Assembly (NCBI RefSeq): GCF_024223415.1
Contig: NZ_CP100500.1
Reading direction: 5' to 3' (one strand)
Length of the DNA: 64,000 nucleotides
Source: Escherichia coli
Lineage (GTDB): Bacteria > Pseudomonadota > Gammaproteobacteria > Enterobacterales > Enterobacteriaceae
The notes under the pieces were generated by a model, which had not been told where the DNA came from, made no database searches, and was given only the letters and a program-made list of their open reading frames with translations. Within the stretch, counting starts at the first letter, position 1; the number at the start of each line of letters is the position of its first letter. Made by a program: the position numbers and the translations under genes. Positions 1 to 64,000 of the stretch are shown here, piece after piece.

Positions 1-1062
1 CCCAGCCAGTCTTGCCATATACTCTGCATTTTTAGCAGCATATTCTCTGAAGTCTCTTAAAGGCCCCAGAACCGCCATCTTCGATTCCACATCGTTGTAA
101 TAGTCCGTCCAGATTCTGGCTGCCTGAGGAGAAAAGTGAAGGCAACGTCGCTCTCCCCTCATAGCCAGGCTTTCATCAATAAGTTCATTGATCCTCTTGT
201 CAAATAACTCCTGATACTGTGATGAATAATTATCTCCGGTTATTATCCTTGTCCCCTGCGTTGATGTTGGTTGACACATCAAAAACCGTGCATGATGTCC
301 TGATGTCTTCACCAGTTCTTTTTTTCGTGTACAAAAACCTTTGTGGTAAACATCAGGCTGAATCATCACCGATATCGTCAGTCTTGGGTCCTTCAAAAAA
401 ATCCCGGGAGATGATTTCCTGTCGATGAAAAGGGAACTACCATCCCATAAAGAGTTAAGTATTCCCAGTTTGCTCATTGCCCGGCTGTCAAAAATCACCC
501 CGCCCTCACTGGATACAAGAGCAAAAGAGCGATTGCTGTCGGAATAATATTTAAACATTCCCTCTGTCGTCGTATCATTAAAAATTGTCCGATTTATCTG
601 CGGTGGAACAGGACAACTATTCAGATGCATTCTGAGCTCTGATTCTGTTGCTTCATACTCTTTACCGGCACGAATCTCTTTATGAAGTTTTGACTCCAGT
701 GCCTTTTGTTTTTGCTCCCATATTTCCTTTTCTGCACTGTAATTCTCAACCAGTTTCGCATATTCTTCCGCAAGAGTTTCATCCCTGAGATAAAATGCTT
801 TCATAAAAACTTTATCCACGGTCGTTTTCCTTTCGCCGGAATCAGCCAGAATCATAGCGTAAAGATTAGAGGGGCCACGTAAATTACCAGGTCTGCACAC
901 ATCAATCTGATTCTGACAGGCAACTGACACCGCTGTTAATGCTGCTGTTGCAACCAGAGCCCCGGGCGCCTGTGTATTTTGCTGAGTTTCAATTATTGCA
1001 TTTCTCACCAGAGATGTTAATGCATTTATCGGAAAAGGGGCTTCCTGTTCAAGTAAGGACAT
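1..1062 (-). CDS. DUF3987/YfjI-like protein of a P4/CP4-57-type integrative element; 3' end lies beyond the window start
   Basis: Manual reverse translation from ATG (rc of 1060-1062, GAGGT Shine-Dalgarno upstream) is stop-free to position 1; N-terminus MSLLEQEAPFPINALTSLVRNAII. Absent from the ORF track because it has no in-window stop. Family assignment from memory of CP4-57 yfjI. Confidence 0.5.
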   Translation of the reverse strand, partial: MSLLEQEAPFPINALTSLVRNAIIETQQNTQAPGALVATAALTAVSVACQNQIDVCRPGNLRGPSNLYAMILADSGERKTTVDKVFMKAFYLRDETLAEEYAKLVENYSAEKEIWEQKQKALESKLHKEIRAGKEYEATESELRMHLNSCPVPPQINRTIFNDTTTEGMFKYYSDSNRSFALVSSEGGVIFDSRAMSKLGILNSLWDGSSLFIDRKSSPGIFLKDPRLTISVMIQPDVYHKGFCTRKKELVKTSGHHARFLMCQPTSTQGTRIITGDNYSSQYQELFDKRINELIDESLAMRGERRCLHFSPQAARIWTDYYNDVESKMAVLGPLRDFREYAAKNAEYMARLAG

Positions 1063-1321
1063 AAATACCTCAATTTTAGTTAATAAATCAGTAAAGTAGC
1101 AGATATTCCCGCTATAATAGCCAAAATAGCTGCTATGCATAGCCGATATGTTCTGAAAAATACAGTAATCGGGCATACCTGATGTTGAACAAAACGATAA
1201 GGTTGATTCAATTCAGCCTGTATTATTAGCTACGTAACATCATTCACATTGCTCACTCCTGACATCTTCTGATGATTATTTCAACGACGCCTTATTCATG
1301 GTCGTTTTCCTTTTTCATGAA

Positions 1322-1543
1322 TCAAAAAACAACCATAGTGTAAATATTCATGGGTTCACGAAAATTATCTAATCTGCACACATTAGTCAGATCCTGACGG
1401 GAAATTGACATATCTGTTAATACTGGCATTGCCATCAGAGTCAGAGGTACTTGTTTATTATATTGAGCTTTAATCATTGCCTTTCCCATCATTAATGATC
1501 GCGCATATACTGAATACGGCGTATCCGGTTTTATGTAAGACAT
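1322..1543 (-). pseudogene. Truncated degenerate duplicate of the 5' end of the DUF3987-like gene
   Basis: 73-aa ORF; protein and DNA at about 1290-1620 parallel 810-1140 (QVPLTLMAMPVLTDMSISRQDLTNVCRLDNFREP versus QAPGALVATAALTAVSVACQNQIDVCRPGNLRGP). Confidence 0.4.
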
Positions 1544-1718
1544 AAATGCTTCCTTTGTCGTAATGCGTGTCGGTTATAGCAGCAATTACCGCTACAATAG
1601 CGACAATAGCTGCTCTTTCAACAATGAATGCTGGAAATTCTGTTTATCAATTAAACTTCTGGCTAAATTATTCTTATGCTTCTTTTTCCTCCTGAGGTGA
1701 TCACGTGATGACAAAAAC

Positions 1719-2015
1719 TTATCTGCTCATGGTCATATCTGAAGAAAGCGTATGTCGCACTTCGTCATTAACACCTTTTACTGCTGATCTGGCTGGTACA
1801 GTATGTAAAGTAAGCCATTCGTCAATAGCTGATGAACGCCAGCCCACAGAACCACTACCAAGACGTACCGGCCTTGGGAAGGTTGCATCGTAATATTTCG
1901 ATAACGGATTCATTTTTTCGTAAATTGTCGAACGAGATATACCTAACAATTGGCTCAGTTCAGGCATCCGTAAGATGCGTGAAGGAGTCCAGCAGTGTCC
2001 GGATTGATCTGGCAT
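1719..2015 (-). CDS. AlpA-family (prophage CP4-57 type) transcriptional regulator
   Basis: Motif ILRMPELSQLLGISRSTIYEKMNP...YDATFPRPVRLGSGSVGWRSSAIDEWL matches the AlpA helix-turn-helix pattern; start trimmed to the internal Met (MPDQ) of track ORF 1719..2114. Confidence 0.6.
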   Translation of the reverse strand: MPDQSGHCWTPSRILRMPELSQLLGISRSTIYEKMNPLSKYYDATFPRPVRLGSGSVGWRSSAIDEWLTLHTVPARSAVKGVNDEVRHTLSSDMTMSR

Positions 2016-2237
2016 TTTATCCCCCTTAGTGTGGTGAACTGTCGTTACAGTTTGTATTCCTCGGGTAAATTTTTCTGCGTAAAAAAATGGGTTGAGCAAA
2101 AAGACAATAAACAACTAAAAATCAATATGATAGGAAACAACAGCATTATTGTTATTTTACTTTTCCCTTATCGCTGTCGATTCTCATTATCATTCATGGC
2201 AAAAAAACAGTAAAAGAGGCCCTAGTAATGACTCCGG

Positions 2238-2630
2238 TCAGTAGTACATGTGCTTCGATAAATGAACCAATGGCTTTTCGTTAATTTCCACGGAGCGTGA
2301 AAAGCAAATCGTTTTCAGGGATGGGAGTTTGATGTGAGTACGAAGTATCAGATTGTTGCGCTCAATGCGCCGGGTAAATATCCTGCCGACAGGATGCTTA
2401 TCCTGTGGTACTTCTCTGGTATAACTGCACCAGTTTTCACTGGTTATCATGCCTGAGGAGAATGGCTTCAGAAGTTCCGGCAACTCACTACATGTTTCAT
2501 CAGTACGAGGACCAAAAGTGTAAGCCCGCACACCGCCAGATTTGGTGTTATACGCATACCAGAGCCAGTGCTGACGAGCTTTGTTTCCGACAAAGCTCCA
2601 TTGTTCATCAAGTTCGCATATAAGCGCCAC
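2238..2630 (-). CDS. insB: IS1-family InsB-like transposase ORF
   Basis: MALICELDEQWSFVGNKARQHWLWYAYNTK...TRRIERNNLILRTH aligns with IS1 InsB ([23 protein letters not shown]...TQRIERHNLNLRQH); the frame continues upstream of the first Met. Confidence 0.6.
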   Translation of the reverse strand: MALICELDEQWSFVGNKARQHWLWYAYNTKSGGVRAYTFGPRTDETCSELPELLKPFSSGMITSENWCSYTREVPQDKHPVGRIFTRRIERNNLILRTHIKLPSLKTICFSRSVEINEKPLVHLSKHMYY

Positions 2631-2659
2631 ATCGGCACTGGCGACTGGAGATGTGGTTA

Positions 2660-2916
2660 CTTTGCATGGTGAGCGTTTTTTAAAGTGCGAATGACTGTGT
2701 TGATACCCACCTTCAGTGTTCTGGAGGTATCGCGAACCCCGGTTCCGTTATGAGCCATTTCAACGATTTGCTCTTTAACACTTGGTTTTCGGGCTTCGCA
2801 GGTGTAATTCAGTTGAAATACACGTTTGCAGGAGCGGCACTGGAAACAGTGCTGTGACCGTGACGGTACACTTTATCGGAATTACAGCGGGGACAATGTA
2901 CGGTAACTGTTGCCAT
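2660..2916 (-). pseudogene. insA: IS1-family InsA-like ORF with an apparent frameshift in the N-terminal zinc-finger region
   Basis: Reverse translation gives MATVTVHCPRCNSDKVYRHGHSTV then a stop; another frame continues QHCFQCRSCKRVFQLNYT...VEMAHNGTGVRDTSRTLKVGINTVIRTLKN, which is InsA-like. Confidence 0.45.
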
Positions 2917-3111
2917 ATGGACTCCGGATACCAACAGAATACCCCATTAATCTGCCCCCGGAAGTCATCCCGGTGCCTTCTGACATAATCTGTTAATACA
3001 TGAATTATTGCCCTGTTCAGAAAATATTAATTAAAAAATGAAAACCAGTTAACAGAAAAGCCACATGACATAATGTTAAAATTTTATATCGTGCAATAAA
3101 AGGAGAATGTT

Positions 3112-4938
3112 ATGTACAATTTTATCACTATAATGTATGATGTCTTTTCATGTTTTGGTGTTCTGGCTAAAAACCAGAATATCCGTGACATCCGAAATAT
3201 TAAAAACTTTTCCTCACATCAACATTCACTGGCCGACATGTTTGATGAATTAACATACATTATTGACAAAGAACAGGTACTGAGCACAGAACAACGAAAA
3301 GTTATATTCAGGAGATATGAAGATCTGTATGTTAAACTCATGCACTATTCTGTTTTTACAGACAAAACACATCAAATAATAAAACAAAAATATTTTAATG
3401 ATGTTGTTCCAATGATTCTCGCGCTCGACATCAGGAACACATATCGCCCGGATAATGAGATGGCATTTTACTATCATATCCATTCTTTTCTCACTCAGAT
3501 ACCGGATAATGAGGATGATATATATCATGCTGTAAGGACATATATGAGAAATTATGTTAAGTTATGTTTATCCGGATACACACCAACGAATGCGCATTTC
3601 AAAAATATCTTTGATGGAGTATATGAATTCATTCGTAATATTCGCAAAAACAGTACACCCGGAAAAACAAAACTTATTGCAGCTATCAACATATGCAAAG
3701 AAGCCTGTAAATATCTGCTTTGTTTAAGTGATAAAGACAAGGAAATAATATTTTCCGACTTAGATAAAATTCAGGTTGCATGTTATTCTCTCACTATATT
3801 ACTGGCTTTCGAAAGACGAACATCATTAACAAGTAACCTGGCAACTTTATATAAAATGCTGATAAACGAAAGAGAAGTTTCAGAATATGAATGTCAGCAA
3901 TTATATTTAATCAACCCAATAGATGTAATGAATATACTGAACAAATACATATATTACTTCCCTGGTGAGAATTCACCTCTTTATACACTGAAAATTGACA
4001 GTGCATTATCGTGGGATGCCATTGATGCAATACGAGACTATAGTATTTCTGATATTTATCTTTATCCTGAACAAAAAACAATAAATTGTATCGTTGAGAT
4101 TGAAAACATTGTCTTTGGCGGTTACATTTATACATTGAGCGACGGCGTCACATTACAAAATATGGAAAACACTTTAAAAGATTCCTCATGTCATTATGTA
4201 TTAAATGGCTATACAGAATTTGTTAACTGTTTAAGACAACTTACTTCAGGAAAGACTGAAAGTGTTCAGCGTACCATTAATAAACTGGAGTACGAAAAAT
4301 TACCTTTTGGATTTATCATTGCCGCGTTTGCTATATTAAAAATAGCATTTAAGATAAAGTTCAGTAAAAATCATGTAAATACCAGGGCATTATTAAATGA
4401 CATCAGTTATTTTATGACTTATCAGGGCGAGTCCATTAATCTTATTTCACTGGATCATGAATATCCAGAGTTCCGTCTTCAAAATGACACAAATACATAT
4501 TTATTGGGAAGGATGATATTTCTATATAACTCAATGATCTATAAATTCAGAAACTGCCAGGAACATGAAACCAATAACATTAACTCAGTTATGATAAATA
4601 ACCTATTACAGGAAGTTGATATAGCCCTTGGTAAAATAAATGACATTATAGACAGCAGAAACATATCAGTCCCCCATGAACTGGCAAATATTCTTATCCA
4701 CGAAAAAATACTTACAACACGTGAAAAAAAAGGAAACCTGATAAGCCTGTTTGATGGATTCACTTTATTCCATTGTGTTGGAATGATAACCTTTCTTATC
4801 CATTACCTCAGAACTCCTGAAGAAAAAGTAGAAAATGTATTTATGTTATATGGTGCAGATAAAAACAATAAACTACGCAGAAGACTGATTTATGATGCAC
4901 TAGAAATAATTCAGTCTCAGCAGGAGATGAAACCTTAA
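3112..4938 (+). CDS. Hypothetical 608-aa protein; AT-rich orphan cargo gene with no recognisable motif
   Basis: Long ORF with canonical AAGGAG Shine-Dalgarno 8 nt upstream of the ATG; AT-rich composition; no P-loop, HEPN, nuclease or transmembrane signature seen by eye. Confidence 0.8.
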   Translation: MYNFITIMYDVFSCFGVLAKNQNIRDIRNIKNFSSHQHSLADMFDELTYIIDKEQVLSTEQRKVIFRRYEDLYVKLMHYSVFTDKTHQIIKQKYFNDVVPMILALDIRNTYRPDNEMAFYYHIHSFLTQIPDNEDDIYHAVRTYMRNYVKLCLSGYTPTNAHFKNIFDGVYEFIRNIRKNSTPGKTKLIAAINICKEACKYLLCLSDKDKEIIFSDLDKIQVACYSLTILLAFERRTSLTSNLATLYKMLINEREVSEYECQQLYLINPIDVMNILNKYIYYFPGENSPLYTLKIDSALSWDAIDAIRDYSISDIYLYPEQKTINCIVEIENIVFGGYIYTLSDGVTLQNMENTLKDSSCHYVLNGYTEFVNCLRQLTSGKTESVQRTINKLEYEKLPFGFIIAAFAILKIAFKIKFSKNHVNTRALLNDISYFMTYQGESINLISLDHEYPEFRLQNDTNTYLLGRMIFLYNSMIYKFRNCQEHETNNINSVMINNLLQEVDIALGKINDIIDSRNISVPHELANILIHEKILTTREKKGNLISLFDGFTLFHCVGMITFLIHYLRTPEEKVENVFMLYGADKNNKLRRRLIYDALEIIQSQQEMKP

Positions 4939-4961
4939 ACAGGAAAATTATTTTTTATAAA

Positions 4962-4986
4962 CAGGGGATTATTGAGTAATCCCCTG
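4962..4986. terminator. Hairpin between the convergent 608-aa gene and int
   Basis: Inverted repeat CAGGGGA...TCCCCTG flanked by A/T runs. Confidence 0.35.
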
Positions 4987-5122
4987 CTCATCAAAACCCA
5001 CTTTCCTGACAATCTGATAACTATCAGCTCAATACATTTGACATAAAAGAGATCCCTTAATTATTACCGTTACGGTCACAATCACATATCAAATCATGAT
5101 TGTACAATATACATTTTCACTA

Positions 5123-6325
5123 TTATTTATTCATAATCTGAGACATCACATAATCCGCCCATGCCTGCATCATCGGTACACGCTGCTCCAGTAGATCAGT
5201 ACGATGATATGCCGCCTCAACCTTATTTTTCAGCGTATGAGCGAGCGCCCTTTCAGCCAGATCCCGCGAATACCCCTGCTCACTACACCAGTCCCTGAAT
5301 GTTGAACGAAAACCATGTGCCGTGGCGACTCGCCCCGGAATATCACTGACGGCTTTCTTTTTACGCAGAAAACTGGTCAACACCATATCTGAAAGGATCT
5401 GCTGCTTTCTGGGTGAAGGAAACACCAGTTCATCATGCAGACCACGTATATTTTCCAGAATGTAAATAGCCTGTCGGGATAAAGGAACACGATGCTGTAC
5501 CCTGGCTTTCATTCTTTCTGCTGGTATCGTCCATATCTGCTTATGAAAATCAATTTCAGTCCAGCGCATTCCCCTGGCTTCACCCGAGCGGGTTGCTGTA
5601 AGTATCACCATTAATAACAATGCGCGGGTAACATTATAGGGTTCATCGGTATACACACTGGTCGCCACAAAAAGCGGTAACTGCCTCCATGGCATTGCGG
5701 GTTGGTGTTCATCACGTCCTCTTGTCTGCTGGGGAAGCAAATGATCAACCACATCCACAGGATTTGCCACACAAAAACCATGTGCCCATCCCCACTGCAT
5801 AACAACATGAATGCGCTGTTTAACCCGGCTTGCCGTTTCTGACAAAGTTAACCAGACTGGCCGCAGTGTTTCTGCCACGTCCGCAGCCGTAATCGAATCC
5901 AGCGTTTTCGCTCCCAGTTGAGGAAAGGCGTAATTCTCAAGCGTCGATAACCACTGCCGGACATGCTTTGGATTTTCCCATCCAGGAGACAGTTCTGCAT
6001 GTACACGTCTGGCTGCATCGGCAAATGTTGGGATAACAACTTTTTCAGCCTCAGCCTTTTTAATCTCCAGAGGATCATCACCAGCAGCAAGTTGCTCTCG
6101 CATTATCCGGGCAGTACGTGCAGCTTCAGCAATGCTGATCTCAGGGTAAGTTCCCAATCCAGCATTACGCCTTTTTTGTGTCACCGGACTTACATAACGA
6201 AAAACCCATTTACCCCGACCCTTTACTGAAGAAGGATGAAGGGTCAGTCCTGTAATTCCCCCATGGGGCAATGGTTTGTCATCAGGTTTGATATGCCTTG
6301 CTTTCGTATCCGTCAATACTGCCAT
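5123..6325 (-). CDS. int: Tyrosine integrase, P4/CP4-57 family
   Basis: 400 aa; C-terminal catalytic region HGFRSTFRDWCSEQGYSRDLAERALAHTLKNKVEAAYHRTDLLEQR is typical of P4-like integrases. Confidence 0.9.
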   Translation of the reverse strand: MAVLTDTKARHIKPDDKPLPHGGITGLTLHPSSVKGRGKWVFRYVSPVTQKRRNAGLGTYPEISIAEAARTARIMREQLAAGDDPLEIKKAEAEKVVIPTFADAARRVHAELSPGWENPKHVRQWLSTLENYAFPQLGAKTLDSITAADVAETLRPVWLTLSETASRVKQRIHVVMQWGWAHGFCVANPVDVVDHLLPQQTRGRDEHQPAMPWRQLPLFVATSVYTDEPYNVTRALLLMVILTATRSGEARGMRWTEIDFHKQIWTIPAERMKARVQHRVPLSRQAIYILENIRGLHDELVFPSPRKQQILSDMVLTSFLRKKKAVSDIPGRVATAHGFRSTFRDWCSEQGYSRDLAERALAHTLKNKVEAAYHRTDLLEQRVPMMQAWADYVMSQIMNK

Positions 6326-6343
6326 ACGCTAATTCCTGTTACT

Positions 6344-6367
6344 CTGGTATGCCATCTGGTATGCCAT
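6344..6367. repeat. Tandem direct repeat CTGGTATGCCAT x2 just upstream of the int start; candidate arm-type integrase site
   Basis: Two perfect adjacent 12-bp copies 19-44 bp upstream of the int ATG. Confidence 0.4.
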
Positions 6368-6482
6368 TATCTTCACGCTTCAGTCAGAATACAGTAGATG
6401 ACATCAGACAGTAAAATATGCAATATACTGTTTATAATCAAATTTTATGACACAACAGGACTCATTCAGATTCATTTCAGGC

Positions 6483-6499
6483 GGTCCCCCTCACCGCCA
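6483..6499 (+). other. tRNA 3'-end-like sequence (CCCCTCACCGCCA); candidate att core or host serW 3' remnant at the island boundary
   Basis: Resembles a tRNA-Ser acceptor/CCA end but no complete tRNA (no T-arm) precedes it; followed by an intrinsic terminator. Confidence 0.35.
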
Positions 6500-6510
6500 T
6501 ATTTAAAGAA

Positions 6511-6541
6511 GAGCTCGTACGAAAGTGCGAGCTTTTTTTTT
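6511..6541 (+). terminator. Rho-independent terminator
   Basis: AGCTCG-loop-CGAGCT stem followed by a T9 run. Confidence 0.6.
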
Positions 6542-6543
6542 CG

Positions 6544-6692
6544 CATTTTATCTGCCTGTACGGCAGTGAACATGGTGGGCGGGTGGAGTATGTTACCAGT
6601 GAATTTCTAAGCTGCCTGTACGGCAGTGAACGTTTGCTGCAACCGCTAGCCAAGACGGTAGGTTTTTCTAAGCTGCCTGTACGGCAGTGAAC
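6544..6692 (-). CRISPR. Orphan type I-F CRISPR mini-array: 3 repeats, 2 spacers, no cas genes in the window
   Basis: Minus-strand repeat GTTCACTGCCGTACAGGCAGCTTAGAAA (the E. coli I-F repeat) at 6604-6631 and 6665-6692 plus a degenerate terminal copy at 6544-6571; spacers of 32-33 nt. Confidence 0.85.
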
Positions 6693-6842
6693 TCAAATAC
6701 TACACGTTTAGCCCGTTGTTAATAAAGCAAAACCATCCCATTCTCCTGCAGCACCCTTTTTTATCCTTACCTTCCAGCAGCACTAATTATCAACAACTTA
6801 CCTTCACCTCCAAAAATAGGGTTTTCACCGTTCCACCCCATA

Positions 6843-6879
6843 AATAAAAAGTCCGTAACCTCTTTCGAGATTACGGACT
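6843..6879 (-). terminator. clpA transcription terminator
   Basis: Stem AGTCCGTAA / TTACGGACT followed on the minus strand by a T-run, about 25 bp past the clpA stop. Confidence 0.6.
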
Positions 6880-6903
6880 TCACCAACCTACCTGACAATC
6901 AGA

Positions 6904-9180
6904 TTAATGCGCTGCTTCCGCCTTGTGCTTTTGTGCACTCTGAAATCCGTAAGTCAGCTCATTTTTCTCTTTATCCAGCGCGACGGTGACCTGACCGCCG
7001 TCCACCAGCGAACCAAACAGCAGTTCGTTGGCAAGCGGTTTTTTCAGGTTGTCCTGGATGACACGCGCCATCGGACGAGCGCCCATTGCCCGGTCGTAAC
7101 CTTTCTCGGCCAGCCAGTTACGCGCTTCCTGGCTCACTTCCAGAGAAACACCTTTCTGATCCAGCTGAACCTGCAACTCGACGATGAATTTATCCACCAC
7201 CTGATGGATCACGTCAGTTGACAGATGATCGAACCAGATAATGTTGTCGAGACGGTTACGGAATTCCGGTGTAAAGATCTTCTTGATCTCTTCCATCGCA
7301 TCGGTGCTGTTATCCTGGTGGATAAGACCAATGGATTTGCGCTCAGTTTCCCGTACCCCGGCGTTAGTGGTCATCACCAGTACCACGTTACGGAAGTCCG
7401 CTTTGCGTCCGTTGTTATCGGTCAGCGTACCGTTGTCCATCACCTGCAACAGAATATTGAACACGTCCGGATGCGCTTTCTCGATTTCGTCCAGCAGCAG
7501 CACCGCATGTGGATGCTTGATGACCGCATCAGTCAGCAAACCGCCCTGATCAAAACCAACGTATCCCGGAGGCGCACCAATCAGACGGCTGACGGTATGG
7601 CGTTCCATATACTCGGACATATCAAAGCGCAGAAGCTCAATGCCCAAAGCTTTCGAAAGCTGTACCGTCACCTCTGTTTTCCCGACCCCGGTAGGACCGG
7701 CAAACAGGAACGAACCGACCGGTTTATGTTCGTGACCTAAACCTGCACGCGCCATCTTAATGGCTTCAGTCAGCGCCTCAATGGCTTTATCCTGACCGAA
7801 GACCAGCATTTTCAGGCGATCGCCGAGGTTTTTCAGGGTATCGCGGTCACTCTGAGAAACACTCTTCTCTGGAATGCGTGCAATACGGGCCACCACGGAC
7901 TCAATATCCGCCACATTAACGGTTTTCTTGCGTTTGCTTACCGGCATCAGGCGTGCGCGAGCGCCCGCTTCGTCGATAACATCAATCGCTTTATCCGGCA
8001 GATGACGATCGTTAATGTATTTCACCGCCAGCTCTACCGCCGCACGCACCGCTTTTGCGGTATAACGCACGTCGTGGTGCGCTTCATACTTCGGTTTCAG
8101 GCCATTGATGATTTGAACAGTTTCTTCGATCGACGGTTCAGTAATATCAATTTTCTGGAAGCGACGCGCCAGAGCACGGTCTTTCTCGAAAATGTTGCTG
8201 AACTCCTGATAGGTTGTCGAACCAATTACGCGAATTTTACCGCTGGAGAGCAACGGTTTGATTAGGTTAGCCGCATCGACCTGACCACCAGACGCTGCAC
8301 CCGCACCGATAATGGTGTGGATCTCATCAATAAACAGGATGCTGTTAGTGTCCTGCTCCAGCTGCTTGAGCAACGCTTTAAAACGTTTTTCAAAGTCGCC
8401 GCGATATTTTGTGCCCGCTAACAGAGAACCGATATCGAGAGAGTAAATCGTACAGTCAGCCATCACTTCCGGCACATCGCCCTGAACAATTCGCCAGGCA
8501 AGACCTTCTGCAATCGCGGTTTTACCGACACCAGATTCCCCCACTAGCAGCGGGTTGTTTTTACGGCGACGGCAGAGAACCTGAATAGCACGCTCCAGCT
8601 CCTTCTCACGACCAATCAGTGGGTCGATTCCGCCCACGCGCGCAAGCTGATTCAGGTTCGTCGTGAAATTCTCCATACGTTCCTCCCCACCAGCTTGTTC
8701 TTCGCTGTTTGGCTGGCTGCCAGGATCAGAAGACTGTGTCGGCTCGTCTTTACGCGTGCCATGAGAGATAAAGTTCACCACATCGAGACGGCTGACTTCA
8801 TGTTTACGCAACAGATATGCCGCCTGCGACTCCTGTTCGCTAAAGATAGCGACCAGAACGTTTGCACCGGTAACCTCATTGCGACCGGAGGACTGGACAT
8901 GGAAGACCGCACGTTGCAGTACACGCTGAAAACTCAGCGTCGGCTGTGTGTCGCGCTCCTCTTCACTGGCAGGCAGAACGGGTGTGGTTTGTTCAATAAA
9001 GGCTTCCAGTTCCTGACGGAGCGCAACCAAATCCACAGAACACGCTTCCAGCGCCTCCCGGGCAGATGGGTTACTGAGCAGCGCCAGTAACAAGTGCTCG
9101 ACGGTCATAAACTCATGACGGTGCTCGCGCGCTCTGGCGAAAGCCATATTTAAACTGAGTTCCAGTTCTTGATTGAGCAT
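6904..9180 (-). CDS. clpA: ATP-dependent Clp protease ATP-binding subunit ClpA
   Basis: Product begins [35 protein letters not shown] and carries two AAA+ Walker A motifs ([16 protein letters not shown]); start trimmed from the track ORF. Confidence 0.95.
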
Positions 9181-9210
9181 AGGCACCTCCCCCAATTTTT
9201 ATGCCTGCAT

Positions 9211-9531
9211 TCAGGCTTTTTCTAGCGTACACAGCAATGGATGCTCATTCTCCCTCGCGTACTTGTTCACCATCGCCACTTTGGTTTCTGCAACCTCGGC
9301 GGTAAAGACTCCGCAAATGGCCTTCCCCTGGTAGTGAACAGCGAGCATCAATTGCGTTGCACGTTCTACATCATAAGAAAAGAATTTTTGTAACACGTCA
9401 ATAACAAACTCCATCGGAGTGTAATCATCATTGACTAATATCACTTTATACATAGATGGCGGTTTTAGCGCGTCGCGAACTTTTTCTTCCGCCAGTTGAT
9501 CAAAGTCCAGCCAGTCGTTCGTTTTACCCAT
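9211..9531 (-). CDS. clpS: ClpS adaptor protein
   Basis: 106 aa, [47 protein letters not shown], directly upstream of clpA. Confidence 0.95.
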
Positions 9532-9616
9532 TGTCAGTTATCATCTTCGGTTACGGTTATCGGCAGAACGCCCTGCCGCTGACAAGAGCTTATTTGCCTG
9601 ACCAATCTACTCCACA

Positions 9617-9633
9617 TGATAGATAACTATCAT
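9617..9633. other. Left att core candidate TGATAGATAACTATCAT
   Basis: Near-identical copy TGATAAATAACTATCAT at 20087-20103. Confidence 0.4.
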
Positions 9634-9705
9634 TTATATCATTTAGTTAATTAGTCTTTATTTTTCATTATGTTGCAAATAACAAGCCCGTCAAAAACAG
9701 TGATA

Positions 9706-9760
9706 TTAACTACACCATTAACTACACCGCTTCACGAACAATATCGAACAACCGCGAACA
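9706..9760. repeat. Left-arm repeats: AACTACACC x2 followed by CGAACA x3 (candidate integrase or accessory-factor sites)
   Basis: The same motifs recur in the same orientation at 19946-20078. Confidence 0.4.
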
Positions 9761-9880
9761 AAGATCAACACGCTTTAATCATTATCATTTTCCGGCTATC
9801 CGTCATGAAGCTGGTGGATGATCTGCGTGGTGATTTCCACCATTCAGAGCAGGTGCGGTCATCATGACCATGCCATAACA

Positions 9881-9905
9881 AAAACCCCATATTCGTGGTT
9901 TTTCT
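9881..9905 (+). repeat. 25-bp direct repeat copy 1 (AAAACCCCATATTCGTGGTTTTTCT)
   Basis: Second copy AAACCCCCGGATTCGTGGTTTTCCT at 10518-10542; the pair flanks a hairpin-rich non-coding segment. Confidence 0.5.
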
Positions 9906-10517
9906 GTGTCGGGGCTATTCTGCTGTTGCCGTGCTGGTGGATATTCTCCGGTATGCGGCTCCCCATATCGGCATCAGGCCCACCAGCGTGAAGCGTTTTT
10001 CATTTTTCGCGGGTATAAAAAATCGATGGGGCGGGCAGTCCTGAAGACGTCAGGGTACAGAGATTTGACCCGCCCCTCCCTGTGCATGAGCACAATAAGT
10101 AACCGAAGGCGGAATTCCGCCCTCGGTACTTACATATGAGAAACGATATTTCTTCCACCGATACCCTTTATTTGGGTATCGCGAGTAAGCCCCAAAATCT
10201 GGGTGTTACTCTTACTACCCAAACTACGGGTAGTTTCCGTAGTTTCATGGTCGAGTTGCAAATCTGCAACTCACCCACCAGCCAGCGCAATGTCGCATTA
10301 TCAGTCCTCAGATGTGAGGGATGTAGCCAGCTTTTCCCCCAGTGGGGATTATCCAGTTACCGACGGTTTAACCGCCTGTACCAGCACAACGAAAGAATTT
10401 GCGGGTAGCTTTAAACTACTCACAACATCCCATCTTACAGGCCGTGCCTTTCTAACTTTTTACAATGCAATAAGTCAGGTAACGCTATGCGTTCCACCGT
10501 GTACACCGCGCCAGTAA

Positions 10518-10542
10518 AACCCCCGGATTCGTGGTTTTCCTG
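10518..10542 (+). repeat. 25-bp direct repeat copy 2
   Basis: See copy 1 at 9881-9905. Confidence 0.5.
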
Positions 10543-10554
10543 AATATCAGGAAT

Positions 10555-10929
10555 CTACCGCCGCAACCGTTCCGGCTTCTTCCACTGATAAGTGTTTTTC
10601 GCGCTCTCCCTCCGTTGTTGAGAACGGCGACGGTATGCCAGCAACTCAAGGACTCTGGTTCGTATGTTGCGCATATCCACGCCGTTAAGCTCAATACCAT
10701 CACGGCGCATCACCTCAGCAACAACACACGCGTAATTTTCGGCTATCACGCTGTCCGGCTGCGTGGCCTCCTGTTCGCCAGCCTGCTGGCTGATTCCGGT
10801 AATACTGCGGATTATCCCGAGCGCTTCGGTCTCGGTCATGGTCATGGCCTCCATAGTGATGGCGGGTCCTCCTTGTGGGGTGCCCTGCCACGGGGCGGGA
10901 GCATCGCGGAAAAAGGCTAGTTTTTGCAT
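10555..10929 (-). CDS. Hypothetical protein of the satellite packaging module
   Basis: 124-aa ORF downstream of the Nu1-like gene; no recognisable domain; start uncertain. Confidence 0.45.
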   Translation of the reverse strand: MQKLAFFRDAPAPWQGTPQGGPAITMEAMTMTETEALGIIRSITGISQQAGEQEATQPDSVIAENYACVVAEVMRRDGIELNGVDMRNIRTRVLELLAYRRRSQQRRESAKNTYQWKKPERLRR

Positions 10930-11090
10930 TTTTATTCGTTATCACCACCAATGCAATATATTGATATGACTTGATGTTTTATTTTTCGGTGTCGATTTCG
11001 ATTGTTTTTTGTTCATCACTGACGCATAACGCCCACCAGCGCAACGCTGAAAGCCAGTCAGTAAACTGGCTTCGGTCATTGTGCACTACG

Positions 11091-11645
11091 TTACTTGTCT
11101 TTATCCGGCTGAAACTTATCAGGCACATTTCCGGTAGTTTCCATCAGATAATCGGACAGCATTCGCGGGATGTTTTCATCAAGTTTTGTGCATGCGTTAC
11201 AGGCTCTGACAACTTCTTTTTTCAGGCCATCCAGCATGGCGGGGGTCATCTGTGGGAAGCTCCTTTGCATAGTAAGCGGGAGGCTGTCCATGATTGATGA
11301 AATCTGACTCGCCAGTTTTGAAAGCGCGTACATGCAAAACTCTGTATCAATCACGTCACCGCGATCGCGCTCGTTTTTAAGTTCCTGCGCCTCCGCCTGT
11401 GCTGTCAGTAATCTGATCCTGACTCGTAAAAGTTCATCATCGTCAATCTCGCCTTTGTCGTTTGTAATCTGGCTGATTGCATTGTTAACCCGATTATCTA
11501 TTACACTGGCGACATCATAAAACGTCTCACGGCCCTTACGCTCGACGGGAATCACTCCCCACTTATCGAACGCAGTGGCGCTTACTCGGCAGCTTTTCGC
11601 CATGTTTTTTTTATTCATCAGGTGCGATTTCATCAATACCCCCAC
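11091..11645 (-). CDS. Terminase small subunit, lambda Nu1-like
   Basis: LLRVRIRLLTAQAEAQELKNERDRGDVIDTEFCMYALSKLASQISSIMDSLPLTMQRSFPQM...LDENIPRMLSDYL aligns with lambda Nu1; probable true start at the MNKKNMAK Met near 11618. Confidence 0.8.
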   Translation of the reverse strand: MGVLMKSHLMNKKNMAKSCRVSATAFDKWGVIPVERKGRETFYDVASVIDNRVNNAISQITNDKGEIDDDELLRVRIRLLTAQAEAQELKNERDRGDVIDTEFCMYALSKLASQISSIMDSLPLTMQRSFPQMTPAMLDGLKKEVVRACNACTKLDENIPRMLSDYLMETTGNVPDKFQPDKDK

Positions 11646-11727
11646 TTAATTAATGCTTCAGGTTGGTGTGTTGGTGTTATCTTTCCATTTTTATTCATAG
11701 AGATAGAGCGAACAACAAAACCACCAC

Positions 11728-11790
11728 CAACCCGAAAAGGCTCATAAATAGCGAAAATCCGCAAGGTCGACGCCCCGTAACGGGTCCACA
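11728..11790 (-). other. Lambda-type cos site (cosN/cosB)
   Basis: Minus strand reads ACGGGGCGTCGACCTTGCGGATTTTCGCTATTTATGAGCCTTTTCGGG, matching the lambda cos sequence as I recall it (ACGGGGCGGCGACCTCGCGGGTTTTCGCTATTTATGAAAATTTTCCGG); about 120 bp upstream of the Nu1-like gene. Confidence 0.8.
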
Positions 11791-11805
11791 TGCCGGAAAG
11801 GACCC

Positions 11806-11835
11806 ATAAAAAATAAAGCCGGACTACTCCGGCTT
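11806..11835 (-). terminator. Rho-independent terminator after the FinO/ProQ-like gene
   Basis: Stem AGCCGGA / TCCGGCT followed on the minus strand by a T-rich run. Confidence 0.5.
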
Positions 11836-11858
11836 CGTCTCTTCATGTGGTCAGGGTT

Positions 11859-12539
11859 TTATGCTTTCCGTACGCCCGAGGAACTGGCATTTTTCAGAAT
11901 AATATTATGCCCTGCTGGTGGCTTACCGTTATGCTTATTTTCTGCCTTCATGTTTCTGCGCTCCTGCTGTTTTTTCTTCATCTCATCCAGTCGCTTCCCC
12001 GCGTTCAACTGGTGCTCCTGTGTCACCTCCCCGCACGGATGGCCTTTCAGGTCGTAACGCACGCCACCAGCCATCAGGGAACGGTAATATCGCACTGAAC
12101 TGACATAATACGCCAGCGTTGCGCGAAGCGCTCCCTGACCTAATGAAATACCTCTCGCAGTAATATCCTCCATCAGGTCATCAAATATGCCAACCTTAAG
12201 CGGTCTGGGCGATTCCTGGCTGAAAAGTTCAGGCCAGAGCGCGGCAAGGCGTTCAACGCGTCTGATATTTTTTTTCCGGCTCTTTTCTGATTTGCGTTTT
12301 GCTGCCGTCTTCTGTTGTGTTTTCTGCTCGCGGCTCTGCTTTTGCGCTGGTGTGGTTTTATCCGGCTGTTCAGCCTCCTGCGTCTTTTTCTGCGGTGTGC
12401 CGTATATGCCTTTTGGTTTTCGGTTAATGGTCAGCTTTGTCATGTTCTCCCCCTTTGTGCTGTTCCACCAGCGGCATCTGCTACCCCGTGTCGCTCCCGC
12501 TGGTGTCGTGTTTCCCCGCCTGTTAATAACCGTCATCAT
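11859..12539 (-). CDS. FinO/ProQ-domain RNA-binding protein with a Lys/Gln-rich N-terminal region
   Basis: RPLKVGIFDDLMEDITARGISLGQGALRATLAYYVSSVRYYRSLMAGGVRYDLKGHPCGEVTQEHQ aligns with the E. coli ProQ N-terminal domain (RPLKIGIFQDL...RLYTSSWRYL...RVDLDGNPCGEL); start uncertain. Confidence 0.75.
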   Translation of the reverse strand: MMTVINRRGNTTPAGATRGSRCRWWNSTKGENMTKLTINRKPKGIYGTPQKKTQEAEQPDKTTPAQKQSREQKTQQKTAAKRKSEKSRKKNIRRVERLAALWPELFSQESPRPLKVGIFDDLMEDITARGISLGQGALRATLAYYVSSVRYYRSLMAGGVRYDLKGHPCGEVTQEHQLNAGKRLDEMKKKQQERRNMKAENKHNGKPPAGHNIILKNASSSGVRKA

Positions 12540-12843
12540 TTACGTTATCAGGGTAATCACGCCATATTTCATCAGTAAGCGACGGTAGCCCCATCTGTTG
12601 TATTGTCCTGTCTGCGGCCCTTCTGACTGCGTGAACATCATAACGGTTTTCAGGTATCGGGCGCTTTGCCTTCCTGATACATTCCCTTGCTCTCATTGCC
12701 GCAAGTTCTCTGTGCCTGTCTTCCTGAAGAGTAATCATCACATCCTGCCACCTTCTGGCAGCCCGTCGCCACAGTCCCCTGCTCTCGAGTTCTTCTGCTG
12801 TCGCGTCGCTTATTGTCCGGTTCTTCGGTGTGCTGTTGTTCAT
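12523..12843 (-). CDS. PerC-family transcriptional activator-like protein
   Basis: N-terminal EELESRGLWRRAARRWQDVM resembles the PerC/Pch signature (recalled, not searched). Confidence 0.55.
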   Translation of the reverse strand: MNNSTPKNRTISDATAEELESRGLWRRAARRWQDVMITLQEDRHRELAAMRARECIRKAKRPIPENRYDVHAVRRAADRTIQQMGLPSLTDEIWRDYPDNVNDDGY

Positions 12844-12860
12844 GTTGCTCCCCGCCTGAT

Positions 12861-13271
12861 TCAGAAGGGTATATCATCTCCGTAGGGGTCATCGCCTCCC
12901 GCTGGTGGCTTATTCCCCTGTGCGCCTGTGGTTTTGCGTGTTTTTCCGCCCGGTCGCACTGTCCGCGCACTGATTACGCTGTCTGCGATAACCTGCCAGC
13001 CCTGCCGCGTTTCCCCGTTCTGTCCGGTCCACTGGCTCACCTGCATGTTACCCGCCACGCTCAGGAGTTCACCCTTGCGGTGCTTTGCCAGTGCTTCGGC
13101 CTGTCTGCCAAACGCCAGCACAGATAACCACATCGTCGCCGTTCCGTCATCTGCCTGGCTGCACGGAAGGGGGACCGCCATACTCGCCATCGCCATTTGT
13201 GTCCCCTTGCTGGTGGTCTTTAACTGCGGGTCAGCCACCAGCCGCCCGTAAGCCGCTATCTGTGCTGTCAT
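12861..13271 (-). CDS. ssb: Single-stranded DNA-binding protein (SSB)
   Basis: OB-fold-like N-terminus (IAAYGRLVADPQLKTTSKGTQMAMASMAV), Gly-rich linker and the acidic C-terminal tail DDIPF. Confidence 0.8.
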   Translation of the reverse strand: MTAQIAAYGRLVADPQLKTTSKGTQMAMASMAVPLPCSQADDGTATMWLSVLAFGRQAEALAKHRKGELLSVAGNMQVSQWTGQNGETRQGWQVIADSVISARTVRPGGKTRKTTGAQGNKPPAGGDDPYGDDIPF

Positions 13272-13525
13272 GCTGTATGCTCTCCGGTTTTAACGTTGAT
13301 GGTTGTCACCTGTTCCGCTCCGGCAATCTCCCGTTCTGTCAGCGTGGCAAAATTTGCCGCTACCGTTGTCATGAATGCGCTTATCAGTGCGGGATGTGCT
13401 TTCGCGTATCCTTCTCCCGCGCTGCGGTCGATAATTTTTATCGCCACCCTCAGCCAGTGCTCTGTAAGGTCAATGGCGCGGTTATGTGGTTTCTTCTGAT
13501 TATTAAGTTTTCCTGATGTGTGCAT
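13268..13525 (-). CDS. Hypothetical protein
   Basis: 85-aa ORF overlapping the ssb start by 4 nt (translational coupling). Confidence 0.5.
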   Translation of the reverse strand: MHTSGKLNNQKKPHNRAIDLTEHWLRVAIKIIDRSAGEGYAKAHPALISAFMTTVAANFATLTEREIAGAEQVTTINVKTGEHTA

Positions 13526-13570
13526 TTTTATTTTTACCCCCTCGTTTAAAAAGTTTTGTGTTGTGGTGCA

Positions 13571-13806
13571 CCTCCTCTACCTCTCTACACAATCATCTTT
13601 CAGGTCAGTAATGGCGCGGCTTTCAGCGGGGTAGAGGGCTTTTTTGGCCCTCTACCTGCCATCTACCACCCCCTCACAAATGCCCTGAATTATGGTAGAG
13701 GGTGTAGAGGGCTTTTAAGTACCTTCTACCTGCCATCTACCCAATCTATCAACATGAAATATATGTAATTATTTTCTTAAGGTAGAAGGGGTAGAGGGCT
13801 TTTGTC
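13571..13806. repeat. Iteron cluster; candidate satellite replication origin
   Basis: At least three copies of GGTAGAGGGCTTTT and repeated CTACCTGCCATCTACC, including the palindrome GGTAGAGGGC-TTTTTTG-GCCCTCTACC, immediately 3' of the primase gene. Confidence 0.55.
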
Positions 13807-13811
13807 TAAAA

Positions 13812-15560
13812 CTATAAAAACGCGTCGCAGTCGTCTGTTGTTGTCACGTTGGTTTGCGTAACCCCTTTAATCCTGCGCGTTATATATTCATGTCCGTAAA
13901 CTTTCGCCGCTGGCTTCATGGCCTTGCTGAACTCAGCCACGTTCAGCGGTTTGCTCCTGCCTGCATACGCCATAAACGCCAGATAGACGCGGTAAAGGCT
14001 GTTTCTGGTCGTGTACTTCACGGAATCGCCACCGCCCCCCATCATCAGGCCACGTGCTTCCTCCAGAAAATTCAGGAACTGGCAAAACTCAATAACCGGA
14101 TCCGTTTGCTGCTTTATCGCCAGTGCTTCATCACCGTCACGCTGTTCCAGTAGTAAAGCCCGCGCCTTTTCAGGGTCTGCAAAGTTCGCCAGTAATCGGC
14201 GGATAATGACGGGGATTTCAGCCGCAATCCTTTCCGGTAGCTCCCTGTCTTTTTCAGCCTCACTGACGATATTGTCGAAACGAAAAATCACGCGACGACG
14301 TGCCACACCTCCGGCCCGTTCGGTGAATATCATCGGGTTATTGTTGGTCGCCAGCACCACCGCCCTGATTACAGCCGTGAAACGCTTTTCGTATTTCGGG
14401 TTAATTTCCACGGGGTCACCGCCCGTGATTTTCTTGATGCCCGTTCCTTCGCCTGTATATTTCGGCTGGTCTGCCAGGACGATAAGACGACTCCCGACAA
14501 CCTGCGCACGCCCACCAGCATCATCAAGCGATGTCATCTCAGCGCTTACCGTGTTCTGTTTCCCTGCCAGAAGGCTGGCTATGTGCGTGAATGTACTTTT
14601 ACCGCTCCCGCCGTCTCCGGTGGCCTCAATAAACATCTGCCAGTCGTACCGGTTCGCCATAATCATGTACAGCGCGGCACATATACGCATCATCTTGCGC
14701 GGGTCTTTTCCGGCTGCGTGCTCAAGCCATTTATGAAAGTTTGGCGCGTTATCGCGGATGTTCTCCCCAGGTGCTGGTGGCGTGTACTCAATGCCATTGT
14801 GCGTGGTGATCCAGTTCTCCGGCGTGTGCGGGGAAAATTCCCCCGTTTTCAGGTCAAGCGCACCATTGGCGAACGGCAGCAAATCGCCGGACGGCTCGCC
14901 CATTGGTTCGGCAATAACTTTTAACGCTTCCACGGCGTTATTGATTACGCGCTTGCTGAAAGTGGCCCTGTGCTCTGAATAGATCGCCACCATTTCGCGG
15001 CTCAGTTCCATTGTGCTGACCGGACACCATACCCCGCCGCGCCATACGTGAACGATTTCACTTTCCGGATGCACACAAACGCCATCAAATCGACCAGCAA
15101 GCATCTGTGCGCGCTCACTGTCTGCCATTTGTGCCAGTTGCGTATTTTTCTGCTCCGGCATGGTAAGCCCTGCAGCAATATTTTCACGCTCAGCATTCAG
15201 ATAACGCCGCCAGTTTTCACACTTCTGACCGTGCATTCCTTCGGGGTAAAAATTTGCGTCCTGTACGCCAGCCGCCGCCAGCTTCTGACCAATCGCCTTT
15301 ATCATTACTGGCGCAAGATATCCGGCCCTGAATATACGCACGGATTTTCTGCCTTCCGGCACAATTTGCAGCTTATCCAGTTCGGATAACTGCTGCTCCC
15401 CAAGCCACACAGGAGGCTCATTATCTCCGGCCATACGCGCGTCATGTTCCTGCCATTGTTTCGCGTGTGCCCAGGCATCACTACCCGCAAAAATAATGAC
15501 TTCAGTTCCTTTGTGTTTTATGCCGCGTGACTGCAGTTTTACGTTCGGTGCCAGTTTCAT
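13812..15560 (-). CDS. Replication protein: primase/helicase (P4 alpha-like, P-loop NTPase)
   Basis: 582 aa; Walker A GDGGSGKSTFT; size and position match satellite pri-rep genes. Confidence 0.8.
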   Translation of the reverse strand: MKLAPNVKLQSRGIKHKGTEVIIFAGSDAWAHAKQWQEHDARMAGDNEPPVWLGEQQLSELDKLQIVPEGRKSVRIFRAGYLAPVMIKAIGQKLAAAGVQDANFYPEGMHGQKCENWRRYLNAERENIAAGLTMPEQKNTQLAQMADSERAQMLAGRFDGVCVHPESEIVHVWRGGVWCPVSTMELSREMVAIYSEHRATFSKRVINNAVEALKVIAEPMGEPSGDLLPFANGALDLKTGEFSPHTPENWITTHNGIEYTPPAPGENIRDNAPNFHKWLEHAAGKDPRKMMRICAALYMIMANRYDWQMFIEATGDGGSGKSTFTHIASLLAGKQNTVSAEMTSLDDAGGRAQVVGSRLIVLADQPKYTGEGTGIKKITGGDPVEINPKYEKRFTAVIRAVVLATNNNPMIFTERAGGVARRRVIFRFDNIVSEAEKDRELPERIAAEIPVIIRRLLANFADPEKARALLLEQRDGDEALAIKQQTDPVIEFCQFLNFLEEARGLMMGGGGDSVKYTTRNSLYRVYLAFMAYAGRSKPLNVAEFSKAMKPAAKVYGHEYITRRIKGVTQTNVTTTDDCDAFL

Positions 15561-15856
15561 TTTTTACCCCTGAATCCGTTAATCATGGTTTTCATCTTCT
15601 GAATATTGGCGCGTGCTTTCTCCCTGCTGGTGGGCACGTTACGCGGTACGGCCTGCACAAGAGAAAAATCACGCACAAACTGATAAACAGGCATCACGCA
15701 ATCATATTCGTAACCTTCATGGCGGTAGGTGATGCGCCGTTCTGCCACGCCTTTAATCGTTACCGTACCGCCGTAGTTATCACGGAAAATATCGCCGGGA
15801 CGGATTTCAGGCCGAGTGAGGCCGCTGGCAGTAAAGCCAGAATTTTTCTTTTTCAT
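15557..15856 (-). CDS. Hypothetical protein (99 aa), coupled to the primase gene
   Basis: Stop overlaps the primase start (ATGA). Confidence 0.6.
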   Translation of the reverse strand: MKKKNSGFTASGLTRPEIRPGDIFRDNYGGTVTIKGVAERRITYRHEGYEYDCVMPVYQFVRDFSLVQAVPRNVPTSREKARANIQKMKTMINGFRGKK

Positions 15857-15886
15857 GGTTTTATTTTCCTGTCAGTGATTCCGGCT

Positions 15887-16060
15887 TTATTCCGGCGCGA
15901 ATACAGGCTTCAGAAAAAAAGCCAGAGAACCAATAACCTCATTATTTCTAAGGCGGCATTGCGATTTCACTTTCCCTTTATCCAGGAATATCAAAACGCG
16001 CCCCGTATAATCAGATGGCACATTAAGCACTACAGGTAAGTGCGCTTCATGATTATTCAT
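15887..16060 (-). CDS. Hypothetical small protein (57 aa)
   Basis: Start trimmed to the ATG preceded by AGGAGGTGG; N-terminus MNNHEAHLPVVLNV; start overlaps the stop of the upstream gene. Confidence 0.5.
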   Translation of the reverse strand: MNNHEAHLPVVLNVPSDYTGRVLIFLDKGKVKSQCRLRNNEVIGSLAFFLKPVFAPE

Positions 16061-16340
16061 GGCTAACCACCTCCTGGAATTTTCTTCTGTAACGCGCCTC
16101 TGCCACATATTCAGCATAGTCCGACGCAATATTGAGAATATCGCTACCCGTTCCTGAATGTTCGGCGGTTTCCAGTAAAAAACATGCAGCTTTTACCATG
16201 TCAGCAACACATAACAGCGCAATATCTGTATCTTCCGGTGTGCCATCAAATTCCTGTTTCAGGGCATTAAAACGATCATCACGCATAACCCCATATTCAC
16301 AATCAGCAATCAGGATGGCTTTGGCCTCATTCAGTGCCAT
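16053..16340 (-). CDS. Hypothetical protein; N-terminal extent uncertain (may start at 16496)
   Basis: Only the C-terminal 95-147 codons of the 662-aa track ORF look protein-like (MALNEAKAILIADCEYGVMRDDRFNALKQEFDGTPEDTDIALLCVADMVKAACFLLETAEHS). Confidence 0.4.
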   Translation of the reverse strand: MALNEAKAILIADCEYGVMRDDRFNALKQEFDGTPEDTDIALLCVADMVKAACFLLETAEHSGTGSDILNIASDYAEYVAEARYRRKFQEVVSHE

Positions 16341-16494
16341 ATCAGCGGTAAGCTGTGCGTAGGCCAGCAAATGCGGGATTATTGCCCCTGTATATTCCGG
16401 CTCTCTGATAATGTGGTCGGATGTGTTGATTAAATAGTTTGTGCGAAAAATGCACCTGTAACCATCAGTTAACAACGGATATACAGGGGGGACC

Positions 16495-16665
16495 ATGAAT
16501 GATAAGGGGGTGCCGTTTGATGTGCTCCTGCAAAAGCTGAATGCTGCACGCGCCGCAAGGGAACGTGAGCGCATGAGTAATAACCCTGTCCCTCCTGAAT
16601 TACCTCGCCCTGAACATTTTCCGCTTGAGGATTTCATCAGGGGACGAATCCGAACAAAACGATAA
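16495..16665 (+). CDS. Small protein (56 aa), paralog of the 16909 ORF
   Basis: ATG preceded by a G-rich Shine-Dalgarno; shares the PxxFPLE(D/R)FI motif with ORF 16909..17103; below the track length cutoff. Confidence 0.35.
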   Translation: MNDKGVPFDVLLQKLNAARAARERERMSNNPVPPELPRPEHFPLEDFIRGRIRTKR

Positions 16666-16908
16666 CCGCCGCCGTGATATGAGGCATCACGACGCAATGC
16701 ATTACAGGTGAGCACCATGAACAAATCCATATTATCCCCCACAGTTCTGGACGTAAACACAAAGCAGCGACAGATATTATTACGCGCCGTCATTAAAGCC
16801 AGACACGAGAAATTAAACCAAATCTTAAAATAAGATACGCCGCTACCGCTGTAAGTCTTCATCAGAAACAGAAAACGCCAGAGCAGATGAGCACGGAGGT
16901 AACTCTTT

Positions 16909-17103
16909 ATGAAAATAAACGAATCAGGGGAAATTACCGAAGCCAGCGTGGTACGCCAGCGGAGGCGGGAACGACGGGTACGGCCCCCCGCGCCATCCGA
17001 TAATTTCCCGCTTGAGCGCTTCATCAGTGAACGGCCCCGCATACGCTGGAACGGCACAACCCCATACCCCGAGGAGAGACAGACAAAAAACAAACAGCGA
17101 TGA
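16909..17103 (+). CDS. Small protein (64 aa), paralog of the 16495 ORF
   Basis: GGAGGT Shine-Dalgarno 9 nt upstream; C-terminal FPLERFISERPRIR. Confidence 0.4.
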   Translation: MKINESGEITEASVVRQRRRERRVRPPAPSDNFPLERFISERPRIRWNGTTPYPEERQTKNKQR

Positions 17104-17382
17104 TGAAATCTGGAGGCCAATACCATCACCCAGCCAGTCGGGGATTGCTGGCGGGCTTCCTGTTCGCTGGTGGCCCCGATGGTAATAACGCGTGGTTGTG
17201 CTGTGCTCAGGGCGATAAAACGCCAGATGTATTTATTCAGGTTGTGCGGGTCCCGCCCTTGCGGGTGTGTGGTATGATTTAACATAGCTACCTCGATACG
17301 CTTTCTATCGTTGGTGGTTAGAAGCCCCGTTACTGCTCCAACAGTGCGGGGTTTCGTCGTTTCTGCACCTTTCATCAACAAG

Positions 17383-17434
17383 GTGTTGAACACCAATTTA
17401 AGCCTAGGTGTTAAACACGCCAAGTGTTGAACAC
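17383..17434 (+). promoter_or_regulatory. Three palindromic operator-like sites GTGTT(G/A)AACAC
   Basis: Sites at 17383-17393, 17408-17418 and 17424-17434, about 50 bp upstream of the small gene at 17485. Confidence 0.55.
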
Positions 17435-17484
17435 TTATTTTTTTTCCTGCATACTGCATTTGTTTTTTGTAAGGGGTACACAAC

Positions 17485-17664
17485 ATGGCGACAAAAGCAG
17501 TAAACGCAAAATCACAAACAGTTGCGGCAAGGGTTCCGCATGAAGTTATGAACAATGTTGAGGCGGTAAAAATGCCTGGTGAAAGTACAGGGCAGTTTGT
17601 AACAGCAGCATTAAAGCGAGAAGTTGAATACCGCCAGCGCCGCAAGGCCAAAGAATCAGAATAA
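17485..17664 (+). CDS. Small DNA-binding protein, ribbon-helix-helix-like (59 aa)
   Basis: AAGGGG Shine-Dalgarno; N-terminal strand-like TVAARVPHEVMNNVEAV then a basic helix; downstream of the palindromic operators. Confidence 0.45.
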   Translation: MATKAVNAKSQTVAARVPHEVMNNVEAVKMPGESTGQFVTAALKREVEYRQRRKAKESE

Positions 17665-17712
17665 TCACTATCAGCGCCGTGGTGTGAGGTACTGCGGCGC
17701 ATTGTTTTAAAG

Positions 17713-17913
17713 GTGATAATTATGAATAACCAGGAACTACAAAATAAAGCATTATCAATTATCATGCGCCAGCGTGAGAAAACCCGCAGGGAAATAAATA
17801 AGGCATTAACCCGTACTGAAAATCTTAAAGTTCCTGATAAGTTCGCCCTTGATCCTTTTGTCGAGAAATACCCTCGGCGCTTAAAAGCAAACAAAAACCG
17901 CCCACCTGGCTGA
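17713..17913 (+). CDS. Hypothetical small protein (66 aa)
   Basis: AGGTGA Shine-Dalgarno; basic helical sequence. Confidence 0.4.
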   Translation: MIIMNNQELQNKALSIIMRQREKTRREINKALTRTENLKVPDKFALDPFVEKYPRRLKANKNRPPG

Positions 17914-18051
17914 CAATCCACCAGCAAGCCACCACACTGGACACATTGCCCACCAGCCAGCAAATCGCTATGATGTTCGGGCTTATGTTTAGTGTTTTCC
18001 CATTGGCGACCGCCCCCGGTCGCCTTTGTTTTATGTGTCATATACTCCCCT

Positions 18052-18348
18052 TTACGCTGCCTTGCCTGAATTAATGCGATCCCGGCTTTTAACCCATTCC
18101 ATAACCTCGGACAGCAGCCAACCTACAGAACGCCCACCAAGATTACGGCGAGACGGAAAGCTCCCTTTTTTCTCCAGTTCGTAGCGTGTAGTGCGACACA
18201 CTCCAGTTAACTTACGACATTCATCCTCACGGATTACGCGATCTTCATTTATTTCACGCATACAAAAACCTACATAAAAATTACGTATATAAACTTTTCT
18301 CTTAGCTGTAGATATATGAGATCGGATATTACTTAGATTCTTTTTCAC
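18052..18348 (-). CDS. AlpA-family transcriptional regulator
   Basis: C-terminal TRYELEKKGSFPSRRNLGGRSVGWLLSEVMEWV matches the AlpA pattern; true start may be an internal Met. Confidence 0.7.
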   Translation of the reverse strand: MKKNLSNIRSHISTAKRKVYIRNFYVGFCMREINEDRVIREDECRKLTGVCRTTRYELEKKGSFPSRRNLGGRSVGWLLSEVMEWVKSRDRINSGKAA

Positions 18349-18680
18349 CTCTTAAATTAAAAACACAACCATGCTAAAGGCTTTGTTCGCTAAGGTTCGT
18401 AGAAGCTCGTTAGTGTTTAAAATCGTGTCACGAGTTTTTAAGCGACGCAACAAAAAATGTCGTCATTTGGCATGTCACCTGAATTACCTCATTAAAAACA
18501 AATAGATAAACCATCAGATGTTGGAACAATCAAGAAACAGAGAATAAGAACTCAGAAGAAGACATTTCAATTTTTTTCGATAGTTGACACATATAAAGAG
18601 AAGATATTTGCAGATATTCCCCGATATTCTAAGATCTATTCACGGCTGTAATCTCTTAAAGAAAAAACAGCCGTAATTTG

Positions 18681-19919
18681 TCAAGAATTTTGGGGGTAAA
18701 TTCGCGGGGTCATAACAACGATTTTTTCATCATTGTTCTGGAGAAGCTCGAGACGGTCTACCCATAGATTAAGAGCGTCACGCTTTGCATCGAGATAACG
18801 GGAGTGGTTATAGACGCGTTGCATTCCTGGCATCTGGTGGGCAGTAAGCTGTTCAACAATATGCGGATCCACGCCTAAATCGTTCAGCATGGTTGTAAAT
18901 GTGTGCCGGATGTCGTGCAACGACCAGGGGGCTTGATTAATGCGTCTGTGTGCCGTTCTTCCGTACTCTGCTACGGATGATTGCCCTTTCAGTTCTCCAA
19001 GCAATAAGCCCGTGTGCCTGTTCTGCTCCACCAGCTTCATGACGAACGGCAAGATCGCTTCCGGTATTGGCCTGAATATTGCTACCTTCGTTTTGCTGTG
19101 TTCTTTCGGCACAGTCCAGAGCATTTCTTTAAAATCCCATTCCCGAACCTCGGAGCGTCTTAGCTCAGTGGTACGGCATCCGAAGACAATCAGAAGGCGA
19201 ATTAAAGCGCTGTAGTACGGCGGGAAAATTTTTTCATCCAGTGCGCGGAGTAGCTCGCCAAGCTCCTTGTTTGTTAGCACTCGCTCGCTTATTTCTGCTT
19301 TTTTTCCCACATCACCTACGACCATATCATCAAGAACGTTACTGACGGCGTAGCGACGTTTACGGCAGTACTTAAGCGCCTGTTTGCATACCTGCAACAA
19401 AAAGCCGGCTGATACCGGATTACGCTTAGCAAGCTGGTCAAAACAGGCCAGCCAGTGGCGTAGCTCGCATTTATCCAGCGGCATAGCACCAATCTGGCTG
19501 ATTATGTGCTTATTGATACGGCTTTTCAGTGATTCGTGGTCAGTGCGCTTTTCCTTCGCATACGACTCAAGCCAGTAAGTGAGCGCGTCCTTAACCGTCA
19601 CGGGGGCTAACGCTTCCTGCACTGTGTGATTAAGCTCATGGCGTGGATTTTTCCCCTCCGCCAGCCAGGCGCGACACTGTGCCGCTTTTTCCCTGGCTGC
19701 TTTCAGGCTCAGATCGGGATAGTTGCCCAGTCTCAGGCGTTCCGGTGATACCTGCCTGCCAGTTCCGGCCCTGTAAGTGAAATACCAGGTTAACAGGCCG
19801 CTGGTGGAATGTCTTACGCTAAGATTGCCACCGTCATTAAAAAAGGCGTTTTTTGTGGTTGGTGATCCGCTTAATTTTCGTAAAAGAGTGTCGCTAAGTC
19901 TATGAATTGCGCTGCTCAT
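18681..19919 (-). CDS. int: Tyrosine integrase
   Basis: 412 aa; catalytic region LHDIRHTFTTMLNDLGVDPHIVEQLTAHQMPGMQRVYNHSRY. Confidence 0.9.
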   Translation of the reverse strand: MSSAIHRLSDTLLRKLSGSPTTKNAFFNDGGNLSVRHSTSGLLTWYFTYRAGTGRQVSPERLRLGNYPDLSLKAAREKAAQCRAWLAEGKNPRHELNHTVQEALAPVTVKDALTYWLESYAKEKRTDHESLKSRINKHIISQIGAMPLDKCELRHWLACFDQLAKRNPVSAGFLLQVCKQALKYCRKRRYAVSNVLDDMVVGDVGKKAEISERVLTNKELGELLRALDEKIFPPYYSALIRLLIVFGCRTTELRRSEVREWDFKEMLWTVPKEHSKTKVAIFRPIPEAILPFVMKLVEQNRHTGLLLGELKGQSSVAEYGRTAHRRINQAPWSLHDIRHTFTTMLNDLGVDPHIVEQLTAHQMPGMQRVYNHSRYLDAKRDALNLWVDRLELLQNNDEKIVVMTPRIYPQNS

Positions 19920-19945
19920 GTTTCGCGTTTCCGGTCATCAAAATT

Positions 19946-20078
19946 AACTACACCATTGACTACACCGTGCATCGTACAAGGGCAAACCGTGACGAACAAG
20001 AGCGAACAAGTAAAACAAAATTTTCCTTTATAATCATAGCGATGAATGCACACAAAACACTACCACGAACACCCGCGA
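19946..20078. repeat. Right-arm repeats: AACTACACC / GACTACACC followed by CGAACA motifs
   Basis: Same motifs and orientation as the left arm at 9706-9760; overlaps the int promoter region. Confidence 0.4.
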
Positions 20079-20086
20079 ACACTAGA

Positions 20087-20103
20087 TGATAAATAACTAT
20101 CAT
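20087..20103. other. Right att core candidate TGATAAATAACTATCAT
   Basis: Direct repeat of 9617-9633 with one mismatch. Confidence 0.4.
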
Positions 20104-20323
20104 CTATCGTTGGCATCAGCGACATCTGTCACATTCCTGTCAATAGCGTTAACTGCTTCAAATTTTTGATTCATACCTGCCCCCTGTCCCCTGTCAAATG
20201 CTTGACGGCTCGCCCTAATTCTCTAAATTGTATTTCTAGAGTTGGCGAGGTTTTGAACAGCCCCCTCTCTGACCCCGGTTTATTCCATCTTACTTGTATA
20301 AGATTTGCGAAGGATGTCGAAGC

Positions 20324-20548
20324 ATGGAAAAGGGTACTGTTAAGTGGTTCAACAATGCCAAAGGGTTTGGTTTCATCTGCCCTGAAGGCGGCGGCGAAGA
20401 TATTTTCGCTCATTATTCCACCATTCAGATGGATGGTTACAGAACGCTAAAAGCTGGACAATCCGTTCAGTTTGATGTCCACCAGGGGCCAAAAGGCAAT
20501 CACGCCAGTGTTATTGTGCCCGTCGAAGTAGAAGCGGCAGTCGCATAG
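20324..20548 (+). CDS. cspD: Cold-shock-like protein CspD
   Basis: MEKGTVKWFNNAKGFGFICPEGGGEDIFAHYSTIQMDGYRTLKAGQSVQFDVHQGPKGNHASVIVPV; start trimmed to the ATG with AAGGA Shine-Dalgarno. Confidence 0.95.
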   Translation: MEKGTVKWFNNAKGFGFICPEGGGEDIFAHYSTIQMDGYRTLKAGQSVQFDVHQGPKGNHASVIVPVEVEAAVA

Positions 20549-20581
20549 CTCTTCTGTCTCATTGTGTACATCCTAAAGGCA

Positions 20582-20611
20582 AAATGCCAGCCCGATCGGC
20601 TGGCATTTTTA
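20582..20611. terminator. Bidirectional terminator between cspD and macB
   Basis: AAAATGCCAGCC-CGAT-CGGCTGGCATTTT hairpin flanked by A and T runs. Confidence 0.6.
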
Positions 20612-20620
20612 TCTCAAAAA

Positions 20621-22567
20621 TTACTCTCGTGCCAGAGCATCTACTGGATCCAGTCGTGCCGCATTTCGTGCGGGTAACCAGCCAAATAAAATCCCGGTGA
20701 CCGTCGAGCAGAGAAACGCCAGCAGCAGTACCAACGGTGAAAAACCAATCTCCCAGCCGGGTAAGAAAAGCTGCAAGGTGAAAGCAATTAACAGTGACAG
20801 TGTTATTCCCAACGCGCCACCGACCAGGCAAACCAGTACGGCTTCGATCAGGAACTGTTGCAAAACATCGCTTGCTCGCGCACCTACAGCCATGCGAATG
20901 CCAATTTCCCGCGTCCGCTCGGTCACTGACACCAGCATAATATTCATTACACCAATACCGCCCACTACCAGCGAAATCACCGCCACCAGCGTCAGAAACA
21001 GTTGTAAAGTACGTGTGGTCTTTTCAACGGTTTTCAAGACGCCGTCCATGTTCCAGGTAAAGAAATCCTTCTTACCGTGGCGCAGTGAAAGTAAACGCGT
21101 GAGTTGCTGTTCCGCCTCGGCGCTGTCAAATCCTTCTTTCACCCTGACAGTAATGGAGTTCAGCCACGACTGGCCCATAACTCGCCCGGACATCGTGCTG
21201 TAAGGTAGCCAGACACGCAGCACTTTACTGCTACCAAACATCGACTGTTTTTCTTCCGCCACACCAATGACTCTGGCGGGCATATTGCCGACCAGAATCA
21301 CCTCGCCAACCACATCTGCTTTATGGGGGAAAAGCTGGCGGCGAGTATTACTGTCGAGAACCACGACCTGCGCACGACCGTTCAGCTGTTCCTGATTAAA
21401 GGTGTTTCCTTCACTGAAGGTCATGCCATAGACATTAAAATAATCGCCGCTCACGCCATTGGCACTGGCAGCAACATCAACATTGTTGTAACGCAGGCGC
21501 AGGTTTTGCGAGACGGCAGGTGTGGCTGAAGCGACCCACGGTTGTTTTTGGATGGCGATTAAGTCATCGTACTTCAGCGCCTGCTGATATTGCGGATCGT
21601 CATCGCCAAAATCTTTCCCGGGATAGACATCAATAGTATTCGTACCAATAGAACGAATATCCGCCAACACCATTTGTTTGGCGGCGTCGCCCACCACGAC
21701 AATGGAAACCACCGACGCAATACCGATTATAATCCCCAGCATGGTCAGTAAAGTACGCATTTTATTCGCTGCCAGCGCCCGCCATGCCATCGTCAGCGCC
21801 TCGTTAAAACCGCTGACAAACTGCCGCCAGCCAGACACCGTGTTGACAACAGGTTCCGTCCCGCCAGCAACATTCACTTTTTCAATGGCGGGAGGATTGC
21901 GCACAATTTCGCCGTCGCGAATTTCGATCACCCGCTCGGCCTGAGCAGCGACCTGCGGATCGTGGGTGACGATAATCACCGTATGTCCGCGATCGCGCAG
22001 CTGATGCAGGATCGCCATCACCTCTTCGCCAGAATGGCTGTCCAGTGCGCCGGTTGGTTCATCGGCAAGAATTACCTGACCGCCGTTCATCAATGCCCGC
22101 GCGATGCTGACGCGCTGTTGCTGACCGCCCGAAAGCTGTGCCGGATAATACTCTGTACGGTCTTCCAGCCCCAGCCGTTGCAGCAACTCCTGGGCGCGAA
22201 GCAGCCGCTGTTTCCGCTCAAGACCGGCATAGACGGCGGGTACTTCAACGTTCTGCTCGGCGGTTAAATGCGAAAGCAAATGGTAACGCTGGAAAATAAA
22301 GCCGAAATGCTCGCGGCGCAGTTGCGCCAGCGCATCGGCGTCCAGCGTGGCAACATCCTGACCGGCGACGCGATAGGTGCCGCTGGTGGCCTTATCCAGA
22401 CAGCCGAGAATATTCATCAGGGTCGATTTACCGGAACCCGAAGCGCCAACAATCGCCACCATCTCACCAGCATAAATATCGAGGGTGATGCCCTTCAGCA
22501 CCTCAACCTGCTCATCACCGGCAGGATAGCTGCGACGAATATCCTTTAATTCGAGCAAAGGCGTCAT
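20621..22567 (-). CDS. macB: Macrolide export ABC transporter ATP-binding/permease MacB
   Basis: 648 aa; ABC ATPase motifs ([18 protein letters not shown]) plus a C-terminal FtsX-like permease. Confidence 0.95.
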
Positions 22568-23679
22568 TGTGCAGCTCCTGGTTTGGCCTCACCAATCACC
22601 ACTTCATCGCCCGCTTCCAGCCCTTTGACAATCTCAACATCGGTATCGTTACGTGCGCCAATCGTCACTTCACGCTCACGTGTTTCACCATTACGCAACA
22701 ATTTGACTTTATAACGATTATCGCCAACCGGATCGCCTAACGCCGACAGAGGGATCGTCAGCACATTTTTCACATCGGTGAGCTGAATATGCACTTGCGC
22801 AGTCATATCCAGCCGCAGCAAACCATTGGGGTTGGGGACTTCAAAACGGGCGTAATAGAAAATAGCGTCGTTAACCTTTTCCGGCGTCGGTAGTACATCC
22901 TTGATTTGCCCCTCGTAGCGCGTCAGTGGATCGCCAAGTACCGTAAACCAGGCTTTTTGCCCCGGCTTCAGGTGGATTACATCCGCTTCAGAAACCTGCG
23001 CTTTTACCAGCATGGTGCTCATATCTGCCAGCGTCAGAATGTTCGGTGCTTGTTGTGCGGCAATCACCGTCTGGCCTTGCAGAGTGGTGATTTGCGTGAC
23101 TTCCCCGGCCATCGGGGCAACGATGCGAGTGTAATCGAGATTGGTTTTAGCCGTATCGAGAGAAGCCTGATTGCGCTTGATTTGCGCGTCAATGGTGCCA
23201 ATTTGCGCCTGTTTCACAGCCATCTCCGTCGCGGCGGTGTCGAGATCCTGCTGTGAAACCGCCTGCGTTTGTGCCAGACGTTGCTGACGGGAATACGTCA
23301 CCCGCGCCAGTTTCAGCTCCGCTTCCGCCTGCTGCCGCTGCGCGCGTAGCTCCATCAGCGTTGCTTCGACCTCCTTGATCTGGTTTTCAGCCTGTTCAGG
23401 ATCAATGGCCCCTAAAAGCTGGTCTTTTTTTACTTTATCGCCAATCGCCACCGACAGCGTTTTCAACTGACCGCTGACCTGCGCGCCCACATCAACCTTA
23501 CGCAGCGCGTCCAGCTTTCCGGTCGCCAGCACGCTTTGCTGTAAATCACCGGGGCGCACAATCAGTGTCTGATAAGTCGGCACGGGTGCGTTAAGAATTC
23601 TCCATAACGTAATCAGTCCGGCGATGACTATCACCAGCGCAATAACGTAACGCTTCTTCACGGTTTTCCGCTTTTTCAT
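22564..23679 (-). CDS. macA: Macrolide efflux membrane fusion protein MacA
   Basis: Start trimmed to [18 protein letters not shown] (371 aa); overlaps the macB start. Confidence 0.9.
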
Positions 23680-23793
23680 AAATATTCTGAATACTCCATA
23701 TGCCAATCCGGGTCATTAACTTCAACGAAATATCAACAAAACCCTAAAATTTACGTTAGTAATCACACTATTGATGTTTGGTTAAGATACGCA

Positions 23794-24786
23794 ATGGTGA
23801 AATCGACGTCATGTACAACCATTGATTTCATGAATATGTCGCAGCTAACTGAACGGACCTTTACGCCATCTGAATCTCTCAGCAGCCTGTCACTTTTTCT
23901 TAGTCTGGCACGTGGACAGTGTCGGCCGGGTAAATTCTGGCATCGCCGTAGTTTTCGCCAGAAATTTTTGCTGCGCTCGTTGATTATGCCGCGTTTAAGC
24001 GTTGAGTGGATGAACGAACTTTCCCACTGGCCTAATCTCAATGTGTTGTTAACGCGCCAGCCGCGACTGCCTGTACGTCTGCATCGCCCTTACCTTGCGG
24101 CGAATCTTAGCCGTAAGCAATTGCTGGAGGCGTTACGTTACCATTATGCGTTACTCCGCGGGTGTATGTCGGCGGAAGAATTCAGCTTATATTTGAATAC
24201 CCCCGGGCTGCAACTGGCGAAGCTGGAAGGCAAAAACGGCGAGCAGTTCACGCTTGAGCTGACCATGATGATCTCAATGGATAAAGAAGGTGACAGCACA
24301 ATCCTGTTCCGCAACAGCGAAGGTATTCCTCTGGCAGAAATCACGTTTACCCTGTGTGAATATCAGGGGAAAAGAACGATGTTTATTGGAGGACTGCAAG
24401 GCGCAAAATGGGAAATTCCACATCAGGAAATCCAGAATGCGACGAAAGCCTGCCACGGGCTATTTCCCAAACGCCTCGTGATGGAAGCGGCCTGTCTGTT
24501 TGCCCAACGTTTGCAGGTAGAGCAGATTATTGCCGTCAGCAATGAAACGCATATTTACCGCAGCCTGCGTTATCGCGATAAAGAAGGCAAGATCCATGCC
24601 GATTACAACGCTTTCTGGGAATCGGTTGGCGGCGTATGTGATGCTGAACGCCATTACCGCCTTCCAGCACAGATAGCACGAAAAGAGATTGCCGAAATCG
24701 CCAGTAAAAAACGGGCTGAATACCGTCGGCGCTATGAGATGCTCGACGCTATTCAGCCACAAATGGCCACGATGTTTCGCGGTTAA
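23794..24786 (+). CDS. ybjX: YbjX (VirK/DUF535 family) protein
   Basis: 330-aa ORF at the K-12 ybjX position; true start may be an internal Met. Confidence 0.75.
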   Translation: MVKSTSCTTIDFMNMSQLTERTFTPSESLSSLSLFLSLARGQCRPGKFWHRRSFRQKFLLRSLIMPRLSVEWMNELSHWPNLNVLLTRQPRLPVRLHRPYLAANLSRKQLLEALRYHYALLRGCMSAEEFSLYLNTPGLQLAKLEGKNGEQFTLELTMMISMDKEGDSTILFRNSEGIPLAEITFTLCEYQGKRTMFIGGLQGAKWEIPHQEIQNATKACHGLFPKRLVMEAACLFAQRLQVEQIIAVSNETHIYRSLRYRDKEGKIHADYNAFWESVGGVCDAERHYRLPAQIARKEIAEIASKKRAEYRRRYEMLDAIQPQMATMFRG

Positions 24787-26441
24787 TCCGCGCGACCGCG
24801 CGCCAGCCACAGCACGCGTGAGAACATTTTTTTCAGCAGCGTCGGTACGGAGTCCACACCACGACGTCCGGCCTCCATTGCCACTTCAATGGCAAGATCG
24901 GGTTTGGAAGAGCGATGGATCGCTTTCGAGATAATTTTGCGCAGATTCATCGGGACATTTTCCGGGATTTGCGCCACGCGGTGGAACACATCGGAAAATC
25001 CCTGGCGATACATAAAATGTTCCATATCCAGCGCCGGTAACGCCGTTAAATGTTCTCGTTCGGCTTCCCGATCATTATTCAACAGGCTGCGTACCGTAGC
25101 GGCATATTTCTTCCCTGCTTCATCGCCATCGACCAGTACATGCCATTCAATCCCCATTCGGCGGGCAAATTTAACCAGTGGCTTTAGCCCGGACTGGGCA
25201 AACTCAATGACCTTGATCCCTTCGGCATCAAAATGATGTCCGCACTGACGCGCCAGTTCATTGATAACCCAGGTTTCCGTTTCCCCTTCCACCAGCAACC
25301 AGCAGCGAGCAAACAGCGATGACGGACGATTAAAACGAATGTGAAAAGAGATGCGGCGGCTGTCTTCGGTGCTCAAGCCACTTGGCCCCAGACGCCAGGC
25401 GGCAACACGAGAAGATTCACGCACCAGGCGGCAAACATGTTCCACTGGAGTTAACGAAAGCAGCTCGCCAGAGTTGGTGGTAGCAATACGTTGTAAAGGC
25501 AAAAGATTCAACAGATGCCAGGCAACTGAAAGCATAATGGGGTGTAAACGCGTTTCTGGATCTTCGATCAGCAACAATGGACGGGCGTCTTTATCCAGTC
25601 GCAATGTGCCTTTTGCCTGCAATAAAGTAGCAAACAGGCCGAGCAAAATAACCCGATACGAGCGCCCTCCAGGTCGGTCAATCATCCGGTTGATGATGTC
25701 CAGATAGCGCCAGCTTCGTTGCTCATTGCTGGCCCGCCGCCGCATTAAACGATATCGCGCCTGTCCAGCCCCCTGCTCAGAGAAATAATGCTCAAGCAAC
25801 TGCACCATTGCGGAAAGTCCCTGACGAATCTGTCCATCAGAGAGATTTTGCGGATGTGAGGACAACTCACGGGCGAGGAAATCGAGCTGGCGCGCGGTGA
25901 CTTCCACATTGGGGACATTTGGCACCGTGCCGTTACGAATACGGCGCATAAAACGGGCATCACGCAAGCGCAGCACCGGCATTAAACGCACCAGATGGCG
26001 TGCCTGATCGTTAATATCCTCAACATCAATCGGATGTCCGTCTTTATCGAGAAAACTGCGCAGTGTCATCACGCTGCCGTCTTCCGCACTCTCCCCTTCC
26101 AGACGATAAAAAATACGGTGATAGCCATCGGTGCATGGCGTCCAGCACGCTTCCAGCGGCCGATAACGGCGAACCCGATGTCGGCCTGGCAGCGATTCGC
26201 GGAAGGTCAAAATAATATGCAGATGATGTTCTCGCCCGTTGATATCTCCCGGCGGGAACCAGAAATCGTCGCGCTCAAAATGGTAGAGATCTGATTCTGG
26301 CGATAGCAGCAGGGTTAAGGCGTCCAACAAGCTGGATTTACCCCACGCGTTCTCCCCAATCAGGACGTTGTTTTGTTCCAGCATCAACGACAAACGGTTG
26401 ATACCGCGAAAACCCACAATTTCAACGCGCTCAAGAATCAT
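24783..26441 (-). CDS. ybjD: OLD-family ATP-dependent endonuclease YbjD
   Basis: 552 aa; N-terminal MILERVEIVGFRGINRLSLMLEQNNVLIGENAWGKSSLLDAL ATPase motif. Confidence 0.85.
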   Translation of the reverse strand: MILERVEIVGFRGINRLSLMLEQNNVLIGENAWGKSSLLDALTLLLSPESDLYHFERDDFWFPPGDINGREHHLHIILTFRESLPGRHRVRRYRPLEACWTPCTDGYHRIFYRLEGESAEDGSVMTLRSFLDKDGHPIDVEDINDQARHLVRLMPVLRLRDARFMRRIRNGTVPNVPNVEVTARQLDFLARELSSHPQNLSDGQIRQGLSAMVQLLEHYFSEQGAGQARYRLMRRRASNEQRSWRYLDIINRMIDRPGGRSYRVILLGLFATLLQAKGTLRLDKDARPLLLIEDPETRLHPIMLSVAWHLLNLLPLQRIATTNSGELLSLTPVEHVCRLVRESSRVAAWRLGPSGLSTEDSRRISFHIRFNRPSSLFARCWLLVEGETETWVINELARQCGHHFDAEGIKVIEFAQSGLKPLVKFARRMGIEWHVLVDGDEAGKKYAATVRSLLNNDREAEREHLTALPALDMEHFMYRQGFSDVFHRVAQIPENVPMNLRKIISKAIHRSSKPDLAIEVAMEAGRRGVDSVPTLLKKMFSRVLWLARGRAD

Positions 26442-26866
26442 ATCCCCTCCAGAAATATGTGACTTATCCTTTACGCTGGCAGTATAACGGGAAAGGCCTT
26501 GCTAATACGTGATGACATCACATTTAAGCATGGCAAATGTCTGAAAAATGAGCGAATAATCGCGTTATACTCCCTCTTGCTGATAAGTCTGCAAAAACAA
26601 CAAAATCAAATAATTAGCATGATAAATTATTTTTTATTACGCCTAAAGGATTAAATCTTTTGCTTGCACTACACTGTCAATCAGACAAATGACTATATGG
26701 GGCAACCCGCTGTTGCCCTAAATCAAATTTACTGGATTTATTTATCTGGTGAATGACTCGCCTTCGTTTTTAAAATAGCCGCGCATTATTTCCGTCGTCA
26801 CTTTTTTACGACGACCCTATAAAACGACCATATTTTTCACAGGGTCAATTTTTAATTGAGGTGGAT

Positions 26867-27562
26867 ATGTTCAGAAAATTAGCAGCTGAATGTTTTGGTA
26901 CTTTCTGGCTTGTTTTTGGTGGCTGTGGTAGTGCTGTACTGGCCGCAGGCTTCCCGGAATTAGGCATTGGTTTTGCCGGCGTGGCGCTGGCATTCGGTTT
27001 GACCGTTCTGACGATGGCCTTTGCTGTTGGTCATATTTCTGGTGGTCATTTTAACCCGGCGGTCACTATTGGTTTATGGGCTGGCGGACGTTTTCCGGCA
27101 AAAGAAGTCGTTGGCTACGTAATTGCCCAGGTTGTCGGCGGTATTGTTGCAGCGGCGCTGCTGTATTTAATTGCCAGTGGTAAAACGGGTTTTGACGCGG
27201 CAGCCAGCGGTTTTGCTTCTAACGGTTATGGCGAGCATTCACCAGGCGGTTATTCCATGCTTTCCGCGCTGGTAGTTGAACTGGTATTGAGTGCAGGTTT
27301 CCTGTTGGTGATCCACGGCGCAACCGACAAATTCGCTCCGGCAGGTTTTGCGCCGATCGCTATTGGTCTGGCCTTAACCCTGATTCACTTAATCAGTATT
27401 CCGGTGACTAACACTTCTGTTAACCCGGCGCGCAGCACCGCGGTTGCCATCTTCCAGGGCGGCTGGGCATTAGAACAACTGTGGTTCTTCTGGGTGGTGC
27501 CAATTGTCGGCGGCATTATCGGTGGTCTGATTTACCGGACCCTGCTGGAAAAACGTAATTAA
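26867..27562 (+). CDS. aqpZ: Aquaporin Z
   Basis: [22 protein letters not shown] with both NPA motifs (HFNPAV, VNPAR). Confidence 0.95.
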
Positions 27563-28019
27563 TTAGCATTGGCATTTTATCTGCCCTGGTTGTTTTATCT
27601 TCGACGTTACAAACCGCACGGGTGTTGGTGGCGTCAAAATCGCTGAAGCGTTCCCCGAAGGCCGGGGCAGCCCACATGGATGTGGGCTGAGGGCGCGTCT
27701 TACAGGACGTTACCTCGCGCCCGACCCGGTAGCAGAAGGGGATAAGCTGAAGGTACCGCGCAGCGGCGATTTTTTTCGCCAGAGCCCGGGGGGGCAGGGG
27801 GCGGCGGCGACTGGCCGCCCCCTGCGCGCTCCCTGCGCCAGTGGCTTTATATGGCATTGCACATGAAAGGAGCGCAACAATGCTAAACACTCATATAGAA
27901 TTAAAAATCCCCCTCTGATGCATAACATTTCCTTTTAATTGCAACTTTACTCGTCCTTCCGCTTTCAGTAGTGTGACATCGCGCATTTCGACTTCTTTCT
28001 TTGCAAGGGCTGGGTTTTC

Positions 28020-40908: not shown

Positions 40909-41424
40909 ATGCGCTACCGTTCACTATCTCTACTTATTCCATGTGCACTGCTGCTGAGTGCCTGTACCACCGTCACGCCAGCTTATAAAGATAACGGTCC
41001 CCGCACCGGTTCCTGTGTCCAGGGGGGGCCTGACAGCGTGGCCCAACAATTCTATGACTACCGCATTCAACATCGCAGCAATGACATTACCGCCCTGCGC
41101 CCCTATTTGAGTGACAAACTGGCAACCCTACTTAGCGATGCCAGCCGCGATAATAGTCATCGTGAATTGTTAAGCAGTGATCCGTTCTCCAGTCGAACCA
41201 CCTTGCCAGACAGCGCCCACGTTGCCAGTGCATCGACTATCCCTAATCGTGATGCCCGTAACATTCCATTGCGCGTGGATCTCAAGCAGGGTGACCAGGG
41301 CTGGCAGGATGAAGTGTTAATGATTCAGGAAGGCCAGTGTTGGGTGATCGACGATGTGCGCTACTTAGGCGGTAGCGTTCATGCCACGGCGGGTACGCTC
41401 CGTCAGTCCATCGAGAATCGCTAA
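40909..41424 (+). CDS. ybjP: Lipoprotein YbjP
   Basis: MRYRSLSLLIPCALLLSAC lipobox; 171 aa. Confidence 0.8.
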   Translation: MRYRSLSLLIPCALLLSACTTVTPAYKDNGPRTGSCVQGGPDSVAQQFYDYRIQHRSNDITALRPYLSDKLATLLSDASRDNSHRELLSSDPFSSRTTLPDSAHVASASTIPNRDARNIPLRVDLKQGDQGWQDEVLMIQEGQCWVIDDVRYLGGSVHATAGTLRQSIENR

Positions 41425-41641
41425 CGCCTTGATCAACCAATAAACCCCGTAAATTGTCCGGCATTTCGTGAGGAATGCCGACATTTATGCTCGCCGACCA
41501 CCGCCCCCGTTATTTTGTGCTATGTTTATTGAATAATGCGCTTTGCTTTTAACTTTTAAAGCAGAAATATTGCATAATTATTCTGTCAAAGGTACTATCT
41601 TCGACCTCAATAGCTATCAGACTGCCAGTATACGAGTGTCA

Positions 41642-42370
41642 ATGAGTATTCAATTAAACGGCATTAATTGCTTCTACGGCGCGCATCAGGCGCTGTTCGA
41701 TATCACGCTGGATTGCCCACAGGGCGAAACGCTGGTGTTACTTGGCCCCAGCGGCGCGGGTAAAAGCTCGCTGCTGCGTGTACTCAATCTGCTTGAGATG
41801 CCGCGCTCCGGTACGCTCAACATTGCAGGCAACCATTTCGATTTCACCAAAACACCCTCAGACAAAGCGATTCGCGATTTGCGTCGTAACGTTGGCATGG
41901 TGTTTCAGCAATACAACCTGTGGCCGCATCTGACCGTGCAGCAAAACCTGATTGAAGCGCCCTGCCGTGTACTGGGGTTGAGTAAAGATCAGGCGCTGGC
42001 CCGTGCAGAAAAACTGCTGGAACGTCTGCGTCTCAAACCTTATAGCGATCGTTACCCGCTGCATCTTTCTGGTGGTCAGCAGCAGCGTGTTGCTATTGCC
42101 CGTGCGTTAATGATGGAACCGCAGGTACTGCTGTTTGATGAACCGACCGCCGCACTGGACCCGGAAATTACGGCACAAATCGTCAGCATCATTCGTGAGC
42201 TGGCAGAAACGAATATTACCCAGGTGATCGTCACCCACGAAGTTGAAGTGGCGCGTAAAACCGCCAGCCGAGTGGTGTATATGGAAAATGGTCATATCGT
42301 AGAACAAGGCGACGCGAGCTGCTTTACCGAGCCGCAAACCGAAGCATTTAAAAACTATCTCTCTCACTAA
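41642..42370 (+). CDS. artP: Arginine ABC transporter ATP-binding protein ArtP
   Basis: [43 protein letters not shown]; start trimmed from the track ORF. Confidence 0.95.
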
Positions 42371-42387
42371 GATTCGGGATAACAACA

Positions 42388-43119
42388 ATGAAAAAAGTTC
42401 TGATTGCCGCGTTAATTGCAGGTTTTAGTCTTTCCGCCACAGCTGCCGAAACCATTCGTTTTGCTACCGAAGCCTCCTATCCTCCGTTTGAATCGATTGA
42501 TGCAAACAACCAGATCGTTGGTTTTGACGTCGACCTGGCACAGGCACTGTGTAAAGAGATTGATGCAACCTGTACTTTCTCTAACCAGGCGTTTGACAGC
42601 CTGATCCCAAGCCTGAAATTCCGTCGCGTAGAAGCCGTGATGGCGGGCATGGATATCACTCCGGAGCGTGAAAAGCAGGTGCTGTTTACCACCCCGTACT
42701 ATGACAACTCTGCCCTGTTTGTGGGTCAGCAAGGCAAATACACCAGTGTTGATCAGCTGAAAGGCAAAAAAGTCGGCGTTCAGAACGGGACGACACACCA
42801 GAAGTTCATTATGGATAAGCATCCGGAAATCACTACCGTGCCGTATGACAGCTACCAGAACGCAAAACTGGATCTGCAAAATGGTCGTATCGACAGCGTA
42901 TTTGGTGACACCGCAGTGGTAACCGAATGGCTGAAAGATAACCCGAAACTGGCGGCAGTGGGCGATAAAGTGACCGATAAAGATTATTTCGGTACTGGCC
43001 TCGGCATCGCGGTACGTCAGGGCAACACTGAACTGCAGCAGAAACTCAACACTGCGCTGGAAAAAGTGAAGAAAGATGGCACTTACGAAACCATCTACAA
43101 CAAATGGTTCCAGAAGTAA
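42388..43119 (+). CDS. artI: Arginine-binding periplasmic protein ArtI
   Basis: 243 aa with signal peptide, following artP. Confidence 0.9.
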   Translation: MKKVLIAALIAGFSLSATAAETIRFATEASYPPFESIDANNQIVGFDVDLAQALCKEIDATCTFSNQAFDSLIPSLKFRRVEAVMAGMDITPEREKQVLFTTPYYDNSALFVGQQGKYTSVDQLKGKKVGVQNGTTHQKFIMDKHPEITTVPYDSYQNAKLDLQNGRIDSVFGDTAVVTEWLKDNPKLAAVGDKVTDKDYFGTGLGIAVRQGNTELQQKLNTALEKVKKDGTYETIYNKWFQK

Positions 43120-43125
43120 TTCCTG

Positions 43126-43842
43126 ATGAATGAATTTTTTCCTTTAGCAAGCGCCGCCGGGATGACCGTCGGCCTTGCCGTTTGTGCATTGATTGTCGGG
43201 CTGGCGCTGGCGATGTTCTTTGCGGTATGGGAGTCGGCAAAATGGCGTCCTGTCGCGTGGGCAGGTTCAGCACTGGTAACCATTCTGCGTGGCCTGCCAG
43301 AAATTCTGGTGGTGCTGTTTATCTATTTTGGTTCCTCGCAGCTGCTGCTGACGCTTTCGGATGGCTTCACTATCAATCTTGGGTTCGTGCAGATCCCGGT
43401 GCAGATGGACATTGAGAACTTCGACGTGAGTCCGTTCCTTTGTGGTGTCATCGCTCTGTCACTGCTGTATGCCGCCTATGCCTCGCAAACGCTGCGCGGC
43501 GCGTTGAAAGCGGTACCGGTGGGCCAGTGGGAATCCGGCCAGGCGCTGGGGCTGTCGAAATCGGCTATCTTTTTCCGTCTGGTGATGCCGCAGATGTGGC
43601 GTCATGCGCTGCCTGGCCTCGGTAACCAGTGGCTGGTGCTGCTGAAAGATACCGCGCTGGTCAGTTTGATTAGTGTGAATGATTTAATGCTGCAAACCAA
43701 AAGCATCGCTACTCGTACCCAGGAACCATTTACCTGGTACATTGTGGCGGCGGCGATTTACCTGGTGATCACCCTGCTCAGTCAGTACATTCTCAAACGC
43801 ATTGACCTGCGCGCGACACGTTTTGAGCGGAGGCCCAGCTAA
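43126..43842 (+). CDS. artQ: Arginine ABC transporter permease ArtQ
   Basis: 238-aa permease. Confidence 0.9.
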
Positions 43843-44510
43843 TGTTTGAGTATTTACCCGAACTGATGAAAGGGCTGCACACCAGCCTGACGCTAACCGT
43901 TGCCTCGCTGATTGTGGCACTGATTCTGGCATTGATTTTTACCATTATCCTGACGCTGAAAACGCCGGTGCTGGTGTGGCTGGTGCGGGGCTATATCACG
44001 CTGTTTACCGGTACGCCGCTGCTGGTGCAGATCTTCCTGATTTATTACGGGCCGGGCCAGTTCCCGACGTTGCAGGAGTATCCGGCACTGTGGCATCTGT
44101 TGTCAGAACCGTGGTTATGTGCACTGATTGCGTTGTCGCTGAACAGTGCGGCGTATACCACGCAGCTGTTTTACGGTGCCATTCGTGCGATCCCGGAAGG
44201 TCAGTGGCAGTCCTGTAGCGCCCTGGGAATGAGCAAAAAAGATACGCTGGCGATCCTGCTGCCGTATGCCTTTAAACGCTCGCTCTCTTCTTATTCCAAC
44301 GAAGTGGTGCTGGTGTTCAAAAGTACCTCTCTGGCTTACACCATTACGCTGATGGAAGTGATGGGATACAGCCAGTTGTTGTACGGACGCACCTACGATG
44401 TAATGGTGTTCGGTGCGGCAGGGATTATTTACCTGGTCGTCAACGGCCTGCTGACGCTGATGATGCGTCTGATCGAGCGCAAAGCACTGGCATTCGAACG
44501 GCGGAATTAA
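43842..44510 (+). CDS. artM: Arginine ABC transporter permease ArtM
   Basis: 222-aa permease; start overlaps the artQ stop. Confidence 0.9.
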   Translation: MFEYLPELMKGLHTSLTLTVASLIVALILALIFTIILTLKTPVLVWLVRGYITLFTGTPLLVQIFLIYYGPGQFPTLQEYPALWHLLSEPWLCALIALSLNSAAYTTQLFYGAIRAIPEGQWQSCSALGMSKKDTLAILLPYAFKRSLSSYSNEVVLVFKSTSLAYTITLMEVMGYSQLLYGRTYDVMVFGAAGIIYLVVNGLLTLMMRLIERKALAFERRN

Positions 44511-44514
44511 TGTA

Positions 44515-44640
44515 GCTGCGTACATTCGCCGGGGGGGTTTGTAGGTCTGATAAGACGCGCCAGCGTCGCATCAGACATCAGCACGGTGCCTGTGCCGGAT
44601 GCGGCGTGGACGCCTTATCCGGCCTACATAGTGCATAAAT
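44515..44640. repeat. REP/BIME palindromic elements
   Basis: GCCTGATGCGACGCTGGCGCGTCTTATCAGGCCTAC-type and GCCGGATGCGGCGTGGACGCCTTATCCGGCCTACA-type units between artM and artJ. Confidence 0.65.
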
Positions 44641-44801
44641 TCTTATAATAAAGACGGACAACTCACTAAGTTGTCCGTCTTTTTTTATTTCATGTAAATT
44701 ATTTAATCATATTTATTGCATATAAATTCACTTGATGGCATTGTTATCCCATGCCGCAGACACGGCCAAAAATCATAAGATTGCCAGACGGGAGTTCCAT
44801 C

Positions 44802-45533
44802 ATGAAAAAGTTAGTTCTTGCCGCTTTACTTGCTTCCTTTACTTTCGGTACTTCTGCCGCAGAGAAAATCAATTTTGGCGTTTCAGCCACCTATCCACCC
44901 TTTGAATCTATAGGTGCTAATAATGAGATTGTCGGCTTTGATATCGATCTGGCAAAAGCCTTGTGCAAACAAATGCAGGCAGAATGTACTTTTGCTAATC
45001 ACGCGTTCGACAGCCTGATCCCGTCACTGAAATTCAGAAAATATGACGCCGTAATCTCCGGTATGGATATCACCCCGGAGCGTAGCAAACAGGTATCGTT
45101 TACCACGCCCTACTATGAAAACTCAGCCGTCGTGATTGCCAAAAAAGATACCTACAAAACGTTTGCCGACCTGAAAGGCAAACGTATTGGGATGGAAAAC
45201 GGCACCACGCACCAGAAATATATTCAGGATCAGCACCCGGAAGTGAAAACTGTCTCCTATGACAGTTATCAGAATGCCTTTATCGATCTGAAAAATGGCC
45301 GTATTGATGGGGTATTTGGTGACACAGCGGTGGTTAATGAATGGCTGAAAACCAACCCGCAACTGGGCGTTGCGACTGAAAAAGTGACCGATCCGCAATA
45401 CTTCGGCACCGGCCTGGGTATCGCTGTACGTCCGGATAACAAAGCTCTGCTGGAAAAACTGAATAACGCGCTGGCAGCAATTAAAGCTGACGGTACATAT
45501 CAGAAAATCAGCGATCAGTGGTTCCCGCAATAA
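44802..45533 (+). CDS. artJ: Arginine-binding periplasmic protein ArtJ
   Basis: MKKLVLAALLASFTFGTSAAEKINFGVSATYPPFES; 243 aa. Confidence 0.9.
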   Translation: MKKLVLAALLASFTFGTSAAEKINFGVSATYPPFESIGANNEIVGFDIDLAKALCKQMQAECTFANHAFDSLIPSLKFRKYDAVISGMDITPERSKQVSFTTPYYENSAVVIAKKDTYKTFADLKGKRIGMENGTTHQKYIQDQHPEVKTVSYDSYQNAFIDLKNGRIDGVFGDTAVVNEWLKTNPQLGVATEKVTDPQYFGTGLGIAVRPDNKALLEKLNNALAAIKADGTYQKISDQWFPQ

Positions 45534-45583
45534 TTATTCATTTGCCGGAGTGGGCGAACACCCATTCCGGCAAAATCACTTCT

Positions 45584-47065
45584 CTACGCTAATCCCAGGC
45601 GCTGAAACTGCTCTGGCGGCGCATCATTATCTTTCATCAACTGAATCAGCAACGCGATCATCCGGGACTCGATCACATCATCATGAATCGGATGTAGCTG
45701 CTGCGGATCGTTTTGCAGATCAAACAGCAAATGACCAAACTGATTCAACCCCTTATATTTTTCCTGTGCCGGGATGCGTAATACCTGTAACCCTTTGGTA
45801 AAACGAAACGGTGGGGCCAGCGATAAAGCCCGCATCTCATCCACCGGATAGCGGCTGTTCATTTTACAGGACATCAACGTGTAGTTGGCAATATCATCCT
45901 CACGCCCCGGCAGCGCTGCACGCATATACACATAACGCCCATCAGTTACGTTAGCATGACCACTGAAAACACCAAACATCGCCGAGCTGCGTACTGGTTC
46001 ATCGTGACTGACCGTTTTCGCCAGCGGTTGCCCCTGCACATCGGGCGGCACTGGCTGTTGAAAAAAGTCATACAACGTTGGCGCCCAGTCGATCATTTGT
46101 ACCAGTGCCTGTCGCCGCTCTCCTTTTACACCACTGCGCGGGTCCCAGATAAACAACGGATTATTGGCAACTTCGTTGTAATAAGGCATCTGGTTTTTCG
46201 CCCACCAGCCATGCTCACCGAGTAAAAAGCCGTGGTCAGTGCCGACAATCAGCATGGTATCTCGCCACAGATCGTGCTCATCCATCAGGTCGAGAATGCG
46301 CCCCAGGTTGCGATCGCACATCGACACCAGCGAACGATACCGGCAACGGATGTGCTCCACGGCCTCGTCGCTTTCCTGCACCCGGCCACGCGGCCAGTCA
46401 TAATGCGGTCCATCCCAGTTATCTTCATACAAGGAAAGATACTCTTCCGTTGTGTGAAACGGCTCGTGCGGATCAAACGTTTCGACCTGCAATAACCAGT
46501 TATCTTCCGCGTGATTTTTGTGGATAAAGGCACAGCCTGCATCAAACACTTTAGTTTGTGGAAAATCCGCTTCCTGCTGAATATATTCCCGGTTTGCCCA
46601 GTCATGGCGCCACAGACCAGAAACACCGCCACCGGTCTGCTTTTGCGGCACCCGTAGCACCTCGGGAATAGGCGGTTGCGCAACGCTTGCATGCCAGTGA
46701 TCGCCTTCCTGTCCGCGCACAATCTCCCACGAACTGTAGCGATTATGATAATTCCCGCCGCCATCTTCCCAGTAATGCAAATGATCGCTTATCAGGTGGG
46801 TATAGATCCCCGCCTTTTTAAGCAGCTCCGGCATGGAATCGTCAAACGGTTCTAACGGCCCCCACTCCCGATGCAGGAAGTTACATCGCCCGGTATGCAA
46901 CTCCCGCCGGGCAGGCATACACGGCATACTGCCGACGTAACTGTTTTCAAAGGTGGCGGCATGAGCCGCCAGACGTTGGAAATTAGGCGCTTTGGTTAAC
47001 GCATCGCCATAAGGTGGCAGATAACGTTTATTCAGACTATCGAACAGTAGAATAATCGCTCTCAT
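45584..47065 (-). CDS. Cys-type sulfatase (alkaline-phosphatase superfamily), accessory
   Basis: 493 aa; CMPAR (C-x-P-x-R) formylglycine signature within GSMPCMPARRELHTG. Confidence 0.75.
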   Translation of the reverse strand: MRAIILLFDSLNKRYLPPYGDALTKAPNFQRLAAHAATFENSYVGSMPCMPARRELHTGRCNFLHREWGPLEPFDDSMPELLKKAGIYTHLISDHLHYWEDGGGNYHNRYSSWEIVRGQEGDHWHASVAQPPIPEVLRVPQKQTGGGVSGLWRHDWANREYIQQEADFPQTKVFDAGCAFIHKNHAEDNWLLQVETFDPHEPFHTTEEYLSLYEDNWDGPHYDWPRGRVQESDEAVEHIRCRYRSLVSMCDRNLGRILDLMDEHDLWRDTMLIVGTDHGFLLGEHGWWAKNQMPYYNEVANNPLFIWDPRSGVKGERRQALVQMIDWAPTLYDFFQQPVPPDVQGQPLAKTVSHDEPVRSSAMFGVFSGHANVTDGRYVYMRAALPGREDDIANYTLMSCKMNSRYPVDEMRALSLAPPFRFTKGLQVLRIPAQEKYKGLNQFGHLLFDLQNDPQQLHPIHDDVIESRMIALLIQLMKDNDAPPEQFQRLGLA

Positions 47066-47076
47066 TACGCCCTACC

Positions 47077-47397
47077 TTATTGATTAATTAAATGCGGATA
47101 ATGATGCTGAACCACTTCATAAATTTGCTGACCAATAGTTTCACCGTCCATAATATTCTCTATCGGGATCAGATATTGCCCTTGTTTCGGGTCAAGACTA
47201 ACCACATCGAGTAATTTTTTGGAAATAGCAAAAATATCCGCCCAGTCGGTAAATCCGCCGACTTCACCTGCGGCGGTATGTTCCATTTCAACTTTGAAAT
47301 CATATTTGGTCAGCGCTTTTTTAACGACCGTTTGTAACATAACGCTACTGCCTACACCGTAACCACAGACAAACAGAATATTAATTGTATCTTTCAT
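47077..47397 (-). CDS. PTS EIIB component (ascorbate/lactose-type), accessory
   Basis: 106 aa; MKDTINILFVCGYGVGSS with a phosphorylatable Cys. Confidence 0.8.
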   Translation of the reverse strand: MKDTINILFVCGYGVGSSVMLQTVVKKALTKYDFKVEMEHTAAGEVGGFTDWADIFAISKKLLDVVSLDPKQGQYLIPIENIMDGETIGQQIYEVVQHHYPHLINQ

Positions 47398-47418
47398 TTT
47401 TAAACCCTTAATATTTAA

Positions 47419-48744
47419 TTAACCCGCGTAAGGACCAAGATGGAATGTTGCAGCGATAAATTTCAGAACTTCACAAATAGCAGGCCATACGGTTGCCCAG
47501 TCAAATATTCCTGTCCAGCCGACGCCATTTTCAGCAAGCCCGGTTAACGGAATAGCCCACACCGTACCGAAGGTCTGAATAATACCCAGCAAGAACGTAC
47601 AGATAATTACGGAACGGTATCCGCCCATGCGGTTTGCTAATACGCCAATTGGACCGCCAGAGAAAAACAGAGGTACAAAGCCAGGCAATACCATAATTGG
47701 GCTGTGAACCAGTAATAAGATCCCCATCGAAAAAATGGTGCCAAAAGTACAGAAGACGAAGCCTAACGTTGCGGCATTGGGTGAAAAAGGTAACAGCGCT
47801 GCAACATCGACAGCAGGAATAGCGTTAGGAATAAAGCGATCTTGCCAGCCTTTAAACGAACCGTTAATTTCGCCCACCATCATGCGCACACCCTGCAGCA
47901 GAATGACCATATACATGGAGAACTGTAAGCCAAGGTTGATGATATAGATGTACCAGGGCTTGCCTTTCGCCATTAACTGGACATTATCGATACCCGTTGA
48001 TAGCAAGAAACCACCGACAAACAGCGTCATCACAATGGCGATAGCCGTTACGTTATGGTTAAAAATCGCCAGCCACCCGGGAAGTTTCAGGTTTTCAGCA
48101 TCGTGCTTTTCAGGGTCACCAAATTTATGGGCGAATTTGGAGAAAAACCACAATCCCAACATCTGGTTATGAGCAATGGTAAAACCGGCATCTTTGGTAA
48201 CTTTGGCAATGGGCTTAACAATGAGCGTGGTGGAGAACGCCCAGAATACACCCGTTAATATTCCGGCAATAATAATTGATGTAGTCCAGCTAAAACCCAG
48301 CCAAAAGACAATCAACCATAATACCGCCTGAGAATGTGAAACACCGGTATTCCCTGTCAAAAATATCCCTTTGGCACCTGTATACCGACCAAATAATACC
48401 AGCAGCAGGTTGGTAAAAAACGCCAGTACAAATACATACCCGACATAACCAAAATTATCCCCCAATGCAATTTGCGTTGCCGCTTTCATTGCGTAGGAAT
48501 CCATTAAATATCCGTGAACACCATAGGCTTTACTTACGGCTTCTGCTACCGGTTTAAATGTTGCGGAAAACTGGAAACCACCAAATAACACCATCATTAA
48601 TCCCACCATGGCGCTGACCATGCCGGTAATAATTTTTATTGGCGATTTCTTATCAAGGGCATAACCAATACCCACCAGCAAACCAATTAAAATTGCCGGT
48701 TCAGTTAAAAACGTTTGAATAACATCTATGAATTTGGCAAACAT
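47419..48744 (-). CDS. PTS EIIC component (ascorbate-type, UlaA/SgaT family), accessory
   Basis: Polytopic membrane protein; start trimmed to MFAKFIDVIQTF. Confidence 0.8.
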   Translation of the reverse strand: MFAKFIDVIQTFLTEPAILIGLLVGIGYALDKKSPIKIITGMVSAMVGLMMVLFGGFQFSATFKPVAEAVSKAYGVHGYLMDSYAMKAATQIALGDNFGYVGYVFVLAFFTNLLLVLFGRYTGAKGIFLTGNTGVSHSQAVLWLIVFWLGFSWTTSIIIAGILTGVFWAFSTTLIVKPIAKVTKDAGFTIAHNQMLGLWFFSKFAHKFGDPEKHDAENLKLPGWLAIFNHNVTAIAIVMTLFVGGFLLSTGIDNVQLMAKGKPWYIYIINLGLQFSMYMVILLQGVRMMVGEINGSFKGWQDRFIPNAIPAVDVAALLPFSPNAATLGFVFCTFGTIFSMGILLLVHSPIMVLPGFVPLFFSGGPIGVLANRMGGYRSVIICTFLLGIIQTFGTVWAIPLTGLAENGVGWTGIFDWATVWPAICEVLKFIAATFHLGPYAG

Positions 48745-48952
48745 CGTCGGAACGCCCTCCATAAGCGTACATTTCCGTTGTCAATGCATGAACCTTCTGC
48801 TGACGTTAATAATGTCTCAGGAAATTTTGTGTTTCGCTAAGCAATGCCTCTGTATGTATTTGGTAAGTGCACTGTAGTAATCAAAACAGTTCAATTAAAG
48901 ATCTTATTTGATTATTTGTGATTTGATTTGCAAAAATAGAGCAATATATAAC

Positions 48953-48988
48953 CGTGATCGATCGGTTATTATTAATCGATCGATCACG
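48953..48988. promoter_or_regulatory. Perfect 12-bp inverted repeat CGTGATCGATCG-N12-CGATCGATCACG (operator candidate or rlmC terminator)
   Basis: Lies between the PTS operon start and the rlmC 3' end; each arm contains the palindrome GATCGATC. Confidence 0.5.
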
Positions 48989-49041
48989 ATTATTATTTTG
49001 AGTGAATAGTTGTTGCCGAAAAATTTACTGCCGTGATGTAT

Positions 49042-50169
49042 TTAAATTTTTACCAGCAGTGTCAACACTTCATAATGCGCGGTGTGCGGGAACATATCGA
49101 AAAGCTGCACCCGTTCAATGCGATAACCAGGCAGTTCTCGGATATCTTTCGCCATGGTTTGGGCGTTACAGCTGGAGTAGATGATAAAACGCGGTGCCAT
49201 CGTTGAGAGATAATCACACAGCGGTTTACCAATGCCGCGGCGCGGCGGGTTAACCAGCACCAGCTCCGGCACCTCCCCCTGAGCGGTGGCAAACTGAGTG
49301 GAGTCCAGCGCCTGAAATTGCAAACGCGTTAAGCCCAGTTCAGCAGCTGACTGCTTTGCACAGGCAATGGCCTCTGGCGCAATTTCGATCCCGGTTAACT
49401 GCATGTCAGGCGTCGCGCAGTGTAAACCAAAGCCCCCCACGCCGCAGAACAGATCCCACATATGTTTAACCGGCAGCTGTCGTACCCAGTCGCGCGCGGT
49501 AGCGTACAGCTGGCTGGCGACCGCCGGATTAGTCTGGAAGAAACTTTGCGGACGGATCCACAGCGGAACATCGTTAAAACGCTCTGCCAGCGCCTGTTGT
49601 TCGGTCAGGTAGATCTCCGTCTTCCCTTCCATAATCGCCATATGTACCGGCTGAATATTGACGGTGATAACTTTTAGCTGCGGCAATTGTGCCTGTAACC
49701 ACGGCAATGCCTTACGCAGTTGTGCCAGTTTGGTTTCAGAACGCAGTACAAAGCGCAGCATCATGCCGCCATCGCTCTGGCTTTCAGTCAGCAGAATGTA
49801 TTTCAGTTCGCCACGCTTACGCGCCACGTTGTAGGGCGTTAACCCCGCTCGGGCGATAAACGGTTTTAGCGCCGCAAAAACGGGCGCAAATGAGGCAGGA
49901 TAAAGCGGGCAGTCACAAAGGTCTTCCGGTGTGCCGTCTCGATGCAGCATACCGAGCAGTGGTTTTTCAACGCTACCACTCACCACCATTTTGGCTTTAT
50001 TACGAAACCCTTGTTCCGGGCCTGACACCGGCGCGCACCATTCCTCAACCGGAAAGTCGGCGAGCAGATTTTTAAGATCGGCGGTTTTAGCGGAGAGTTG
50101 CTCTGGAATCGGCTGCGTTATCCACTGACAGGAACGACAGCGACCCGCGTCGTAAAGTGCGCACTGCAT
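49042..50169 (-). CDS. rlmC: 23S rRNA (uracil747-C5)-methyltransferase RlmC
   Basis: 375 aa; N-terminal Cys cluster [16 protein letters not shown] and a SAM-methyltransferase fold. Confidence 0.9.
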
Positions 50170-50209
50170 ACATTGACCTTCACATCATCAGGGGCGACGA
50201 TTATACACA

Positions 50210-50698
50210 TTATTGCAACTGGAAGAACCGCCGACTGGTCGAGGGAACGAACAGCAGCATCAGGATGAGCATATCCGGCAGCTTCTGCAGCATCAGGCTA
50301 TGGAAGATTTCACGTTTTGATTCACCGGGAATGCTGAACAGCTCCGGATAACCGTACCCCAGCGAAGCCGCCCACAAGTAACTTGCGGCCGTGATTTGTG
50401 TCAGCAGATATAGCCATCGCGCCCAGCGACGCCCTTTCACCAGTGAAAACGCACACCAGATCTCAATGAAAACCAGCACCAGACTGCTTAAAAAGACCAG
50501 CGTTAAACTCCAGGTTTGTACGCTGCGATGAATGAACTCGCCAATACCGCGCACGCCCAGCGTATTGAAAATCATCAGCACGTCGAGGCCACGGATCATA
50601 ATAATGGCGAGCGCCGCCACCTGCACCAGCGCAGGCACATTCAGGCGAGCATGAGATGAAGATGTTTTCTTAAAAAATCCCAACGTTTCGTCTTCCAT
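50210..50698 (-). CDS. ybjO: Inner membrane protein YbjO
   Basis: 162-aa membrane protein at the K-12 ybjO position. Confidence 0.8.
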   Translation of the reverse strand: MEDETLGFFKKTSSSHARLNVPALVQVAALAIIMIRGLDVLMIFNTLGVRGIGEFIHRSVQTWSLTLVFLSSLVLVFIEIWCAFSLVKGRRWARWLYLLTQITAASYLWAASLGYGYPELFSIPGESKREIFHSLMLQKLPDMLILMLLFVPSTSRRFFQLQ

Positions 50699-50757
50699 GA
50701 AAACAATGCCGCGACATGCGCGGCATTATGTAGCCAGGTTGGCAAATTTTAGTGTCT

Positions 50758-51603
50758 TCAGCCACGTCTTGCACGCTGGATGTCGCGTATCCGCTGTTTT
50801 TCTGCGCGAGCCATCATATACCAGGCGATAAATCCGACAATTCCGACCGCGCCGAGGATCAATGTTGCCAGGGCGTTGATTTCCGGATTCACCCCCATCC
50901 GCACGCTGGAAAAGACCAGCATCGGTAACGTGGTGGCTCCCGGCCCGGAAACAAAGCTGGCGATAACCAGATCATCAAGCGACAAAGTAAAAGCCAGTAA
51001 CCAGCCAGAAATGATCGCGGGCATGATCATCGGTAGCGTAATGACGAAAAACACTTTCAGCGGCGTCGCACCGAGATCCATCGCTGCTTCTTCTATCGAG
51101 CGATCCAGTTCCCGCAATCTTGAAGAAATAACGACCGCCACATAAGCCGTACAAAAAGTGACATGCGCCAGCCAGATGGTGAGCATACCGCGGTCCGCAG
51201 GCCAGCCAATGGCATGAGCAAGCGCGACGAATAATAACAACAGCGACAAGCCCGTGATGACATCTGGCATTACCAGCGGCGCGGTGATCATAAAGGCAAA
51301 GCCATTTGATCCGCGAAACCTGCCAAAGCGCACCAGCACCACCGCCGCAATAGTTCCGAGGATCGCCGCCGCCGTCGCCGCACAGGCCGCAATTGTCAGA
51401 CTTAAACCAACCGCACTCATCATCGCGTCATCGCGCAATAATTCGCCATACCAGCGCGTTGACCAGCCGGTCCACACCGTCACCAGCTTCGAGCTGTTAA
51501 ACGAATAGATAACCAGCATCAGCATTGGCGCGTAGAGAAAGGTAAAGCCCAGCAGCAAAATCACAATCCGCCAGGGCGAACGAACTACCGGTAAATTATT
51601 CAT
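50758..51603 (-). CDS. potI: Putrescine ABC transporter permease PotI
   Basis: Start trimmed to MNNLPVVRSPWRIVILLLGF (281 aa). Confidence 0.9.
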   Translation of the reverse strand: MNNLPVVRSPWRIVILLLGFTFLYAPMLMLVIYSFNSSKLVTVWTGWSTRWYGELLRDDAMMSAVGLSLTIAACAATAAAILGTIAAVVLVRFGRFRGSNGFAFMITAPLVMPDVITGLSLLLLFVALAHAIGWPADRGMLTIWLAHVTFCTAYVAVVISSRLRELDRSIEEAAMDLGATPLKVFFVITLPMIMPAIISGWLLAFTLSLDDLVIASFVSGPGATTLPMLVFSSVRMGVNPEINALATLILGAVGIVGFIAWYMMARAEKQRIRDIQRARRG

Positions 51604-52553
51604 CCGTGTTCTCCCACGCTTTTTTGCTGGTGTTTGTGGAACCACATTATCGGCACAATTAGCAGCAGCAACATGATGATCGCTACCGCCGAGGCCACCG
51701 GCCAGTCGCGGTTATTGAAAAACTCTTGCCATAGCACACGCCCGATCATGATGCTGTCCGGGCCACCGAGCAGTTCTGGGATCACAAACTCGCCCACAGC
51801 CGGGATAAACACCAGCATCGATCCGGCAATAATCCCACCTTTAGTCAGCGGCACGATCACAGTAAAGAACGTTTTCAGCGGTCGTGCACCGAGATCCAGC
51901 GCTGCTTCCACCAGCGAATAATCAATACGAATCAACGCGGTATAAATCGGCAGCACCATAAACGGCACGTAGGCGTAAACAATGCCAATATAAACTGCCA
52001 GATTGGTATGAAGAATGGTCAGCGGTTGATCGATAACCCCCAGCCACAGCAGAAAATTATTCAGCACACCGTTGTTTTTTAATATTCCCATCCAGGCGTA
52101 GACACGAATCAGAAACGAGGTCCACGACGGCAGGATCACCAGTAGTAATAAGATATTACGGGTCGAAGGCTTACTGTGCGCCACCGCCCACGCCAGCGGA
52201 TAGCCGATCAGTAAACAGCAAATAGTCGAAATCGCCGCCACCTGTAACGACTGGAGATAAGCATCAAAATAGAGCGGATCGTCGGTCAGTTGCAGAAAAT
52301 TACCGAGATTAAGAGTGATGGAAAGTTGCCCGTCAGCCCACTCCATCAGTTCGGTATAAGGTGGAATAGCGCGCGCCATCTCTGCCAGGCTTATTTTAAA
52401 GACAATCAGAAATGGCAGCAGAAACAGCAAGATCAACCAGATATATGGCAACGCAATGACCAGTTTGCGCCCATGCTTCATTTGCAGCTGCGACAACCAC
52501 AGCTTAAATCCGCCCGGCGGTTTCGACTGGGCAGCAGGTTCAAGTGTACTCAT
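51600..52553 (-). CDS. potH: Putrescine ABC transporter permease PotH
   Basis: 317-aa permease. Confidence 0.9.
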   Translation of the reverse strand: MSTLEPAAQSKPPGGFKLWLSQLQMKHGRKLVIALPYIWLILLFLLPFLIVFKISLAEMARAIPPYTELMEWADGQLSITLNLGNFLQLTDDPLYFDAYLQSLQVAAISTICCLLIGYPLAWAVAHSKPSTRNILLLLVILPSWTSFLIRVYAWMGILKNNGVLNNFLLWLGVIDQPLTILHTNLAVYIGIVYAYVPFMVLPIYTALIRIDYSLVEAALDLGARPLKTFFTVIVPLTKGGIIAGSMLVFIPAVGEFVIPELLGGPDSIMIGRVLWQEFFNNRDWPVASAVAIIMLLLLIVPIMWFHKHQQKSVGEHG

Positions 52554-52562
52554 CTTTGCTCC

Positions 52563-53696
52563 TTAAACCGTCAGCACCACACAGCTGTCCACTTCCCAGC
52601 ACAAACGCACTTCGTCGCCCCAGGTCGGTAACCCTTTACGATGACGATGGGCGTTTTGTAGCTGGGCGCTGATCATCTGCCCACTTTTCAGACGAACGTG
52701 ATACACCGAAAGATCGCCGAGATAGGCAATGTGTATCACCTCCCCCACCGCGAAGTTACAACCATTGGCGGGCGGCTCTTCGCAAAGCATGATTTTTTCC
52801 GGACGCAGCGCTACGTGTACCGGCACGTTATCGACCACTGAAGCATCCGCATCGACTTTAAGTGGATGCACCAGCCCCGGCGAATAAAGCACCAGACCAT
52901 CTTCCTGACGCTCTTTGAGTACACCTTCAAAGACATTAACCGAGCCAATAAATTCGGCGCTATAGCGGGTAGTCGGATGCTCGTAGATCTCTTCCGGTTC
53001 GCCAATCTGGACAAATTTCCCACGATTCATAATGGCGATGCGCCCCGCCATGGTCATCGCCTCTTCCTGATCGTGGGTGACCATCACACAAGTCACACCG
53101 ACGCGCTCCAGAATATCCACCACTTCAAGCTGCATCCGGTCACGCAGCTTTTTATCCAGCGCGCCCATCGGCTCGTCGAGCAGTAATAGTTTCGGGCGTT
53201 TGGCAAGGCTTCGGGCCAGGGCCACACGCTGTCGCTGACCACCGGAAAGCTGATGCGGTTTGCGTTTGGCGAACTCCTGCATATGCACAAGGCCGAGCAT
53301 CTCATTGACCCGACTGGCAATTTCCGCTTTCGGTAGTTTGTCCTGTTTCAGGCCAAAAGCGATGTTCTGTTCCACGGTCATATGCGGAAACAGCGCGTAA
53401 GACTGAAACATCATATTGATAGGGCGCAGGTAAGGCGGTACCTGTGACAAATCGACGCCATCGAGCATAATCTGCCCGGCAGAAGGTTGTTCGAAACCTG
53501 CCAGCATACGCAGCAGCGTGGACTTGCCACAGCCGGATGCGCCCAGCAGCGCGAAGATTTCACCTTTGTAGATGGTCAGACTGACATCATCCACCGCATG
53601 TTGACCATCGTAGGATTTGGTCAGGTTGCGGATTTCTAATAGCGGCGTCAGCGCCTTACGGGTTTTCGCCTGCGGGCGAGGGATAGCGTCATTCAC
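52563..53696 (-). CDS. potG: Putrescine ABC transporter ATP-binding protein PotG
   Basis: Walker A GASGCGKST; start trimmed to the GTG giving MNDAIPRPQAKTRK (377 aa). Confidence 0.9.
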   Translation of the reverse strand: MNDAIPRPQAKTRKALTPLLEIRNLTKSYDGQHAVDDVSLTIYKGEIFALLGASGCGKSTLLRMLAGFEQPSAGQIMLDGVDLSQVPPYLRPINMMFQSYALFPHMTVEQNIAFGLKQDKLPKAEIASRVNEMLGLVHMQEFAKRKPHQLSGGQRQRVALARSLAKRPKLLLLDEPMGALDKKLRDRMQLEVVDILERVGVTCVMVTHDQEEAMTMAGRIAIMNRGKFVQIGEPEEIYEHPTTRYSAEFIGSVNVFEGVLKERQEDGLVLYSPGLVHPLKVDADASVVDNVPVHVALRPEKIMLCEEPPANGCNFAVGEVIHIAYLGDLSVYHVRLKSGQMISAQLQNAHRHRKGLPTWGDEVRLCWEVDSCVVLTV

Positions 53697-53790
53697 GGCT
53701 GCTCTCCGGCATTGAATGTGTGCAAGCGCACCATAATGGTGCGAATTGCCGGCGGGTGTGGTGCGCCCGTCCGGCATCTACGGCTGCGGA

Positions 53791-54903
53791 TTATTTTCCG
53801 CTCTTCACTTTGGTCCACGCGCGGGTGCGCACACGGTCGATTTTCGGGTCCTGCACTTTCAGAGTGAACAACTTCGCACGGACATCCGCAGGCGGATAAA
53901 TACCCGGATTATCACGGACTTCCGCACTTACCAGCGGCGTAGCTTCTTTGTTCGCATTGGCATAGAACACATGGTCGGAAATATGCGCTACTACATCCGG
54001 GCGCAGCAGGTAATTCAGGAACTGATAGGCTTCGTCTTTGTTTTTGGCATCGGCAGGCATGGCAAAGACATCAAAGAACGCCATCGCCCCTTCTTTAGGG
54101 ATCGAGAAGGAGACATTCACGCCATTCTTCGCTTCCTTCGCGCGGTTAGACGCCTGCCAGACATCGCCCGCCCAGCCGATAGCGACGCAGATATCGCCAT
54201 TTGCCAGGTCGTTAATATATTGAGATGAATGGAAATAACGAATATTTGGACGCAGCTTTAATAGCAGATCGGTAGCCGGTCCGGTGTAATCATCCGCTTT
54301 AGTGCTGTTGGGATCTTTGCCGAGATAATTCAATACGGTAGCAAAAACTTCTTCTGGCGCATCAAGGAAAGAGACGCCGCAGCTTTTCAGTTTTTCCAGA
54401 TTTTCAGGTTTGAGGATCAAGTCCCAGCTATCGACGGGCGCGTTTTCGCCCAGCACCGCTTTAACTTTATCGACGTTATAGCCAATTCCAGTGGTCGCCC
54501 ACATATAGGGCATAGCAAATTTATTGTCGGGATCGTGTTTGGCGACCAACTTCAGTAGCTCCGGATCGAGATTCTTCCACTCCGGCAGTTTACTTTTATC
54601 CAGCGGCTGGAAAACACCAGCGGTCAACTGGCGCTCCAGAAAGCTTGCTGACGGCACCACCAGGTCAAAGCCGGTGCTCCCGGCCATTAATTTGCCTTCC
54701 AGTACTTCGTTAGAGTCGAAAACATCGTAGACGACTTTAATACCGGTTTCTTTTTCAAAGTTAGCCACCGTGTCGGGGGCGATATAATCAGACCAGTTAT
54801 AAATGTGGAGTGTTTTTTGTTCAGCCGCGAGCGTGCCGACAGAGACGGCCATCAGAGCACCCGCAACCAGACCCGAAAGCCATTTTTTATTTAAGGCGGT
54901 CAT
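53791..54903 (-). CDS. potF: Putrescine-binding periplasmic protein PotF
   Basis: Start trimmed to MTALNKKWLSGLVAGALMAVSVGTLA (370 aa) with a GAAGGA Shine-Dalgarno. Confidence 0.9.
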   Translation of the reverse strand: MTALNKKWLSGLVAGALMAVSVGTLAAEQKTLHIYNWSDYIAPDTVANFEKETGIKVVYDVFDSNEVLEGKLMAGSTGFDLVVPSASFLERQLTAGVFQPLDKSKLPEWKNLDPELLKLVAKHDPDNKFAMPYMWATTGIGYNVDKVKAVLGENAPVDSWDLILKPENLEKLKSCGVSFLDAPEEVFATVLNYLGKDPNSTKADDYTGPATDLLLKLRPNIRYFHSSQYINDLANGDICVAIGWAGDVWQASNRAKEAKNGVNVSFSIPKEGAMAFFDVFAMPADAKNKDEAYQFLNYLLRPDVVAHISDHVFYANANKEATPLVSAEVRDNPGIYPPADVRAKLFTLKVQDPKIDRVRTRAWTKVKSGK

Positions 54904-55253
54904 ATCTCTTTCCTTCTGAAAGTTCGTTAACAAACGAACAAAAGTTGTCACACTGAAAGATATGCAATAAACGTGCATATTTTTTATCGGCGCGGTGTAA
55001 GAAAAGAGAACTCTCTCCCGGCCAGCACTGCTCGCTATATAAAAGCATCGCAAGAATAACTTTAGCCAGGGTTTGAGACTATAGCTCGGATTAAAAAACG
55101 GTATTTAACAAATTTTTATGCGTATTTGCTCTATGTGATAAAGCCAAATCGACACAAGAGAAGTGAAATAATCTTTAAGAAAAGGTTAAAAACAGCAGAT
55201 AATTTTGCAGCGCGCAGCCACTGCACCAGCGACTGCGTGCTCGAAAGGAGTTA

Positions 55254-55730
55254 TCAGTGGAGGAAATAGTTTTCGGTAACGTTGTTTTGCCCTTCATCGT
55301 CAGTCGGTAACAGCAGTTGATGGGCATTAGCTTCAAGAATGACCATCGAAATCTGCTCTTCGCTCTGACGCACGAACCATGCAAACTGCTCATAGGTTAC
55401 GCCCTGCATAACGGATAAAGACTGGCAAACTACCAGCTTTGGCAGATTATCATCCTGCATATCAAGAAATGCTTTCACGGTCAGCGAACTGGCATTGATG
55501 GCAGATAAATCCGCCGCCAGCGGCAATACGGCTGAAGGTCGGACTTCCGCCATGGCAGAAAACAGGATCGTGTTATCGATCAGATCGATTTTGGCATCAA
55601 AGACACCGTCGAAATTCTGCATATGGGGCAGATGCAGAGCCTGGCAGTTATCACATTCAAAAAAACTCATCCCCAGGTCATCGAGCCATTGACGCAGCGT
55701 ATCCAGACCAGGAACGACCAGCGATGTCAT
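55254..55730 (-). CDS. ybjN: YbjN family protein (putative sensory transduction regulator)
   Basis: Start trimmed to MTSLVVPGLDTLRQWLDDLG (158 aa). Confidence 0.85.
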   Translation of the reverse strand: MTSLVVPGLDTLRQWLDDLGMSFFECDNCQALHLPHMQNFDGVFDAKIDLIDNTILFSAMAEVRPSAVLPLAADLSAINASSLTVKAFLDMQDDNLPKLVVCQSLSVMQGVTYEQFAWFVRQSEEQISMVILEANAHQLLLPTDDEGQNNVTENYFLH

Positions 55731-55817
55731 AATTTTGTACAACCTCTTTCGATAAAAAGACCGGCACAGCTTACGCAAAAAGCGCAGGCAAAACCATGAT
55801 CAGTAATGTGATTGCGA

Positions 55818-56720
55818 CTAACCACCCGTTTTCAGGCAATATTCTGTCGTAGCGTGGCGTTCGATCCAGCGGATCATTTTACCCGCGATGTCGATACCGG
55901 TGGTTTTTTCTATTCCTTCCAGCCCCGGCGACGCATTCACTTCCATCACCAACGGCCCGCGATTAGCACGCAGAATATCCACACCAGCAACGTCCAGCGC
56001 CATCGTTCGCGCGGCTTTTATCGCGATTTCACGCTCCTGTGGTGTGATACTGGCGACGCTTGCCGCGCCGCCACGATGCAAATTGGAACGAAAATCGCCC
56101 TCTTTCGCCCGCCGTTCAATCGCAGCGACCACTTCATCGCCAACAACCAGACAGCGGATATCGCACCCTTGCGCCTCTTTGATATATTCCTGCACCAGAA
56201 TATGCGCGTTCAGACCGCGGAAAGCGTCAATCACGCTTTCCGCCGCCTGACGCGTCTCCGCCAGCACGACGCCAATTCCCTGCGTGCCTTCAACCAACTT
56301 GACCACCAGCGGCGCACCACCGACCATGTCGATTAAATCGCTGGTATCATCCGGCGAATGCGCAATGCCCGTGACAGGCAGGTCGATGCCCTGACGCGCC
56401 AGCAGTTGCATGGAACGCAATTTGTCACGCGCCCGGGCAATGGCGACCGACTCATTGAGCGGATAGCTCCCCAGCATCTCGAACTGGCGCAGTGCCGCCG
56501 TCCCATAAAAGGTAATGGCGGTGCCAATACGCGGGATCACTGCGTCAAAATGGGGTAACTTGCGGCCTTTGTAGTGAATAGAAGACGCCGCAGGATTTAT
56601 GTTCATGTAGCAAGAAAGCGGATCAAGAATTTCAACCAGGTGACCGCGCTGTATAGCGGCTTCACGCAGCCGCTTACACGAATAGAGCGTTCCATCCCGG
56701 GACAATATGGCAATTTTCAC
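55818..56720 (-). CDS. rimK: Ribosomal protein S6 L-glutamate ligase RimK
   Basis: [41 protein letters not shown]; ATP-grasp fold. Confidence 0.95.
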
Positions 56721-56780
56721 CCTGCACCTCTCTGTCAGACCTGGTCAAAAGCCCGCGTATCATACATCGGCGTGGCGGTT

Positions 56781-57503
56781 TTAGCGCGTCGCCCAACCCT
56801 GTTTGTGCAAATAATCCAGAATAAATGGGCGGCTTTCTTTAATGATTGTTCGGCGGATATGATCGCTCCAGGTATCCCGGCGATTATTGCTGCCACGGGT
56901 GAGGTAATATTCAGCCAGTTGTTCGTCATACTGCGCCAGTGCGTCTTTATCCAGCGGTTGATAGCTGTTTTCATGCACCAAAATGGAGGACGGTAAACGC
57001 GGCTTAAGATCCGGATTATCCGCAGGCCAGCCAAGGCACAGCCCAAACAGCGGCAGAACATGCTGCGGTAATTTCAGCAGTTTCGTCACCGCTTCAATAT
57101 TATTGCGCAGGCCGCCGATATATACCCCGCCCAATCCCAGCGATTCCGCTGCGGTTAATGCATTCTGCGCCATCATTGCCGTATCAACGACACCGAGCAG
57201 CAATTGTTCCGCCAGGCCAAGCTGAGCATCCGGACAGATCTGTAAATGGCGGTTAAAGTCGGCACAGAACACCCAGAACTCCGCCGCTTGCGCTACGTGT
57301 TTTTGCCCGCCGGTCAGCGTCACCAGTTCTTCACGTAACGCTTTGTCGGTAATGCGAATAATGCTACTGCACTGCAAAAAACTGGAACTGGACGTCGCAC
57401 GGGCGCTGTTAATAATCGCCTCACGCTGCGCCTCGGAAATGGGTTCATCAGTGAAATGGCGAATGGAGCGATGGCCACAAATAAGTTCAATGGTTGGCGT
57501 CAT
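56781..57503 (-). CDS. nfsA: Oxygen-insensitive NADPH nitroreductase NfsA
   Basis: MTPTIELICGHRSIRHFTDEPISEAQREAIINSARATSSSSFLQ. Confidence 0.95.
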   Translation of the reverse strand: MTPTIELICGHRSIRHFTDEPISEAQREAIINSARATSSSSFLQCSSIIRITDKALREELVTLTGGQKHVAQAAEFWVFCADFNRHLQICPDAQLGLAEQLLLGVVDTAMMAQNALTAAESLGLGGVYIGGLRNNIEAVTKLLKLPQHVLPLFGLCLGWPADNPDLKPRLPSSILVHENSYQPLDKDALAQYDEQLAEYYLTRGSNNRRDTWSDHIRRTIIKESRPFILDYLHKQGWATR

Positions 57504-57774
57504 TATCTTTTTCTCTTTCTGAACGTGAATATTGCGGTGGACGGTTCATCAGCTGTGGGGCAAGACGTTTTGCCACCTGAAGAATAACCACCACCGCAGC
57601 GGGAAGCATGAGCAAAACACCGAGAAAAATCATCAGAATCTGCACTTCTGGCCGAGAAAATGGCTCAGGCAGCGACAGGGAGTCGCTTACCGACAGCAGC
57701 GCCACCGCCAGCAACATCATTCCGATAAATTCCAGTATCAACACGCTTTTAGGCAATTTACCGATCGCGCGCAT
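57487..57774 (-). CDS. ybjC: Small membrane protein YbjC
   Basis: 95 aa; overlaps the nfsA start. Confidence 0.8.
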   Translation of the reverse strand: MRAIGKLPKSVLILEFIGMMLLAVALLSVSDSLSLPEPFSRPEVQILMIFLGVLLMLPAAVVVILQVAKRLAPQLMNRPPQYSRSEREKDNDANH

Positions 57775-57933
57775 ACGCTTCCCTCTGCAAAGTGAGCCTT
57801 CAGTCTAAAACTTTTCACTGTATTGTGTTTAACAGTTATAGCTTTTAGCAATTAATGCAACAGGTTAAACCTACTTTCAGCGAATACATTTTAGCGTGAT
57901 CATTACAGGCATAAATCTATGAGGAGAGAAATA

Positions 57934-58191
57934 ATGCAAACCGTTATTTTTGGTCGCCCGGGTTGCCCTTACTGTGTGCGTGCAAAAGATCTGGCTGAGA
58001 AATTGAGCAATGAACGCGATGATTTTCAGTATCAGTATGTAGATATTCGTGCGGAAGGGATCACTAAAGAAGATCTACAACAAAAGGCAGGTAAACCCGT
58101 AGAAACCGTGCCGCAGATTTTTGTCGATCAGCAACATATCGGCGGCTATACCGATTTTGCTGCATGGGTGAAAGAGAATCTGGACGCCTGA
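57934..58191 (+). CDS. grxA: Glutaredoxin 1
   Basis: MQTVIFGRPGCPYCVRAKDLAEKL with the CPYC active site. Confidence 0.95.
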   Translation: MQTVIFGRPGCPYCVRAKDLAEKLSNERDDFQYQYVDIRAEGITKEDLQQKAGKPVETVPQIFVDQQHIGGYTDFAAWVKENLDA

Positions 58192-58220
58192 TCGTCTGAC
58201 AAGCCCTCGCGTTGAGGGCT

Positions 58221-58598
58221 TTACTGATTTTTTCTGTGCTGTGGTTTAAACAAGCTACTGATAAATAAGAAACACAGTGCCCCCAGCGCACACCAGAACA
58301 CCGCGCTTAGTAACCATGCCAGCTCTTGCCAGAATGAGCGGGTCGGTGAAAAAAACAGCCGCATAATAAGCATTGAACAGGGTGCCGCCAGCATTGCGCC
58401 AAATAGAGGTTTCAGGACTTCTCTACGCTGTGAAAAGAAACTGGCAACTGCTCCAGGAAGAATGAAAAACAGCAAGCCGATTTCAGGATGCCCGGCAGCC
58501 CGAAAAGCGCCTTTCATGTGCGTCGCCAGAAAAAGGCACACCACAATGAAGAGGACAAAACAGCAGATTGCCCCCGCCCAACGTTGTTTATGTTTCAC
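58221..58598 (-). CDS. ybjM: Inner membrane protein YbjM
   Basis: 125-aa polytopic membrane protein. Confidence 0.8.
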   Translation of the reverse strand: MKHKQRWAGAICCFVLFIVVCLFLATHMKGAFRAAGHPEIGLLFFILPGAVASFFSQRREVLKPLFGAMLAAPCSMLIMRLFFSPTRSFWQELAWLLSAVFWCALGALCFLFISSLFKPQHRKNQ

Positions 58599-58867
58599 TC
58601 GTTCCTCCTGACACTGCGTCTATCGAACACATTTTTCGCCAGTGTGGCGTTCAGTAAGATAAAGCCGCTTCGCATTCCATGCTAATATAGGCCAACGCAA
58701 TTCATATAGCCGTTGATACCTAATGTGATTACACTAGTAAAATATATTGTTACTTTACTATCGTTTAGGTGCGCTGAATGAATCTGCGCCCTGAATTCTG
58801 GTAAAAAACATTATCGTAAATTACCATTTCTTTCAACAGCTTACTAGTAAACAAGAAGTTAGCCTCC

Positions 58868-60553
58868 GTGAATATAAACGTCGCCGAATTGTTAAATGGG
58901 AATTACATTCTGTTATTATTTGTGGTCCTCGCGCTTGGGCTATGTCTCGGAAAGTTACGACTTGGTTCGATCCAACTGGGTAATTCCATTGGCGTTTTAG
59001 TCGTATCGCTGTTATTAGGCCAACAACATTTCAGCATTAACACCGATGCGCTTAATCTTGGCTTTATGCTGTTTATTTTCTGCGTCGGGGTCGAAGCCGG
59101 ACCGAACTTTTTTTCCATTTTTTTTCGCGATGGGAAAAATTACCTAATGTTAGCACTGGTGATGGTTGGCAGTGCGCTGGTGATCGCCTTAGGGTTAGGT
59201 AAGCTGTTTGGCTGGGATATTGGCCTGACGGCCGGTATGTTAGCAGGCTCTATGACGTCGACACCGGTTCTGGTCGGTGCTGGCGATACACTGCGTCATT
59301 CCGGCATGGAAAGCAGGCAGCTCTCACTGGCACTGGATAATCTGAGCCTCGGGTATGCCTTAACCTATTTAATCGGTCTGGTGAGTTTGATTGTTGGTGC
59401 GCGTTACTTGCCGAAATTGCAGCATCAGGACTTACAGACCAGCGCCCAGCAAATCGCCCGCGAACGTGGCCTGGACACTGATGCCAACCGTAAGGTTTAT
59501 TTACCGGTGATCCGCGCCTATCGCGTCGGCCCGGAGCTGGTGGCCTGGACCGACGGCAAAAATCTGCGTGAACTGGGTATTTATCGACAAACCGGCTGCT
59601 ACATTGAACGTATTCGACGTAACGGGATTCTGGCAAATCCAGACGGTGATGCCGTGCTACAAATGGGCGATGAAATAGCGTTGGTAGGCTATCCCGACGC
59701 CCATGCCCGACTCGATCCCAGCTTCCGTAACGGCAAAGAAGTTTTCGATCGTGACCTTCTCGACATGCGTATCGTCACTGAAGAAGTGGTCGTTAAAAAC
59801 CATAACGCCGTTGGCAAACGTCTCGCACAACTGAAGTTGACCGATCACGGTTGCTTCCTTAACCGCGTTATTCGTAGCCAGATTGAGATGCCGATAGATG
59901 ACAACGTCGTGCTTAACAAAGGTGACGTTTTACAAGTCAGCGGCGATGCCCGCCGCGTAAAAACCATCGCCGATCGCATCGGCTTTATCTCGATTCACAG
60001 CCAGGTCACTGACTTGCTGGCATTCTGCGCCTTCTTTGTTATTGGGCTGATGATCGGGATGATCACATTCCAGTTCAGCACATTCAGTTTCGGCATGGGG
60101 AACGCTGCCGGGTTGTTATTCGCCGGAATTATGCTGGGCTTTATGCGTGCTAACCACCCGACCTTCGGTTACATTCCGCAGGGTGCATTAAGCATGGTGA
60201 AAGAGTTCGGCTTAATGGTGTTTATGGCAGGCGTTGGTCTGAGCGCCGGTAGCGGTATTAATAACGGTCTGGGCGCGATTGGCGGTCAGATGTTGATTGC
60301 CGGATTGATTGTCAGTCTTGTGCCCGTGGTTATCTGTTTCTTGTTCGGTGCTTATGTATTGCGAATGAACCGCGCACTGTTGTTCGGCGCAATGATGGGC
60401 GCACGCACCTGCGCGCCGGCAATGGAGATCATCAGTGATACAGCTCGCAGTAACATCCCGGCGCTGGGCTATGCGGGCACCTATGCAATCGCCAACGTCC
60501 TGCTGACGCTGGCAGGGACAATCATCGTCATGGTATGGCCAGGATTAGGATAA
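58868..60553 (+). CDS. ybjL: Putative transport protein YbjL (AAE family)
   Basis: 561 aa with two membrane domains and central soluble domains. Confidence 0.85.
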
Positions 60554-60885
60554 AACTGAAGTTGCCCTGAAAATGAAATTTTTTTGCACAACCGCAGAAC
60601 TTTTCCGCAGGGCATCAGTCTTAATTAGTGCCACTGCTTTTCTTTGATGTCCCCATTTTGTGGAGCCCATCAACCCCGCCATTTCGGTTCAAGGTTGGTG
60701 GGTTTTTTGTTATCTAAATCCCCAAAATCTCCATTCTCTCCCCTGTCCAAAGCCTTATCTGACTGTCCTCTCTTCCAGAAAATCATTCTTTTTCGTACAA
60801 AGAACAAATAGTTATTGAGAAGCTTATTTAAAAACCTGAACAAAATCGGTAATATTCCTGGCTTTGCAATACACAGATTTTTTAT

Positions 60886-61437
60886 ATGGATATTAACGAG
60901 CTAAAAGAGTGCCTTCATCTGGAAGTCATTGGTAAAAGTAGGAAATTCACATGGCGTAAAGTCATTGTAAGGGCGATGAAACATCGGCGCGTTCGTTACT
61001 TATTCTGGTGGCGTATCGCTAAATACGGCCATGAGAAAGGTGGTTACTGGCGGAAAATTGCTGGCAAAATTGAGCGAAAAATCCTTGATAGTTATGACGT
61101 TAAAATCCCATTAGTCGTTGATATAGGCAAAGGGTTGGATATTTCATACTTAACGGGAGTTGTTATCGGTCATAACGTAAAAATTGGTGAGAATTGTTCC
61201 ATCAAACCCGGCGTAACCATCGGCCTACGTGGCCATTTTGACGAAATGGATATACAGATTGGCAACAATGTCACCATTGGTTGCAACGCCTCCATTCTGG
61301 GCGGCAAAGTCTATATTGGAGATAACGTCACGATAGGTGCACATGCATTGGTTTTGCATGATATCCCAGAAAACTCCATTTTTATCAATAAAATAGAATA
61401 CGAGATTATCCCGAAAAAAGTTATAGCCGAAATGTGA
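60886..61437 (+). CDS. Hexapeptide-repeat (left-handed beta-helix) O-acetyltransferase, CysE/WcaB-like, accessory
   Basis: Hexapeptide repeats VVIGHNVKIGENCSIKPGVTIGLRG...IGNNVTIGCNASILGGKVYIGDNVTIGAHALV; AT-rich composition. Confidence 0.7.
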   Translation: MDINELKECLHLEVIGKSRKFTWRKVIVRAMKHRRVRYLFWWRIAKYGHEKGGYWRKIAGKIERKILDSYDVKIPLVVDIGKGLDISYLTGVVIGHNVKIGENCSIKPGVTIGLRGHFDEMDIQIGNNVTIGCNASILGGKVYIGDNVTIGAHALVLHDIPENSIFINKIEYEIIPKKVIAEM

Positions 61438-61496
61438 TCGCCAGTGAGATGATTAGCGCTATCGAGGGAGGTGTTGCGTCTTATCGACCTCTGTAG

Positions 61497-62033
61497 CTAC
61501 CCAGCAACCCTCTCAACCATCCTCAAAATCTCCTCGCGCGATAACGGCTTACGGTCGGTGACAAAATGCAGCGTCATCCCCTCAATAAACGCATCAAGCG
61601 CGCGGGCGGTTCCGGGTTCAAACCATTGTTCGAGCGTTTGCTGACTGCGCTGCATCCAGTTTTGCATTACCGTTTTTAATAGCGGTTTTCGGCTAGCCAG
61701 CGCGTAGAGCTGGTACATCAGCTCCATGTTATCCGGCGTTGCAACCTGTGAGCTGTAGATCATATCGGTGATAGCCTGGCATGCGCCTTGAGCATCACTA
61801 ACATCGCTAAAAAATGCCTGATATTGCCGGGACATGATCTCAGTAAAACTGCTGAACGCCTCCAGCAACAACTCATCAATTCCTGAAAAATAGTAGGTCA
61901 TCGATCCCAACGGTACCCCGGCAAGGGTAGCAATTTTGCGGTGCGTAACAGCATGTATTCCGTAAAGTTTCACCGCCTCCAGCGTGGCCTGGATAATTTT
62001 TTCTCGCCGTTGCGGATCGTTAGCGCGACGCAT
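61497..62033 (-). CDS. rcdA: TetR-family transcriptional regulator RcdA
   Basis: Start trimmed to [35 protein letters not shown] (178 aa); TetR helix-turn-helix. Confidence 0.8.
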
Positions 62034-62116
62034 GTCATTTCCTCTGTCTGCAATTGTGTACAAATGTACACAACCTTGCTAATGTTGTCTTCCCTCTTCT
62101 TATTTTGACGTGATCT

Positions 62117-63325
62117 ATGACCGTAAATTCTTCACGTAATGCATTGAAACGCCGAACCTGGGCGCTGTTTATGTTCTTCTTTTTGCCGGGCCTGTTAATG
62201 GCGTCCTGGGCAACCCGTACGCCTGCTATCCGCGATATTCTCTCTGTCTCGATCGCTGAAATGGGCGGTGTTCTCTTTGGTCTGTCGATCGGTTCGATGA
62301 GCGGTATTCTCTGCTCGGCGTGGTTAGTGAAACGCTTTGGGACACGTAATGTCATCCTGGTCACCATGTCCTGCGCATTGGTCGGGATGATGATATTAAG
62401 TCTGGCACTCTGGCTGACATCGCCCCTGCTCTTTGCCGTTGGTCTCGGCGTCTTTGGGGCAAGTTTTGGTTCTGCGGAAGTGGCGATAAACGTTGAAGGT
62501 GCCGCCGTTGAGCGAGAAATGAATAAAACGGTTTTGCCGATGATGCACGGTTTTTATAGCCTGGGCACGCTGGCAGGCGCTGGTGTCGGGATGGCACTGA
62601 CGGCCTTTGGCGTTCCGGCAACGGTGCACATTTTATTGGCGGCGCTGGTAGGCATCGCGCCTATATATATCGCCATTCAGGCAATCCCTGACGGTACGGG
62701 CAAAAATGCTGCCGATGGCACCCAGCATGGCGAAAAAGGCGTACCTTTTTATCGCGATATCCAGTTGCTGCTGATTGGTGTTGTGGTGCTGGCGATGGCC
62801 TTTGCCGAAGGTTCTGCCAACGACTGGTTACCCTTATTAATGGTTGACGGTCACGGTTTTAGCCCCACTTCCGGCTCGCTGATTTATGCCGGTTTTACCC
62901 TGGGGATGACCGTTGGACGCTTCACTGGCGGTTGGTTCATCGACCGTTACAGTCGCGTTGCCGTGGTTCGGGCCAGTGCGCTAATGGGGGCGTTGGGTAT
63001 TGGGCTGATTATTTTCGTCGATAGCGCCTGGGTCGCTGGGGTGTCTGTTGTACTCTGGGGACTGGGTGCCTCGCTGGGCTTCCCGCTGACCATTTCTGCC
63101 GCCAGCGATACCGGCCCCGATGCACCAACCCGCGTCAGTGTGGTAGCAACGACCGGTTATCTGGCTTTCCTCGTCGGGCCGCCGCTGCTGGGCTATCTCG
63201 GCGAACATTATGGATTACGTAGTGCAATGCTGGTTGTACTGGCGCTGGTTATTCTCGCGGCTATTGTCGCGAAAGCCGTCGCCAAACCCGATACCAAAAC
63301 GCAGACGGCGATGGAGAATAGTTGA
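62117..63325 (+). CDS. ybjJ: MFS transporter YbjJ
   Basis: 402 aa, 12-TM-like. Confidence 0.85.

Positions 63326-64000: not shown

What the first reader, a model, noticed from the sequence alone, without database searches (positions are those of the whole stretch)
1..6541. Right-hand part of a P4/CP4-57-type integrative element ending at a tRNA 3'-end-like sequence next to the clpA-proximal CRISPR
Integrase, AlpA-like regulator and DUF3987-like gene follow the CP4-57 arrangement (intA, cargo, alpA, yfjI). A perfect tandem CTGGTATGCCAT repeat sits 19-44 bp upstream of the int start, and the element ends at CCCCTCACCGCCA (6483-6499) followed by a terminator, consistent with insertion into the 3' end of the tRNA-Ser gene (serW) that lies beside clpA in K-12. 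The intact tRNA and left junction are outside the window.
Basis: partly seen in the sequence, partly recalled or inferred. Interest (0 to 1): 0.5.

Follow-up and report, generated by a model that had tools for sequence, protein, structure and literature searches.

The report
Integrase end of serW genomic island

Summary
Window 1-6499 carries, right to left, a 14-bp copy of the serW 3' end (CCCCCTCACCGCCA, 6486-6499) and a perfect tandem CTGGTATGCCAT x2 (6344-6367). Then come an intact P4-family integrase (5123-6325, -), a 608-aa unknown ORF, a decayed IS1-family remnant, an AlpA/Rox-type gene, a yfjI 5' fragment and yfjI/DUF3987.

K-12 homology resumes exactly at the 14-mer, and K-12 has the empty site. 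Related islands show the other end: infA, intact serW, the same 14-mer, then about 66-76 kb of island.

The 14-bp repeat is the published one for O157 OI-43/OI-48 and Shigella SRL PAI. The integrase is 98% identical to the O157 serW-island integrase. The kind is therefore already known.

Two additions:
- The 12-mers recur as a 12-bp-spaced pair at the far end, and upstream of 73%-identical integrases that use another core. They are probably integrase arm sites. The core reads GGCGGT-N7-ACCGCC.
- The "cargo" ORF belongs to a small all-alpha family with no known relative. It always lies divergent from alpA-yfjI-yfjJ, so it is a module partner of unknown function.

Interest is low.

The parts
1..1062 (-). 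yfjI-type DUF3987 gene (first 354 of 477 codons; the rest lies left of the window). Probable helicase/primase-type replication protein of the excised element.
   Evidence: Pfam DUF3987, E = 3e-77. PHROG 2373 'DNA helicase'. The full 477-aa gene is seen in L006, which is 100% identical to window 1-11865. It is 43% identical to K-12 YfjI. The DUF3987 'prim' gene is needed for replication in PICMI satellites (PMC10803314).
1322..1543 (-). 73-aa fragment homologous to the N-terminus of YfjI. It is part of a diverged duplicate (1292-1614) of the yfjI 5' region (812-1134) and is a probable pseudogene relic.
   Evidence: Weak Pfam DUF3987 match to profile positions 1-42. DNA self-match 812-1134 vs 1292-1614 at 69%. 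35-36% aa identity to YfjI N-termini.
1719..2015 (-). AlpA/Rox-family small DNA-binding protein (98 aa). Probable recombination directionality factor (excision helper).
   Evidence: PF05930, E = 1e-18. PHROG 'excisionase and transcriptional regulator'. 99% identical to the O157 island copy and 54% to K-12 AlpA. SRL PAI orf3 = rox sits in the equivalent module (PMC6980539).
2238..2930 (-). Decayed IS1-family transposase remnant (InsB-like ORF 2238-2630; InsA-like part with stop codons up to about 2845-2930).
   Evidence: PF03400 DDE_Tnp_IS1, E = 5e-54. tblastn of an intact IS1 InsAB hits 2546-2845 at 35%. No canonical IS1 ends were found. The O157 copy is annotated 'IS1 family transposase, frameshifted; internal stop' at the same place and is about 91% identical, like its flanks, so it is an old insertion shared by both lineages.
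3112..4938 (+). orf608: a 608-aa, AT-rich (32% GC), all-alpha protein of unknown function. It is a conserved partner of the alpA-yfjI-yfjJ module, here separated from alpA by the IS1 remnant.
4940..5008 (.). Inverted repeat between the convergent orf608 and int genes; a likely bidirectional terminator.
   Evidence: the repeat finder I1: 32-nt arms, 78% complementary, 5 nt apart.
5123..6325 (-). P4-family tyrosine integrase, 400 aa, apparently intact.
   Evidence: Arm-DNA-bind_3, Phage_int_M and Phage_integrase domains. Motifs ATRSGEARG (244), HGFRSTFRDW (337) and AAYHRTD (371) are present. 98% aa identity to the O157:H7 serW-island integrase and 34% to K-12 IntA.
6344..6367 (-). Two perfect tandem 12-mers (int sense: ATGGCATACCAG x2), 19-42 bp upstream of the int ATG and 118 bp from the core. 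Proposed arm-type integrase-binding sites (P arm), probably overlapping the int promoter.
   Evidence: Three copies in L007. Conserved as ATGGCATAC tandems upstream of 73%-identical integrases with a different core, while the flanks diverge. The same motif occurs as a 12-bp-spaced pair 58-81 bp inside the other island end. CP4-57-type integrases carry different 12-bp-spaced repeats at the same place.
6480..6498 (+). Core-type inverted repeat GGCGGT - CCCCCTC - ACCGCC (6-bp arms, 7-bp spacer). Proposed integrase core-binding sites flanking the strand-exchange region.
   Evidence: Read directly from the sequence. The same 6-7-6 layout with other letters (GGCGGA ACGGACG TCCGCT) occurs at the core of the 73%-identical integrases. 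Function is inferred.
6486..6499 (+). attR core: a 14-bp direct repeat equal to the last 14 nt of tRNA-Ser(GGA) serW. This is the right boundary of the island.
   Evidence: Identical to the K-12 serW 3' end, and K-12 homology starts here. Equals the published OI-43/OI-48/SRL PAI repeat TGGCGGTGAGGGGG (PMC3064760). Single copy in the window.
6509..6541 (+). Original serW terminator (backbone, not island): hairpin GAGCTCGTAC-GAAA-GTGCGAGCT plus a T-run.
   Evidence: Same sequence follows serW in K-12 (one extra T in the window's T-run). The consensus scanner did not flag it.
6544..6692 (-). Context only: residual type I-F CRISPR array of three repeats and two spacers, between serW' and clpA.
   Evidence: Rfam CRISPR-DR4 at 50.1, 50.1 and 29.7 bits. 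The repeat finder D1. K-12 has two repeats and one spacer.

Best explanation
Window 1-6499 is the integrase-proximal (attR) end of a large integrative genomic island of the SRL-PAI / OI-43/OI-48 family, inserted into the 3' end of the tRNA-Ser(GGA) gene serW of an E. coli-type chromosome.

Shown:
- The island boundary is the 14-bp serW 3' copy at 6486-6499.
- The chromosome continues exactly as in K-12: serW terminator, I-F CRISPR relic, clpA.
- The integrase and the AlpA/Rox-type gene are intact.
- K-12 has the empty site.
- Related islands end at an intact serW beside infA carrying the same 14-mer.
- The same int module (99.8-100% identical) sits at either the serW or the serX flank in different strains.

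Inferred mechanism:
- The P4-family integrase binds the core (GGCGGT-N7-ACCGCC) through its catalytic and core-binding domains.
- Its N-terminal arm-binding domain binds the 12-bp-spaced ATGGCATAC repeats. There are two or three copies next to int, and two copies 58-81 bp inside the far end.
- With the AlpA/Rox factor it recombines the two 14-bp repeats. This releases a circle whose attP can re-enter serW or serX, which share the same 3' end.
- yfjI (DUF3987) and the Gp2-like protein just left of the window would replicate the circle.
- The island supplies a new hairpin terminator to the rebuilt serW at the far end.

orf608 is not random cargo. It is a conserved, divergently transcribed partner of alpA-yfjI-yfjJ, and its role is unknown.
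For: Anatomy.

Empty site and exact junction.

Other end in relatives:
- O157:H7 NZ_CP038302.1 reads infA - serW (intact) - 76-kb island - int - serW' - clpA.
- L047 reads ...CbtA - DUF4942 - serW - infA - aat.
- Left ends at both serW and serX carry the 14-mer, a hairpin and GTATGCCAC-N3-GTATGCCAT.

Accessory status: present in 1025 of 5426 complete genomes.

Source strain: L006 is 100% identical to window 1-11865.

Two sites: the int module lies next to clpA (L006, L012) or next to ycdU/ycdT/phoH, the serX side (L005, L007-L011).

Integrase: 98% identical to the O157 serW-island integrase.

Literature:
- Identical 14-bp repeat, P4-family int, and measured excision of OI-43 (1.8e-3) and OI-48 (PMC3064760).
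- SRL PAI is mobile, int-dependent, and uses serX/serW (PMC7545054).
- SRL orf1 = int, orf2 = YfjI-like, orf3 = rox, orf4 = no similarity (PMC6980539).
- AlpA is necessary and sufficient for excision, and the DUF3987 primase is needed for replication, in PICMI (PMC10803314).

Arm sites: the motif is conserved upstream of 73%-identical integrases with a different core, and the repeats are lineage-specific in CP4-57-type elements.
Against: - The left junction of this very strain was not seen. The 66-kb layout is a composite walk through several genomes and could be mosaic.
- No complete RefSeq E. coli genome carries this exact (>92%) variant.
- Excision, the circle, and binding of Int to the 12-mers were not and cannot be tested here.
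- The 12-mers could instead be AlpA/Rox sites.
- No sigma-70 consensus promoter was found for int.
- An IS1-family remnant and a yfjI fragment show some decay near the regulatory genes.
Confidence: 0.9

Rival explanations
1. The block is an immobilised relic. The integrase end survives, but the island is now fixed in the chromosome and no longer excises or transfers.
For: - A decayed IS1-family remnant sits between orf608 and alpA, and a truncated yfjI copy lies beside the full gene.
- The IS remnant is shared by lineages that differ by 9%, so the arrangement is old.
- The left end of this strain is unseen.
- No promoter consensus lies upstream of int.
Against: - int (400 aa, catalytic motifs) and alpA are intact, and the 14-bp core is perfect.
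- The int module is 99.8-100% identical at two different chromosomal sites, serW and serX, in different strains.
- The 98%-identical O157 system excises at measurable rates (PMC3064760).
Confidence: 0.12
2. The tandem 12-mers are not integrase arm sites. They are operator sites for the AlpA/Rox factor or another regulator of the int promoter, or a functionless slippage duplication.
For: - They lie only 19-42 bp from the int start.
- Small excision factors typically bind direct repeats about one helical turn apart (general knowledge of Xis/Cox-type factors).
- Copy number varies, 2 or 3, as slippage would give.
- AlpA is also conserved (62-72%) in the relatives that keep the motif.
Against: - The same motif pair, with the same 12-bp spacing and orientation, occurs on the other side of the core at the far end of the island. 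This matches two-arm binding by an integrase that has an arm-binding domain.
- The motif is invariant while the surrounding DNA diverges.
- A different integrase lineage has different repeats in the same position.
Confidence: 0.2
3. The element is a phage satellite (P4-like, PICI or PICMI type) rather than a genomic island. It would be mobilised by a helper phage.
For: - The int-alpA-DUF3987 triad is the core of PICMI satellites (PMC10803314).
- A Gp2-like replication protein and a primase-helicase follow just left of the window.
Against: - No capsid, sid/psu/delta or terminase genes occur in the 13 kb next to int.
- The composite element is about 66 kb of metabolic, adhesin and toxin-antitoxin genes, far larger than a satellite.
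- The closest relatives are described as pathogenicity or genomic islands.
Confidence: 0.04

Closest known systems
O-islands OI-43 (serW) and OI-48 (serX) of E. coli O157:H7 EDL933 (tellurite-resistance/adherence islands; SpLE1 in Sakai)
   Same: - Same insertion sites.
- Same 14-bp direct repeat TGGCGGTGAGGGGG (PMC3064760).
- The integrase is 98% identical to that of an O157:H7 serW island.
- That O157 serW island has the same int-proximal gene order: int, 605-aa ORF, IS1 remnant, HTH, yfjI fragment, yfjI. I did not check that it is OI-43 itself.
   Different: - The int-proximal 6.6 kb is only about 91% identical in DNA.
- The cargo differs. Here it is a metabolic set (Na/Ala symporter, sigma-54 regulator, dehydrogenases, pxp genes, ABC transporter) instead of ter/ure/iha or the CDI locus.
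[quoted passage not shown]
   Same: - P4-family int.
- 14-bp repeat at serX, with serW as an alternative site.
- int-dependent excision.
- The Rox (AlpA-type) factor and a YfjI-like gene next to int.
- A distal end with Ag43, DUF957, DUF4942 and ISSfl8.
(PMC7545054; PMC6980539; PMC3064760.)
   Different: - In SRL the order is int-orf2 (yfjI)-rox-orf4, the module orientation seen in L014. Here it is int-orf608-IS1'-alpA-yfjI.
- The window has no resistance or fec genes.
- The SRL sequence itself was not available for direct alignment.
CP4-57 cryptic prophage of E. coli K-12 (ssrA; intA-yfjH-alpA-yfjI-yfjJ)
   Same: - Same module logic: P4-family int, a gene divergent from alpA, then alpA-yfjI-yfjJ.
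- 12-bp-spaced direct repeats between the att core and int.
   Different: - It integrates at ssrA, not serW.
- IntA is 34%, AlpA 54% and YfjI 43% identical.
- yfjH is not homologous to orf608 (hhalign probability 0.05%).
- int lies beside the intact RNA gene in the same direction, whereas here int lies at the fragment end and is divergent from the core.
PICMI / Gram-negative PICI satellites (int-alpA-primase)
   Same: - The int, AlpA and DUF3987-protein triad.
- AlpA-driven excision and DUF3987-dependent replication are shown experimentally for PICMI (PMC10803314).
   Different: - Satellites are small and phage-packaged.
- This element is tens of kb of cargo, with no packaging genes near int.

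Membership tests
SRL-PAI / OI-43/OI-48 serW-serX integrative islands | P4-family tyrosine integrase (arm-binding N-terminal domain + core-binding domain + catalytic domain) closely related to the OI-43/48/SRL integrase | tested here: met
   Three Pfam domains. 98% aa identity to the integrase of an O157:H7 serW island. The link from EDL933 int to SRL int (99% nt) comes from PMC3064760 and was not re-aligned here.
SRL-PAI / OI-43/OI-48 serW-serX integrative islands | Insertion at the 3' end of serW or serX, bounded by the 14-bp direct repeat TGGCGGTGAGGGGG | tested here: met
   The right copy is at 6486-6499, with K-12 homology resuming there. The left copy lies outside the window. It is present with intact serW in O157 and in L047/L048/L050-52.
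SRL-PAI / OI-43/OI-48 serW-serX integrative islands | AlpA-type recombination directionality factor (Rox) next to a YfjI-like gene near int | tested here: met
   PF05930 at 1719-2015 and DUF3987 at 1-1062. The SRL orf2/orf3 layout is given in PMC6980539.
SRL-PAI / OI-43/OI-48 serW-serX integrative islands | int-dependent precise excision to a circular form | not testable with these tools
   Only indirect evidence: the identical module at serW and serX flanks in different strains, and published excision rates for OI-43/48.
CP4-57 (ssrA) prophage | Integration into ssrA with an IntA-type integrase | tested here: not met
   The site is serW, and IntA is 34% identical. Only the gene order resembles CP4-57.
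P4-like satellite phage | sid/psu/delta capsid-size genes, cos, and alpha primase-helicase | tested here: not met
   None was found among the genes in the 13 kb next to int.
PICI / PICMI satellites | Small int-alpA-primase element with phage-dependent packaging functions or minimal size | tested here: not met
   The triad is present, but the element is about 66-76 kb with metabolic, adhesin and TA cargo and has no terS/capsid genes near int.

The most novel reading that the evidence does not exclude
orf608 (3112-4938) may represent an unrecognised, structurally novel all-alpha protein family that forms a fourth core component of the alpA-yfjI-yfjJ excision/replication module of enterobacterial tRNA/tmRNA islands.

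Its position is divergent from alpA across a roughly 100-bp shared control region in relatives. This mirrors the master repressor Stl of staphylococcal islands, so it could be the sensor or regulator that decides when the island excises. Alternatively it could be an island-borne exclusion or defence factor.

My evidence shows conserved synteny at 25-35% identity in at least six genera and no similarity to any known family or fold. It shows nothing about function.
Probability: 0.3. Interest if true: 0.45.

Novelty: already known. Interest (0 to 1): 0.15.

Why it matters
The finding correctly marks an island boundary and a second active attachment-site pair (serW and serX) in this strain's lineage. 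That is useful for annotation and for explaining strain-to-strain differences at the clpA-infA locus.

It adds no new biology. The integrase, the 14-bp repeat, the excision factor and the site were described for SRL PAI and for O157 OI-43/OI-48.

Two by-products are modestly useful:
- A concrete att-site anatomy (core inverted repeat with a 7-bp spacer, and ATGGCATAC arm repeats on both arms). This could guide mini-island or integration-vector design.
- The recognition that the about 600-aa 'no similarity' gene beside rox/alpA is a conserved family worth a knockout.

Tried and rejected
- Exact variant in complete E. coli genomes: none found. The best hit is 91% over the int end. Nothing reaches 80% coverage for the next 6.5 kb, and only one partial hit exists for the metabolic cargo.
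- Walk to the left end by exact-protein look-ups: this reached serW only as a composite of different genomes. One look-up was wasted on a start-codon variant.
- yfjH as a homologue of orf608: rejected (hhalign probability 0.05%).
- orf608 as a known defence gene or phage protein: no PADLOC, PHROG, NCBIfam or Pfam match, singly or across 17 family members.
- A possible metal-site motif in orf608 (H36, D52, E70, D106, HxH122-124): rejected, because the histidines are not kept in all members.
- Canonical IS1 ends around the IS remnant: none found.
- The 73-aa yfjI fragment as a relic of the L014/SRL-type module: rejected (no similarity).
- A conserved leader upstream of orf608 surviving next to alpA in the window: only a 14-nt match, so not claimed.
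- Rfam: nothing in 1-6541 beyond chance-level hits.
- Turner et al. 2004 on SRL attP could not be read.

Full report
**Observation.**
ORFs and Pfam give the following:
- a 400-aa integrase at 5123-6325 (-), with Arm-DNA-bind_3, Phage_int_M and Phage_integrase domains;
- an AlpA-family protein at 1719-2015 (-);
- a DUF3987/yfjI gene running off the left edge (1-1062, -);
- a 73-aa DUF3987 N-terminal fragment (1322-1543, -);
- a decayed IS1-family transposase (about 2238-2930, -);
- a 608-aa ORF with no family match (3112-4938, +).

The perfect tandem CTGGTATGCCAT x2 lies at 6344-6367, 19-42 bp upstream of the int ATG. These are the only exact copies in the 64-kb window. The tRNA-like end is CCCCCTCACCGCCA at 6486-6499, unique in the window. 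A hairpin plus T-run follows at 6511-6541, then three I-F CRISPR repeats (Rfam CRISPR-DR4) and clpA (6904-9195). ARAGORN finds no tRNA in the window.

**Junction and empty site.**
In K-12 the order is clpA, CRISPR relic, terminator, serW, infA. Read on the window's strand, K-12 serW ends ...GGTTCGAATCCCCCCCTCACCGCCA and continues TATTTAAAGAAGAGCTCGTACGAAAGTGCGAGC.... The window is collinear with K-12 from 6486 rightwards at 97.9-98.8% identity. It is unrelated to K-12 to the left of 6486. So the insertion point is the last 14 nt of serW, and the backbone is E. coli-type.

**The other end.**
The window does not contain the left end, so I looked at relatives.
- The whole 1-6900 segment is present at 80% coverage or more in 1025 of 5426 complete E. 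coli genomes, never above about 92% identity.
- In O157:H7 NZ_CP038302.1 the same gene order abuts clpA. The island runs 76 kb to an intact serW next to infA. That serW carries the same 14-mer.
- The island part is about 91% identical to the window while clpA-clpS is 98.9% identical. The island lineage is therefore distinct from its host backbone.
- Exact-protein look-ups found this precise variant in many draft genomes. L006 is 100.000% identical to window 1-11865.
- Walking left through overlapping loci gives a composite layout:
  1. int, orf608, IS1', alpA, yfjI', yfjI, a Gp2-like protein, and an AEP-primase/DEAD-helicase;
  2. a CaiF/GrlA-like gene and Hha;
  3. a block of metabolic and transport genes;
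  4. a YeeP-like GTPase and Ag43;
  5. DUF932, antirestriction, RadC, CbeA/CbtA and DUF4942;
  6. intact serW, infA and aat.
- This is roughly 66 kb, but it is stitched together from different genomes and may be mosaic.
- The same int module lies next to clpA (serW side) in L006 and L012, and next to ycdU, ycdT or phoH (serX side) in L005 and L007-L011, at 99.8-100% identity.

**Literature.**
- OI-43 and OI-48 of EDL933 are flanked by perfect 14-bp repeats, TGGCGGTGAGGGGG. These are the last 14 bp of serW and serX and are identical to those of SRL PAI. Both islands carry a P4-family integrase 99% identical to the SRL one, and they excise at 1.8e-3 and 2e-4 per cell (PMC3064760). That repeat is the reverse complement of window 6486-6499.
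- SRL PAI excision needs int, and serW is an alternative site (PMC7545054).
- SRL orf1 is int, orf2 is YfjI-like, orf3 is rox and orf4 has 'no similarity' (PMC6980539).
- The window's integrase is 98% identical to the O157 serW-island integrase and only 34% to CP4-57 IntA.

The element therefore belongs to the SRL-PAI/OI-43 family. It resembles CP4-57 only in module logic.

**Att-site anatomy (partly inferred).**
- On the + strand the core reads GGCGGT CCCCCTC ACCGCC A (6480-6499). This is a perfect 6-bp inverted repeat around a 7-bp spacer, the usual layout of tyrosine-recombinase core sites.
- Integrases 73% identical to this one (a metagenome contig and Edwardsiella hoshinae) sit next to a different core, GGCGGA ACGGACG TCCGCT, with the same 6-7-6 layout. 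They keep tandem ATGGCATAC 12-mers just upstream of int while the surrounding DNA diverges.
- At the far end of the O157 island, and of the L047-L052 islands, the sequence GTATGCCAC-N3-GTATGCCAT-CTG lies 58-81 bp inside the island. It follows a hairpin that terminates the rebuilt serW, and it has the same strand and 12-bp spacing as the int-proximal pair.
- One strain has three int-proximal copies.
- CP4-57-type elements have different 12-bp-spaced repeats in the same place: TAGGCCCA in K-12 and AGGCACCT in L042.

Together with the arm-binding domain of the integrase, the best reading is that the 12-mers are arm-type integrase sites on both arms of attP. Those next to int probably also affect int expression. 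Binding by the AlpA/Rox factor remains a rival. No sigma-70 consensus promoter was detected for int.

**How it most likely works.**
Int, helped by the AlpA/Rox-type factor, recombines the two 14-bp repeats. This leaves an intact serW with its original terminator and releases a circle. The circle can re-enter serW or serX. YfjI (DUF3987; PHROG 'DNA helicase') and the Gp2-like protein would replicate it. In PICMI satellites, AlpA is necessary and sufficient for excision and the DUF3987 protein is needed for replication (PMC10803314). These steps are inferred for this island. They were shown experimentally only for relatives.

**The 'cargo' ORF.**
- orf608 has no match in Pfam, PADLOC, NCBIfam, PHROGs or PDB profiles.
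- It has only 34 relatives among 1.84 billion representatives.
- A confident AlphaFold model (pLDDT 83, pTM 0.84) is all-helical and has no meaningful structural neighbour.
- Homologues at 25-35% identity occur in Kluyvera, Edwardsiella, Xenorhabdus, Enterobacter, Citrobacter and metagenomes. In every case they lie divergent from alpA-yfjI (and yfjJ where the contig reaches it). The neighbouring integrase is either a serW/X-type or an ssrA-type.
- The gene is always lower in GC than its neighbours.
- It occupies the position of K-12 yfjH but is not homologous to it.
- In the window, an old IS1-family remnant separates it from alpA. That remnant is shared with the 9%-diverged O157 lineage.

I conclude that orf608 is a conserved module partner of unknown role. 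A regulatory or exclusion function is speculation.

**Verdict.**
The kind of element, its site, its repeat and its recombination genes are already described, so novelty is low. What is added here is the att-site anatomy and the recognition of the orf608 family.

Noticed in passing
window 9638-20085: A second, separate integrative element of about 10.4 kb lies between clpS and yljB/cspD. It is bounded by an imperfect repeat (GATAGATAACTATCAT / GATAAATAACTATCAT) at a non-tRNA site. It carries a P4-family int (18681-19919), AlpA (18052-18348), a 662-aa ORF with no Pfam match (16053-18041), DUF4222, a D5_N/DUF5906 primase-helicase (13812-15560), SSB, PerC, a ProQ/FinO-like protein and a Nu1-like small terminase (11091-11645). 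It looks like a PICI-type phage satellite. O157 has a different element at the same site.
   Followed up: partly
window 6544-6692: The residual I-F CRISPR array has three repeats and two spacers. K-12 has two repeats and one spacer. The extra spacer is GTTTGCTGCAACCGCTAGCCAAGACGGTAGGT.
   Followed up: partly
L008 13556, L011 13556, L012 13553 (relatives, not the window): Some strains carry a second copy of the 14-bp core plus tRNA terminator about 180 bp beyond the first, on the chromosomal side of the island. This could be a scar of an earlier insertion or a tandem att fragment.
   Followed up: no
L007 13238-13273 versus window 6344-6367: The 12-mer upstream of int is polymorphic in copy number: three copies in a serX-located island and two in the window and in O157.
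   Followed up: partly
window 812-1134 and 1292-1614: The yfjI promoter-proximal region and first about 70 codons are duplicated at 69% identity. This leaves a 73-aa orphan ORF between alpA and yfjI. The same structure is present in O157.
   Followed up: partly
L006 2493-4844 (about 2-4.4 kb left of the window start): A 783-aa protein fuses an archaeo-eukaryotic primase (AEP-TOTE / CRISPR-associated PrimPol-like, PADLOC E = 9e-134) to a DEAD/ResIII helicase. It lies next to a Gp2/YfjJ-like gene. RefSeq annotation calls relatives a 'TOTE conflict system' protein.
   Followed up: no
L019 3728-3829, L020 7898-8000, L040-L042 (alpA/orf608 intergenic regions): The roughly 100-bp region between alpA and the orf608 homologues contains a well conserved stretch (GATACTGTCCCCGTAGAAAAA-GAAACCAAC...GAGGG) just upstream of the orf608-type start codon. 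It may be a shared regulatory element. In the window this region is disrupted by the IS1 remnant.
   Followed up: no
L014 15796-20207 versus window 1-6325: A sister lineage has the module in the opposite order next to a 94%-identical integrase: int, yfjI, alpA, orf607. This matches SRL PAI orf1-orf4. Its orf607 and yfjI are only about 30% and 27% identical to the window's, which implies whole-module replacement between islands that share the integrase.
   Followed up: partly

Follow-up and report, generated by a model that had tools for sequence, protein, structure and literature searches.

A probable relic of the start of a yfjI-family gene, with a second copy of a conserved upstream palindrome, in a genomic island of Escherichia coli

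The CP4-57 island of E. coli K-12, which is associated with ssrA, offers a described point of comparison for the locus considered here. Like our island, it carries an AlpA-family regulator, a palindrome (GCTATTTCCGCCATTAATAGCGGAATAGC) and a DUF3987 gene, yfjI, followed by a YagK/YfjJ (inovirus Gp2-like) gene. Unlike ours, which lies beside clpA rather than at ssrA, it holds these elements in single copy, with 129 bp from alpA to yfjI. The annotated islands of E. coli strains C5 and ET5 are 87-91% identical to our DNA at the nucleotide level and share with it the order integrase, 600-aa ORF, (IS1 remnant), alpA, gene fragment and YfjI family gene. For the fragment, hereafter copy B, PGAP gives a 65-aa 'DUF3987 domain-containing protein' in C5 (WP_000579535.1 / RG28_RS32815) and a pseudogene in ET5 (NMD24_RS03340; 'incomplete; partial in the middle of a contig; missing C-terminus'). 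The relic that we describe was flagged by RefSeq annotation beforehand, and it is old, widely inherited and ordinary; the database annotation of the C5 and ET5 loci is silent on the duplicated upstream palindrome and on a truncation point common to the copies. In the literature on AlpA, yfjI, DUF3987 and YfjJ we found no description of either the relic or the palindrome. Copy B resembles the relics left in mosaic islands and prophages by partial duplication or illegitimate recombination, in that it is cut short to the 5′ part of a gene and brings a leader of its own, stands in direct repeat with the intact gene, and combines apparently neutral evolution with lineage-specific lesions. It differs from them in that the repeat takes in a deeply conserved, putative palindromic cis element, and is otherwise nothing unusual. 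Two further systems bear on that element. The plus-strand origin of the Ff phages (M13/f1) is nicked by gpII. In Pseudomonas aeruginosa, AlpA binds an element, GGGACGN5GGTA, placed between -35 and -10, which is not a long palindrome and acts together with a downstream intrinsic terminator (PMC7969949).

The window, by which we mean the whole 64,000-nucleotide stretch of E. coli DNA analysed (contig NZ_CP100500.1), contains one end of the island, from position 1 to about 6400. It adjoins clpA; the clpA-clpS segment (6900-9900) is 99.5% identical to E. coli. Listed leftwards on the minus strand from the tyrosine integrase (5123-6325), the island comprises a 608-aa ORF without Pfam match (3112-4938, plus strand), a decayed IS1 (about 2238-2930), alpA (1719-2015, minus strand; 98 aa) and, beyond copy B, the intact yfjI-family (DUF3987) gene. 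The alpA product matches Pfam PF05930 Phage_AlpA (E = 5e-19), and the gene is 99% identical to its ortholog in strain C5. The yfjI-family gene (1..1062, minus strand) begins at an ATG at 1060-1062 and has its 3′ end off-window; it is open across all 354 codons inside the window and passes Pfam PF13148 DUF3987 with 260.7 bits (E = 3.1e-77, profile positions 1-325 of 364). RefSeq names its orthologs 'YfjI family protein'.

Between alpA and this gene we found a direct repeat on the minus strand, the units of which, as judged by eye, extend over 799-1165 (copy A, the start of the intact gene) and 1279-1645 (copy B), 480 bp apart. An earlier note on this DNA had read 1290-1620 as a diverged copy of 810-1140, taken to be the start and upstream sequence of a DUF3987-like gene, and had proposed that a pseudogene fragment was thereby left between alpA and the intact gene. 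Its identification of the gene start and its placing of the fragment agree with the features just listed. The repeat itself is recovered by MAFFT, by a repeat search and by blastn, with bounds by eye slightly wider than those first given. In the blastn alignment of 812-1134 with 1292-1614, 69.4% of 327 columns are identical and 8 positions are gaps; its E value is 8e-32 for the pair alone and 1.4e-29 when the whole 64-kb window is searched, and copy A was the sole significant second match of copy B in the 64 kb. MAFFT aligned 790-1160 with 1270-1640 nearly without gaps, and the repeat search of the window reported two direct-repeat families (D1, D2), both with a spacing of 480 bp. The pairwise similarity that the earlier note had proposed as a check is far above chance, with a Smith-Waterman score of 147 against 19.4 ± 2.3 for shuffles (maximum 33, n = 300).

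Each unit, in the sense of the gene, consists of about 30 nt, an imperfect palindrome of 37-39 bp, a leader of about 34 nt with a ribosome-binding site, and coding sequence. Copy A accordingly runs from the upstream stretch (1136..1165, ..CTGTATTTTTCAGAACATATC..) through palindrome A (1097..1135; TAGCAGCTATTTTGGCTATTATAGCGGGAATATCTGCTA in minus-strand reading; pattern match 1105-1130) and the leader with ribosome-binding site (1063..1096, ..AAAATTGAGGTATTT ATG), which aligns with that of copy B, into codons 1-88 (799-1062). In copy B, on the same strand, the upstream stretch (1615..1645), similar to 1136-1165, is followed by palindrome B (1577..1614; AGCAGCTATTGTCGCTATTGTAGCGGTAATTGCTGCT(A) in minus-strand reading; pattern match 1585-1610), the leader with ribosome-binding site (1544..1576, ..ACAAAGGAAGCATTT ATG) and a coding relic (1279..1543) corresponding to about the first 88 codons of a yfjI-family gene. 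Both palindromes were delimited by the repeat search, and the 37-bp imperfect palindrome is the best-conserved part of the repeat. The 73-aa ORF of copy B lies at 1322-1543 on the minus strand, where it had first been placed.

That ORF ends after a 1-nt insertion, a +1 frameshift near 1321-1326, and homology to copy A runs on past its stop for 15 more codons in the shifted frame. Here FFDS*KRKTTMNK of copy B aligns with LADSGERKTTVDK of copy A; in the post-insertion alignment, FFDS*KRKTTMNKASLK of copy B stands against LADSGERKTTVDKVFMK of copy A. A TGA at 1310-1312 takes the place of the Gly codon of a conserved SGERK motif, and similarity between the copies stops at a TAA at 1276-1278, at about codon 88 of the gene. 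Copy B therefore amounts to about 88 codon equivalents with the frame broken after codon 73, without a complete domain or a full-length frame (about 470 aa). Its ORF stays under the Pfam DUF3987 cut-off (20.7 versus 27 bits; E = 2.6e-4; profile positions 1-42 of 364), and its peptide is 38% identical to the N-terminus of copy A, to be compared with 55% for the N-terminus of K-12 YfjI, which is itself less similar to copy B. Other lineages carry other lesions: strain C5 has a TGA at codon 15 together with an 11-bp deletion, locus L030 a frameshift and locus L032 a 12-nt deletion, while the TGA in the SGERK motif is common to most copies of B, not all. Over the first 72 codons, dN/dS among copies of B ranged from 0.37 to 2.98 with a mean near 1, a noisy estimate from 5 sequences only, and among copies of A from 0.43 to 0.67, so that even in the intact gene constraint on the N-terminus is weak. 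The values for copy B are consistent with loss of constraint, in a small sample. A search of 5.8 billion proteins, using as queries the ORF of the window and P0003, the least-decayed ortholog of that ORF, found no full-length protein with a B-type N-terminus; ORFs at the copy B locus in public data are 45-126 aa long and differ in their starts and ends.

We conclude, with a probability of roughly 0.85, that copy B (1279-1645) is a relic without function, derived from the leader and first 88 or so codons of a yfjI-family gene. The pseudogene fragment suggested from the letters alone is thus supported by homology in a shifted frame, lesions that differ between lineages and the PGAP call of 'incomplete', and the dN/dS values are in keeping with it. 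The 73-aa ORF is merely what stays open in this strain, and it does not merit the status of a gene. That it encodes a functional small protein, one that consists of the N-terminal part of DUF3987 on its own and, for instance, regulates the full-length protein or competes with it, could be argued from the ATG with its Shine-Dalgarno-like AAGGAAG, from a 99% identical 73-aa protein in public data (P0001) and from the ORFs that PGAP calls at copy B in some genomes. We hold this to be very improbable, as the frame is broken differently in other lineages (by a stop at codon 15 in C5, by frameshifts and deletions elsewhere), orthologous ORFs are 51-67% identical with variable starts and ends, dN/dS is about 1 and the Pfam score lies under the cut-off. 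Since copy B has kept its start codon, its ribosome-binding site and a palindrome that folds well, the relic may still be transcribed and translated.

The arrangement alpA-B-A is found in about one fifth of E. coli genomes. Using window positions 700-2100 as query, which take in the 5′ end of A, the spacer, copy B and alpA, we found that 1,024 of 5,426 complete E. coli genomes match at least 80% of the query at 80-90% identity; over its full 6.4 kb, the island end finds matches at about 91%. Many O157:H7 strains are among the carriers of the island. The earlier note says nothing of the old age of this arrangement or of how common it is in E. coli. Nine further duplicated loci were gathered (L001, L002 and L027-L032, together with protein-database variants). 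In every duplicated island examined (window, L001, L002, L027-L032), copy B ends at one common point, and all of them have an orthologous spacer between the copies, which together indicate a single ancestral event. Within this family the copy B of the window is a rarer, more diverged variant, its coding part being 76-83% identical to other copies of B. A single-copy relative is present in E. coli 2013C-4974, where an ET5-type island has one palindrome and is without the relic; this state may reflect the ancestor before duplication or else a loss by deletion between the repeats. As single-copy relatives exist (K-12 CP4-57 and 2013C-4974), the relic is dispensable, and its persistence in about one fifth of E. 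coli genomes could reflect slow deletion or some benefit. In itself it is of little weight, one more gene relic in a mosaic island, although with a truncation point and spacer constant in the duplicated islands examined it serves as a stable marker that defines a large E. coli island family.

We infer the single event, and likewise its age. In the ancestor of this E. coli island family, one event would have set side by side two direct copies of a unit made up of about 30 nt, palindrome, leader and about 88 codons. The distal copy (A) alone would continue into a complete gene, and the proximal copy (B) would have lost its coding function and then drifted, patched by recombination. As to the divergence of the copies, the synonymous distance between A and B (0.32-0.53) exceeds that between A genes (0.06-0.34), which places the A-B split before the divergence of the A genes sampled. 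A and B from one island are no more alike than A and B from different islands, and we thus see no sign of concerted evolution or gene conversion keeping the copies alike; concerted evolution of A and B was rejected on this ground. Comparison with locus L027 gives a mismatch, in that the two B copies are 82% identical (18% different) and the A copies 96% (4%), for which drift alone is insufficient and recombination or conversion from donors is needed. The region is indeed mosaic, with a patchwork structure in the B copies. One and the same downstream DNA follows two unrelated alpA genes (of 98 aa and 75 aa), and the changeover lies directly upstream of palindrome B; upstream of 1645, island types diverge completely, each with its own alpA. 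The relic locus therefore displays an exchange of modules right at the palindrome.

By what event the two copies arose may be judged from the spacer (1166..1278, minus strand) that separates the copy A unit from the end of copy B. An in-situ tandem duplication of a unit of about 480 bp, followed by divergence, would explain the side-by-side placement of the copies, in direct orientation and in register at exactly 480 bp, as well as the finding that A and B are mutual closest relatives with respect to K-12-type yfjI genes. It also predicts that the spacer should resemble the DNA upstream of B, that is, the 3′ end of alpA. Neither blastn and tblastx against all loci nor local and global alignments found any similarity of the spacer to either alpA type or to the upstream flank of copy B, in contrast to the coding parts, which are still 65-78% identical. 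Against alpA, the spacer gave a local score of 16 (shuffles 16.0 ± 2.2) and a global score of 2.0 (shuffles 3.9 ± 1.9). A resemblance noted by eye had raised the idea that the spacer is a decayed 3′ end of alpA; it was dropped, as nothing rose above shuffles. Of the tandem duplication first suggested for this locus, the direct, adjacent and in-register position of the copies (480 bp) stands, while the homology of the spacer to the DNA upstream of B does not, and we consider this route possible though on the doubtful side.

The other route is an illegitimate recombination, in which an incoming segment of upstream DNA, palindrome and complete yfjI would have been joined to a resident yfjI at about codon 88, so that the spacer would be upstream DNA of the donor. 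The spacer is 110-140 nt long and matches orthologous spacers only, with 72-94% identity in the fetched loci and 75-77% in 91 E. coli genomes. It is unrelated to the resident flank, which is what such a joining would leave, and the mosaic state of the region, with two unrelated alpA genes on the same downstream DNA and patchwork copies of B, points the same way, as does the excess of A-B over A-A synonymous distances. Against it, the spacer was found in no other context, that of a donor included, among 5,426 E. coli genomes or the fetched loci, where it occurs solely as orthologous intergenic spacer, and the protein-database search yielded no full-length gene with a B-type 5′ end. Given the unrelated spacer and the mosaic region, we favour illegitimate recombination over in-situ duplication and give it about even odds.

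The part of the repeat that reaches beyond E. coli is the palindrome. Both window copies fold as hairpins, and B does so better than A (z of -4.76 and -2.60, respectively, with DNA parameters). Palindrome B of the window recurs unchanged in E. coli C5 and L027, and the ET5 type departs from it at 3 positions; in all duplicated islands both palindromes are kept, 466-480 bp apart. They are degenerate variants of a 30-bp palindrome that precedes yfjI-family genes in taxa ranging from Enterobacterales to Pseudomonas, the family consensus of which, GCTATTTCCGCTATT|AATAGCGGAAATAGC, is a perfect palindrome with four GCTATT hexamers. We scanned a degenerate pattern, derived from the window copies and K-12, against one genome per species. 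Matches upstream of yfjI-family genes were obtained in E. albertii, Enterobacter, Siccibacter, Escherichia sp. ESNIH1, Dickeya, Mangrovibacter and Phytobacter, in an Enterobacteriaceae MAG and in three Pseudomonas species, together with chance matches in pilin-like coding sequences. A pattern of the family consensus added two instances on IMG/VR contigs, and in total the family is upstream of yfjI-family genes at no fewer than 14 loci (Enterobacterales, Pseudomonas, IMG/VR). Beyond the known copies, no more half-sites (GCTATTNNNGCTATT) were found in the window or in K-12 CP4-57. The earlier note had not remarked that the conserved upstream sequence is a palindrome common to the yfjI-family genes of many genera.

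Across 18 instances, the 13 core pairs are paired in 95.6% of cases, and where only one side has changed, the result is mostly U.G on the yfjI-sense strand. At the six positions of the flanks, pairing is present in 70% of cells by way of different sequences, with changes on both sides at 6/6 pairs. Covariation there scores 0.254, with shuffles giving 0.126 ± 0.014 (0/500 reach it) and slid controls a much lower score, a comparison whose significance the shuffles overstate because the palindromes are related to each other. The pattern suggests that a hairpin or cruciform may be selected besides sequence-specific recognition. From Enterobacterales to Pseudomonas the palindrome exceeds the neighbouring proteins in conservation and has covarying flanks, and we regard it as a putative conserved cis element of the alpA-yfjI-yfjJ module. 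It would thus point to an uncharacterised cis element of a widespread alpA-DUF3987-YfjJ module. In our opinion the duplicated palindrome is the sole part of this locus worth following, as a modest lead.

If the palindrome is such an element, the second copy might itself be what selection has kept, with or without promoter and leader, as one of two cis sites spaced at 480 bp (operator, origin, or RNA/ssDNA hairpin), and the fragment of the gene would be a passenger. Consistent with this, conservation within the repeat is highest at the palindrome, the palindrome family recurs upstream of yfjI-family genes at many loci with flank pairing that covaries across taxa, palindrome B folds better than A, and both are retained in all duplicated islands. 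On the other side, palindrome B haplotypes differ at 3/37 positions as against 14-22% in the adjacent relic, which by our estimate is not significantly fewer than the 5-8 differences expected; single-copy islands of the same type exist (L039); and the related sequences are non-independent samples. We therefore think selection for the second palindrome unlikely. A slightly more specific version, to which we give a little less credence still, is that the palindrome may be the cis site of an alpA-DUF3987-Gp2-like module, a candidate origin, helicase-loading site or operator acting as hairpin or cruciform, and that the relic would have been kept for a useful second site. Were this true, the second palindrome could be of use for cooperative binding or looping, for example, or as a second origin or promoter.

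With regard to the nature of such a site, a likeness to the Ff origin comes from two sides. The islands encode proteins matching Pfam REP_ORF2-G2P / YagK_YfjJ_C, and ATTAATAGCGGA, the centre of the family palindrome, agrees with TTTAATAGTGGA of the M13 origin at 10/12 positions. By our estimate this match is roughly what chance would give for the search space, and it is a lead only, not a sign of membership. In contrast to the conserved nick site of the Ff origin, the palindrome centre is variable across taxa, being AA, CG, AG, TG, GA or a single nucleotide among the 18 instances. Such variable central nucleotides argue against a central nick site and leave the resemblance to the M13 origin uninformative; an Ff-type nick site was rejected, as the central dinucleotide varies. 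YfjJ-like genes, as candidates for a cognate G2P-like Rep gene, share the element's loci, standing next to yfjI in L005, L011, L017, L018, L021 and L037 and elsewhere within the locus in L023 and L026; in our island the corresponding region lies off-window. K-12 YfjJ matches Pfam YagK_YfjJ_C and also REP_ORF2-G2P, the latter with 29.9 bits against a cut-off of 27.8.

Other regulatory identities were considered for the palindrome. Like the AlpA element of P. aeruginosa, it is a cis element, here a putative one, associated with an AlpA-family protein, but the two have no sequence resemblance, and we rejected the identification as GGGACGN5GGTA is absent from the palindrome sequences. An intrinsic terminator was likewise rejected, the terminator scan being empty at 1097-1135 and 1577-1614; a U-run after the hairpin is absent in most taxa. 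A clear sigma-70 promoter was not found at both copies, a weak 9/12 site being present at copy B only, within the chance number. Rfam 15 gave no match at E ≤ 1 in window positions 1-6400. Beyond the island, Rfam matches at 6428-6692 consist of CRISPR repeats and weak noise.

In taxa ranging from Enterobacterales to Pseudomonas, a 30-bp perfect palindrome, GCTATTTCCGCTATT|AATAGCGGAAATAGC, built of four GCTATT hexamers, is located upstream of genes belonging to the DUF3987/yfjI family. Instances were located in the window at 1097-1135 (palindrome A, upstream of the intact gene and its leader) and 1577-1614 (palindrome B, in the relic copy), both imperfect, as well as in K-12 CP4-57 (L003, 3410-3438) and in further comparison loci (L004, 229-258; L005-L026, L035 and L037). 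The arms of the palindrome reach into its flanks, and the flank sequences differ between taxa. In Pseudomonas sp. PA27 (L006) the order is palindrome, alpA, yfjI, placing the element upstream of alpA. Our search of the literature found no description of this palindrome of yfjI-family genes.

Two unrelated alpA genes, one encoding 98 aa with the Pfam domain Phage_AlpA and the other 75 aa, are fused to the same downstream DNA, as seen on comparing window 1615-1720 with 4908-4975 of the ET5-type island L002, and also in L030-L032 and L039. Because the changeover between the two alpA types lies directly 5′ of palindrome B, modules are exchanged at the palindrome element. Separately, L039 (E. coli 2013C-4974, 3760-3990), an island of the ET5 type, has one palindrome and lacks the relic. 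Its junction falls within approximately 35 nt upstream of the palindrome, in a stretch common to the intact and relic copies, and this single-copy state reflects either loss of the DNA between the repeats by deletion or the ancestral condition before duplication.

Between alpA and a 608-aa ORF (3112-4938, plus strand) sits a decayed IS1 (2238-2930, minus strand) with pieces of InsA and InsB; related E. coli islands hold the same remnant, labeled by PGAP as "IS1 family transposase, frameshifted; internal stop". The ORF itself, located within AT-rich DNA, gave no Pfam match at E ≤ 0.01, and is kept in related islands under the annotation "hypothetical protein".

Despite the P4-type tyrosine integrase within 5123-6540, ARAGORN identified no tRNA or tmRNA genes over window 1-12000. 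Flanked by this integrase and clpA are three type I-F CRISPR repeats (6544-6692; Rfam CRISPR-DR4) with two 32-nt spacers, which likely constitute E. coli's orphan clpA-infA array; two of the repeats are perfect copies of TTTCTAAGCTGCCTGTACGGCAGTGAAC and the third is degenerate.

Follow-up and report, generated by a model that had tools for sequence, protein, structure and literature searches.

The closest described relatives of the element analysed here form the IS1N group, namely IS1N, an iso-IS1 of Shigella dysenteriae, together with intact elements from Enterobacter, Klebsiella and Pectobacterium. These elements are about 765 bp long, end in GGTGATG... and ...CATTACC, and have an architecture that is also found in the element described below, with an InsA protein composed of a zinc ribbon and a helix-turn-helix (HTH) domain, an A6C motif for −1 frameshifting and an InsB' protein with a DDE_Tnp_IS1 domain. 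Under the ISfinder naming convention, two copies count as the same IS at roughly 95% or more amino acid identity or 90% or more nucleotide identity. Ohta et al. reportedly described a D-D-E motif in IS1 in 2002. Islands related to the one that houses the element have also been studied, and in OI-43/OI-48 and SRL-PAI the P4-family integrase still excises the islands (PMC3064760). The literature on IS1N/IS1H and on SRL-PAI held nothing specific to the element examined here.

The window, that is, the whole stretch of 64,000 nucleotides of Escherichia coli DNA that was analysed, contains the remnant of an IS1-family element between two divergent genes, one for an alpA-like regulator and one for a protein of 608 amino acids (orf608). 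This relic is very probably a non-functional fossil of the IS1N/IS1H branch that derives from one ancient insertion between alpA and orf608, has been carried passively and is decaying neutrally. It is an ordinary IS pseudogene, the orthologues of which are already annotated in RefSeq.

Family and extent of the element

The relic occupies positions 2224..2971 on the minus strand (748 bp, insA followed by insB), with both ends set by alignment to the orthologues from CFT073 and O157 and to the ends of IS1A and IS1H-like elements. A preliminary description of this DNA had recognized an IS1-like element at 2224-2975; Pfam and NCBIfam matches confirm it, with the ends now placed at 2224 and 2971, as the earlier end at 2975 took in four flanking bases too many. 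When the 13 bases missing from the insA-like part were restored, the translation matched Zn_ribbon_InsA (PF03811, 1.2e-19) and HTH_Tnp_IS1 (PF12759, 5.8e-26), giving the N-terminal zinc ribbon and C-terminal HTH of an IS1-family InsA, while in the unrestored window sequence these two halves fall in separate frames. The insB frame matched DDE_Tnp_IS1 over profile positions 1-131 of 131 (PF03400, 7.4e-54), as an IS1-family InsB' does, and the conceptual InsAB' fusion scored 225 bits against the NCBIfam model NF033558 transpos_IS1, for which the cut-off is 100. The inverted repeats (IRs) are degraded and still recognizable, and together with the length of 748 bp they agree with a family of elements of about 770 bp that start with GGTGATG or GGTAATG. 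No second IS1-family sequence was found elsewhere in the window.

IS1A of K-12 and the relic are identical at 366 of 744 nucleotides (49%), and the InsAB' protein of IS1A shares 39.7% amino acid identity with the relic translation, which matches the earlier estimate by eye of about half identity to canonical IS1. Among 5.8 billion protein clusters, the closest intact protein was an IS1-family transposase from Enterobacter mori (75% amino acid identity), and no intact transposase closer than this was found in the same set. IS1N of Shigella dysenteriae and Klebsiella reached 71-72% and ISEc30 reached 66%, and the closest non-orthologous E. coli DNA was IS1H-like, with 72% nucleotide identity over 93% of the element. 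Identities of 71-72% at the amino acid level to IS1N and 72% at the nucleotide level to IS1H-like DNA fall short of those for an isoform bearing either name. The ancestor of the relic, as reconstructed by parsimony with outgroup polarisation, was 78-81% identical to intact proteins (best 80.8%). Judged from these comparisons, the relic is a member of the IS1N/IS1H branch, yet it is no copy of any active element that has been sampled.

Lesions in the transposase genes and terminal repeats

The insA remnant extends over 2657..2916 (minus strand), from an ATG at 2916-2914 to the TAA stop of the original frame at 2659-2657, and still encodes both CxxC pairs and the HTH, split over two frames. Alignment with orthologous copies showed that 13 bp have been lost from the stretch separating the two CxxC pairs, with the junction at 2848..2849 (minus strand), where the orthologues contain CTCAGATCATGAG. 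Translation from the ATG at 2916 gives MATVTVHCPRCNSDKVYRHGHS, after which the frame breaks and runs to a stop at 2811-2809 (codon 36), and a second frame resumes with FQCRSCKRVFQL and continues to ...IRTLKNAHHAK*. At this place the intact transposases of IS1N and E. mori do have residues, and the change is therefore a deletion in the window lineage. The window allele retains all four zinc-finger cysteines, including Cys8. The A6C slippery motif that is typical of the IS1 family is intact at the overlap of insA and insB' (2675..2684, minus strand; TTTAAAAAAC), where it aligns with the IS1A motif and lies about 165 bp from the deletion. The preliminary description was thus right in seeing a frameshift in the N-terminal zinc-finger region of insA, away from the programmed site, and on alignment insA was not intact and in frame but lacked 13 bp. 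With the stop at codon 36, there is neither an uninterrupted insA nor, by −1 frameshifting, an InsAB' fusion. A sequencing artefact was considered as a source of the frameshift and rejected, since the deletion of 13 bp is not in a homopolymer and three assemblies made independently (L010-L012) have exactly the same sequence.

The insB' frame with its DDE_Tnp_IS1 domain covers 2238..2681 (minus strand) and is open to a TGA at 2240-2238, with no ATG of its own upstream of a GTG at 2630. A GAA (Glu) codon at 2436..2438 (minus strand) replaces an aspartate at IS1A position 166, within the TDGW/SDDW motif. All 11 intact IS1-family transposases compared share this aspartate, which is probably the second aspartate of the DDE triad. 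Among columns invariant in those transposases, the changes D166E, K184R, R206L and H218N are private to the window allele, and Q188R, L204P and I222L are common to all relic lineages; the conservation of family-invariant residues that marks a functional element has been lost, probably at a catalytic acidic residue as well. The 3' end of insB is scrambled over approximately its last 13 codons (2250..2279, minus strand). Loss of one nucleotide from an A-run (GAAAAAG to GAAAAG, 2274-2279) is common to all copies, and in the window lineage a further loss of two nucleotides brings the frame back. The resulting C-terminus ...EKPLVHLSKHMYY would have replaced an ancestral ...EKAIGSFIEKHMYY, because translation in the alternative frame matches the C-termini of IS1N and the E. 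mori transposase.

The terminal repeats are damaged as well. The left, insA-side IR (2945..2971, minus strand) reads GG-GATGACTTCC... against GGTGATGCCTTC... in the orthologues, a 1-bp deletion at position 3 (GG-GATG versus GGTGATG). The right, insB-side IR (2224..2247, minus strand) reads ...GGAGTCATTACT and finishes with T (...CATTACT), whereas C (...CATTACC) is the terminal base in 57 of the 65 copies that were compared. The two ends of the window element are GG-GATGAC... and AGTAATGACTCC..., compared with GGTGATGCC and GGTAATGACTCC in the orthologues. Ungapped matching of the left IR to the right IR gave 12/30 identical positions in the window; the corresponding values were 18/30 for the relic of CFT073, 21/30 for IS1A and 22/30 for an IS1H-like copy. 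Directly outside the ends, GAGGCCCT on the alpA side (2216..2223) and GGTGCCTT on the orf608 side (2972..2979; GGGGCCTT in most alleles) may represent a decayed 8-bp target-site duplication, the IS1 family being characterized by duplications of 8-9 bp. The match is weak: the two 8-mers agree at 5/8 positions in the window and at 6/8 in the allele that is common, for which the probability of a chance match in a single register is about 0.007.

Setting in the serW/serX island

On one side of the relic, at a distance of 208 bp, lies the gene for the alpA-like regulator (1719..2015, minus strand; 98 aa in RefSeq orthologues; PF05930, 1e-18). On the other side, at 140 bp, orf608 (3112..4938, plus strand) is transcribed away from the element and encodes an all-alpha orphan protein. 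It is followed by the gene for a P4-family tyrosine integrase (5123..6325, minus strand; PF13356, PF22022, PF00589) and by the end of the island, a 14-bp direct repeat that adjoins clpA (CCCCCTCACCGCCA, 6486..6499, plus strand). The repeat is identical to the last 14 nt of the tRNA-Ser genes serW/serX (cryptic ser'W), and the same 14 bp have been reported for OI-43/OI-48 and SRL-PAI (PMC3064760). With an integrase and this tRNA-Ser repeat at the clpA-serW locus, the left 6.5 kb of the window is the integrase end of a serW/serX P4-integrase island. ARAGORN identified no tRNA in positions 1-12000, and the serW 3' end had no match even when three mismatches were allowed, so that of this tRNA only the 14-bp repeat is present; the second island end with the intact tRNA is outside the window.

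Between clpA and the island end, we observed a small orphan CRISPR array on the minus strand (6545-6692), composed of two Rfam CRISPR-DR4 repeats (6604-6631 and 6665-6692, 50 bits each) and, around 6545-6572, a degenerate third repeat; the period is roughly 61 bp. Its repeat resembles the E. coli type I-F repeat of the CRISPR4 locus (clpA-infA). Some RefSeq records label the region of the array as 'RtT sRNA'.

The order of the module in the window is int, orf608, the IS, alpA, a 73-aa ORF and a DUF3987/YfjI-like gene. A direct repeat with units of about 320 bp that have diverged from each other (812-1134 and 1292-1614, 69% identity) lies between the DUF3987/YfjI-like gene and alpA, covers the 73-aa ORF (1322-1543) and is also present in CFT073. 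Homologues of orf608 with 27-34% amino acid identity were found in four distant relatives with independent contexts, where the homologue stands divergent to alpA at a distance of 100-103 bp with nothing between them, and genes for DUF3987, YfjJ and an integrase come next. Since the spacer in these relatives contains no gene, the IS landed in an intergenic region that holds the divergent promoters. The preliminary description had placed the element inside the cargo region of an island, had treated the 608-aa gene as cargo and had suggested that an earlier cargo gene may have been disrupted. None of this is supported, as the IS sits in a conserved, integrase-proximal module, the 608-aa protein has homologues encoded divergently beside alpA in the int/DUF3987/YfjJ module of all four relatives, and the site itself corresponds to an empty spacer of 100-103 bp. 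In one distant relative (GCA_031093565.1, L071 9899-10061), an ORF with the InsA zinc ribbon (PF03811) was observed about 3 kb downstream of the orf608 homologue, and IS1-family elements therefore recur in alpA-orf608 islands at other positions.

The promoter-like hexamers of alpA and orf608 were placed in the native flanks and none in the IS, which is weak evidence, and the IS may affect the expression of either gene. That the relic is the sole trace of an unsampled isoform of the IS1N/IS1H clade and has also been kept in every serW/serX island as a regulatory exaptation uncoupling the alpA and orf608 promoters is, in our judgement, quite unlikely. The more interesting object at this locus is orf608, which encodes an all-alpha orphan, is conserved and under selection, and in such islands always forms a pair with alpA. 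Only about 15 full-length distant relatives of it were found, and searches of Pfam, PADLOC and PDB sequences gave no match; orf608 is without detectable family or structural homologue. A BrxL_N hit to the orf608 family was disregarded, as it was below threshold (0.0047) and confined to 1 of 16 members.

Orthologous copies, decay and comparison with known systems

A joined-flank query against 5,426 complete E. coli genomes located both flanks in about 1,026 of them, separated by approximately 763 bp according to all rows inspected and to coverage statistics. All matches were in two pieces, and none of the approximately 1,026 genomes has contiguous flanks, that is, an empty site. In metagenomes, a 31-nt flank pattern retrieved 56 contigs, and the element was present in 55 of the 55 that could be evaluated. 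Contigs of species-representative genomes gave no match to the orf608 peptide patterns or to the 31-nt flank pattern, and those genomes are therefore evidently without this island. Homologous flanks on both sides were seen in CFT073 (serX island), FCI5, O157, ETEC and other copies, with junctions that are essentially constant over 65 copies representing 32 alleles. The orthologues carry the RefSeq label 'IS1 family transposase' with a frameshift and an internal stop, and more than 1,000 E. coli genomes already have the counterpart annotated as a pseudogene.

No intact insA was seen among the 32 alleles. A TAA stop interrupts the second CxxC pair in every allele except that of the window, which keeps a CGC codon there, and in the commoner CFT073/O157 alleles the first cysteine has also been lost. 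In CFT073-type alleles, the slippery site is mutated to TTTATAAAAC. The window allele was found in 0 of the 5,426 complete genomes, and the only assemblies with an identical relic were three that are drafts or derived from reads; the island with this allele is at serW in the window and at serX in one of them (L010).

These observations are consistent with a single transposition that would have put the IS between the divergent alpA and orf608 of a serW/serX-targeting P4-integrase island before the island lineages of today split. The copy would then have lost its mobility and ridden along with the island backbone, gathering neutral substitutions and indels, and the window allele carries lesions of its own, namely the 13-bp deletion in insA, the 1-bp deletion in the left IR, the end base of the right IR, D166E and the scrambled 3' end of insB. 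This scenario rests on the shared junctions and lesions, because no empty site was found at the nucleotide level. The relic could instead be a non-autonomous, mobilisable IS1 derivative, or could reflect independent insertions into a hot spot of different islands, and such an origin might be read into the A6C site and the four zinc-finger cysteines kept by the window allele, and into the occurrence of the same allele in islands at both serW and serX. We consider this extremely unlikely, as both junctions are essentially the same in the 65 copies, several lineages have lesions in common, the terminal repeats are damaged and no intact transposase above 75% identity was found in the protein clusters. 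The relic occupies at most two places per genome, with one copy per island and never at another position, and so lacks the multiple copies or sites of a functional element. Two places match the known duplicate serW/serX islands, and the occurrence at both loci is accounted for by the integrase, which transfers the island as a unit between tRNA genes that share the 14-bp target (PMC3064760).

When the window allele was compared with those of CFT073 and O157, dN/dS was 0.72-1.05 for insB and 0.72-0.80 for insA, values without the purifying selection expected for a functional transposase, compared with 0.05 for int and with 0.07 and 0.22 for alpA and orf608, which are still under purifying selection. 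The relic and its CFT073 orthologue are 90.4% identical at the nucleotide level, with 16 indel positions, which is similar to the 88.8-94.2% identity of intergenic DNA of the backbone. Of the 32 alleles, 31 have an open insB frame, and in neutral simulations at the observed divergence it stayed open in 27-38% of runs. An open insB frame was thus rejected as a sign of selection, given a dN/dS of about 1 and this neutral chance. Taken together, these data indicate that the relic evolves neutrally.

An exapted relic, acting as an insulator or spacer, as a source of promoters or through a truncated InsB-like protein, would offer an explanation for its fixation in every island examined, across the approximately 1,026 genomes and 55 metagenome contigs, for its position within a divergent promoter region and for the insB frame that is nearly always open. 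We regard such a role as very unlikely. The dN/dS of about 1 applies to insA and insB alike, family-invariant residues have been substituted and indels are tolerated throughout (the 16 gap positions relative to CFT073), whereas the open insB frame is expected by chance (P of 0.27-0.38), the promoter-like sites of both neighbours lie in the native flanks and inheritance from one ancestor suffices for fixation. As a neutrally decaying fossil, the relic would have no transposon function and no regulatory role, and would at most serve as a spacer that keeps the promoters of alpA and orf608 apart by 748 bp.

The backbone of the window (1-6400) is an allele that differs by about 9% from the common form of CFT073 and O157. 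Its best match in the 5,426 complete genomes searched was 91.7% identical, and three draft or read-derived assemblies are 99.95% identical to it. Identity is uneven along the backbone, with 98.3% in alpA, 95.7% in int and only 71-75% in the region 1001-1400. The dS values of int and orf608 (0.17-0.18) exceed the divergence of the relic itself (about 0.07-0.14), and that of alpA is only 0.06. This unevenness suggests that the island backbone is mosaic or recombinant, and a simple clock of co-divergence fails.

On its own the relic is of little importance. However, the shared insertion and the lineage-specific lesions, such as the 13-bp deletion versus the TAA stop, may serve as markers for descent and recombination of the serW/serX backbone, which can be traced by the relic through OI-43/48, SpLE1 and the serX island of CFT073, and by which the window is shown to carry a rare backbone allele.

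Compared with known systems, the relic differs from the intact and multicopy elements of the IS1N group in being inactivated and only 71-75% identical to them in amino acid sequence. IS1A of K-12 matches it in family, gene order, slippery motif and terminal bases, but is active and multicopy, besides the low identity given above. IS1H-like elements of E. coli begin with an IR, GGTGATGCCT, similar to that of the relic, but they are 28% divergent in nucleotide sequence and occupy other insertion sites, and one such copy (L008) is itself frameshifted. Finally, the pseudogene that lies beside the integrase gene in the serX island of CFT073 and in the OI-43/OI-48-type islands of O157:H7 is the orthologue of the relic at the same insertion site, with 88-90% nucleotide identity and flanked by int and genes for a 605-aa hypothetical protein, an alpA-like HTH protein and YfjI. 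The two differ in their private lesions, as the 13-bp deletion, the deletion in the left IR and D166E belong to the window allele and a different set is found in CFT073 and O157.

Follow-up and report, generated by a model that had tools for sequence, protein, structure and literature searches.

Among the described systems closest to the locus treated here, P4 satellites carry a hotspot between int and psu–delta–sid, the contents of which are nearly unlinked to the core genes (bioRxiv 10.64898/2026.02.27.708500). Also comparable are the 'integrase-only' defence islands of Escherichia coli, whose mobility is unknown (PMC10121019), and Pseudomonas defence islands with intY, alpA and a Gp2-like gene, which are moved by a jumbo phage (PMC12595487). 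Like the islands discussed below, both have a tyrosine integrase at a tRNA or tmRNA gene, AlpA, a Gp2-like protein and defence cargo, with no obvious transfer genes; the Pseudomonas elements differ in having alpA at their 3′ end (PMC12595487). The gene on which we focus is mentioned in neither study, and our literature search found no paper that mentions it. A further point of comparison is CP4-57, in which the likewise uncharacterised yfjH lies between intA and alpA, divergent from alpA–yfjI (DUF3987)–yfjJ (Gp2-like). YfjH thus resembles our protein in position, yet at 318 aa it has half the size and an unrelated sequence; homology between the two was rejected, as hhalign gave it a probability of 0.1%.

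The window analysed here is a stretch of 64,000 nucleotides from an E. coli genome (RefSeq assembly GCF_024223415.1, contig NZ_CP100500.1). An earlier note, made from the letters alone, had singled out a 608-aa gene – hereafter X, for both gene and protein – as an orphan in the cargo slot beside a P4-type integrase and as a candidate single-gene phage-defence or abortive-infection determinant. Our analysis shows X to be a monocistronic gene whose position is constant across a family of integrative islands that target tRNA genes, and its features suggest a part in the specificity or control of the island more than a stand-alone role in phage defence. The features of the locus are as follows.

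1–1062, minus strand: first 354 codons of a DUF3987 (YfjI-like) gene, which extends past position 1 of the window
1322–1543, minus strand: 73-aa ORF, 35% identical to residues 1–72 of the DUF3987 protein, probably a duplicated remnant
1719–2015, minus strand: alpA, 98 aa (PF05930), divergent from X
2053–2105, no strand assigned: alpA-proximal conserved cis motif, ...TGTATTCCTCGGG...CTGCGTAAAAAAATGG..., matching TGTCCnCGTnnAAAAATGGnAACCAACCGGAG in related islands
about 2225–2990 (approximate), minus strand: degenerate IS1 with frameshifted insA/insB, between alpA and X (from the RefSeq annotation of equivalent loci)
3100–3105, plus strand: ribosome-binding site AAGGAG, 6 nt upstream of the ATG of X
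3112–4938, plus strand: X, 608 aa, ATG start, 71 kDa, pI 6.3, predicted all-α, member of an uncharacterised family
4724–4733, plus strand: A8GG tract inside X, a site of recurrent frameshifts
4940–5008, no strand assigned: imperfect palindrome right after the X stop codon, with 32-nt arms that are 78% complementary and the core CAGGGGATTA-TTGAG-TAATCCCCTG
5123–6325, minus strand: P4-type tyrosine integrase (int), 400 aa (Arm-DNA-bind_3 PF13356, Phage_int_M PF22022, Phage_integrase PF00589), convergent with X
6486–6499, plus strand: last 14 nt of the tRNA-Ser gene serW, CCCCCTCACCGCCA, at the island/chromosome junction

Homology to K-12 resumes at 6486–6499 and continues into clpA, which together with the 14-nt serW 3′ fragment places the integration at the 3′ end of a tRNA gene. 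The element has the hallmarks of a P4-type, CP4-57-like island – alpA followed by a DUF3987 (YfjI-like) gene and a Gp2-like (YfjJ) gene – with the complete module present in loci L004 and L005, both 99.9% identical to the window. Its likeness to P4 satellites extends to X adjoining a P4-type integrase in this E. coli lineage and to the defence systems that adjoin in related islands, but psu, delta, sid and alpha were found neither in the window, which does not reach the far part of the island, nor in related loci of 20 kb. The placement of X on a mobile element, between a P4-type integrase and AlpA and with an IS1-family element beside it, is as the earlier note had it. The IS1, a frameshifted remnant, is common to window-type and UTI89/O157-type islands (about 91% overall identity), so its insertion must be old, predating the split between the two. 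In the island types of O104:H4 (L027) and strain 550 (L028), by contrast, nothing interrupts the alpA–X region.

X is certainly coding, and it is under purifying selection. An ORF of its length in such AT-rich DNA is far beyond chance, its dN/dS against the UTI89 and O157 alleles is 0.18–0.20, and its dS in the same comparison (0.18) equals that of int. The GC content of X (0.32) is indeed, as had been noted, well below that of int (0.48) and clpA (0.51–0.54), and also below that of alpA (0.45), and the ribosome-binding site is canonical. Scans for promoters and terminators found no more sites around X than in shuffled controls and none in the compact intergenic region, so that promoter assignments are by eye only.

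Searches of Pfam, NCBIfam, PHROGs and PDB sequences returned no match to X, nor did Foldseek against the BFVD viral models; no defence-protein HMM in PADLOC-DB 2.0.0 matched it at E ≤ 1, and the backbone neighbours of X and YfjH were likewise without a PADLOC match. The label 'orphan' nevertheless proved too strong: when 1.84 billion cluster representatives were searched exhaustively with HMMER, 34 clusters (at 50% identity) matched, and in 16 of these the length is close to that of X or greater (568–865 aa), with 24–34% identity over the matched stretches; a profile search of a word-indexed database added no further members. AlphaFold2, run on a 23-sequence alignment, yields a confident all-helical model with 29 helices (pLDDT 83.9, pTM 0.83), and Foldseek against AFDB50 matched it solely to proteins labelled uncharacterised or auto-named ('membrane protein', 'HTH domain-containing protein'). 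The best match, from E. coli, has the same sequence as the X of the window (100% identity); others come from Shigella, Salmonella, Pantoea, Leclercia, Hafnia, Providencia, Proteus, Edwardsiella, Citrobacter and Klebsiella, and remoter ones (12–18% identity) from Aeromonas, Burkholderia and Pseudomonas. The family resides mainly in Enterobacterales, and its members, down to about 20% identity, share one confidently predicted fold (TM 0.8 against the AlphaFold DB models of homologues).

The family is thus undescribed, in keeping with the earlier claim. We call X categorically new only in the sense of having no detectable relation, by sequence or by fold, to anything described; no claim about mechanism is included. 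As modelled, X is a soluble all-α protein with a predicted fold unlike any solved structure. Its best-conserved blocks comprise residues 1–90, 391–420 and 541–570, whereas the middle (about 241–360) is the most variable part, rich in indels and gaps. Only L499 and K508 are invariant across the family, and the alignment contains no conserved catalytic residues; a metal site at an HxH motif or at H36 was considered and rejected, several homologues being without those residues. The absence of a recognisable domain or transmembrane signature, reported at first by eye, held up as well. The helix at 397–415 is hydrophobic in the E. coli allele only (Kyte–Doolittle 2.04); because its counterparts in homologues score 0.6–1.8 and it is packed inside the confident helical model, it is not a membrane span, which disposes of the membrane-protein reading suggested by the label on some UniProt fragments.

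Neither Pfam nor NCBIfam detects a DNA-binding (HTH) domain in X. A seeming hint of one, a relative fused to an HTH, was also discarded. The N-terminal extension of the 865-aa relative P0048 resembles an IS481 transposase (NCBIfam E 5.6e-19, below the cut-off; no Pfam match) and is a diverged, IS-derived remnant, which in that lineage occupies the same alpA–X interval as the IS1 of the window and is in frame with X. A similar N-terminal extension, resembling an IS481 transposase, is probably also the reason why a 930-aa relative bears the database label 'HTH'.

The genomic context of the family is uniform. We compared 13 other element types, 10 found through X and three through alpA. All 10 X-seeded contexts have a leftward alpA–DUF3987 operon, mostly running on into a Gp2-like (YagK/YfjJ) gene, with X divergent from it; the L010 type departs from this in having its Gp2-like gene on the far side of X. 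Most alpA–X gaps measure about 60–100 bp; L023 (about 250 bp) and L020 (435 bp) have longer ones. Since a sample gathered through X is unable to show that the backbone always has X, E. coli genomes were also searched by alpA, and all three clades recovered in this way carry an X-family gene in the slot: two with hmmsearch E-values of 1e-162 and 1e-161, the third being L029, in which the gene is split into parts of 398 and 197 aa. In 13 of 13 element types, then, an X-family gene is divergent from the alpA–DUF3987 operon, with a Gp2-like gene nearby.

Population data agree. At a threshold of at least 85% nucleotide identity, X (as an approximately 93.7%-identical copy) occurs in about 19% of complete E. 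coli genomes (1036 of 5426) and the alpA segment in 1028 of the same 5426, a nearly perfect co-distribution; nearly every genome with X has its alpA. Every X encountered lay in the slot next to alpA. Tblastn did not find it in 50,697 phage genomes, and among 72,556 plasmids the matches were limited to four E. coli records of 0.2–4.8 Mb, which look like pieces of chromosome, so that X is effectively absent from plasmids. The only counter-example seen is the more distant CP4-57, with alpA–yfjI–yfjJ and the unrelated 318-aa yfjH in the slot.

These observations bear directly on the proposal that X is free-standing cargo. The contents of a P4-like hotspot would differ in kind and show little linkage to the core; unlike the int–psu cargo of P4 satellites, the X slot held a single family throughout the elements examined, tightly linked to alpA, with no PADLOC or phage match. 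With a family member beside alpA in every related island examined, X is more like a component of the island than like free cargo. The description as variable cargo in a P4-type hotspot is therefore not supported by the 10 X-seeded and three alpA-seeded contexts, and the reading as an orphan cargo gene is right in part only: X is carried by a mobile element, and defence-rich DNA does adjoin in related islands, but the gene is fixed beside alpA in all 13.

The same evidence weighs on the idea that X defends the cell by itself, as an anti-phage or abortive-infection protein whose variable middle would sense a phage component and which would block infection directly. Much in the surroundings of the gene is congenial to it. 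In related islands X sits at the edge of defence-packed arms (GmrSD and a type I restriction–modification system), and CRISPR-Cas I-E, GAP1/DO-GTPase/SLATT, a trypsin–AAA_16 protein and Qat are found near other family members; X itself has a low GC content and is carried by a mobile element, and deep allelic diversity on similar backbones, described below, is also typical of immune sensors. A defence function is nevertheless made less likely by the lack of an effector or enzymatic domain, of conserved catalytic residues and of any PADLOC match, the last being the outcome of a check that the earlier note had itself proposed. Moreover, X is confined to the alpA-adjacent slot, is missing from the phage genomes and effectively from the plasmids searched, and has a family member in every element examined, as opposed to the near-zero core linkage of hotspot cargo; its short-term dN/dS of 0.18 means that no arms-race signal is visible. 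On balance we regard this explanation as rather doubtful.

If the position of X is fixed, its sequence is anything but. In an all-pairs comparison of twelve elements, X proteins are 22–37% identical in almost all pairs, with little relation to the similarity of the backbones; the outliers are L003/L008 (50%) and the window/UTI89 (93%). Elements L015 and L025 illustrate the point: int is 98%, Gp2 96%, DUF3987 93% and AlpA 90% identical between them, yet X is 32% identical, and their backbone nucleotide identity of 94–100% collapses at the X start codon. In L003 and L009, similarly, int (97%) and DUF3987 (81%) are alike and X is at 37%. Across all pairs, X identity correlates with that of AlpA (Spearman 0.81) and to a smaller extent with that of DUF3987 (0.50) and Gp2 (0.48), the coefficient for int (0.28) not being significant. 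Simple co-divergence of X with the backbone is not borne out by this comparison. What it shows are old allelic lineages that have been shuffled between backbones, independently of the backbone; in this one respect, exemplified by L015/L025, the slot does behave as a cargo hotspot would. Given the purifying short-term dN/dS of 0.18, the diversity looks like that of maintained ancient alleles and not like ongoing rapid change.

The DNA on either side of X follows different rules. The intergenic motif TGTCCnCGTnnAAAAATGGnAACCAACCGGAG is better conserved than every protein except AlpA, and its 3′ end coincides with the ribosome-binding site of X where islands are compact. In the window the motif has been kept on the alpA side of the IS1, and its distance from alpA is fixed in both the window and L020, so that it belongs to the alpA promoter region. 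Its conservation whatever the X allele makes a role as an allele-specific operator unlikely. On the other side, a palindrome follows X at a distance of 8–56 nt in 11 of 15 loci, with arms of 14–25 bp that each contain two TGCTA(C/A/T) repeats; in nine of these 11 loci the pattern TGCTAMNNNTGCTAM occurs solely at the palindrome, and L009 has one extra site. The palindrome of the window is of a different type and occupies the place of the TGCTAC-type palindrome of related islands. Between L014 and L025, whose X genes differ, the palindrome is the only homology past the X start codon. Palindrome type tracks the DUF3987/Gp2 clade and not the X allele, and X can therefore be seen as a cassette bracketed by cis elements of the backbone.

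Such an arrangement invites the suggestion that X is an accessory factor for replication or transfer of the island, acting for example at the palindrome that follows it, which might be an origin used by the Gp2-like initiator and the DUF3987 helicase, or binding a component of a helper phage for packaging. In its favour, backbone cis elements bracket X, with a palindrome in 11 of 15 loci, and related islands with int, alpA and Gp2 are moved by a phage (PMC12595487). It is at odds, on the other hand, with the way the palindrome follows the DUF3987/Gp2 clade, L014 and L025 sharing it while differing at X, and no DNA-binding domain was detected. Proteins with which satellites engage their helpers are often non-enzymatic and helical (e.g. 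P4 Sid and SaPI CpmB), and X resembles them in this. However, the X-carrying islands are without packaging genes and range in size to more than 80 kb (OI-43/48). All in all, a role in replication or transfer seems unlikely to us.

The integrity of X in E. coli raises another question, namely whether the gene is doing anything there at all. Among sisters otherwise 99.9% identical to the window, the A8GG tract has lost a G in L004, L005 and L007 and an A in L006, leaving products of 542–546 aa. Another allele group is frameshifted around codon 520, by our reading in a C5 run at about 4670. X could on this account be a silenced, decaying passenger ORF without a present function in E. coli: besides these recurrent frameshifts and the split gene of L029, the IS1 parts it from its ancestral upstream region, and its AT-richness is a common trait of H-NS-silenced DNA. 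Yet a dN/dS of 0.18 with a dS equal to that of int is not that of a decaying gene, the cluster of intact 605-aa X alleles has 8897 members as against single digits for each truncated cluster, and the family has been kept to about 20% identity with one confident fold. We consider decay very improbable.

Our best guess, to which we assign a probability of only about 0.38, is that X is a non-enzymatic specificity or control factor of the alpA-led excision–replication switch. A fixed slot, alleles that are swapped irrespective of the backbone, purifying selection, a predicted fold unlike any solved structure, the lack of conserved catalytic residues and the flanking cis elements together give the gene a regulator-like logic, and from them we infer that X acts by binding and not by catalysis. 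It would recognise a particular partner – from a phage, the host or a rival element – and this recognition would decide when the alpA operon is on, so that X would correspond in function to the master regulator of a satellite or to an immunity determinant; in the window's E. coli lineage, the old IS1 has come to separate X from the alpA promoter region.

The analogy – a functional one only – is to the SaPI Stl repressors and to phage immunity repressors (e.g. cI). X is likewise divergent from an excision–replication operon, and it shares with them a family-wide presence and very divergent alleles that are shuffled among similar backbones. Unlike them, it has no HTH, is two to three times larger and shows no sequence or fold similarity that we could find.

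Several points speak against X as a control factor of the switch. It has no DNA-binding domain, and the intergenic motif is independent of the allele. The allele can change while AlpA stays 90% identical, as between L015 and L025. Frameshifted or split versions of X are tolerated in several E. coli lineages, and X is still kept in islands in which IS1 has long stood between it and alpA. Finally, CP4-57 manages the same backbone genes with the unrelated yfjH in the slot. A more specific proposal, tentative and on our estimate unlikely, ties X to the large class of 'integrase-only' defence islands of Enterobacterales: it would be their control element, sensing phages or competitors, with each allele setting the trigger of the alpA–DUF3987–Gp2 excision–replication programme and the cassette, between a conserved promoter motif and an origin-like palindrome, being swapped in the manner of an immunity region.

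Islands with int, alpA, DUF3987 and Gp2 bear a large share of the defence and virulence cargo of enterobacteria; in E. coli they include the O157 OI-43/48 and SpLE1 tellurite/urease/Iha islands and the UPEC serX islands. How such islands are induced, replicated and moved has been left open (PMC10121019, PMC12595487). With one slot in every island examined, divergent versions and conserved flanking sites, X provides a handle on these three processes.

The interval between alpA and X – the 608-codon gene of an uncharacterised family that diverges from the alpA-DUF3987 operon – holds a cis motif, TGTCCnCGTnnAAAAATGGnAACCAACCGGAG, which lies upstream of alpA at a constant spacing from it and is kept among islands whose proteins are only ~30% identical. 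The motif set comprises the window and the intergenic regions of ten related loci (L003, L008, L009, L010, L015, L019, L026 and L027-L029), and in compact islands the motif overlaps the ribosome-binding site of X. Read by eye, it may contain overlapping divergent promoters; a consensus scan for promoters found none. The same interval has been struck by two independent insertion sequence (IS) events, one an old, degenerate IS1 of the OI-43/UTI89/window lineage, the other a diverged IS481-transposase remnant. This remnant, which has a below-cut-off NCBIfam match (E 5.6e-19) and none in Pfam, forms an in-frame fusion with X in P0048, a family member of 865 aa.

Features of the alpA-X interval
Window 2053-2105: alpA-proximal cis motif
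Window about 2225-2990: old degenerate IS1
L020 10001-10780: diverged IS481-transposase remnant, fused to X of P0048

Within the module, X is the gene with the highest AT content in each of the islands examined: its GC fraction is 0.29-0.39, and the remaining module genes there have 0.36-0.55. The window also has a 73-aa ORF, placed between alpA and the gene for DUF3987, that is 35% identical to residues 1-72 of the DUF3987 protein and is probably a duplicated remnant. In X-carrying E. coli islands, the Gp2-like (YagK/YfjJ-type) gene is adjoined by a primase-helicase of the 'TOTE conflict system' AEP type – possibly IEE, the enhancer of IS excision of SpLE1 – and in some X-bearing islands it is immediately followed by one or two H-NS-like genes.

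Other genes of X-bearing islands
Window 1322-1543(-): 73-aa ORF
L004/L005 2493-4844; L002 1771-4131; L027 11215-13575: AEP-type primase-helicase
L020 5363-6404; L023 5038-5439: H-NS-like gene(s)

Outside the module, the stretch from the serW fragment at the island junction to clpA has three copies of a CRISPR repeat, corresponding to the I-F-type CRISPR remnant known from E. coli; two of the three match Rfam CRISPR-DR4 (50 bits), and no cas genes were noticed near them. As the BLAST matches read, the window would carry one repeat unit more than K-12. A second mobile element, which looks like a PICI-type phage satellite, adjoins cspD at about 10500-19950; the RybB sRNA and the REP-derived naRNA4 element, both clear Rfam matches, are ordinary core-genome features.

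Features of the window outside the module
6552-6571, 6604-6631, 6665-6692: CRISPR repeats
11091-11645(-): small terminase subunit, cspD-side element
13812-15560(-): primase, cspD-side element
16053-18041(-): 662-aa protein with repressor-like segment, cspD-side element
18681-19919(-): integrase, cspD-side element
44544-44624: naRNA4 element
60633-60711: RybB sRNA

X itself is repeatedly frameshifted. Its A8GG tract (window 4724-4733) has changed independently, losing a G in the sister loci L004, L005 and L007 and an A in L006, and the alleles P0007-P0020 are shifted around codon 520, presumably at a putative C5 run near window 4670. All of these frameshifts cut X to about 542-546 aa, and their recurrence could reflect either decay or a contingency-like switch.

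Immediately 3' of the X stop codon, 11 of 15 loci carry a long palindrome, with arms of 14-25 bp and two TGCTA(C/A/T) repeats per arm; the window has an imperfect palindrome of a different type at the same position.

Palindromes behind X, selected loci
L003 6755-6796: post-X palindrome
L014 11773-11824: post-X palindrome
L027 9200-9240: post-X palindrome
Window 4940-5008: imperfect palindrome of the different type

Past the X start codon, the palindrome is the sole homology remaining between L014 and L025, and the palindrome type goes with the DUF3987/Gp2 clade. The post-X palindrome could bind a protein, act as a terminator of an unusual kind or be the origin at which the Gp2-like initiator works.

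Follow-up and report, generated by a model that had tools for sequence, protein, structure and literature searches.

Orphan type I-F CRISPR array beside clpA in Escherichia coli, with spacers that match I-F cas1 and cas3 genes

The 64-kb stretch of Escherichia coli DNA analysed here (contig NZ_CP100500.1; called the window below, with positions counted from its first letter) contains a short type I-F array at 6544-6692, in which three 28-nt repeats surround two spacers, one matching cas1f and the other matching cas3f. This array is the orphan CRISPR4.1-2 of E. coli, or 'CRISPR3 anti-CRISPR', and is already known. Touchon & Rocha (2010) described a remnant I-F array, located between clpS and aat, in all E. 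coli without the "Ypest" cas genes, reported that its spacers 1 and 2 match Ypest Cas1 and Cas3, noted a terminal repeat specific to cas-less strains, and proposed the array as an "anti-CRISPR" (PMC2886076); the name CRISPR4.1-2, in the CRISPR-III locus, comes from the Mojica group (PMC3903273; PMC4489801). We consider it very probable that this cas-less array of the clpA-serW-infA locus blocks the establishment of an active I-F system by means of its anti-cas3 and anti-cas1 spacers.

A chromosomal array that has no cas genes and appears to immunise its host against the matching CRISPR-Cas system is a textbook-level curiosity. What is mildly new in the present analysis is an exact anti-cas1 protospacer from a divergent lineage of Escherichia, the synonymous seed mismatches of the compared E. 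coli cas-F alleles, and a SNP in the anti-cas3 spacer of this strain that is absent from the other arrays compared. For annotation, the locus can be labelled as an orphan CRISPR4.1-2 array (type I-F) transcribed on the minus strand, with one spacer against cas1 and one against cas3.

Anatomy and flanks of the array

The array and its flanking features are listed below in minus-strand order (evidence in brackets).

6904-9195, minus strand: clpA, the core gene on this flank, by which the CRISPR-III locus is defined
6848-6881, minus strand: intrinsic terminator hairpin of clpA, located just before the leader and oriented like the array
6693-6847, minus strand: A/T-rich CRISPR leader of about 155 nt, between the clpA terminator and repeat 1
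6665-6692, minus strand: repeat 1, leader-proximal, exact type I-F (CRISPR4) repeat GTTCACTGCCGTACAGGCAGCTTAGAAA (repeat search, Rfam, fold)
6632-6664, minus strand: spacer 1, 33 nt, anti-cas3f, crRNA sense AACCTACCGTCTTGGCTAGCGGTTGCAGCAAAC (cas3f match and GG PAM)
6604-6631, minus strand: repeat 2, exact I-F repeat (repeat search, Rfam)
6572-6603, minus strand: spacer 2, 32 nt, anti-cas1f, crRNA sense TTCACTGGTAACATACTCCACCCGCCCACCAT (cas1f match and GG PAM)
6544-6571, minus strand: degenerate terminal repeat GTTCACTGCCGTACAGGCAG-ATAAAATG, last 8 nt diverged (alignment, fold)
6511-6541, plus strand: serW terminator hairpin and T-run, forming the array trailer (read from the sequence)
6486-6499, plus strand: 3' end of serW (tRNA-Ser), 14 nt CCCCCTCACCGCCA, att core and right junction of the island
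5123-6325, minus strand: tyrosine integrase of the serW island (Pfam Phage_integrase, Phage_int_M and Arm-DNA-bind_3)

Read on the minus strand, the repeats at 6604-6631 and 6665-6692 are both exactly GTTCACTGCCGTACAGGCAGCTTAGAAA, the type I-F repeat of E. coli and Yersinia, and the start-to-start distances of the three repeats (60 and 61 nt) give spacers of 32 and 33 nt. When up to three mismatches were allowed, GTTCACTGCCGTACAGGCAGCTTAGAAA was found at two sites only in the 64 kb, against 0 expected from 100 shuffles. Both exact repeats were also found on the minus strand with the Rfam model RF01317 (CRISPR-DR4), at 50.1 bits compared to a gathering score of 35. The third repeat (6544-6571) is identical to the consensus at 23 of 28 positions; all five changes lie within the 8 nt of the would-be 5' handle for the next crRNA, and the 20-nt hairpin part is unaltered. 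The predicted hairpin (5-bp stem, 5-nt loop, -8.6 kcal/mol) is the same for the consensus and for the terminal repeat of the window, so that a predicted Cas6f stem-loop is kept by all three repeats. The array contains two intact crRNA units, in each of which a CUUAGAAA handle precedes the spacer and a Cas6f hairpin follows it, and both crRNAs could be matured, all three predicted Cas6f hairpins being retained.

The canonical orientation of the array is the minus strand, which is also the strand of clpA. In this orientation, the clpA stop codon is followed by the terminator, the leader, repeat 1, spacer 1, repeat 2, spacer 2 and the terminal repeat, so that 6665-6692 is the repeat next to the leader and 6544-6571 the degenerate one at the far end. 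CRISPR arrays usually carry a degenerate repeat at the leader-distal end. The window therefore shows each element by which a type I-F array is recognised (repeat, spacing, stem-loop, and a leader with a degenerate repeat at the far end). The first-pass annotation had reported two canonical copies and one degenerate copy of the I-F repeat, with spacers at 6572-6603 and 6632-6664 on the plus strand; the alignment and the Rfam search bear out the repeats, and the spacer coordinates are correct as given, but the canonical, transcribed strand is the minus strand.

On the clpA side, the 211-nt interval between clpA and the array (terminator included) shares 87-92% identity with the CRISPR4.1 leader of two I-F-positive loci (L004 and L009), and is near-invariant across cas-less strains. 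The clpS-clpA segment of the window is 99.9% identical to that of E. coli DSM 103246. A strict scan of the leader for sigma-70 promoters returned no site. A relaxed scan returned two weak candidates, TTGGAG-16-GATAAT (-10 at 6791-6786) and TTTATT-18-TAGTAT (-10 at 6702-6697).

On the other side, homology to K-12 and EC974 begins exactly at the serW fragment (6486-6499), and the DNA to the left of this fragment belongs to the island. The serW terminator is near-identical to that of K-12 and EC974, the sole difference being one T in the T-run of K-12. The array therefore lies, as originally described, between clpA and the end of an integrative element, flanked by clpA and the integrase and right beside the island junction at the serW att core. 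This adjacency is incidental, since the island-free strains K-12 and EC974 hold the array at the same position relative to serW; the two are close because the array is ancestrally located next to serW, a tRNA gene that is used as an att site. The spacers are accordingly uninformative on the history of the neighbouring island, and also on that of the satellite-like element described below.

We note several features of the island and of the rest of the window. Positions 1-6485 are the right end of the low-GC (38-41%) serW island, whose integrase is 95.7% identical to the same-site integrase in EDL933 and DSM 103246; in O157:H7 EDL933, a serW-island integrase occupies the same position as that at 5123-6325 here. 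ARAGORN found no intact tRNA in the 64 kb, so the intact serW lies beyond the window, at the opposite end of the island. A 608-aa ORF of the island (3112-4938) has no Pfam match. A perfect tandem copy of the 12-mer TCTGGTATGCCA is found at 6343-6366, directly upstream of the integrase start (6325, minus strand), and could be an integrase/excisionase binding site or a promoter element. A second mobile element was observed on the other side of clpA: compared to DSM 103246 and EDL933, the window contains about 10.5 kb of extra DNA between clpS and macB (about 9600-20600), which includes the following genes.

11091-11645: Nu1-like small-terminase protein
11859-12539: ProQ/FinO-domain protein
13812-15560: D5_N/DUF5906 primase-helicase-like protein
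18681-19919, minus strand: tyrosine integrase

This gene set looks like that of a phage satellite (PICI/P4-like), and the insert matches neither of the two CRISPR spacers. Further along, a segment of sharply low GC content (36%) at 38000-40300 stands amid core-like DNA of 52-55% GC and contains a 599-aa ORF with pentapeptide repeats (38495-40294, minus strand). Rfam also identified the sRNA RybB (60633-60711, plus strand, 104 bits) and naRNA4/CssrE (44544-44624, minus strand, 78.5 bits), both ordinary core features of E. coli.

Spacer targets and absence of cas genes

We searched both spacers sensitively against 5,426 complete E. coli genomes, and compared them base by base with I-F-positive loci of one cas type (L003 and L004, with B2-type cas1f) and of another (L009, strain 503829). 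Most of the genome matches fall at the same unannotated clpA-proximal position, and some fall inside annotated cas1f. The alignments with cas genes are as follows.

Spacer 2 (6572-6603) with cas1f of L003/L004 (E. coli B2-type): 31/32 identical, mismatch at crRNA position 4
Spacer 2 with cas1f of strain 503829 (L009): 30/32 identical
Spacer 2 with cas1f of 'E. coli' E69 (L010): 32/32 identical, with GG PAM
Spacer 1 (6632-6664) with cas3f (cas2-3) of strain 503829 (L009): 30/33 identical, mismatches at crRNA positions 11, 30 and 33
Spacer 1 with cas3f of L003/L004: 28/33 identical, mismatches at crRNA positions 2, 11, 19, 20 and 30

All of these cas1f and cas3f protospacers have a GG after them, at the end that corresponds to the leader side of the array, in agreement with the PAM rule reported for I-F systems of E. 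coli (PMC3506596). The next-best matches of the spacers in the I-F-positive loci (19-24 kb each) have 13-14 mismatches.

Neither spacer is perfect against any of the three E. coli cas-F loci compared (L003, L004 and L009), and the seed is affected in part. Spacer 2 has its seed mismatch (position 4) to both E. coli cas types, and in both sampled allele types this is a synonymous change in cas1f at protospacer seed position 4. The seed of spacer 1 is intact against the L009 type and mismatched at position 2 to the L003/L004 type. The cas1f gene of E69 (CP089930.1) contains the sole perfect anti-cas1 protospacer found. It was detected in a scan with the anti-cas1 pattern over one genome per species, which also returned a K-12-like MAG. 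In the GTDB-based collection used, E69 represents a species of its own. The 3' end of its clpA is 94% identical to that of the window, and its cas1f, which adjoins a 37-repeat I-F array, is about 92% identical to the E. coli alleles; from these two identities we assign E69 to a divergent lineage of Escherichia. Over one genome per species, 0 matches were obtained with a degenerate pattern that covered the anti-cas3 spacer and protospacer, so no better source allele was found for spacer 1.

The anti-cas3 spacer of this strain carries a SNP (GTTTGC instead of GTTCGC, that is T for C at plus-strand position 4, or crRNA position 30) that is absent from the other five compared arrays with this spacer. 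Among the genome matches listed, no genome matched both spacers of the window exactly.

We also considered spacer 2 as an in-situ remnant of a deleted cas1. This was rejected, as the match is exactly 32 nt long and bounded by repeats; it is also inverted relative to the orientation of cas1f with respect to clpA.

The window contains no I-F cas genes according to tblastn with six I-F Cas proteins, in agreement with the first-pass annotation. Apart from the two spacers, the search gave only three short matches without significance (E of 0.2 or more), and no adjacent cas1f, cas2-3f, csy1-3 or cas6f was found. The terminal repeat is separated from the 3' fragment of serW by 44 bp, exactly as in the cas-less K-12 and EC974, whereas in I-F-positive strains the cas genes, about 8.5 kb in all, occupy the space from the array near clpA to the serW 3' end. 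The cas genes are thus absent from the only place known to hold them in E. coli, and the 44-bp interval makes the array an orphan at the I-F cas locus of the species.

In the population, 2,711 of the 5,426 complete E. coli genomes match either spacer, a count that includes about 240 genomes that may be matched solely at the protospacer of their own cas operon. Full-length cas1f is found in 238 of the 5,426. The places-per-record counts for cas1f and for the anti-cas1 spacer hold three extra places each, at least one of them due to a split cas1f, and these counts leave no room among the 5,426 genomes for one with both cas1f and an anti-cas1 spacer of the window type. Of the 789 places matched with the cas1f query, one belongs to a plasmid record, and the chromosome of that genome has no match.

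Proposed mechanism and alternative explanations

In the mechanism that we favour, the array would be transcribed on the minus strand from its leader, and possibly also by read-through from clpA, and it would be inert in the resident cell, which would lack Cas6f and Csy proteins. Should an I-F cas operon arrive on a mobile element or with recombinant DNA, the incoming Cas6f would cut the transcript into two crRNAs, the incoming Csy complex would load these resident crRNAs and be directed to the protospacers, flanked by GG/CC, within cas1 and cas2-3 of its own operon, and Cas2-3 would then degrade the carrier DNA. Where mismatches weaken interference, the outcome would instead be primed spacer acquisition against the carrier. 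The net effect would be that an active I-F system is kept from establishing, and the strain is predicted to resist uptake of an I-F system. This reading builds on the anatomy and orientation of the array, on its targets and their PAMs and on the lack of cas genes, all of which are observed here, and on expression, interference and priming, which are taken from the literature. In its passages on Almendros et al. (2016), a review (PMC8616872) states that native orphan arrays are constitutively expressed, that they interfere with I-F cas plasmids and prime spacer acquisition, and that interference and priming together prevent the cognate system from establishing. The allele in the window is probably competent for the same defence, and we expect that the Cas6f, Csy and Cas2-3 proteins of an incoming I-F operon would use the resident crRNAs in this strain.

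The evidence against an anti-cas role includes the lack of a strong consensus promoter in the leader and the decay of the K-12 and Ecol_AZ147 alleles. As the leader contains only weak promoter candidates, expression of the array rests on the literature. Direct interference by the window allele may also be weak and dependent on priming, given its seed mismatches to E. coli cas alleles; against B2-type cas genes in particular, these mismatches suggest that priming rather than direct cleavage may dominate.

The E. coli cas-F alleles now in circulation might even be escape variants, whose spread would be due to a silent seed mutation that weakens the effect of the common anti-cas 'vaccine'. This idea comes from the exact protospacer in E69 and the synonymous seed mismatches in the E. 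coli alleles, and we hold it to be rather doubtful. If true, such variants would amount to a measurable arms race between the orphan arrays and the CRISPR-Cas systems that they exclude.

The main rival to anti-cas defence is a neutral relic, i.e., the spacers were ancestral self-targeting ones, the cas genes were later lost, and the array has no present function; Diez-Villasenor et al. (2010) read it in this way, as quoted in PMC2886076. The mismatches of the window spacers to extant E. coli cas alleles, seed included, would fit a relic, and so would the absence of a detectable strong promoter in the leader and the decay seen in sister arrays (the broken hairpin and mutated spacer of K-12, the 28-nt spacer of Ecol_AZ147, and the strains with a single spacer). 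A relic does not readily explain why anti-cas spacers are kept in about half of the 5,426 genomes, why the leader and terminal repeat are near-invariant, or why every spacer seen in cas-less arrays targets I-F cas genes. The terminal repeat is also unlike those of extant cas-linked arrays, a difference from which Touchon & Rocha argued that the array pre-dates the extant cas genes (PMC2886076), and interference and priming are reported for native orphan arrays in the passages of the review cited above (PMC8616872). We therefore judge a neutral relic to be unlikely, if the best of the alternatives.

The first-pass annotation had instead proposed that the spacers record past encounters with mobile elements. 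As an immune memory of phages, plasmids, satellites or integrative elements at this hotspot, the spacers would obey the general rule that spacers derive from mobile DNA, and the array does lie close to the serW att site. We searched the two spacers (joined by Ns, sensitive settings) against 50,697 phage and 72,556 plasmid records and found no match at E<=10. Within the rest of the window, on both strands and including both mobile elements, the best matches have 12-13 mismatches, which is chance level, and neither element is matched better than with 12 mismatches. Both spacers have instead specific, PAM-flanked matches in cas1f and cas3f, and the same spacers are found in island-free strains. 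The proposal thus did not hold up, and we regard it as highly improbable.

Equally hard to credit is use of the array in trans by other I-F-like machinery (a plasmid-borne or transposon-borne variant) for a purpose other than anti-cas defence: the repeats are intact predicted Cas6f substrates and elements can co-opt host arrays, as a passage of PMC11300857 describes, but both spacers target cas1 and cas3 only, the window contains no I-F-like machinery, and no data indicate another target.

Comparison with known arrays

Sister alleles of the array are found in other cas-less strains, with the following contents.

EC974 and DSM 103246: both spacers, with one base different in the anti-cas3 spacer
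EDL933: anti-cas1 spacer only
K-12: mutated anti-cas1 spacer and disrupted terminal hairpin
O6:H16 strain (L007): anti-cas3 spacer only
Ecol_AZ147 (L006, NZ_CP018995.1): extra cas3f-matching spacer and truncated anti-cas1 spacer

The terminal repeat of the window (CATTTTAT...) is identical in four of the six other cas-less arrays compared (L001, L002, L007 and L008), and the K-12-type arrays L005 and L006 have a terminal repeat with one extra substitution. K-12 MG1655 and EDL933 share with the window the leader, the terminal repeat and the anti-cas1 spacer, but these two strains carry the anti-cas1 spacer only, whereas the window retains both spacers and all hairpins; the predicted terminal hairpin of K-12 has only -1.4 kcal/mol compared to -8.6 kcal/mol in the window. 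In Ecol_AZ147, the anti-cas1 spacer is cut to 28 nt, and the extra spacer GCCAACTTTCACAGCCTTTGCAAGATTGTTCC (1555-1586 of that locus) matches cas3f with three mismatches on the opposite strand, where the match is followed by GA and not GG. The same orphan array as in K-12, mutated spacer and broken hairpin included, was also observed in a contig of a MAG labelled 'Proteobacteria bacterium' (L011, JADFJT010000085.1), which suggests that this contig is E. coli K-12-like, possibly a contamination of the metagenome bin.

The CRISPR4.1 arrays of I-F-positive strains (LF82, UTI89, ATCC 11775, B7A and others) have an identical repeat, the same clpA-adjoining position and orientation, and a homologous leader (87-92%). 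Unlike the window, they are followed by cas1f-cas3f-csy1-3-cas6f and have different terminal repeats (TGTGAATA/TTTGAAGA/TTGTGAAA). The I-F-positive arrays compared (L003, L004, L009 and L010) contain 3-36 unrelated spacers and no anti-cas spacers. An origin of the orphan array by recombination between CRISPR4.1 and CRISPR4.2 is unlikely, since its terminal repeat differs from both terminal repeats of I-F-positive strains and since serW, which lies between cas6f and CRISPR4.2, is retained.

The mini-CRISPR arrays and solitary repeat units of viruses and other mobile elements are also very short, depend on Cas proteins supplied in trans and take part in conflicts between elements; unlike the array described here, they are carried by the elements and aimed at rivals or at the host (PMC8616872).

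The closest known system is CRISPR4.1-2 itself (Almendros et al. 2016, Nat Microbiol 1:16081). The window has the same clpA-serW/infA locus without cas genes, the same repeat, leader and cas-less-specific terminal repeat, and the same two spacers against the I-F/Ypest Cas1 and Cas3 with a GG PAM. It differs at the allele level only, by the SNP in the anti-cas3 spacer and by the island that is integrated at serW, 44 bp further on.

Follow-up and report, generated by a model that had tools for sequence, protein, structure and literature searches.

A probable TerS-encoding PICI at the cspD–clpS site of Escherichia coli with cos sequences of two unrelated types

Described relatives of the island

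Two TerS-encoding PICIs, EcCIIHE3034 and EcCI18098, were reported at the cspD–clpS site of E. coli, with ATGATAGTTAT as att core (Fillol-Salom et al. 2018, PMC6092414 Table S1). The island described here, contained in a 64-kb window (the whole stretch of DNA analysed), resembles them in attC, att core and size (10.5–10.8 kb), and is very probably an integrated PICI of this published group. Since attC and PICI group are both already in PMC6092414, the element is not new in kind; it is a rare variant within a known PICI family, at a published integration site. This integrase was found at this site, beside yljB/cspD, in 366 of 5,426 complete E. coli genomes, and the exact variant of the window in five. 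Compared with IHE3034, nucleotide identity reaches 95% for int/alpA, 88% for pri–ssb and 87% for terS–cos, and the gene order of the IHE3034 group (alpA, icd-like, DUF4222, pri-rep, origin, ssb, terS, cos, last gene) is that of the element. However, IHE3034 carries major-capsid and decoration genes in place of the FinO/ProQ and PerC genes, has, at L002 3041–3105, an inverted second cos of lambda-like type but not the SfV-type site described below as cos2, and lacks a 1.2-kb cassette (15892–17115), its Icd-like stop codon being kept. Published transfer of EcCIIHE3034 after mitomycin C was just about 40 CFU, so that the TerS-type islands of this group are without a demonstrated efficient helper.

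EcCICFT073, the prototype of Gram-negative cos PICIs, has the same int–alpA–pri-rep–ori layout, lambda-like cosN/cosQ and a private cosB; it depends on helpers of the lambda/phi80 type, and its multimers are packaged into capsids of full size (PMC6092414, PMC6739421). Yet it occupies another att site, has two cos sites that are both of lambda-like type, and lacks a TerS, using instead a 144-aa Rpp that reprograms the phage TerS, whereas our element encodes a full-length, 180-aa Nu1 homologue. The PICI reading given by a first-pass annotation of the sequence is confirmed, but not in the Rpp form of the best-studied EcCICFT073: instead of an Rpp (144–153 aa) and no TerS, we found a TerS, and no protein of the element matched the RppC chains of the PDB. 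The cf-PICIs (EcCIEDL933 type) have backbone genes, the last gene and the hairpin-rich end in common with the element, and one of them lies at the same att site, cos2 included. Unlike the element, they encode capsid, protease, portal, connectors, HNH, P27-family TerS and TerL, and they possess a distinct cos of their own, different from cos2. As for the Staphylococcus PICI SaPIbov5, work by Quiles-Puchalt et al. in 2014 reportedly found its own TerS-based system combined with the cos of HNH-dependent helpers, giving access to two helper classes. This island is Gram-positive, has no sequence relation to the present one, and uses a headful (pac) TerS route, whereas both routes of the element would be cos-type.

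Insertion site and gene content

In K-12 MG1655, the site is empty and uninterrupted (...CTCCAC ATGATAGATAACTATCAT CTATCG...), and comparison with the window delimits a 10,470-bp insertion exactly at an 18-bp near-palindromic core, of which the window holds two copies 10,470 bp apart (table 1). The attL copy forms an imperfect palindrome (ATGATAG-ATAA-CTATCAT); the two cores agree exactly over 11 bp (ATAACTATCAT, of which the published core is the reverse complement), or over 18 bp if one mismatch is allowed. The immediate neighbours of the element are clpS and the very small gene yljB (20100–20174, minus strand), the core being 85 bp upstream of clpS, overlapping the final 5 nt of yljB and lying 219 bp from the cspD start codon. 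The first-pass annotation had placed a 10.5-kb cos-type PICI, flanked by imperfect 17-bp direct repeats, between clpS and cspD, and had predicted a clpS–cspD gap of about 0.3 kb in K-12. The gap measures 322 bp, the insertion is supported, and the repeats and their coordinates proved essentially right (18 bp, one mismatch). By contrast, a splitting of the divergent promoter region is not borne out, as the sole promoter-like match upstream of cspD (20202–20229) lies outside the insertion.

Table 1. Features of the island and its borders, in window positions.
Feature	Position	Strand	Remarks
attL core ATGATAGATAACTATCAT	9617–9634		same as K-12 attB, 0 mismatches
P' arm	9635–9765		two TTAACTACACC repeats at 9706–9728
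cos2, complete by sequence match, SfV/phiP27/ST64B class (HNH-dependent, HK97-like packaging)	9998–10080	−	sequence match
Run of 5–6 near-perfect hairpins	10095–10300	−	ends in strong GC hairpin, 10102–10127
Last gene, about 94 aa, phrog_1561	10555–10839	−	conserved in E. coli PICIs and cf-PICIs
terS, Nu1-family small terminase, 180 aa, full length	11091–11633	−	Pfam Phage_Nu1, E=1.6e-21
cosB-like spacer, element-specific	11634–11763	−	inverted repeat TTCAGGTTGGTG/CACCAACCCGAA at 11657–11668 and 11725–11736
cos1, putative, lambda-type	11764–11810	−	predicted 12-nt end GGGCGTCGACCT, 11775–11764; cosQ GGGTCCTTTCCGG, 11805–11793
Terminator-like hairpin	11815–11836	−	separates cargo genes from cos1
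FinO/ProQ-domain RNA-binding protein, cargo	11859–12443	−	PDB ProQ 5NB9, FinO 1DVO
PerC-family regulator, cargo	12523–12843	−	family scan
SSB, single-stranded DNA-binding protein	12861–13271	−	C-terminal tail ...DDIPF
85-aa conserved protein, phrog_1231	13268–13525	−	between origin and ssb
Putative replication origin, AT-rich stretch amid iterons	13574–13803		directly downstream of primase gene
Pri-Rep, P4-family primase and D5-type helicase domain	13812–15560	−	phrog_864, E=7e-169
DUF4222 protein, 99 aa	15557–15856	−	Pfam DUF4222, E=9.7e-23
147-aa acidic protein, phrog_2512	16053–16496	−	in frame with Icd-like ORF; joined to it in RefSeq
Rare cassette, three small candidate ORFs (56, 38, 64 aa)	16495–17103	+	good ribosome-binding site each
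Icd-like small protein, phrog_6196	17103–17285	−	usual stop missing
Three GTGTTRAACAC palindromes	17383–17434		divergent promoter region, icd-like/ylcI-like
YlcI/YnfO-family gene (17485–17664) and 63-aa ORF (17722–17913)	17485–17913	+	
alpA, AlpA-family regulator/excisionase	18052–18261	−	Pfam Phage_AlpA, E=1.2e-15
int, tyrosine integrase, 412 aa	18681–19919	−	length equal to EcCIIHE3034 integrase
P arm	19943–20086		two TTRACTACACC repeats at 19944–19966
attR core ATGATAAATAACTATCAT	20087–20104		G→A at position 7; overlaps yljB stop codon

Both att arms are rich in repeats. TKRACTACACC, expected 0.03 times in 64 kb, occurs four times and is confined to the two arms; in addition, the P' arm contains three CGAACAA repeats in exact 10-bp phasing (9735–9761), and the P arm two CGAACAA (19993–20009) and two CGAACAC (20066–20082). 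The P' arm repeats are candidate sites for Int arm-type binding and excision factors. A metagenome-derived IMG/VR contig from a close relative (L023) displays the predicted attP junction, whose core has the attR-type ‘A’; a tandem double insertion, and not excision, could also be its source.

The int, alpA, primase/helicase, SSB, PerC, FinO/ProQ and terS genes are all on the minus strand, int and alpA standing together at one end and being transcribed the same way. The gene set and order first put forward (int, alpA, primase/helicase, iterons, SSB, PerC, FinO/ProQ, cos, Nu1) were recovered, and searches against Pfam, PHROG, NCBIfam and PDB upheld every homology claimed. The element forms a discrete island, within the range of about 8–15 kb and with a dedicated attC and att repeats, in which NCBIfam and PHROG scans and the RefSeq annotation of the identical element revealed no capsid, portal, tail, large-terminase or lysis genes. 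Pri-Rep has the Walker A motif GDGGSGKST and scores 108.3 bits against TIGR01613, slightly below the NCBI cut-off of 108.7 bits. With at most one mismatch and both strands considered, ten CCTCTACC iterons (five per strand) fall within 13574–13797, against 23 in the other approximately 63.8 kb of the window; pri-rep and this adjacent iteron origin would constitute the island's own replication module.

The regulatory cargo consists of RgdR-like, PerC and FinO/ProQ proteins. The DUF4222 protein probably belongs to the RgdR regulator family, as deduced from PMC3378721 and Table S1 of PMC6092414; it displays RPGD at residues 19–22, and RgdR has RGD at 20–22. The FinO/ProQ protein matches ProQ (5NB9, E=5.5e-18) and FinO (1DVO, E=2.6e-15) in the PDB. 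As the Icd-like stop codon was lost at a recombination junction, the ORF continues to 16053 and makes up the 410-aa ‘Icd-like’ gene of RefSeq, probably a read-through artefact; the loss may or may not matter to the element. Two other PICI backbones (L024 and L026) carry the plus-strand cassette at 100% identity. An F-P-L-E-x-F motif ends two of the three candidate ORFs of the cassette and recurs in the ORF at 17722–17913. This ORF and the YlcI/YnfO-family gene are each followed by a terminator-like hairpin. The GTGTTRAACAC palindromes (three found versus 0.04 expected, none outside 17383–17434) are candidate operators.

The hairpin run has a minimum free energy of −90.4 kcal/mol (z = −9.1). 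Conserved and non-coding, it lies at the 3' end of PICIs in 763 genomes and is annotated in none; its alignment displays little covariation, and no Rfam match was obtained for 10095–10300. As a weaker possibility, the FinO/ProQ-domain cargo protein might act on a hairpin-rich transcript at the island end.

Packaging sites and candidate helpers

On the minus strand, at 11740–11810, the string GGGTCCTTTCCGG...GTTACG/GGGCGTCGACCT/TGCGGATTTTCGCTATTTATGA closely follows the cos of lambda: the cosQ core is identical at 13 of 13 positions, cosN and its flank at 17 of 18, and the predicted 12-nt cohesive end differs by a single base, which argues for a lambda-type cos. The cosB-like spacer next to it (11634–11763) is without similarity to the lambda R sites. 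TerS is 37% identical to lambda Nu1 across its full length (E=1e-36) and keeps the C-terminal region used in lambda for binding the large terminase, LDENIPRMLSDYL aligning to LDELIPGLLSEYI. The nearest phage TerS, that of N15, is just 47% identical, which marks a satellite-specific TerS lineage.

The single lambda-type cos initially described is thus present as cos1, but a second and unrelated one, of SfV/phiP27 type, had been overlooked. At cos2, the SfV genome-end junction maps at 10044/10045, matching base for base, between inverted GGGGCGGG...CCCGCCCC; the 83-bp match, which spans the SfV ends, also covers the annotated phiP27 cos-site (CGCCCGCCCC), and points to a cos of the SfV/phiP27/HK97-like class. 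Homology to phages is limited to this 83-bp block, itself conserved among diverged phages and 98.8% identical to the HNH–terS spacer of one prophage (L009). The block is joined to the same PICI arm in 158 of the 5,426 complete E. coli genomes, and was seen in three PICI types at the cspD–clpS site. With a Nu1-family TerS, a lambda-type cos and an SfV-type cos, the island appears equipped to hijack helper packaging. The lambdoid cos helper that had been anticipated agrees with cos1 and TerS, both pointing to lambda-like phages; however, as cos2 is of an unrelated type, the helper range probably extends beyond them. No helper phage was found inside the 64-kb window.

The steps from alpA to multimer packaging can be outlined by analogy with EcCICFT073 (PMC6092414, PMC6739421). 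A helper phage would turn on alpA, excision of the island by AlpA and Int would take place across the 11 identical bp, and Pri-Rep would fire the iteron origin, leading to concatemers. The Nu1-family TerS of the island would bind the private cosB and recruit the lambda-type large terminase (gpA) of the helper, and the concatemer would be cut at the lambda-like cosN/cosQ. Since capsid-size genes are absent, the capsids would receive multimers of this variant; four copies (41.9 kb) come to 86% of lambda. Through cos2, a near-exact copy, the terminase and HNH nuclease of SfV/phiP27-type phages may package the same concatemer, three copies (31.4 kb) representing 85% of SfV; cos1 and cos2 together would thereby open two unrelated helper classes to the island.

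We tentatively view the element as a dual-cos satellite, in which one concatemer bears two unrelated packaging signals, separated by 1.7 kb and pointing the same way, that would address two unrelated families of common E. coli prophages. On this reading, cos1 would be served by the island's own TerS and a borrowed gpA-type large terminase, and cos2 wholly by the terminase and HNH nuclease of SfV/phiP27-type phages; the cos2 cassette would have passed between classical PICIs at the cspD–clpS att site and reached a cf-PICI there as well. It is also possible, if rather doubtful, that cos2 is a non-functional scar of old recombination with an SfV/phiP27-type prophage, packaging proceeding solely through cos1, the island's TerS and lambda-like helpers. 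Such a scar would be consistent with the lack of a cognate P27-family TerS, TerL or HNH gene within the element, with the mosaic left-end region, where a KilA-N gene fragment is also located, and with the absence of cos2 from IHE3034. However, it is exactly the conserved 83-bp block that was kept, including the halves on either side of the cleavage point; this block is 95–99% identical to the cos sites of resident prophages, and persists in the 158 genomes as well as in several PICI architectures. Moreover, carriage of a bare helper cos is well established for the satellites P4 and SaPIbov5, as cited in 10.1101/2022.09.08.507074.

Other identities and significance

Identities other than a PICI fare poorly. 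That int, cos and Nu1 were kept by chance in a decayed lambdoid prophage is very unlikely: a lambda-like cos and a Nu1 homologue are present, and islands of this kind are routinely labelled defective prophages in annotation, but hundreds of genomes share the compact 10.5-kb layout with its intact ORFs and pair of att cores, the replication module is of P4/PICI and not lambdoid type, no phage TerS is more than 47% identical to that of the element, and neither family scans nor annotation revealed repressor/Cro, structural or lysis remnants in the element. The P4-family primase domain, the AlpA/Vis-like regulator, the Icd-like gene and the existence of one attC common to PICIs and P4 in E. coli are reminiscent of a P4-like satellite needing a P2-type helper. 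We hold this to be extremely unlikely, as homologues of sid, psu, delta and epsilon were absent in every family scan, the 19-nt cos of P2/P4 was not found in the element, and the cos that accompanies the Nu1-family TerS is lambda-type. Finally, plasmid ancestry of the FinO/ProQ-domain gene, in an integrative element moved by conjugation, is scarcely conceivable: FinO-domain genes occur on phages and not just on plasmids (PMC9977716), no relaxase, coupling-protein or oriT-like feature was found in the element, and the two cos sites and TerS indicate transfer in capsids.

As both the satellite family and the site are already published and this PICI is a typical member, its presence is not in itself news. 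Curators may wish to note the 410-aa ‘Icd-like’ gene, the lack of annotation for the cos sites and the conservation of the hairpin region. As regards the family, TerS-encoding E. coli PICIs, unlike those of the Rpp type, still await elucidation of their packaging mechanism and efficient helper. If both cos sites work, the helper range of the large subgroup found in 158 of 5,426 genomes would be wider than assumed, which would affect the spread of RgdR, PerC, FinO-like and other cargo, and would explain the near-zero transfer in published tests with resident prophages.

Insertion site and gene content

The island is inserted exactly between clpS and cspD, as the first-pass annotation had proposed. 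In K-12 MG1655 these genes lie 322 bp apart (about 0.3 kb had been anticipated) with the 24-codon yljB as the sole gene between them, and alignment of this spacer, which holds the empty site ...CTCCAC-ATGATAGATAACTATCAT-CTATCG..., to the window reveals an exact insertion. The 18-bp core, an imperfect palindrome (ATGATAG-ATAA-CTATCAT) from which the start codon of clpS lies 85 bp downstream, occurs twice in the window, which sets the length of the element at 10,470 bp. Foreign DNA adjoins the first copy on the right and the second, which carries a G to A change at position 7, on the left; the part identical in both amounts to 11 bp (ATAACTATCAT). The yljB stop codon is overlapped by the core yet kept intact. 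The additional proposal of a split clpS-cspD promoter region is not established; the sole promoter-like match upstream of cspD lies approximately 100 bp outside the insertion. In the left arm, a promoter-like match (TTGACG-16-CATAAT, 10/12 positions; a consensus match only) is directed outward to clpS. A tRNA scan of the window returned none, and the element is thus devoid of a tRNA att site.

All the homologies initially named were borne out by Pfam, PHROG, NCBIfam, PDB and BLASTP matches (see table), and the interpretation as a phage-inducible chromosomal island (PICI) is supported by gene content, a lambda-type cos and published islands at the same site. The primase/helicase scores 108.3 bits against the TIGR01613 P4-family domain (cut-off 108.7). 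Downstream of its gene, an AT-rich stretch is enclosed by ten 8-mers of the CCTCTACC type, present in both orientations, with only 23 such matches elsewhere in the remaining approximately 63.8 kb. Upstream of the primase lies a 99-aa DUF4222 protein (Pfam domain at residues 16-68, RPGD at 19-22). RgdR, reported for all E. coli PICIs, is likewise 99 aa long; its conserved core spans residues 20-68, and RGD occupies 20-22. Judging from length, domain span and motif position rather than from an alignment of the two, the DUF4222 protein is very probably an RgdR-family regulator. The element contains no capsid, portal, tail, large-terminase or lysis genes, and PADLOC scans of all unassigned open reading frames (ORFs) detected no defence system.

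On its other side, clpA adjoins a second mobile island containing a P4-type integrase, an IS1 transposase fragment and an unassigned 608-aa ORF; the window lacks the serW tRNA, which would be expected between clpA and infA. Also next to clpA are two CRISPR repeats of type I-F, lying 61 bp apart and each scoring 50 bits against Rfam CRISPR-DR4, which look like the orphan clpA-infA array of E. coli. Strain Br_112_kylling lacks a 3.5-kb segment encoding PTS components IIB and IIC as well as a sulfatase-like protein; also missing in the comparison strain is a 0.8-kb segment with a 183-aa hexapeptide-repeat acetyltransferase ORF, adjoined by the RybB sRNA.

Features of the island and its surroundings (window coordinates)
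Feature	Coordinates	Strand	Details
Second mobile island	1-6485		
IS1 transposase fragment	2238-2630		
608-aa ORF	3112-4938		
P4-type integrase	5123-6325		
CRISPR repeats	6604-6692		
clpA	6904-9195	minus	
clpS	9211-9531	minus	
attL core	9617-9634		
Left-arm promoter-like match	9694..9667	minus	
Module 1 differing from IHE3034	9988-10542		window: cos2 and hairpins; IHE3034: other DNA
cos2	9998-10080	minus	
Hairpin region	10095-10300	minus	
cos1	11740-11810	minus	
Module 2 differing from IHE3034	11842-12940		window: FinO and PerC; IHE3034: major-capsid and decoration genes (4439-5841 of its locus)
Ten iterons around an AT-rich stretch	13574-13797		
Module 3 differing from IHE3034	15892-17115		extra cassette in window element
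Identical cassette segment	16053-17103		
410-aa 'Icd-like' gene (RefSeq)	16053-17285		
GTGTTRAACAC palindromes	17383-17434		
Module 4 differing from IHE3034	17705-17930		
ORF with F-P-L-E-x-F motif	17722-17913		
attR core	20087-20104		
yljB	20100-20174		24 codons
cspD promoter-like match	20202-20229		
cspD	20324-20548	plus	macB next
Segment missing in Br_112_kylling	45541-49052		
RybB	60633-60711		
Segment missing in comparison strain	60719-61496		
Tyrosine integrase			412 aa; phrog_1, E=1e-67
AlpA			PF05930, E=1.2e-15
Primase/helicase			phrog_864, E=7e-169; Walker A GDGGSGKST
SSB			TIGR00621, above cut-off
PerC-family regulator			family match
FinO/ProQ-domain protein			ProQ 5NB9, E=5.5e-18; FinO 1DVO, E=2.6e-15
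TerS, Nu1 family			PF07471, E=1.6e-21; lambda Nu1, 37% identity over full length, E=1e-36

Relatives and distribution

The element belongs to a PICI group already published, at the attC published for it, and is hence of a known kind, in a new and rare variant. Two such islands, EcCIIHE3034 (NC_017628.1, 920272-930825, 10.5 kb) and EcCI18098 (10.8 kb), are listed by Fillol-Salom et al. (2018; PMC6092414, Table S1) at the location 'cspD-clpS'; for both, the att core is ATGATAGTTAT, which is reverse-complementary to the 11 bp identical in the two window copies. Both encode TerS, and a marked IHE3034 island was transferred after mitomycin C treatment at only approximately 40 CFU (PMC6092414). The backbone common to EcCIIHE3034 and the window element shows nucleotide identities of 95% (int/alpA), 88% (pri-ssb) and 87% (terS-cos), whereas four modules differ. 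Among 5,426 complete E. coli genomes, this integrase was found adjoining yljB/cspD in 366, the FinO and PerC module in 80 and the whole variant in only five.

A close relative was retrieved as a metagenome-derived contig of 10,780 bp (IMGVR_UViG_3300019373_000108), with capsid and decoration genes, cos1 and cos2. Of its ends (1-117 and 9900-10780), one carries the predicted attP junction, whose core has the attR-type 'A', and the other an attL-clpS junction. This contig would thereby represent DNA in excised or concatemeric form, present together with integrated copies, or else a tandem insertion; its attP junction indirectly supports the mobility of the PICI group.

Two cos sites

Between the FinO-like gene and terS, cos1 reads GGGTCCTTTCCGG...GTTACG GGGCGTCGACCT TGCGGATTTTCGCTATTTATGA and differs from the lambda cosQ-cosN junction at one position, within the 12-nt cohesive end (GGGCGTCGACCT versus GGGCGGCGACCT in lambda). 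Similarity to lambda ends after cosN: from there to terS, a 130-bp stretch bears no relation to lambda cosB and has an inverted repeat of its own. As the nearest phage TerS, N15 gp1, is also only 47% identical to the island protein, TerS and cosB look like a private recognition pair joined to a shared cosN/cosQ cutting site. The Nu1-family assignment is based on Pfam and on direct BLASTP against lambda Nu1, a PDB sequence search with TerS having found neither Nu1 nor RppC. The alignment takes in the C-terminal segment, which in lambda Nu1 contacts gpA. In the IHE3034 locus, a second lambda-like cos (3041-3105) is found, inverted, between the last gene and terS.

Judged by its sequence, the 83-bp block located 1.7 kb from cos1 in identical orientation is a second cos site, which was absent from the first-pass annotation; it belongs to the HNH-dependent SfV/phiP27/ST64B class. 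It matches the annotated cos-site of phiP27 and the physical ends of SfV, SfIV, SfI, SfII and ST64B. When the ends of SfV are joined, it follows them nearly base for base (GGGAGGGGCGGGTCAAATCTCTGTACCCTGACGTCT|TCAGGACTGCCCGCCCCATCG....), with the end junction at window 10044/10045. The block has matches in over 2,000 genomes of E. coli and, in one prophage, sits in the spacer from an HNH endonuclease gene to a P27-family terS. As the element contains no HNH, P27-type TerS or TerL genes, cos2 would be usable only with the enzymes of a helper. By contrast, capsid-forming PICIs (cf-PICIs) have their own cos between their own hnh and terS, related to cos2 but clearly different in sequence. In the locus of strain FFFEB2 (5001-5195 and 7636-7754), a cf-PICI at the cspD-clpS site has such a distinct cos between hnh and terS, besides an SfV-type cos2 at its end.

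The cos2-joined left arm occurs in 158 genomes, including a capsid/protease-fusion PICI and a cf-PICI at the same att site. The real alternative, that cos2 is a scar, we regard as possible but somewhat improbable. A function is indirectly supported by the retention of the conserved cos block only, by its 95-99% identity to prophage copies and by its recurrence in several island types. In searches of viral contigs for cos1 and cos2, none of the contigs terminated at either type of site.

Next to cos2, near-perfect hairpins occur in series (RNA MFE -90.4 kcal/mol, z = -9.1). In relatives, this region lies directly 3' of the last PICI gene; it was found in 763 of the 5,426 genomes, without annotation in any. 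Compensatory changes affect 5 of 58 pairs (covariation term +1.56), the sequences being too similar to prove an RNA, and an Rfam search (E<=1, 9000-21000) gave no match inside the element, only the cspD leader.

Cassette, putative regulatory repeats and proposed mobilization

Copies of the cassette in two further PICI backbones are 100% identical to it, against 7-10% divergence in the flanks, and it therefore moves between islands as a unit. These zero differences leave no substitution pattern from which to choose the coding strand. The 410-aa 'Icd-like' gene annotated by RefSeq in the identical element is probably an artefact, as the Icd stop codon was lost at a recombination junction. The protein has family matches at residues 1-61 (Icd-like) and 288-409 (phrog_2512) only, and the middle of the gene is antisense to three small plus-strand ORFs with ribosome-binding sites. 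Two cassette ORFs share the C-terminal motif F-P-L-E-x-F with a further ORF of the element; a homologue search with the 64-aa plus-strand ORF gave zero matches.

Each arm contains two TTRACTACACC repeats, which together account for every occurrence in the 64 kb (four; 0.03 expected), and both contain CGAACAA/CGAACAC repeats with exact 10-bp phasing, a pattern typical of arm-type integrase and excision-factor sites, for which they are candidates. The region separating the Icd-like gene from a divergent YlcI/YnfO-family gene holds the palindrome GTGTTRAACAC three times (0.04 expected); these copies are likely operators, perhaps of the island's main switch.

Several other origins were considered. 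The recurrence of this compact architecture and the P4/PICI-type replication module speak against a decayed prophage. A P4-like satellite does not fit either, as sid, psu, delta and epsilon are absent from family scans and a P2/P4 cos search was negative, leaving the element without a P2-type cos. A cf-PICI is contradicted by the lack of all head genes, and no gene speaks for conjugative transfer of the island.

For the PICI variant, the cycle that we infer throughout is modelled, except for the initiation of packaging, on EcCICFT073, the prototype Rpp-using E. coli cos PICI (PMC6092414, PMC6739421). A helper would induce alpA, Int and AlpA would excise the island, and Pri-Rep would replicate it from the iteron origin. 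Island TerS and a helper gpA-type TerL would then start packaging at cos1. As the variant is without capsid genes, multimers would be packed, four copies representing 41.9 kb versus 48.5 kb for lambda. The window element differs from the Rpp type by its full-length TerS, no Rpp-like protein having been found in it, PDB searches included. In a second route, cos2 would be used by SfV/phiP27-type helpers; SaPIbov5 is reportedly a functional precedent for such use of a helper-type cos. Worth follow-up in this island are its two-cos layout, the conserved hairpin region and the Nu1-type, satellite-specific TerS with its apparently private cosB.
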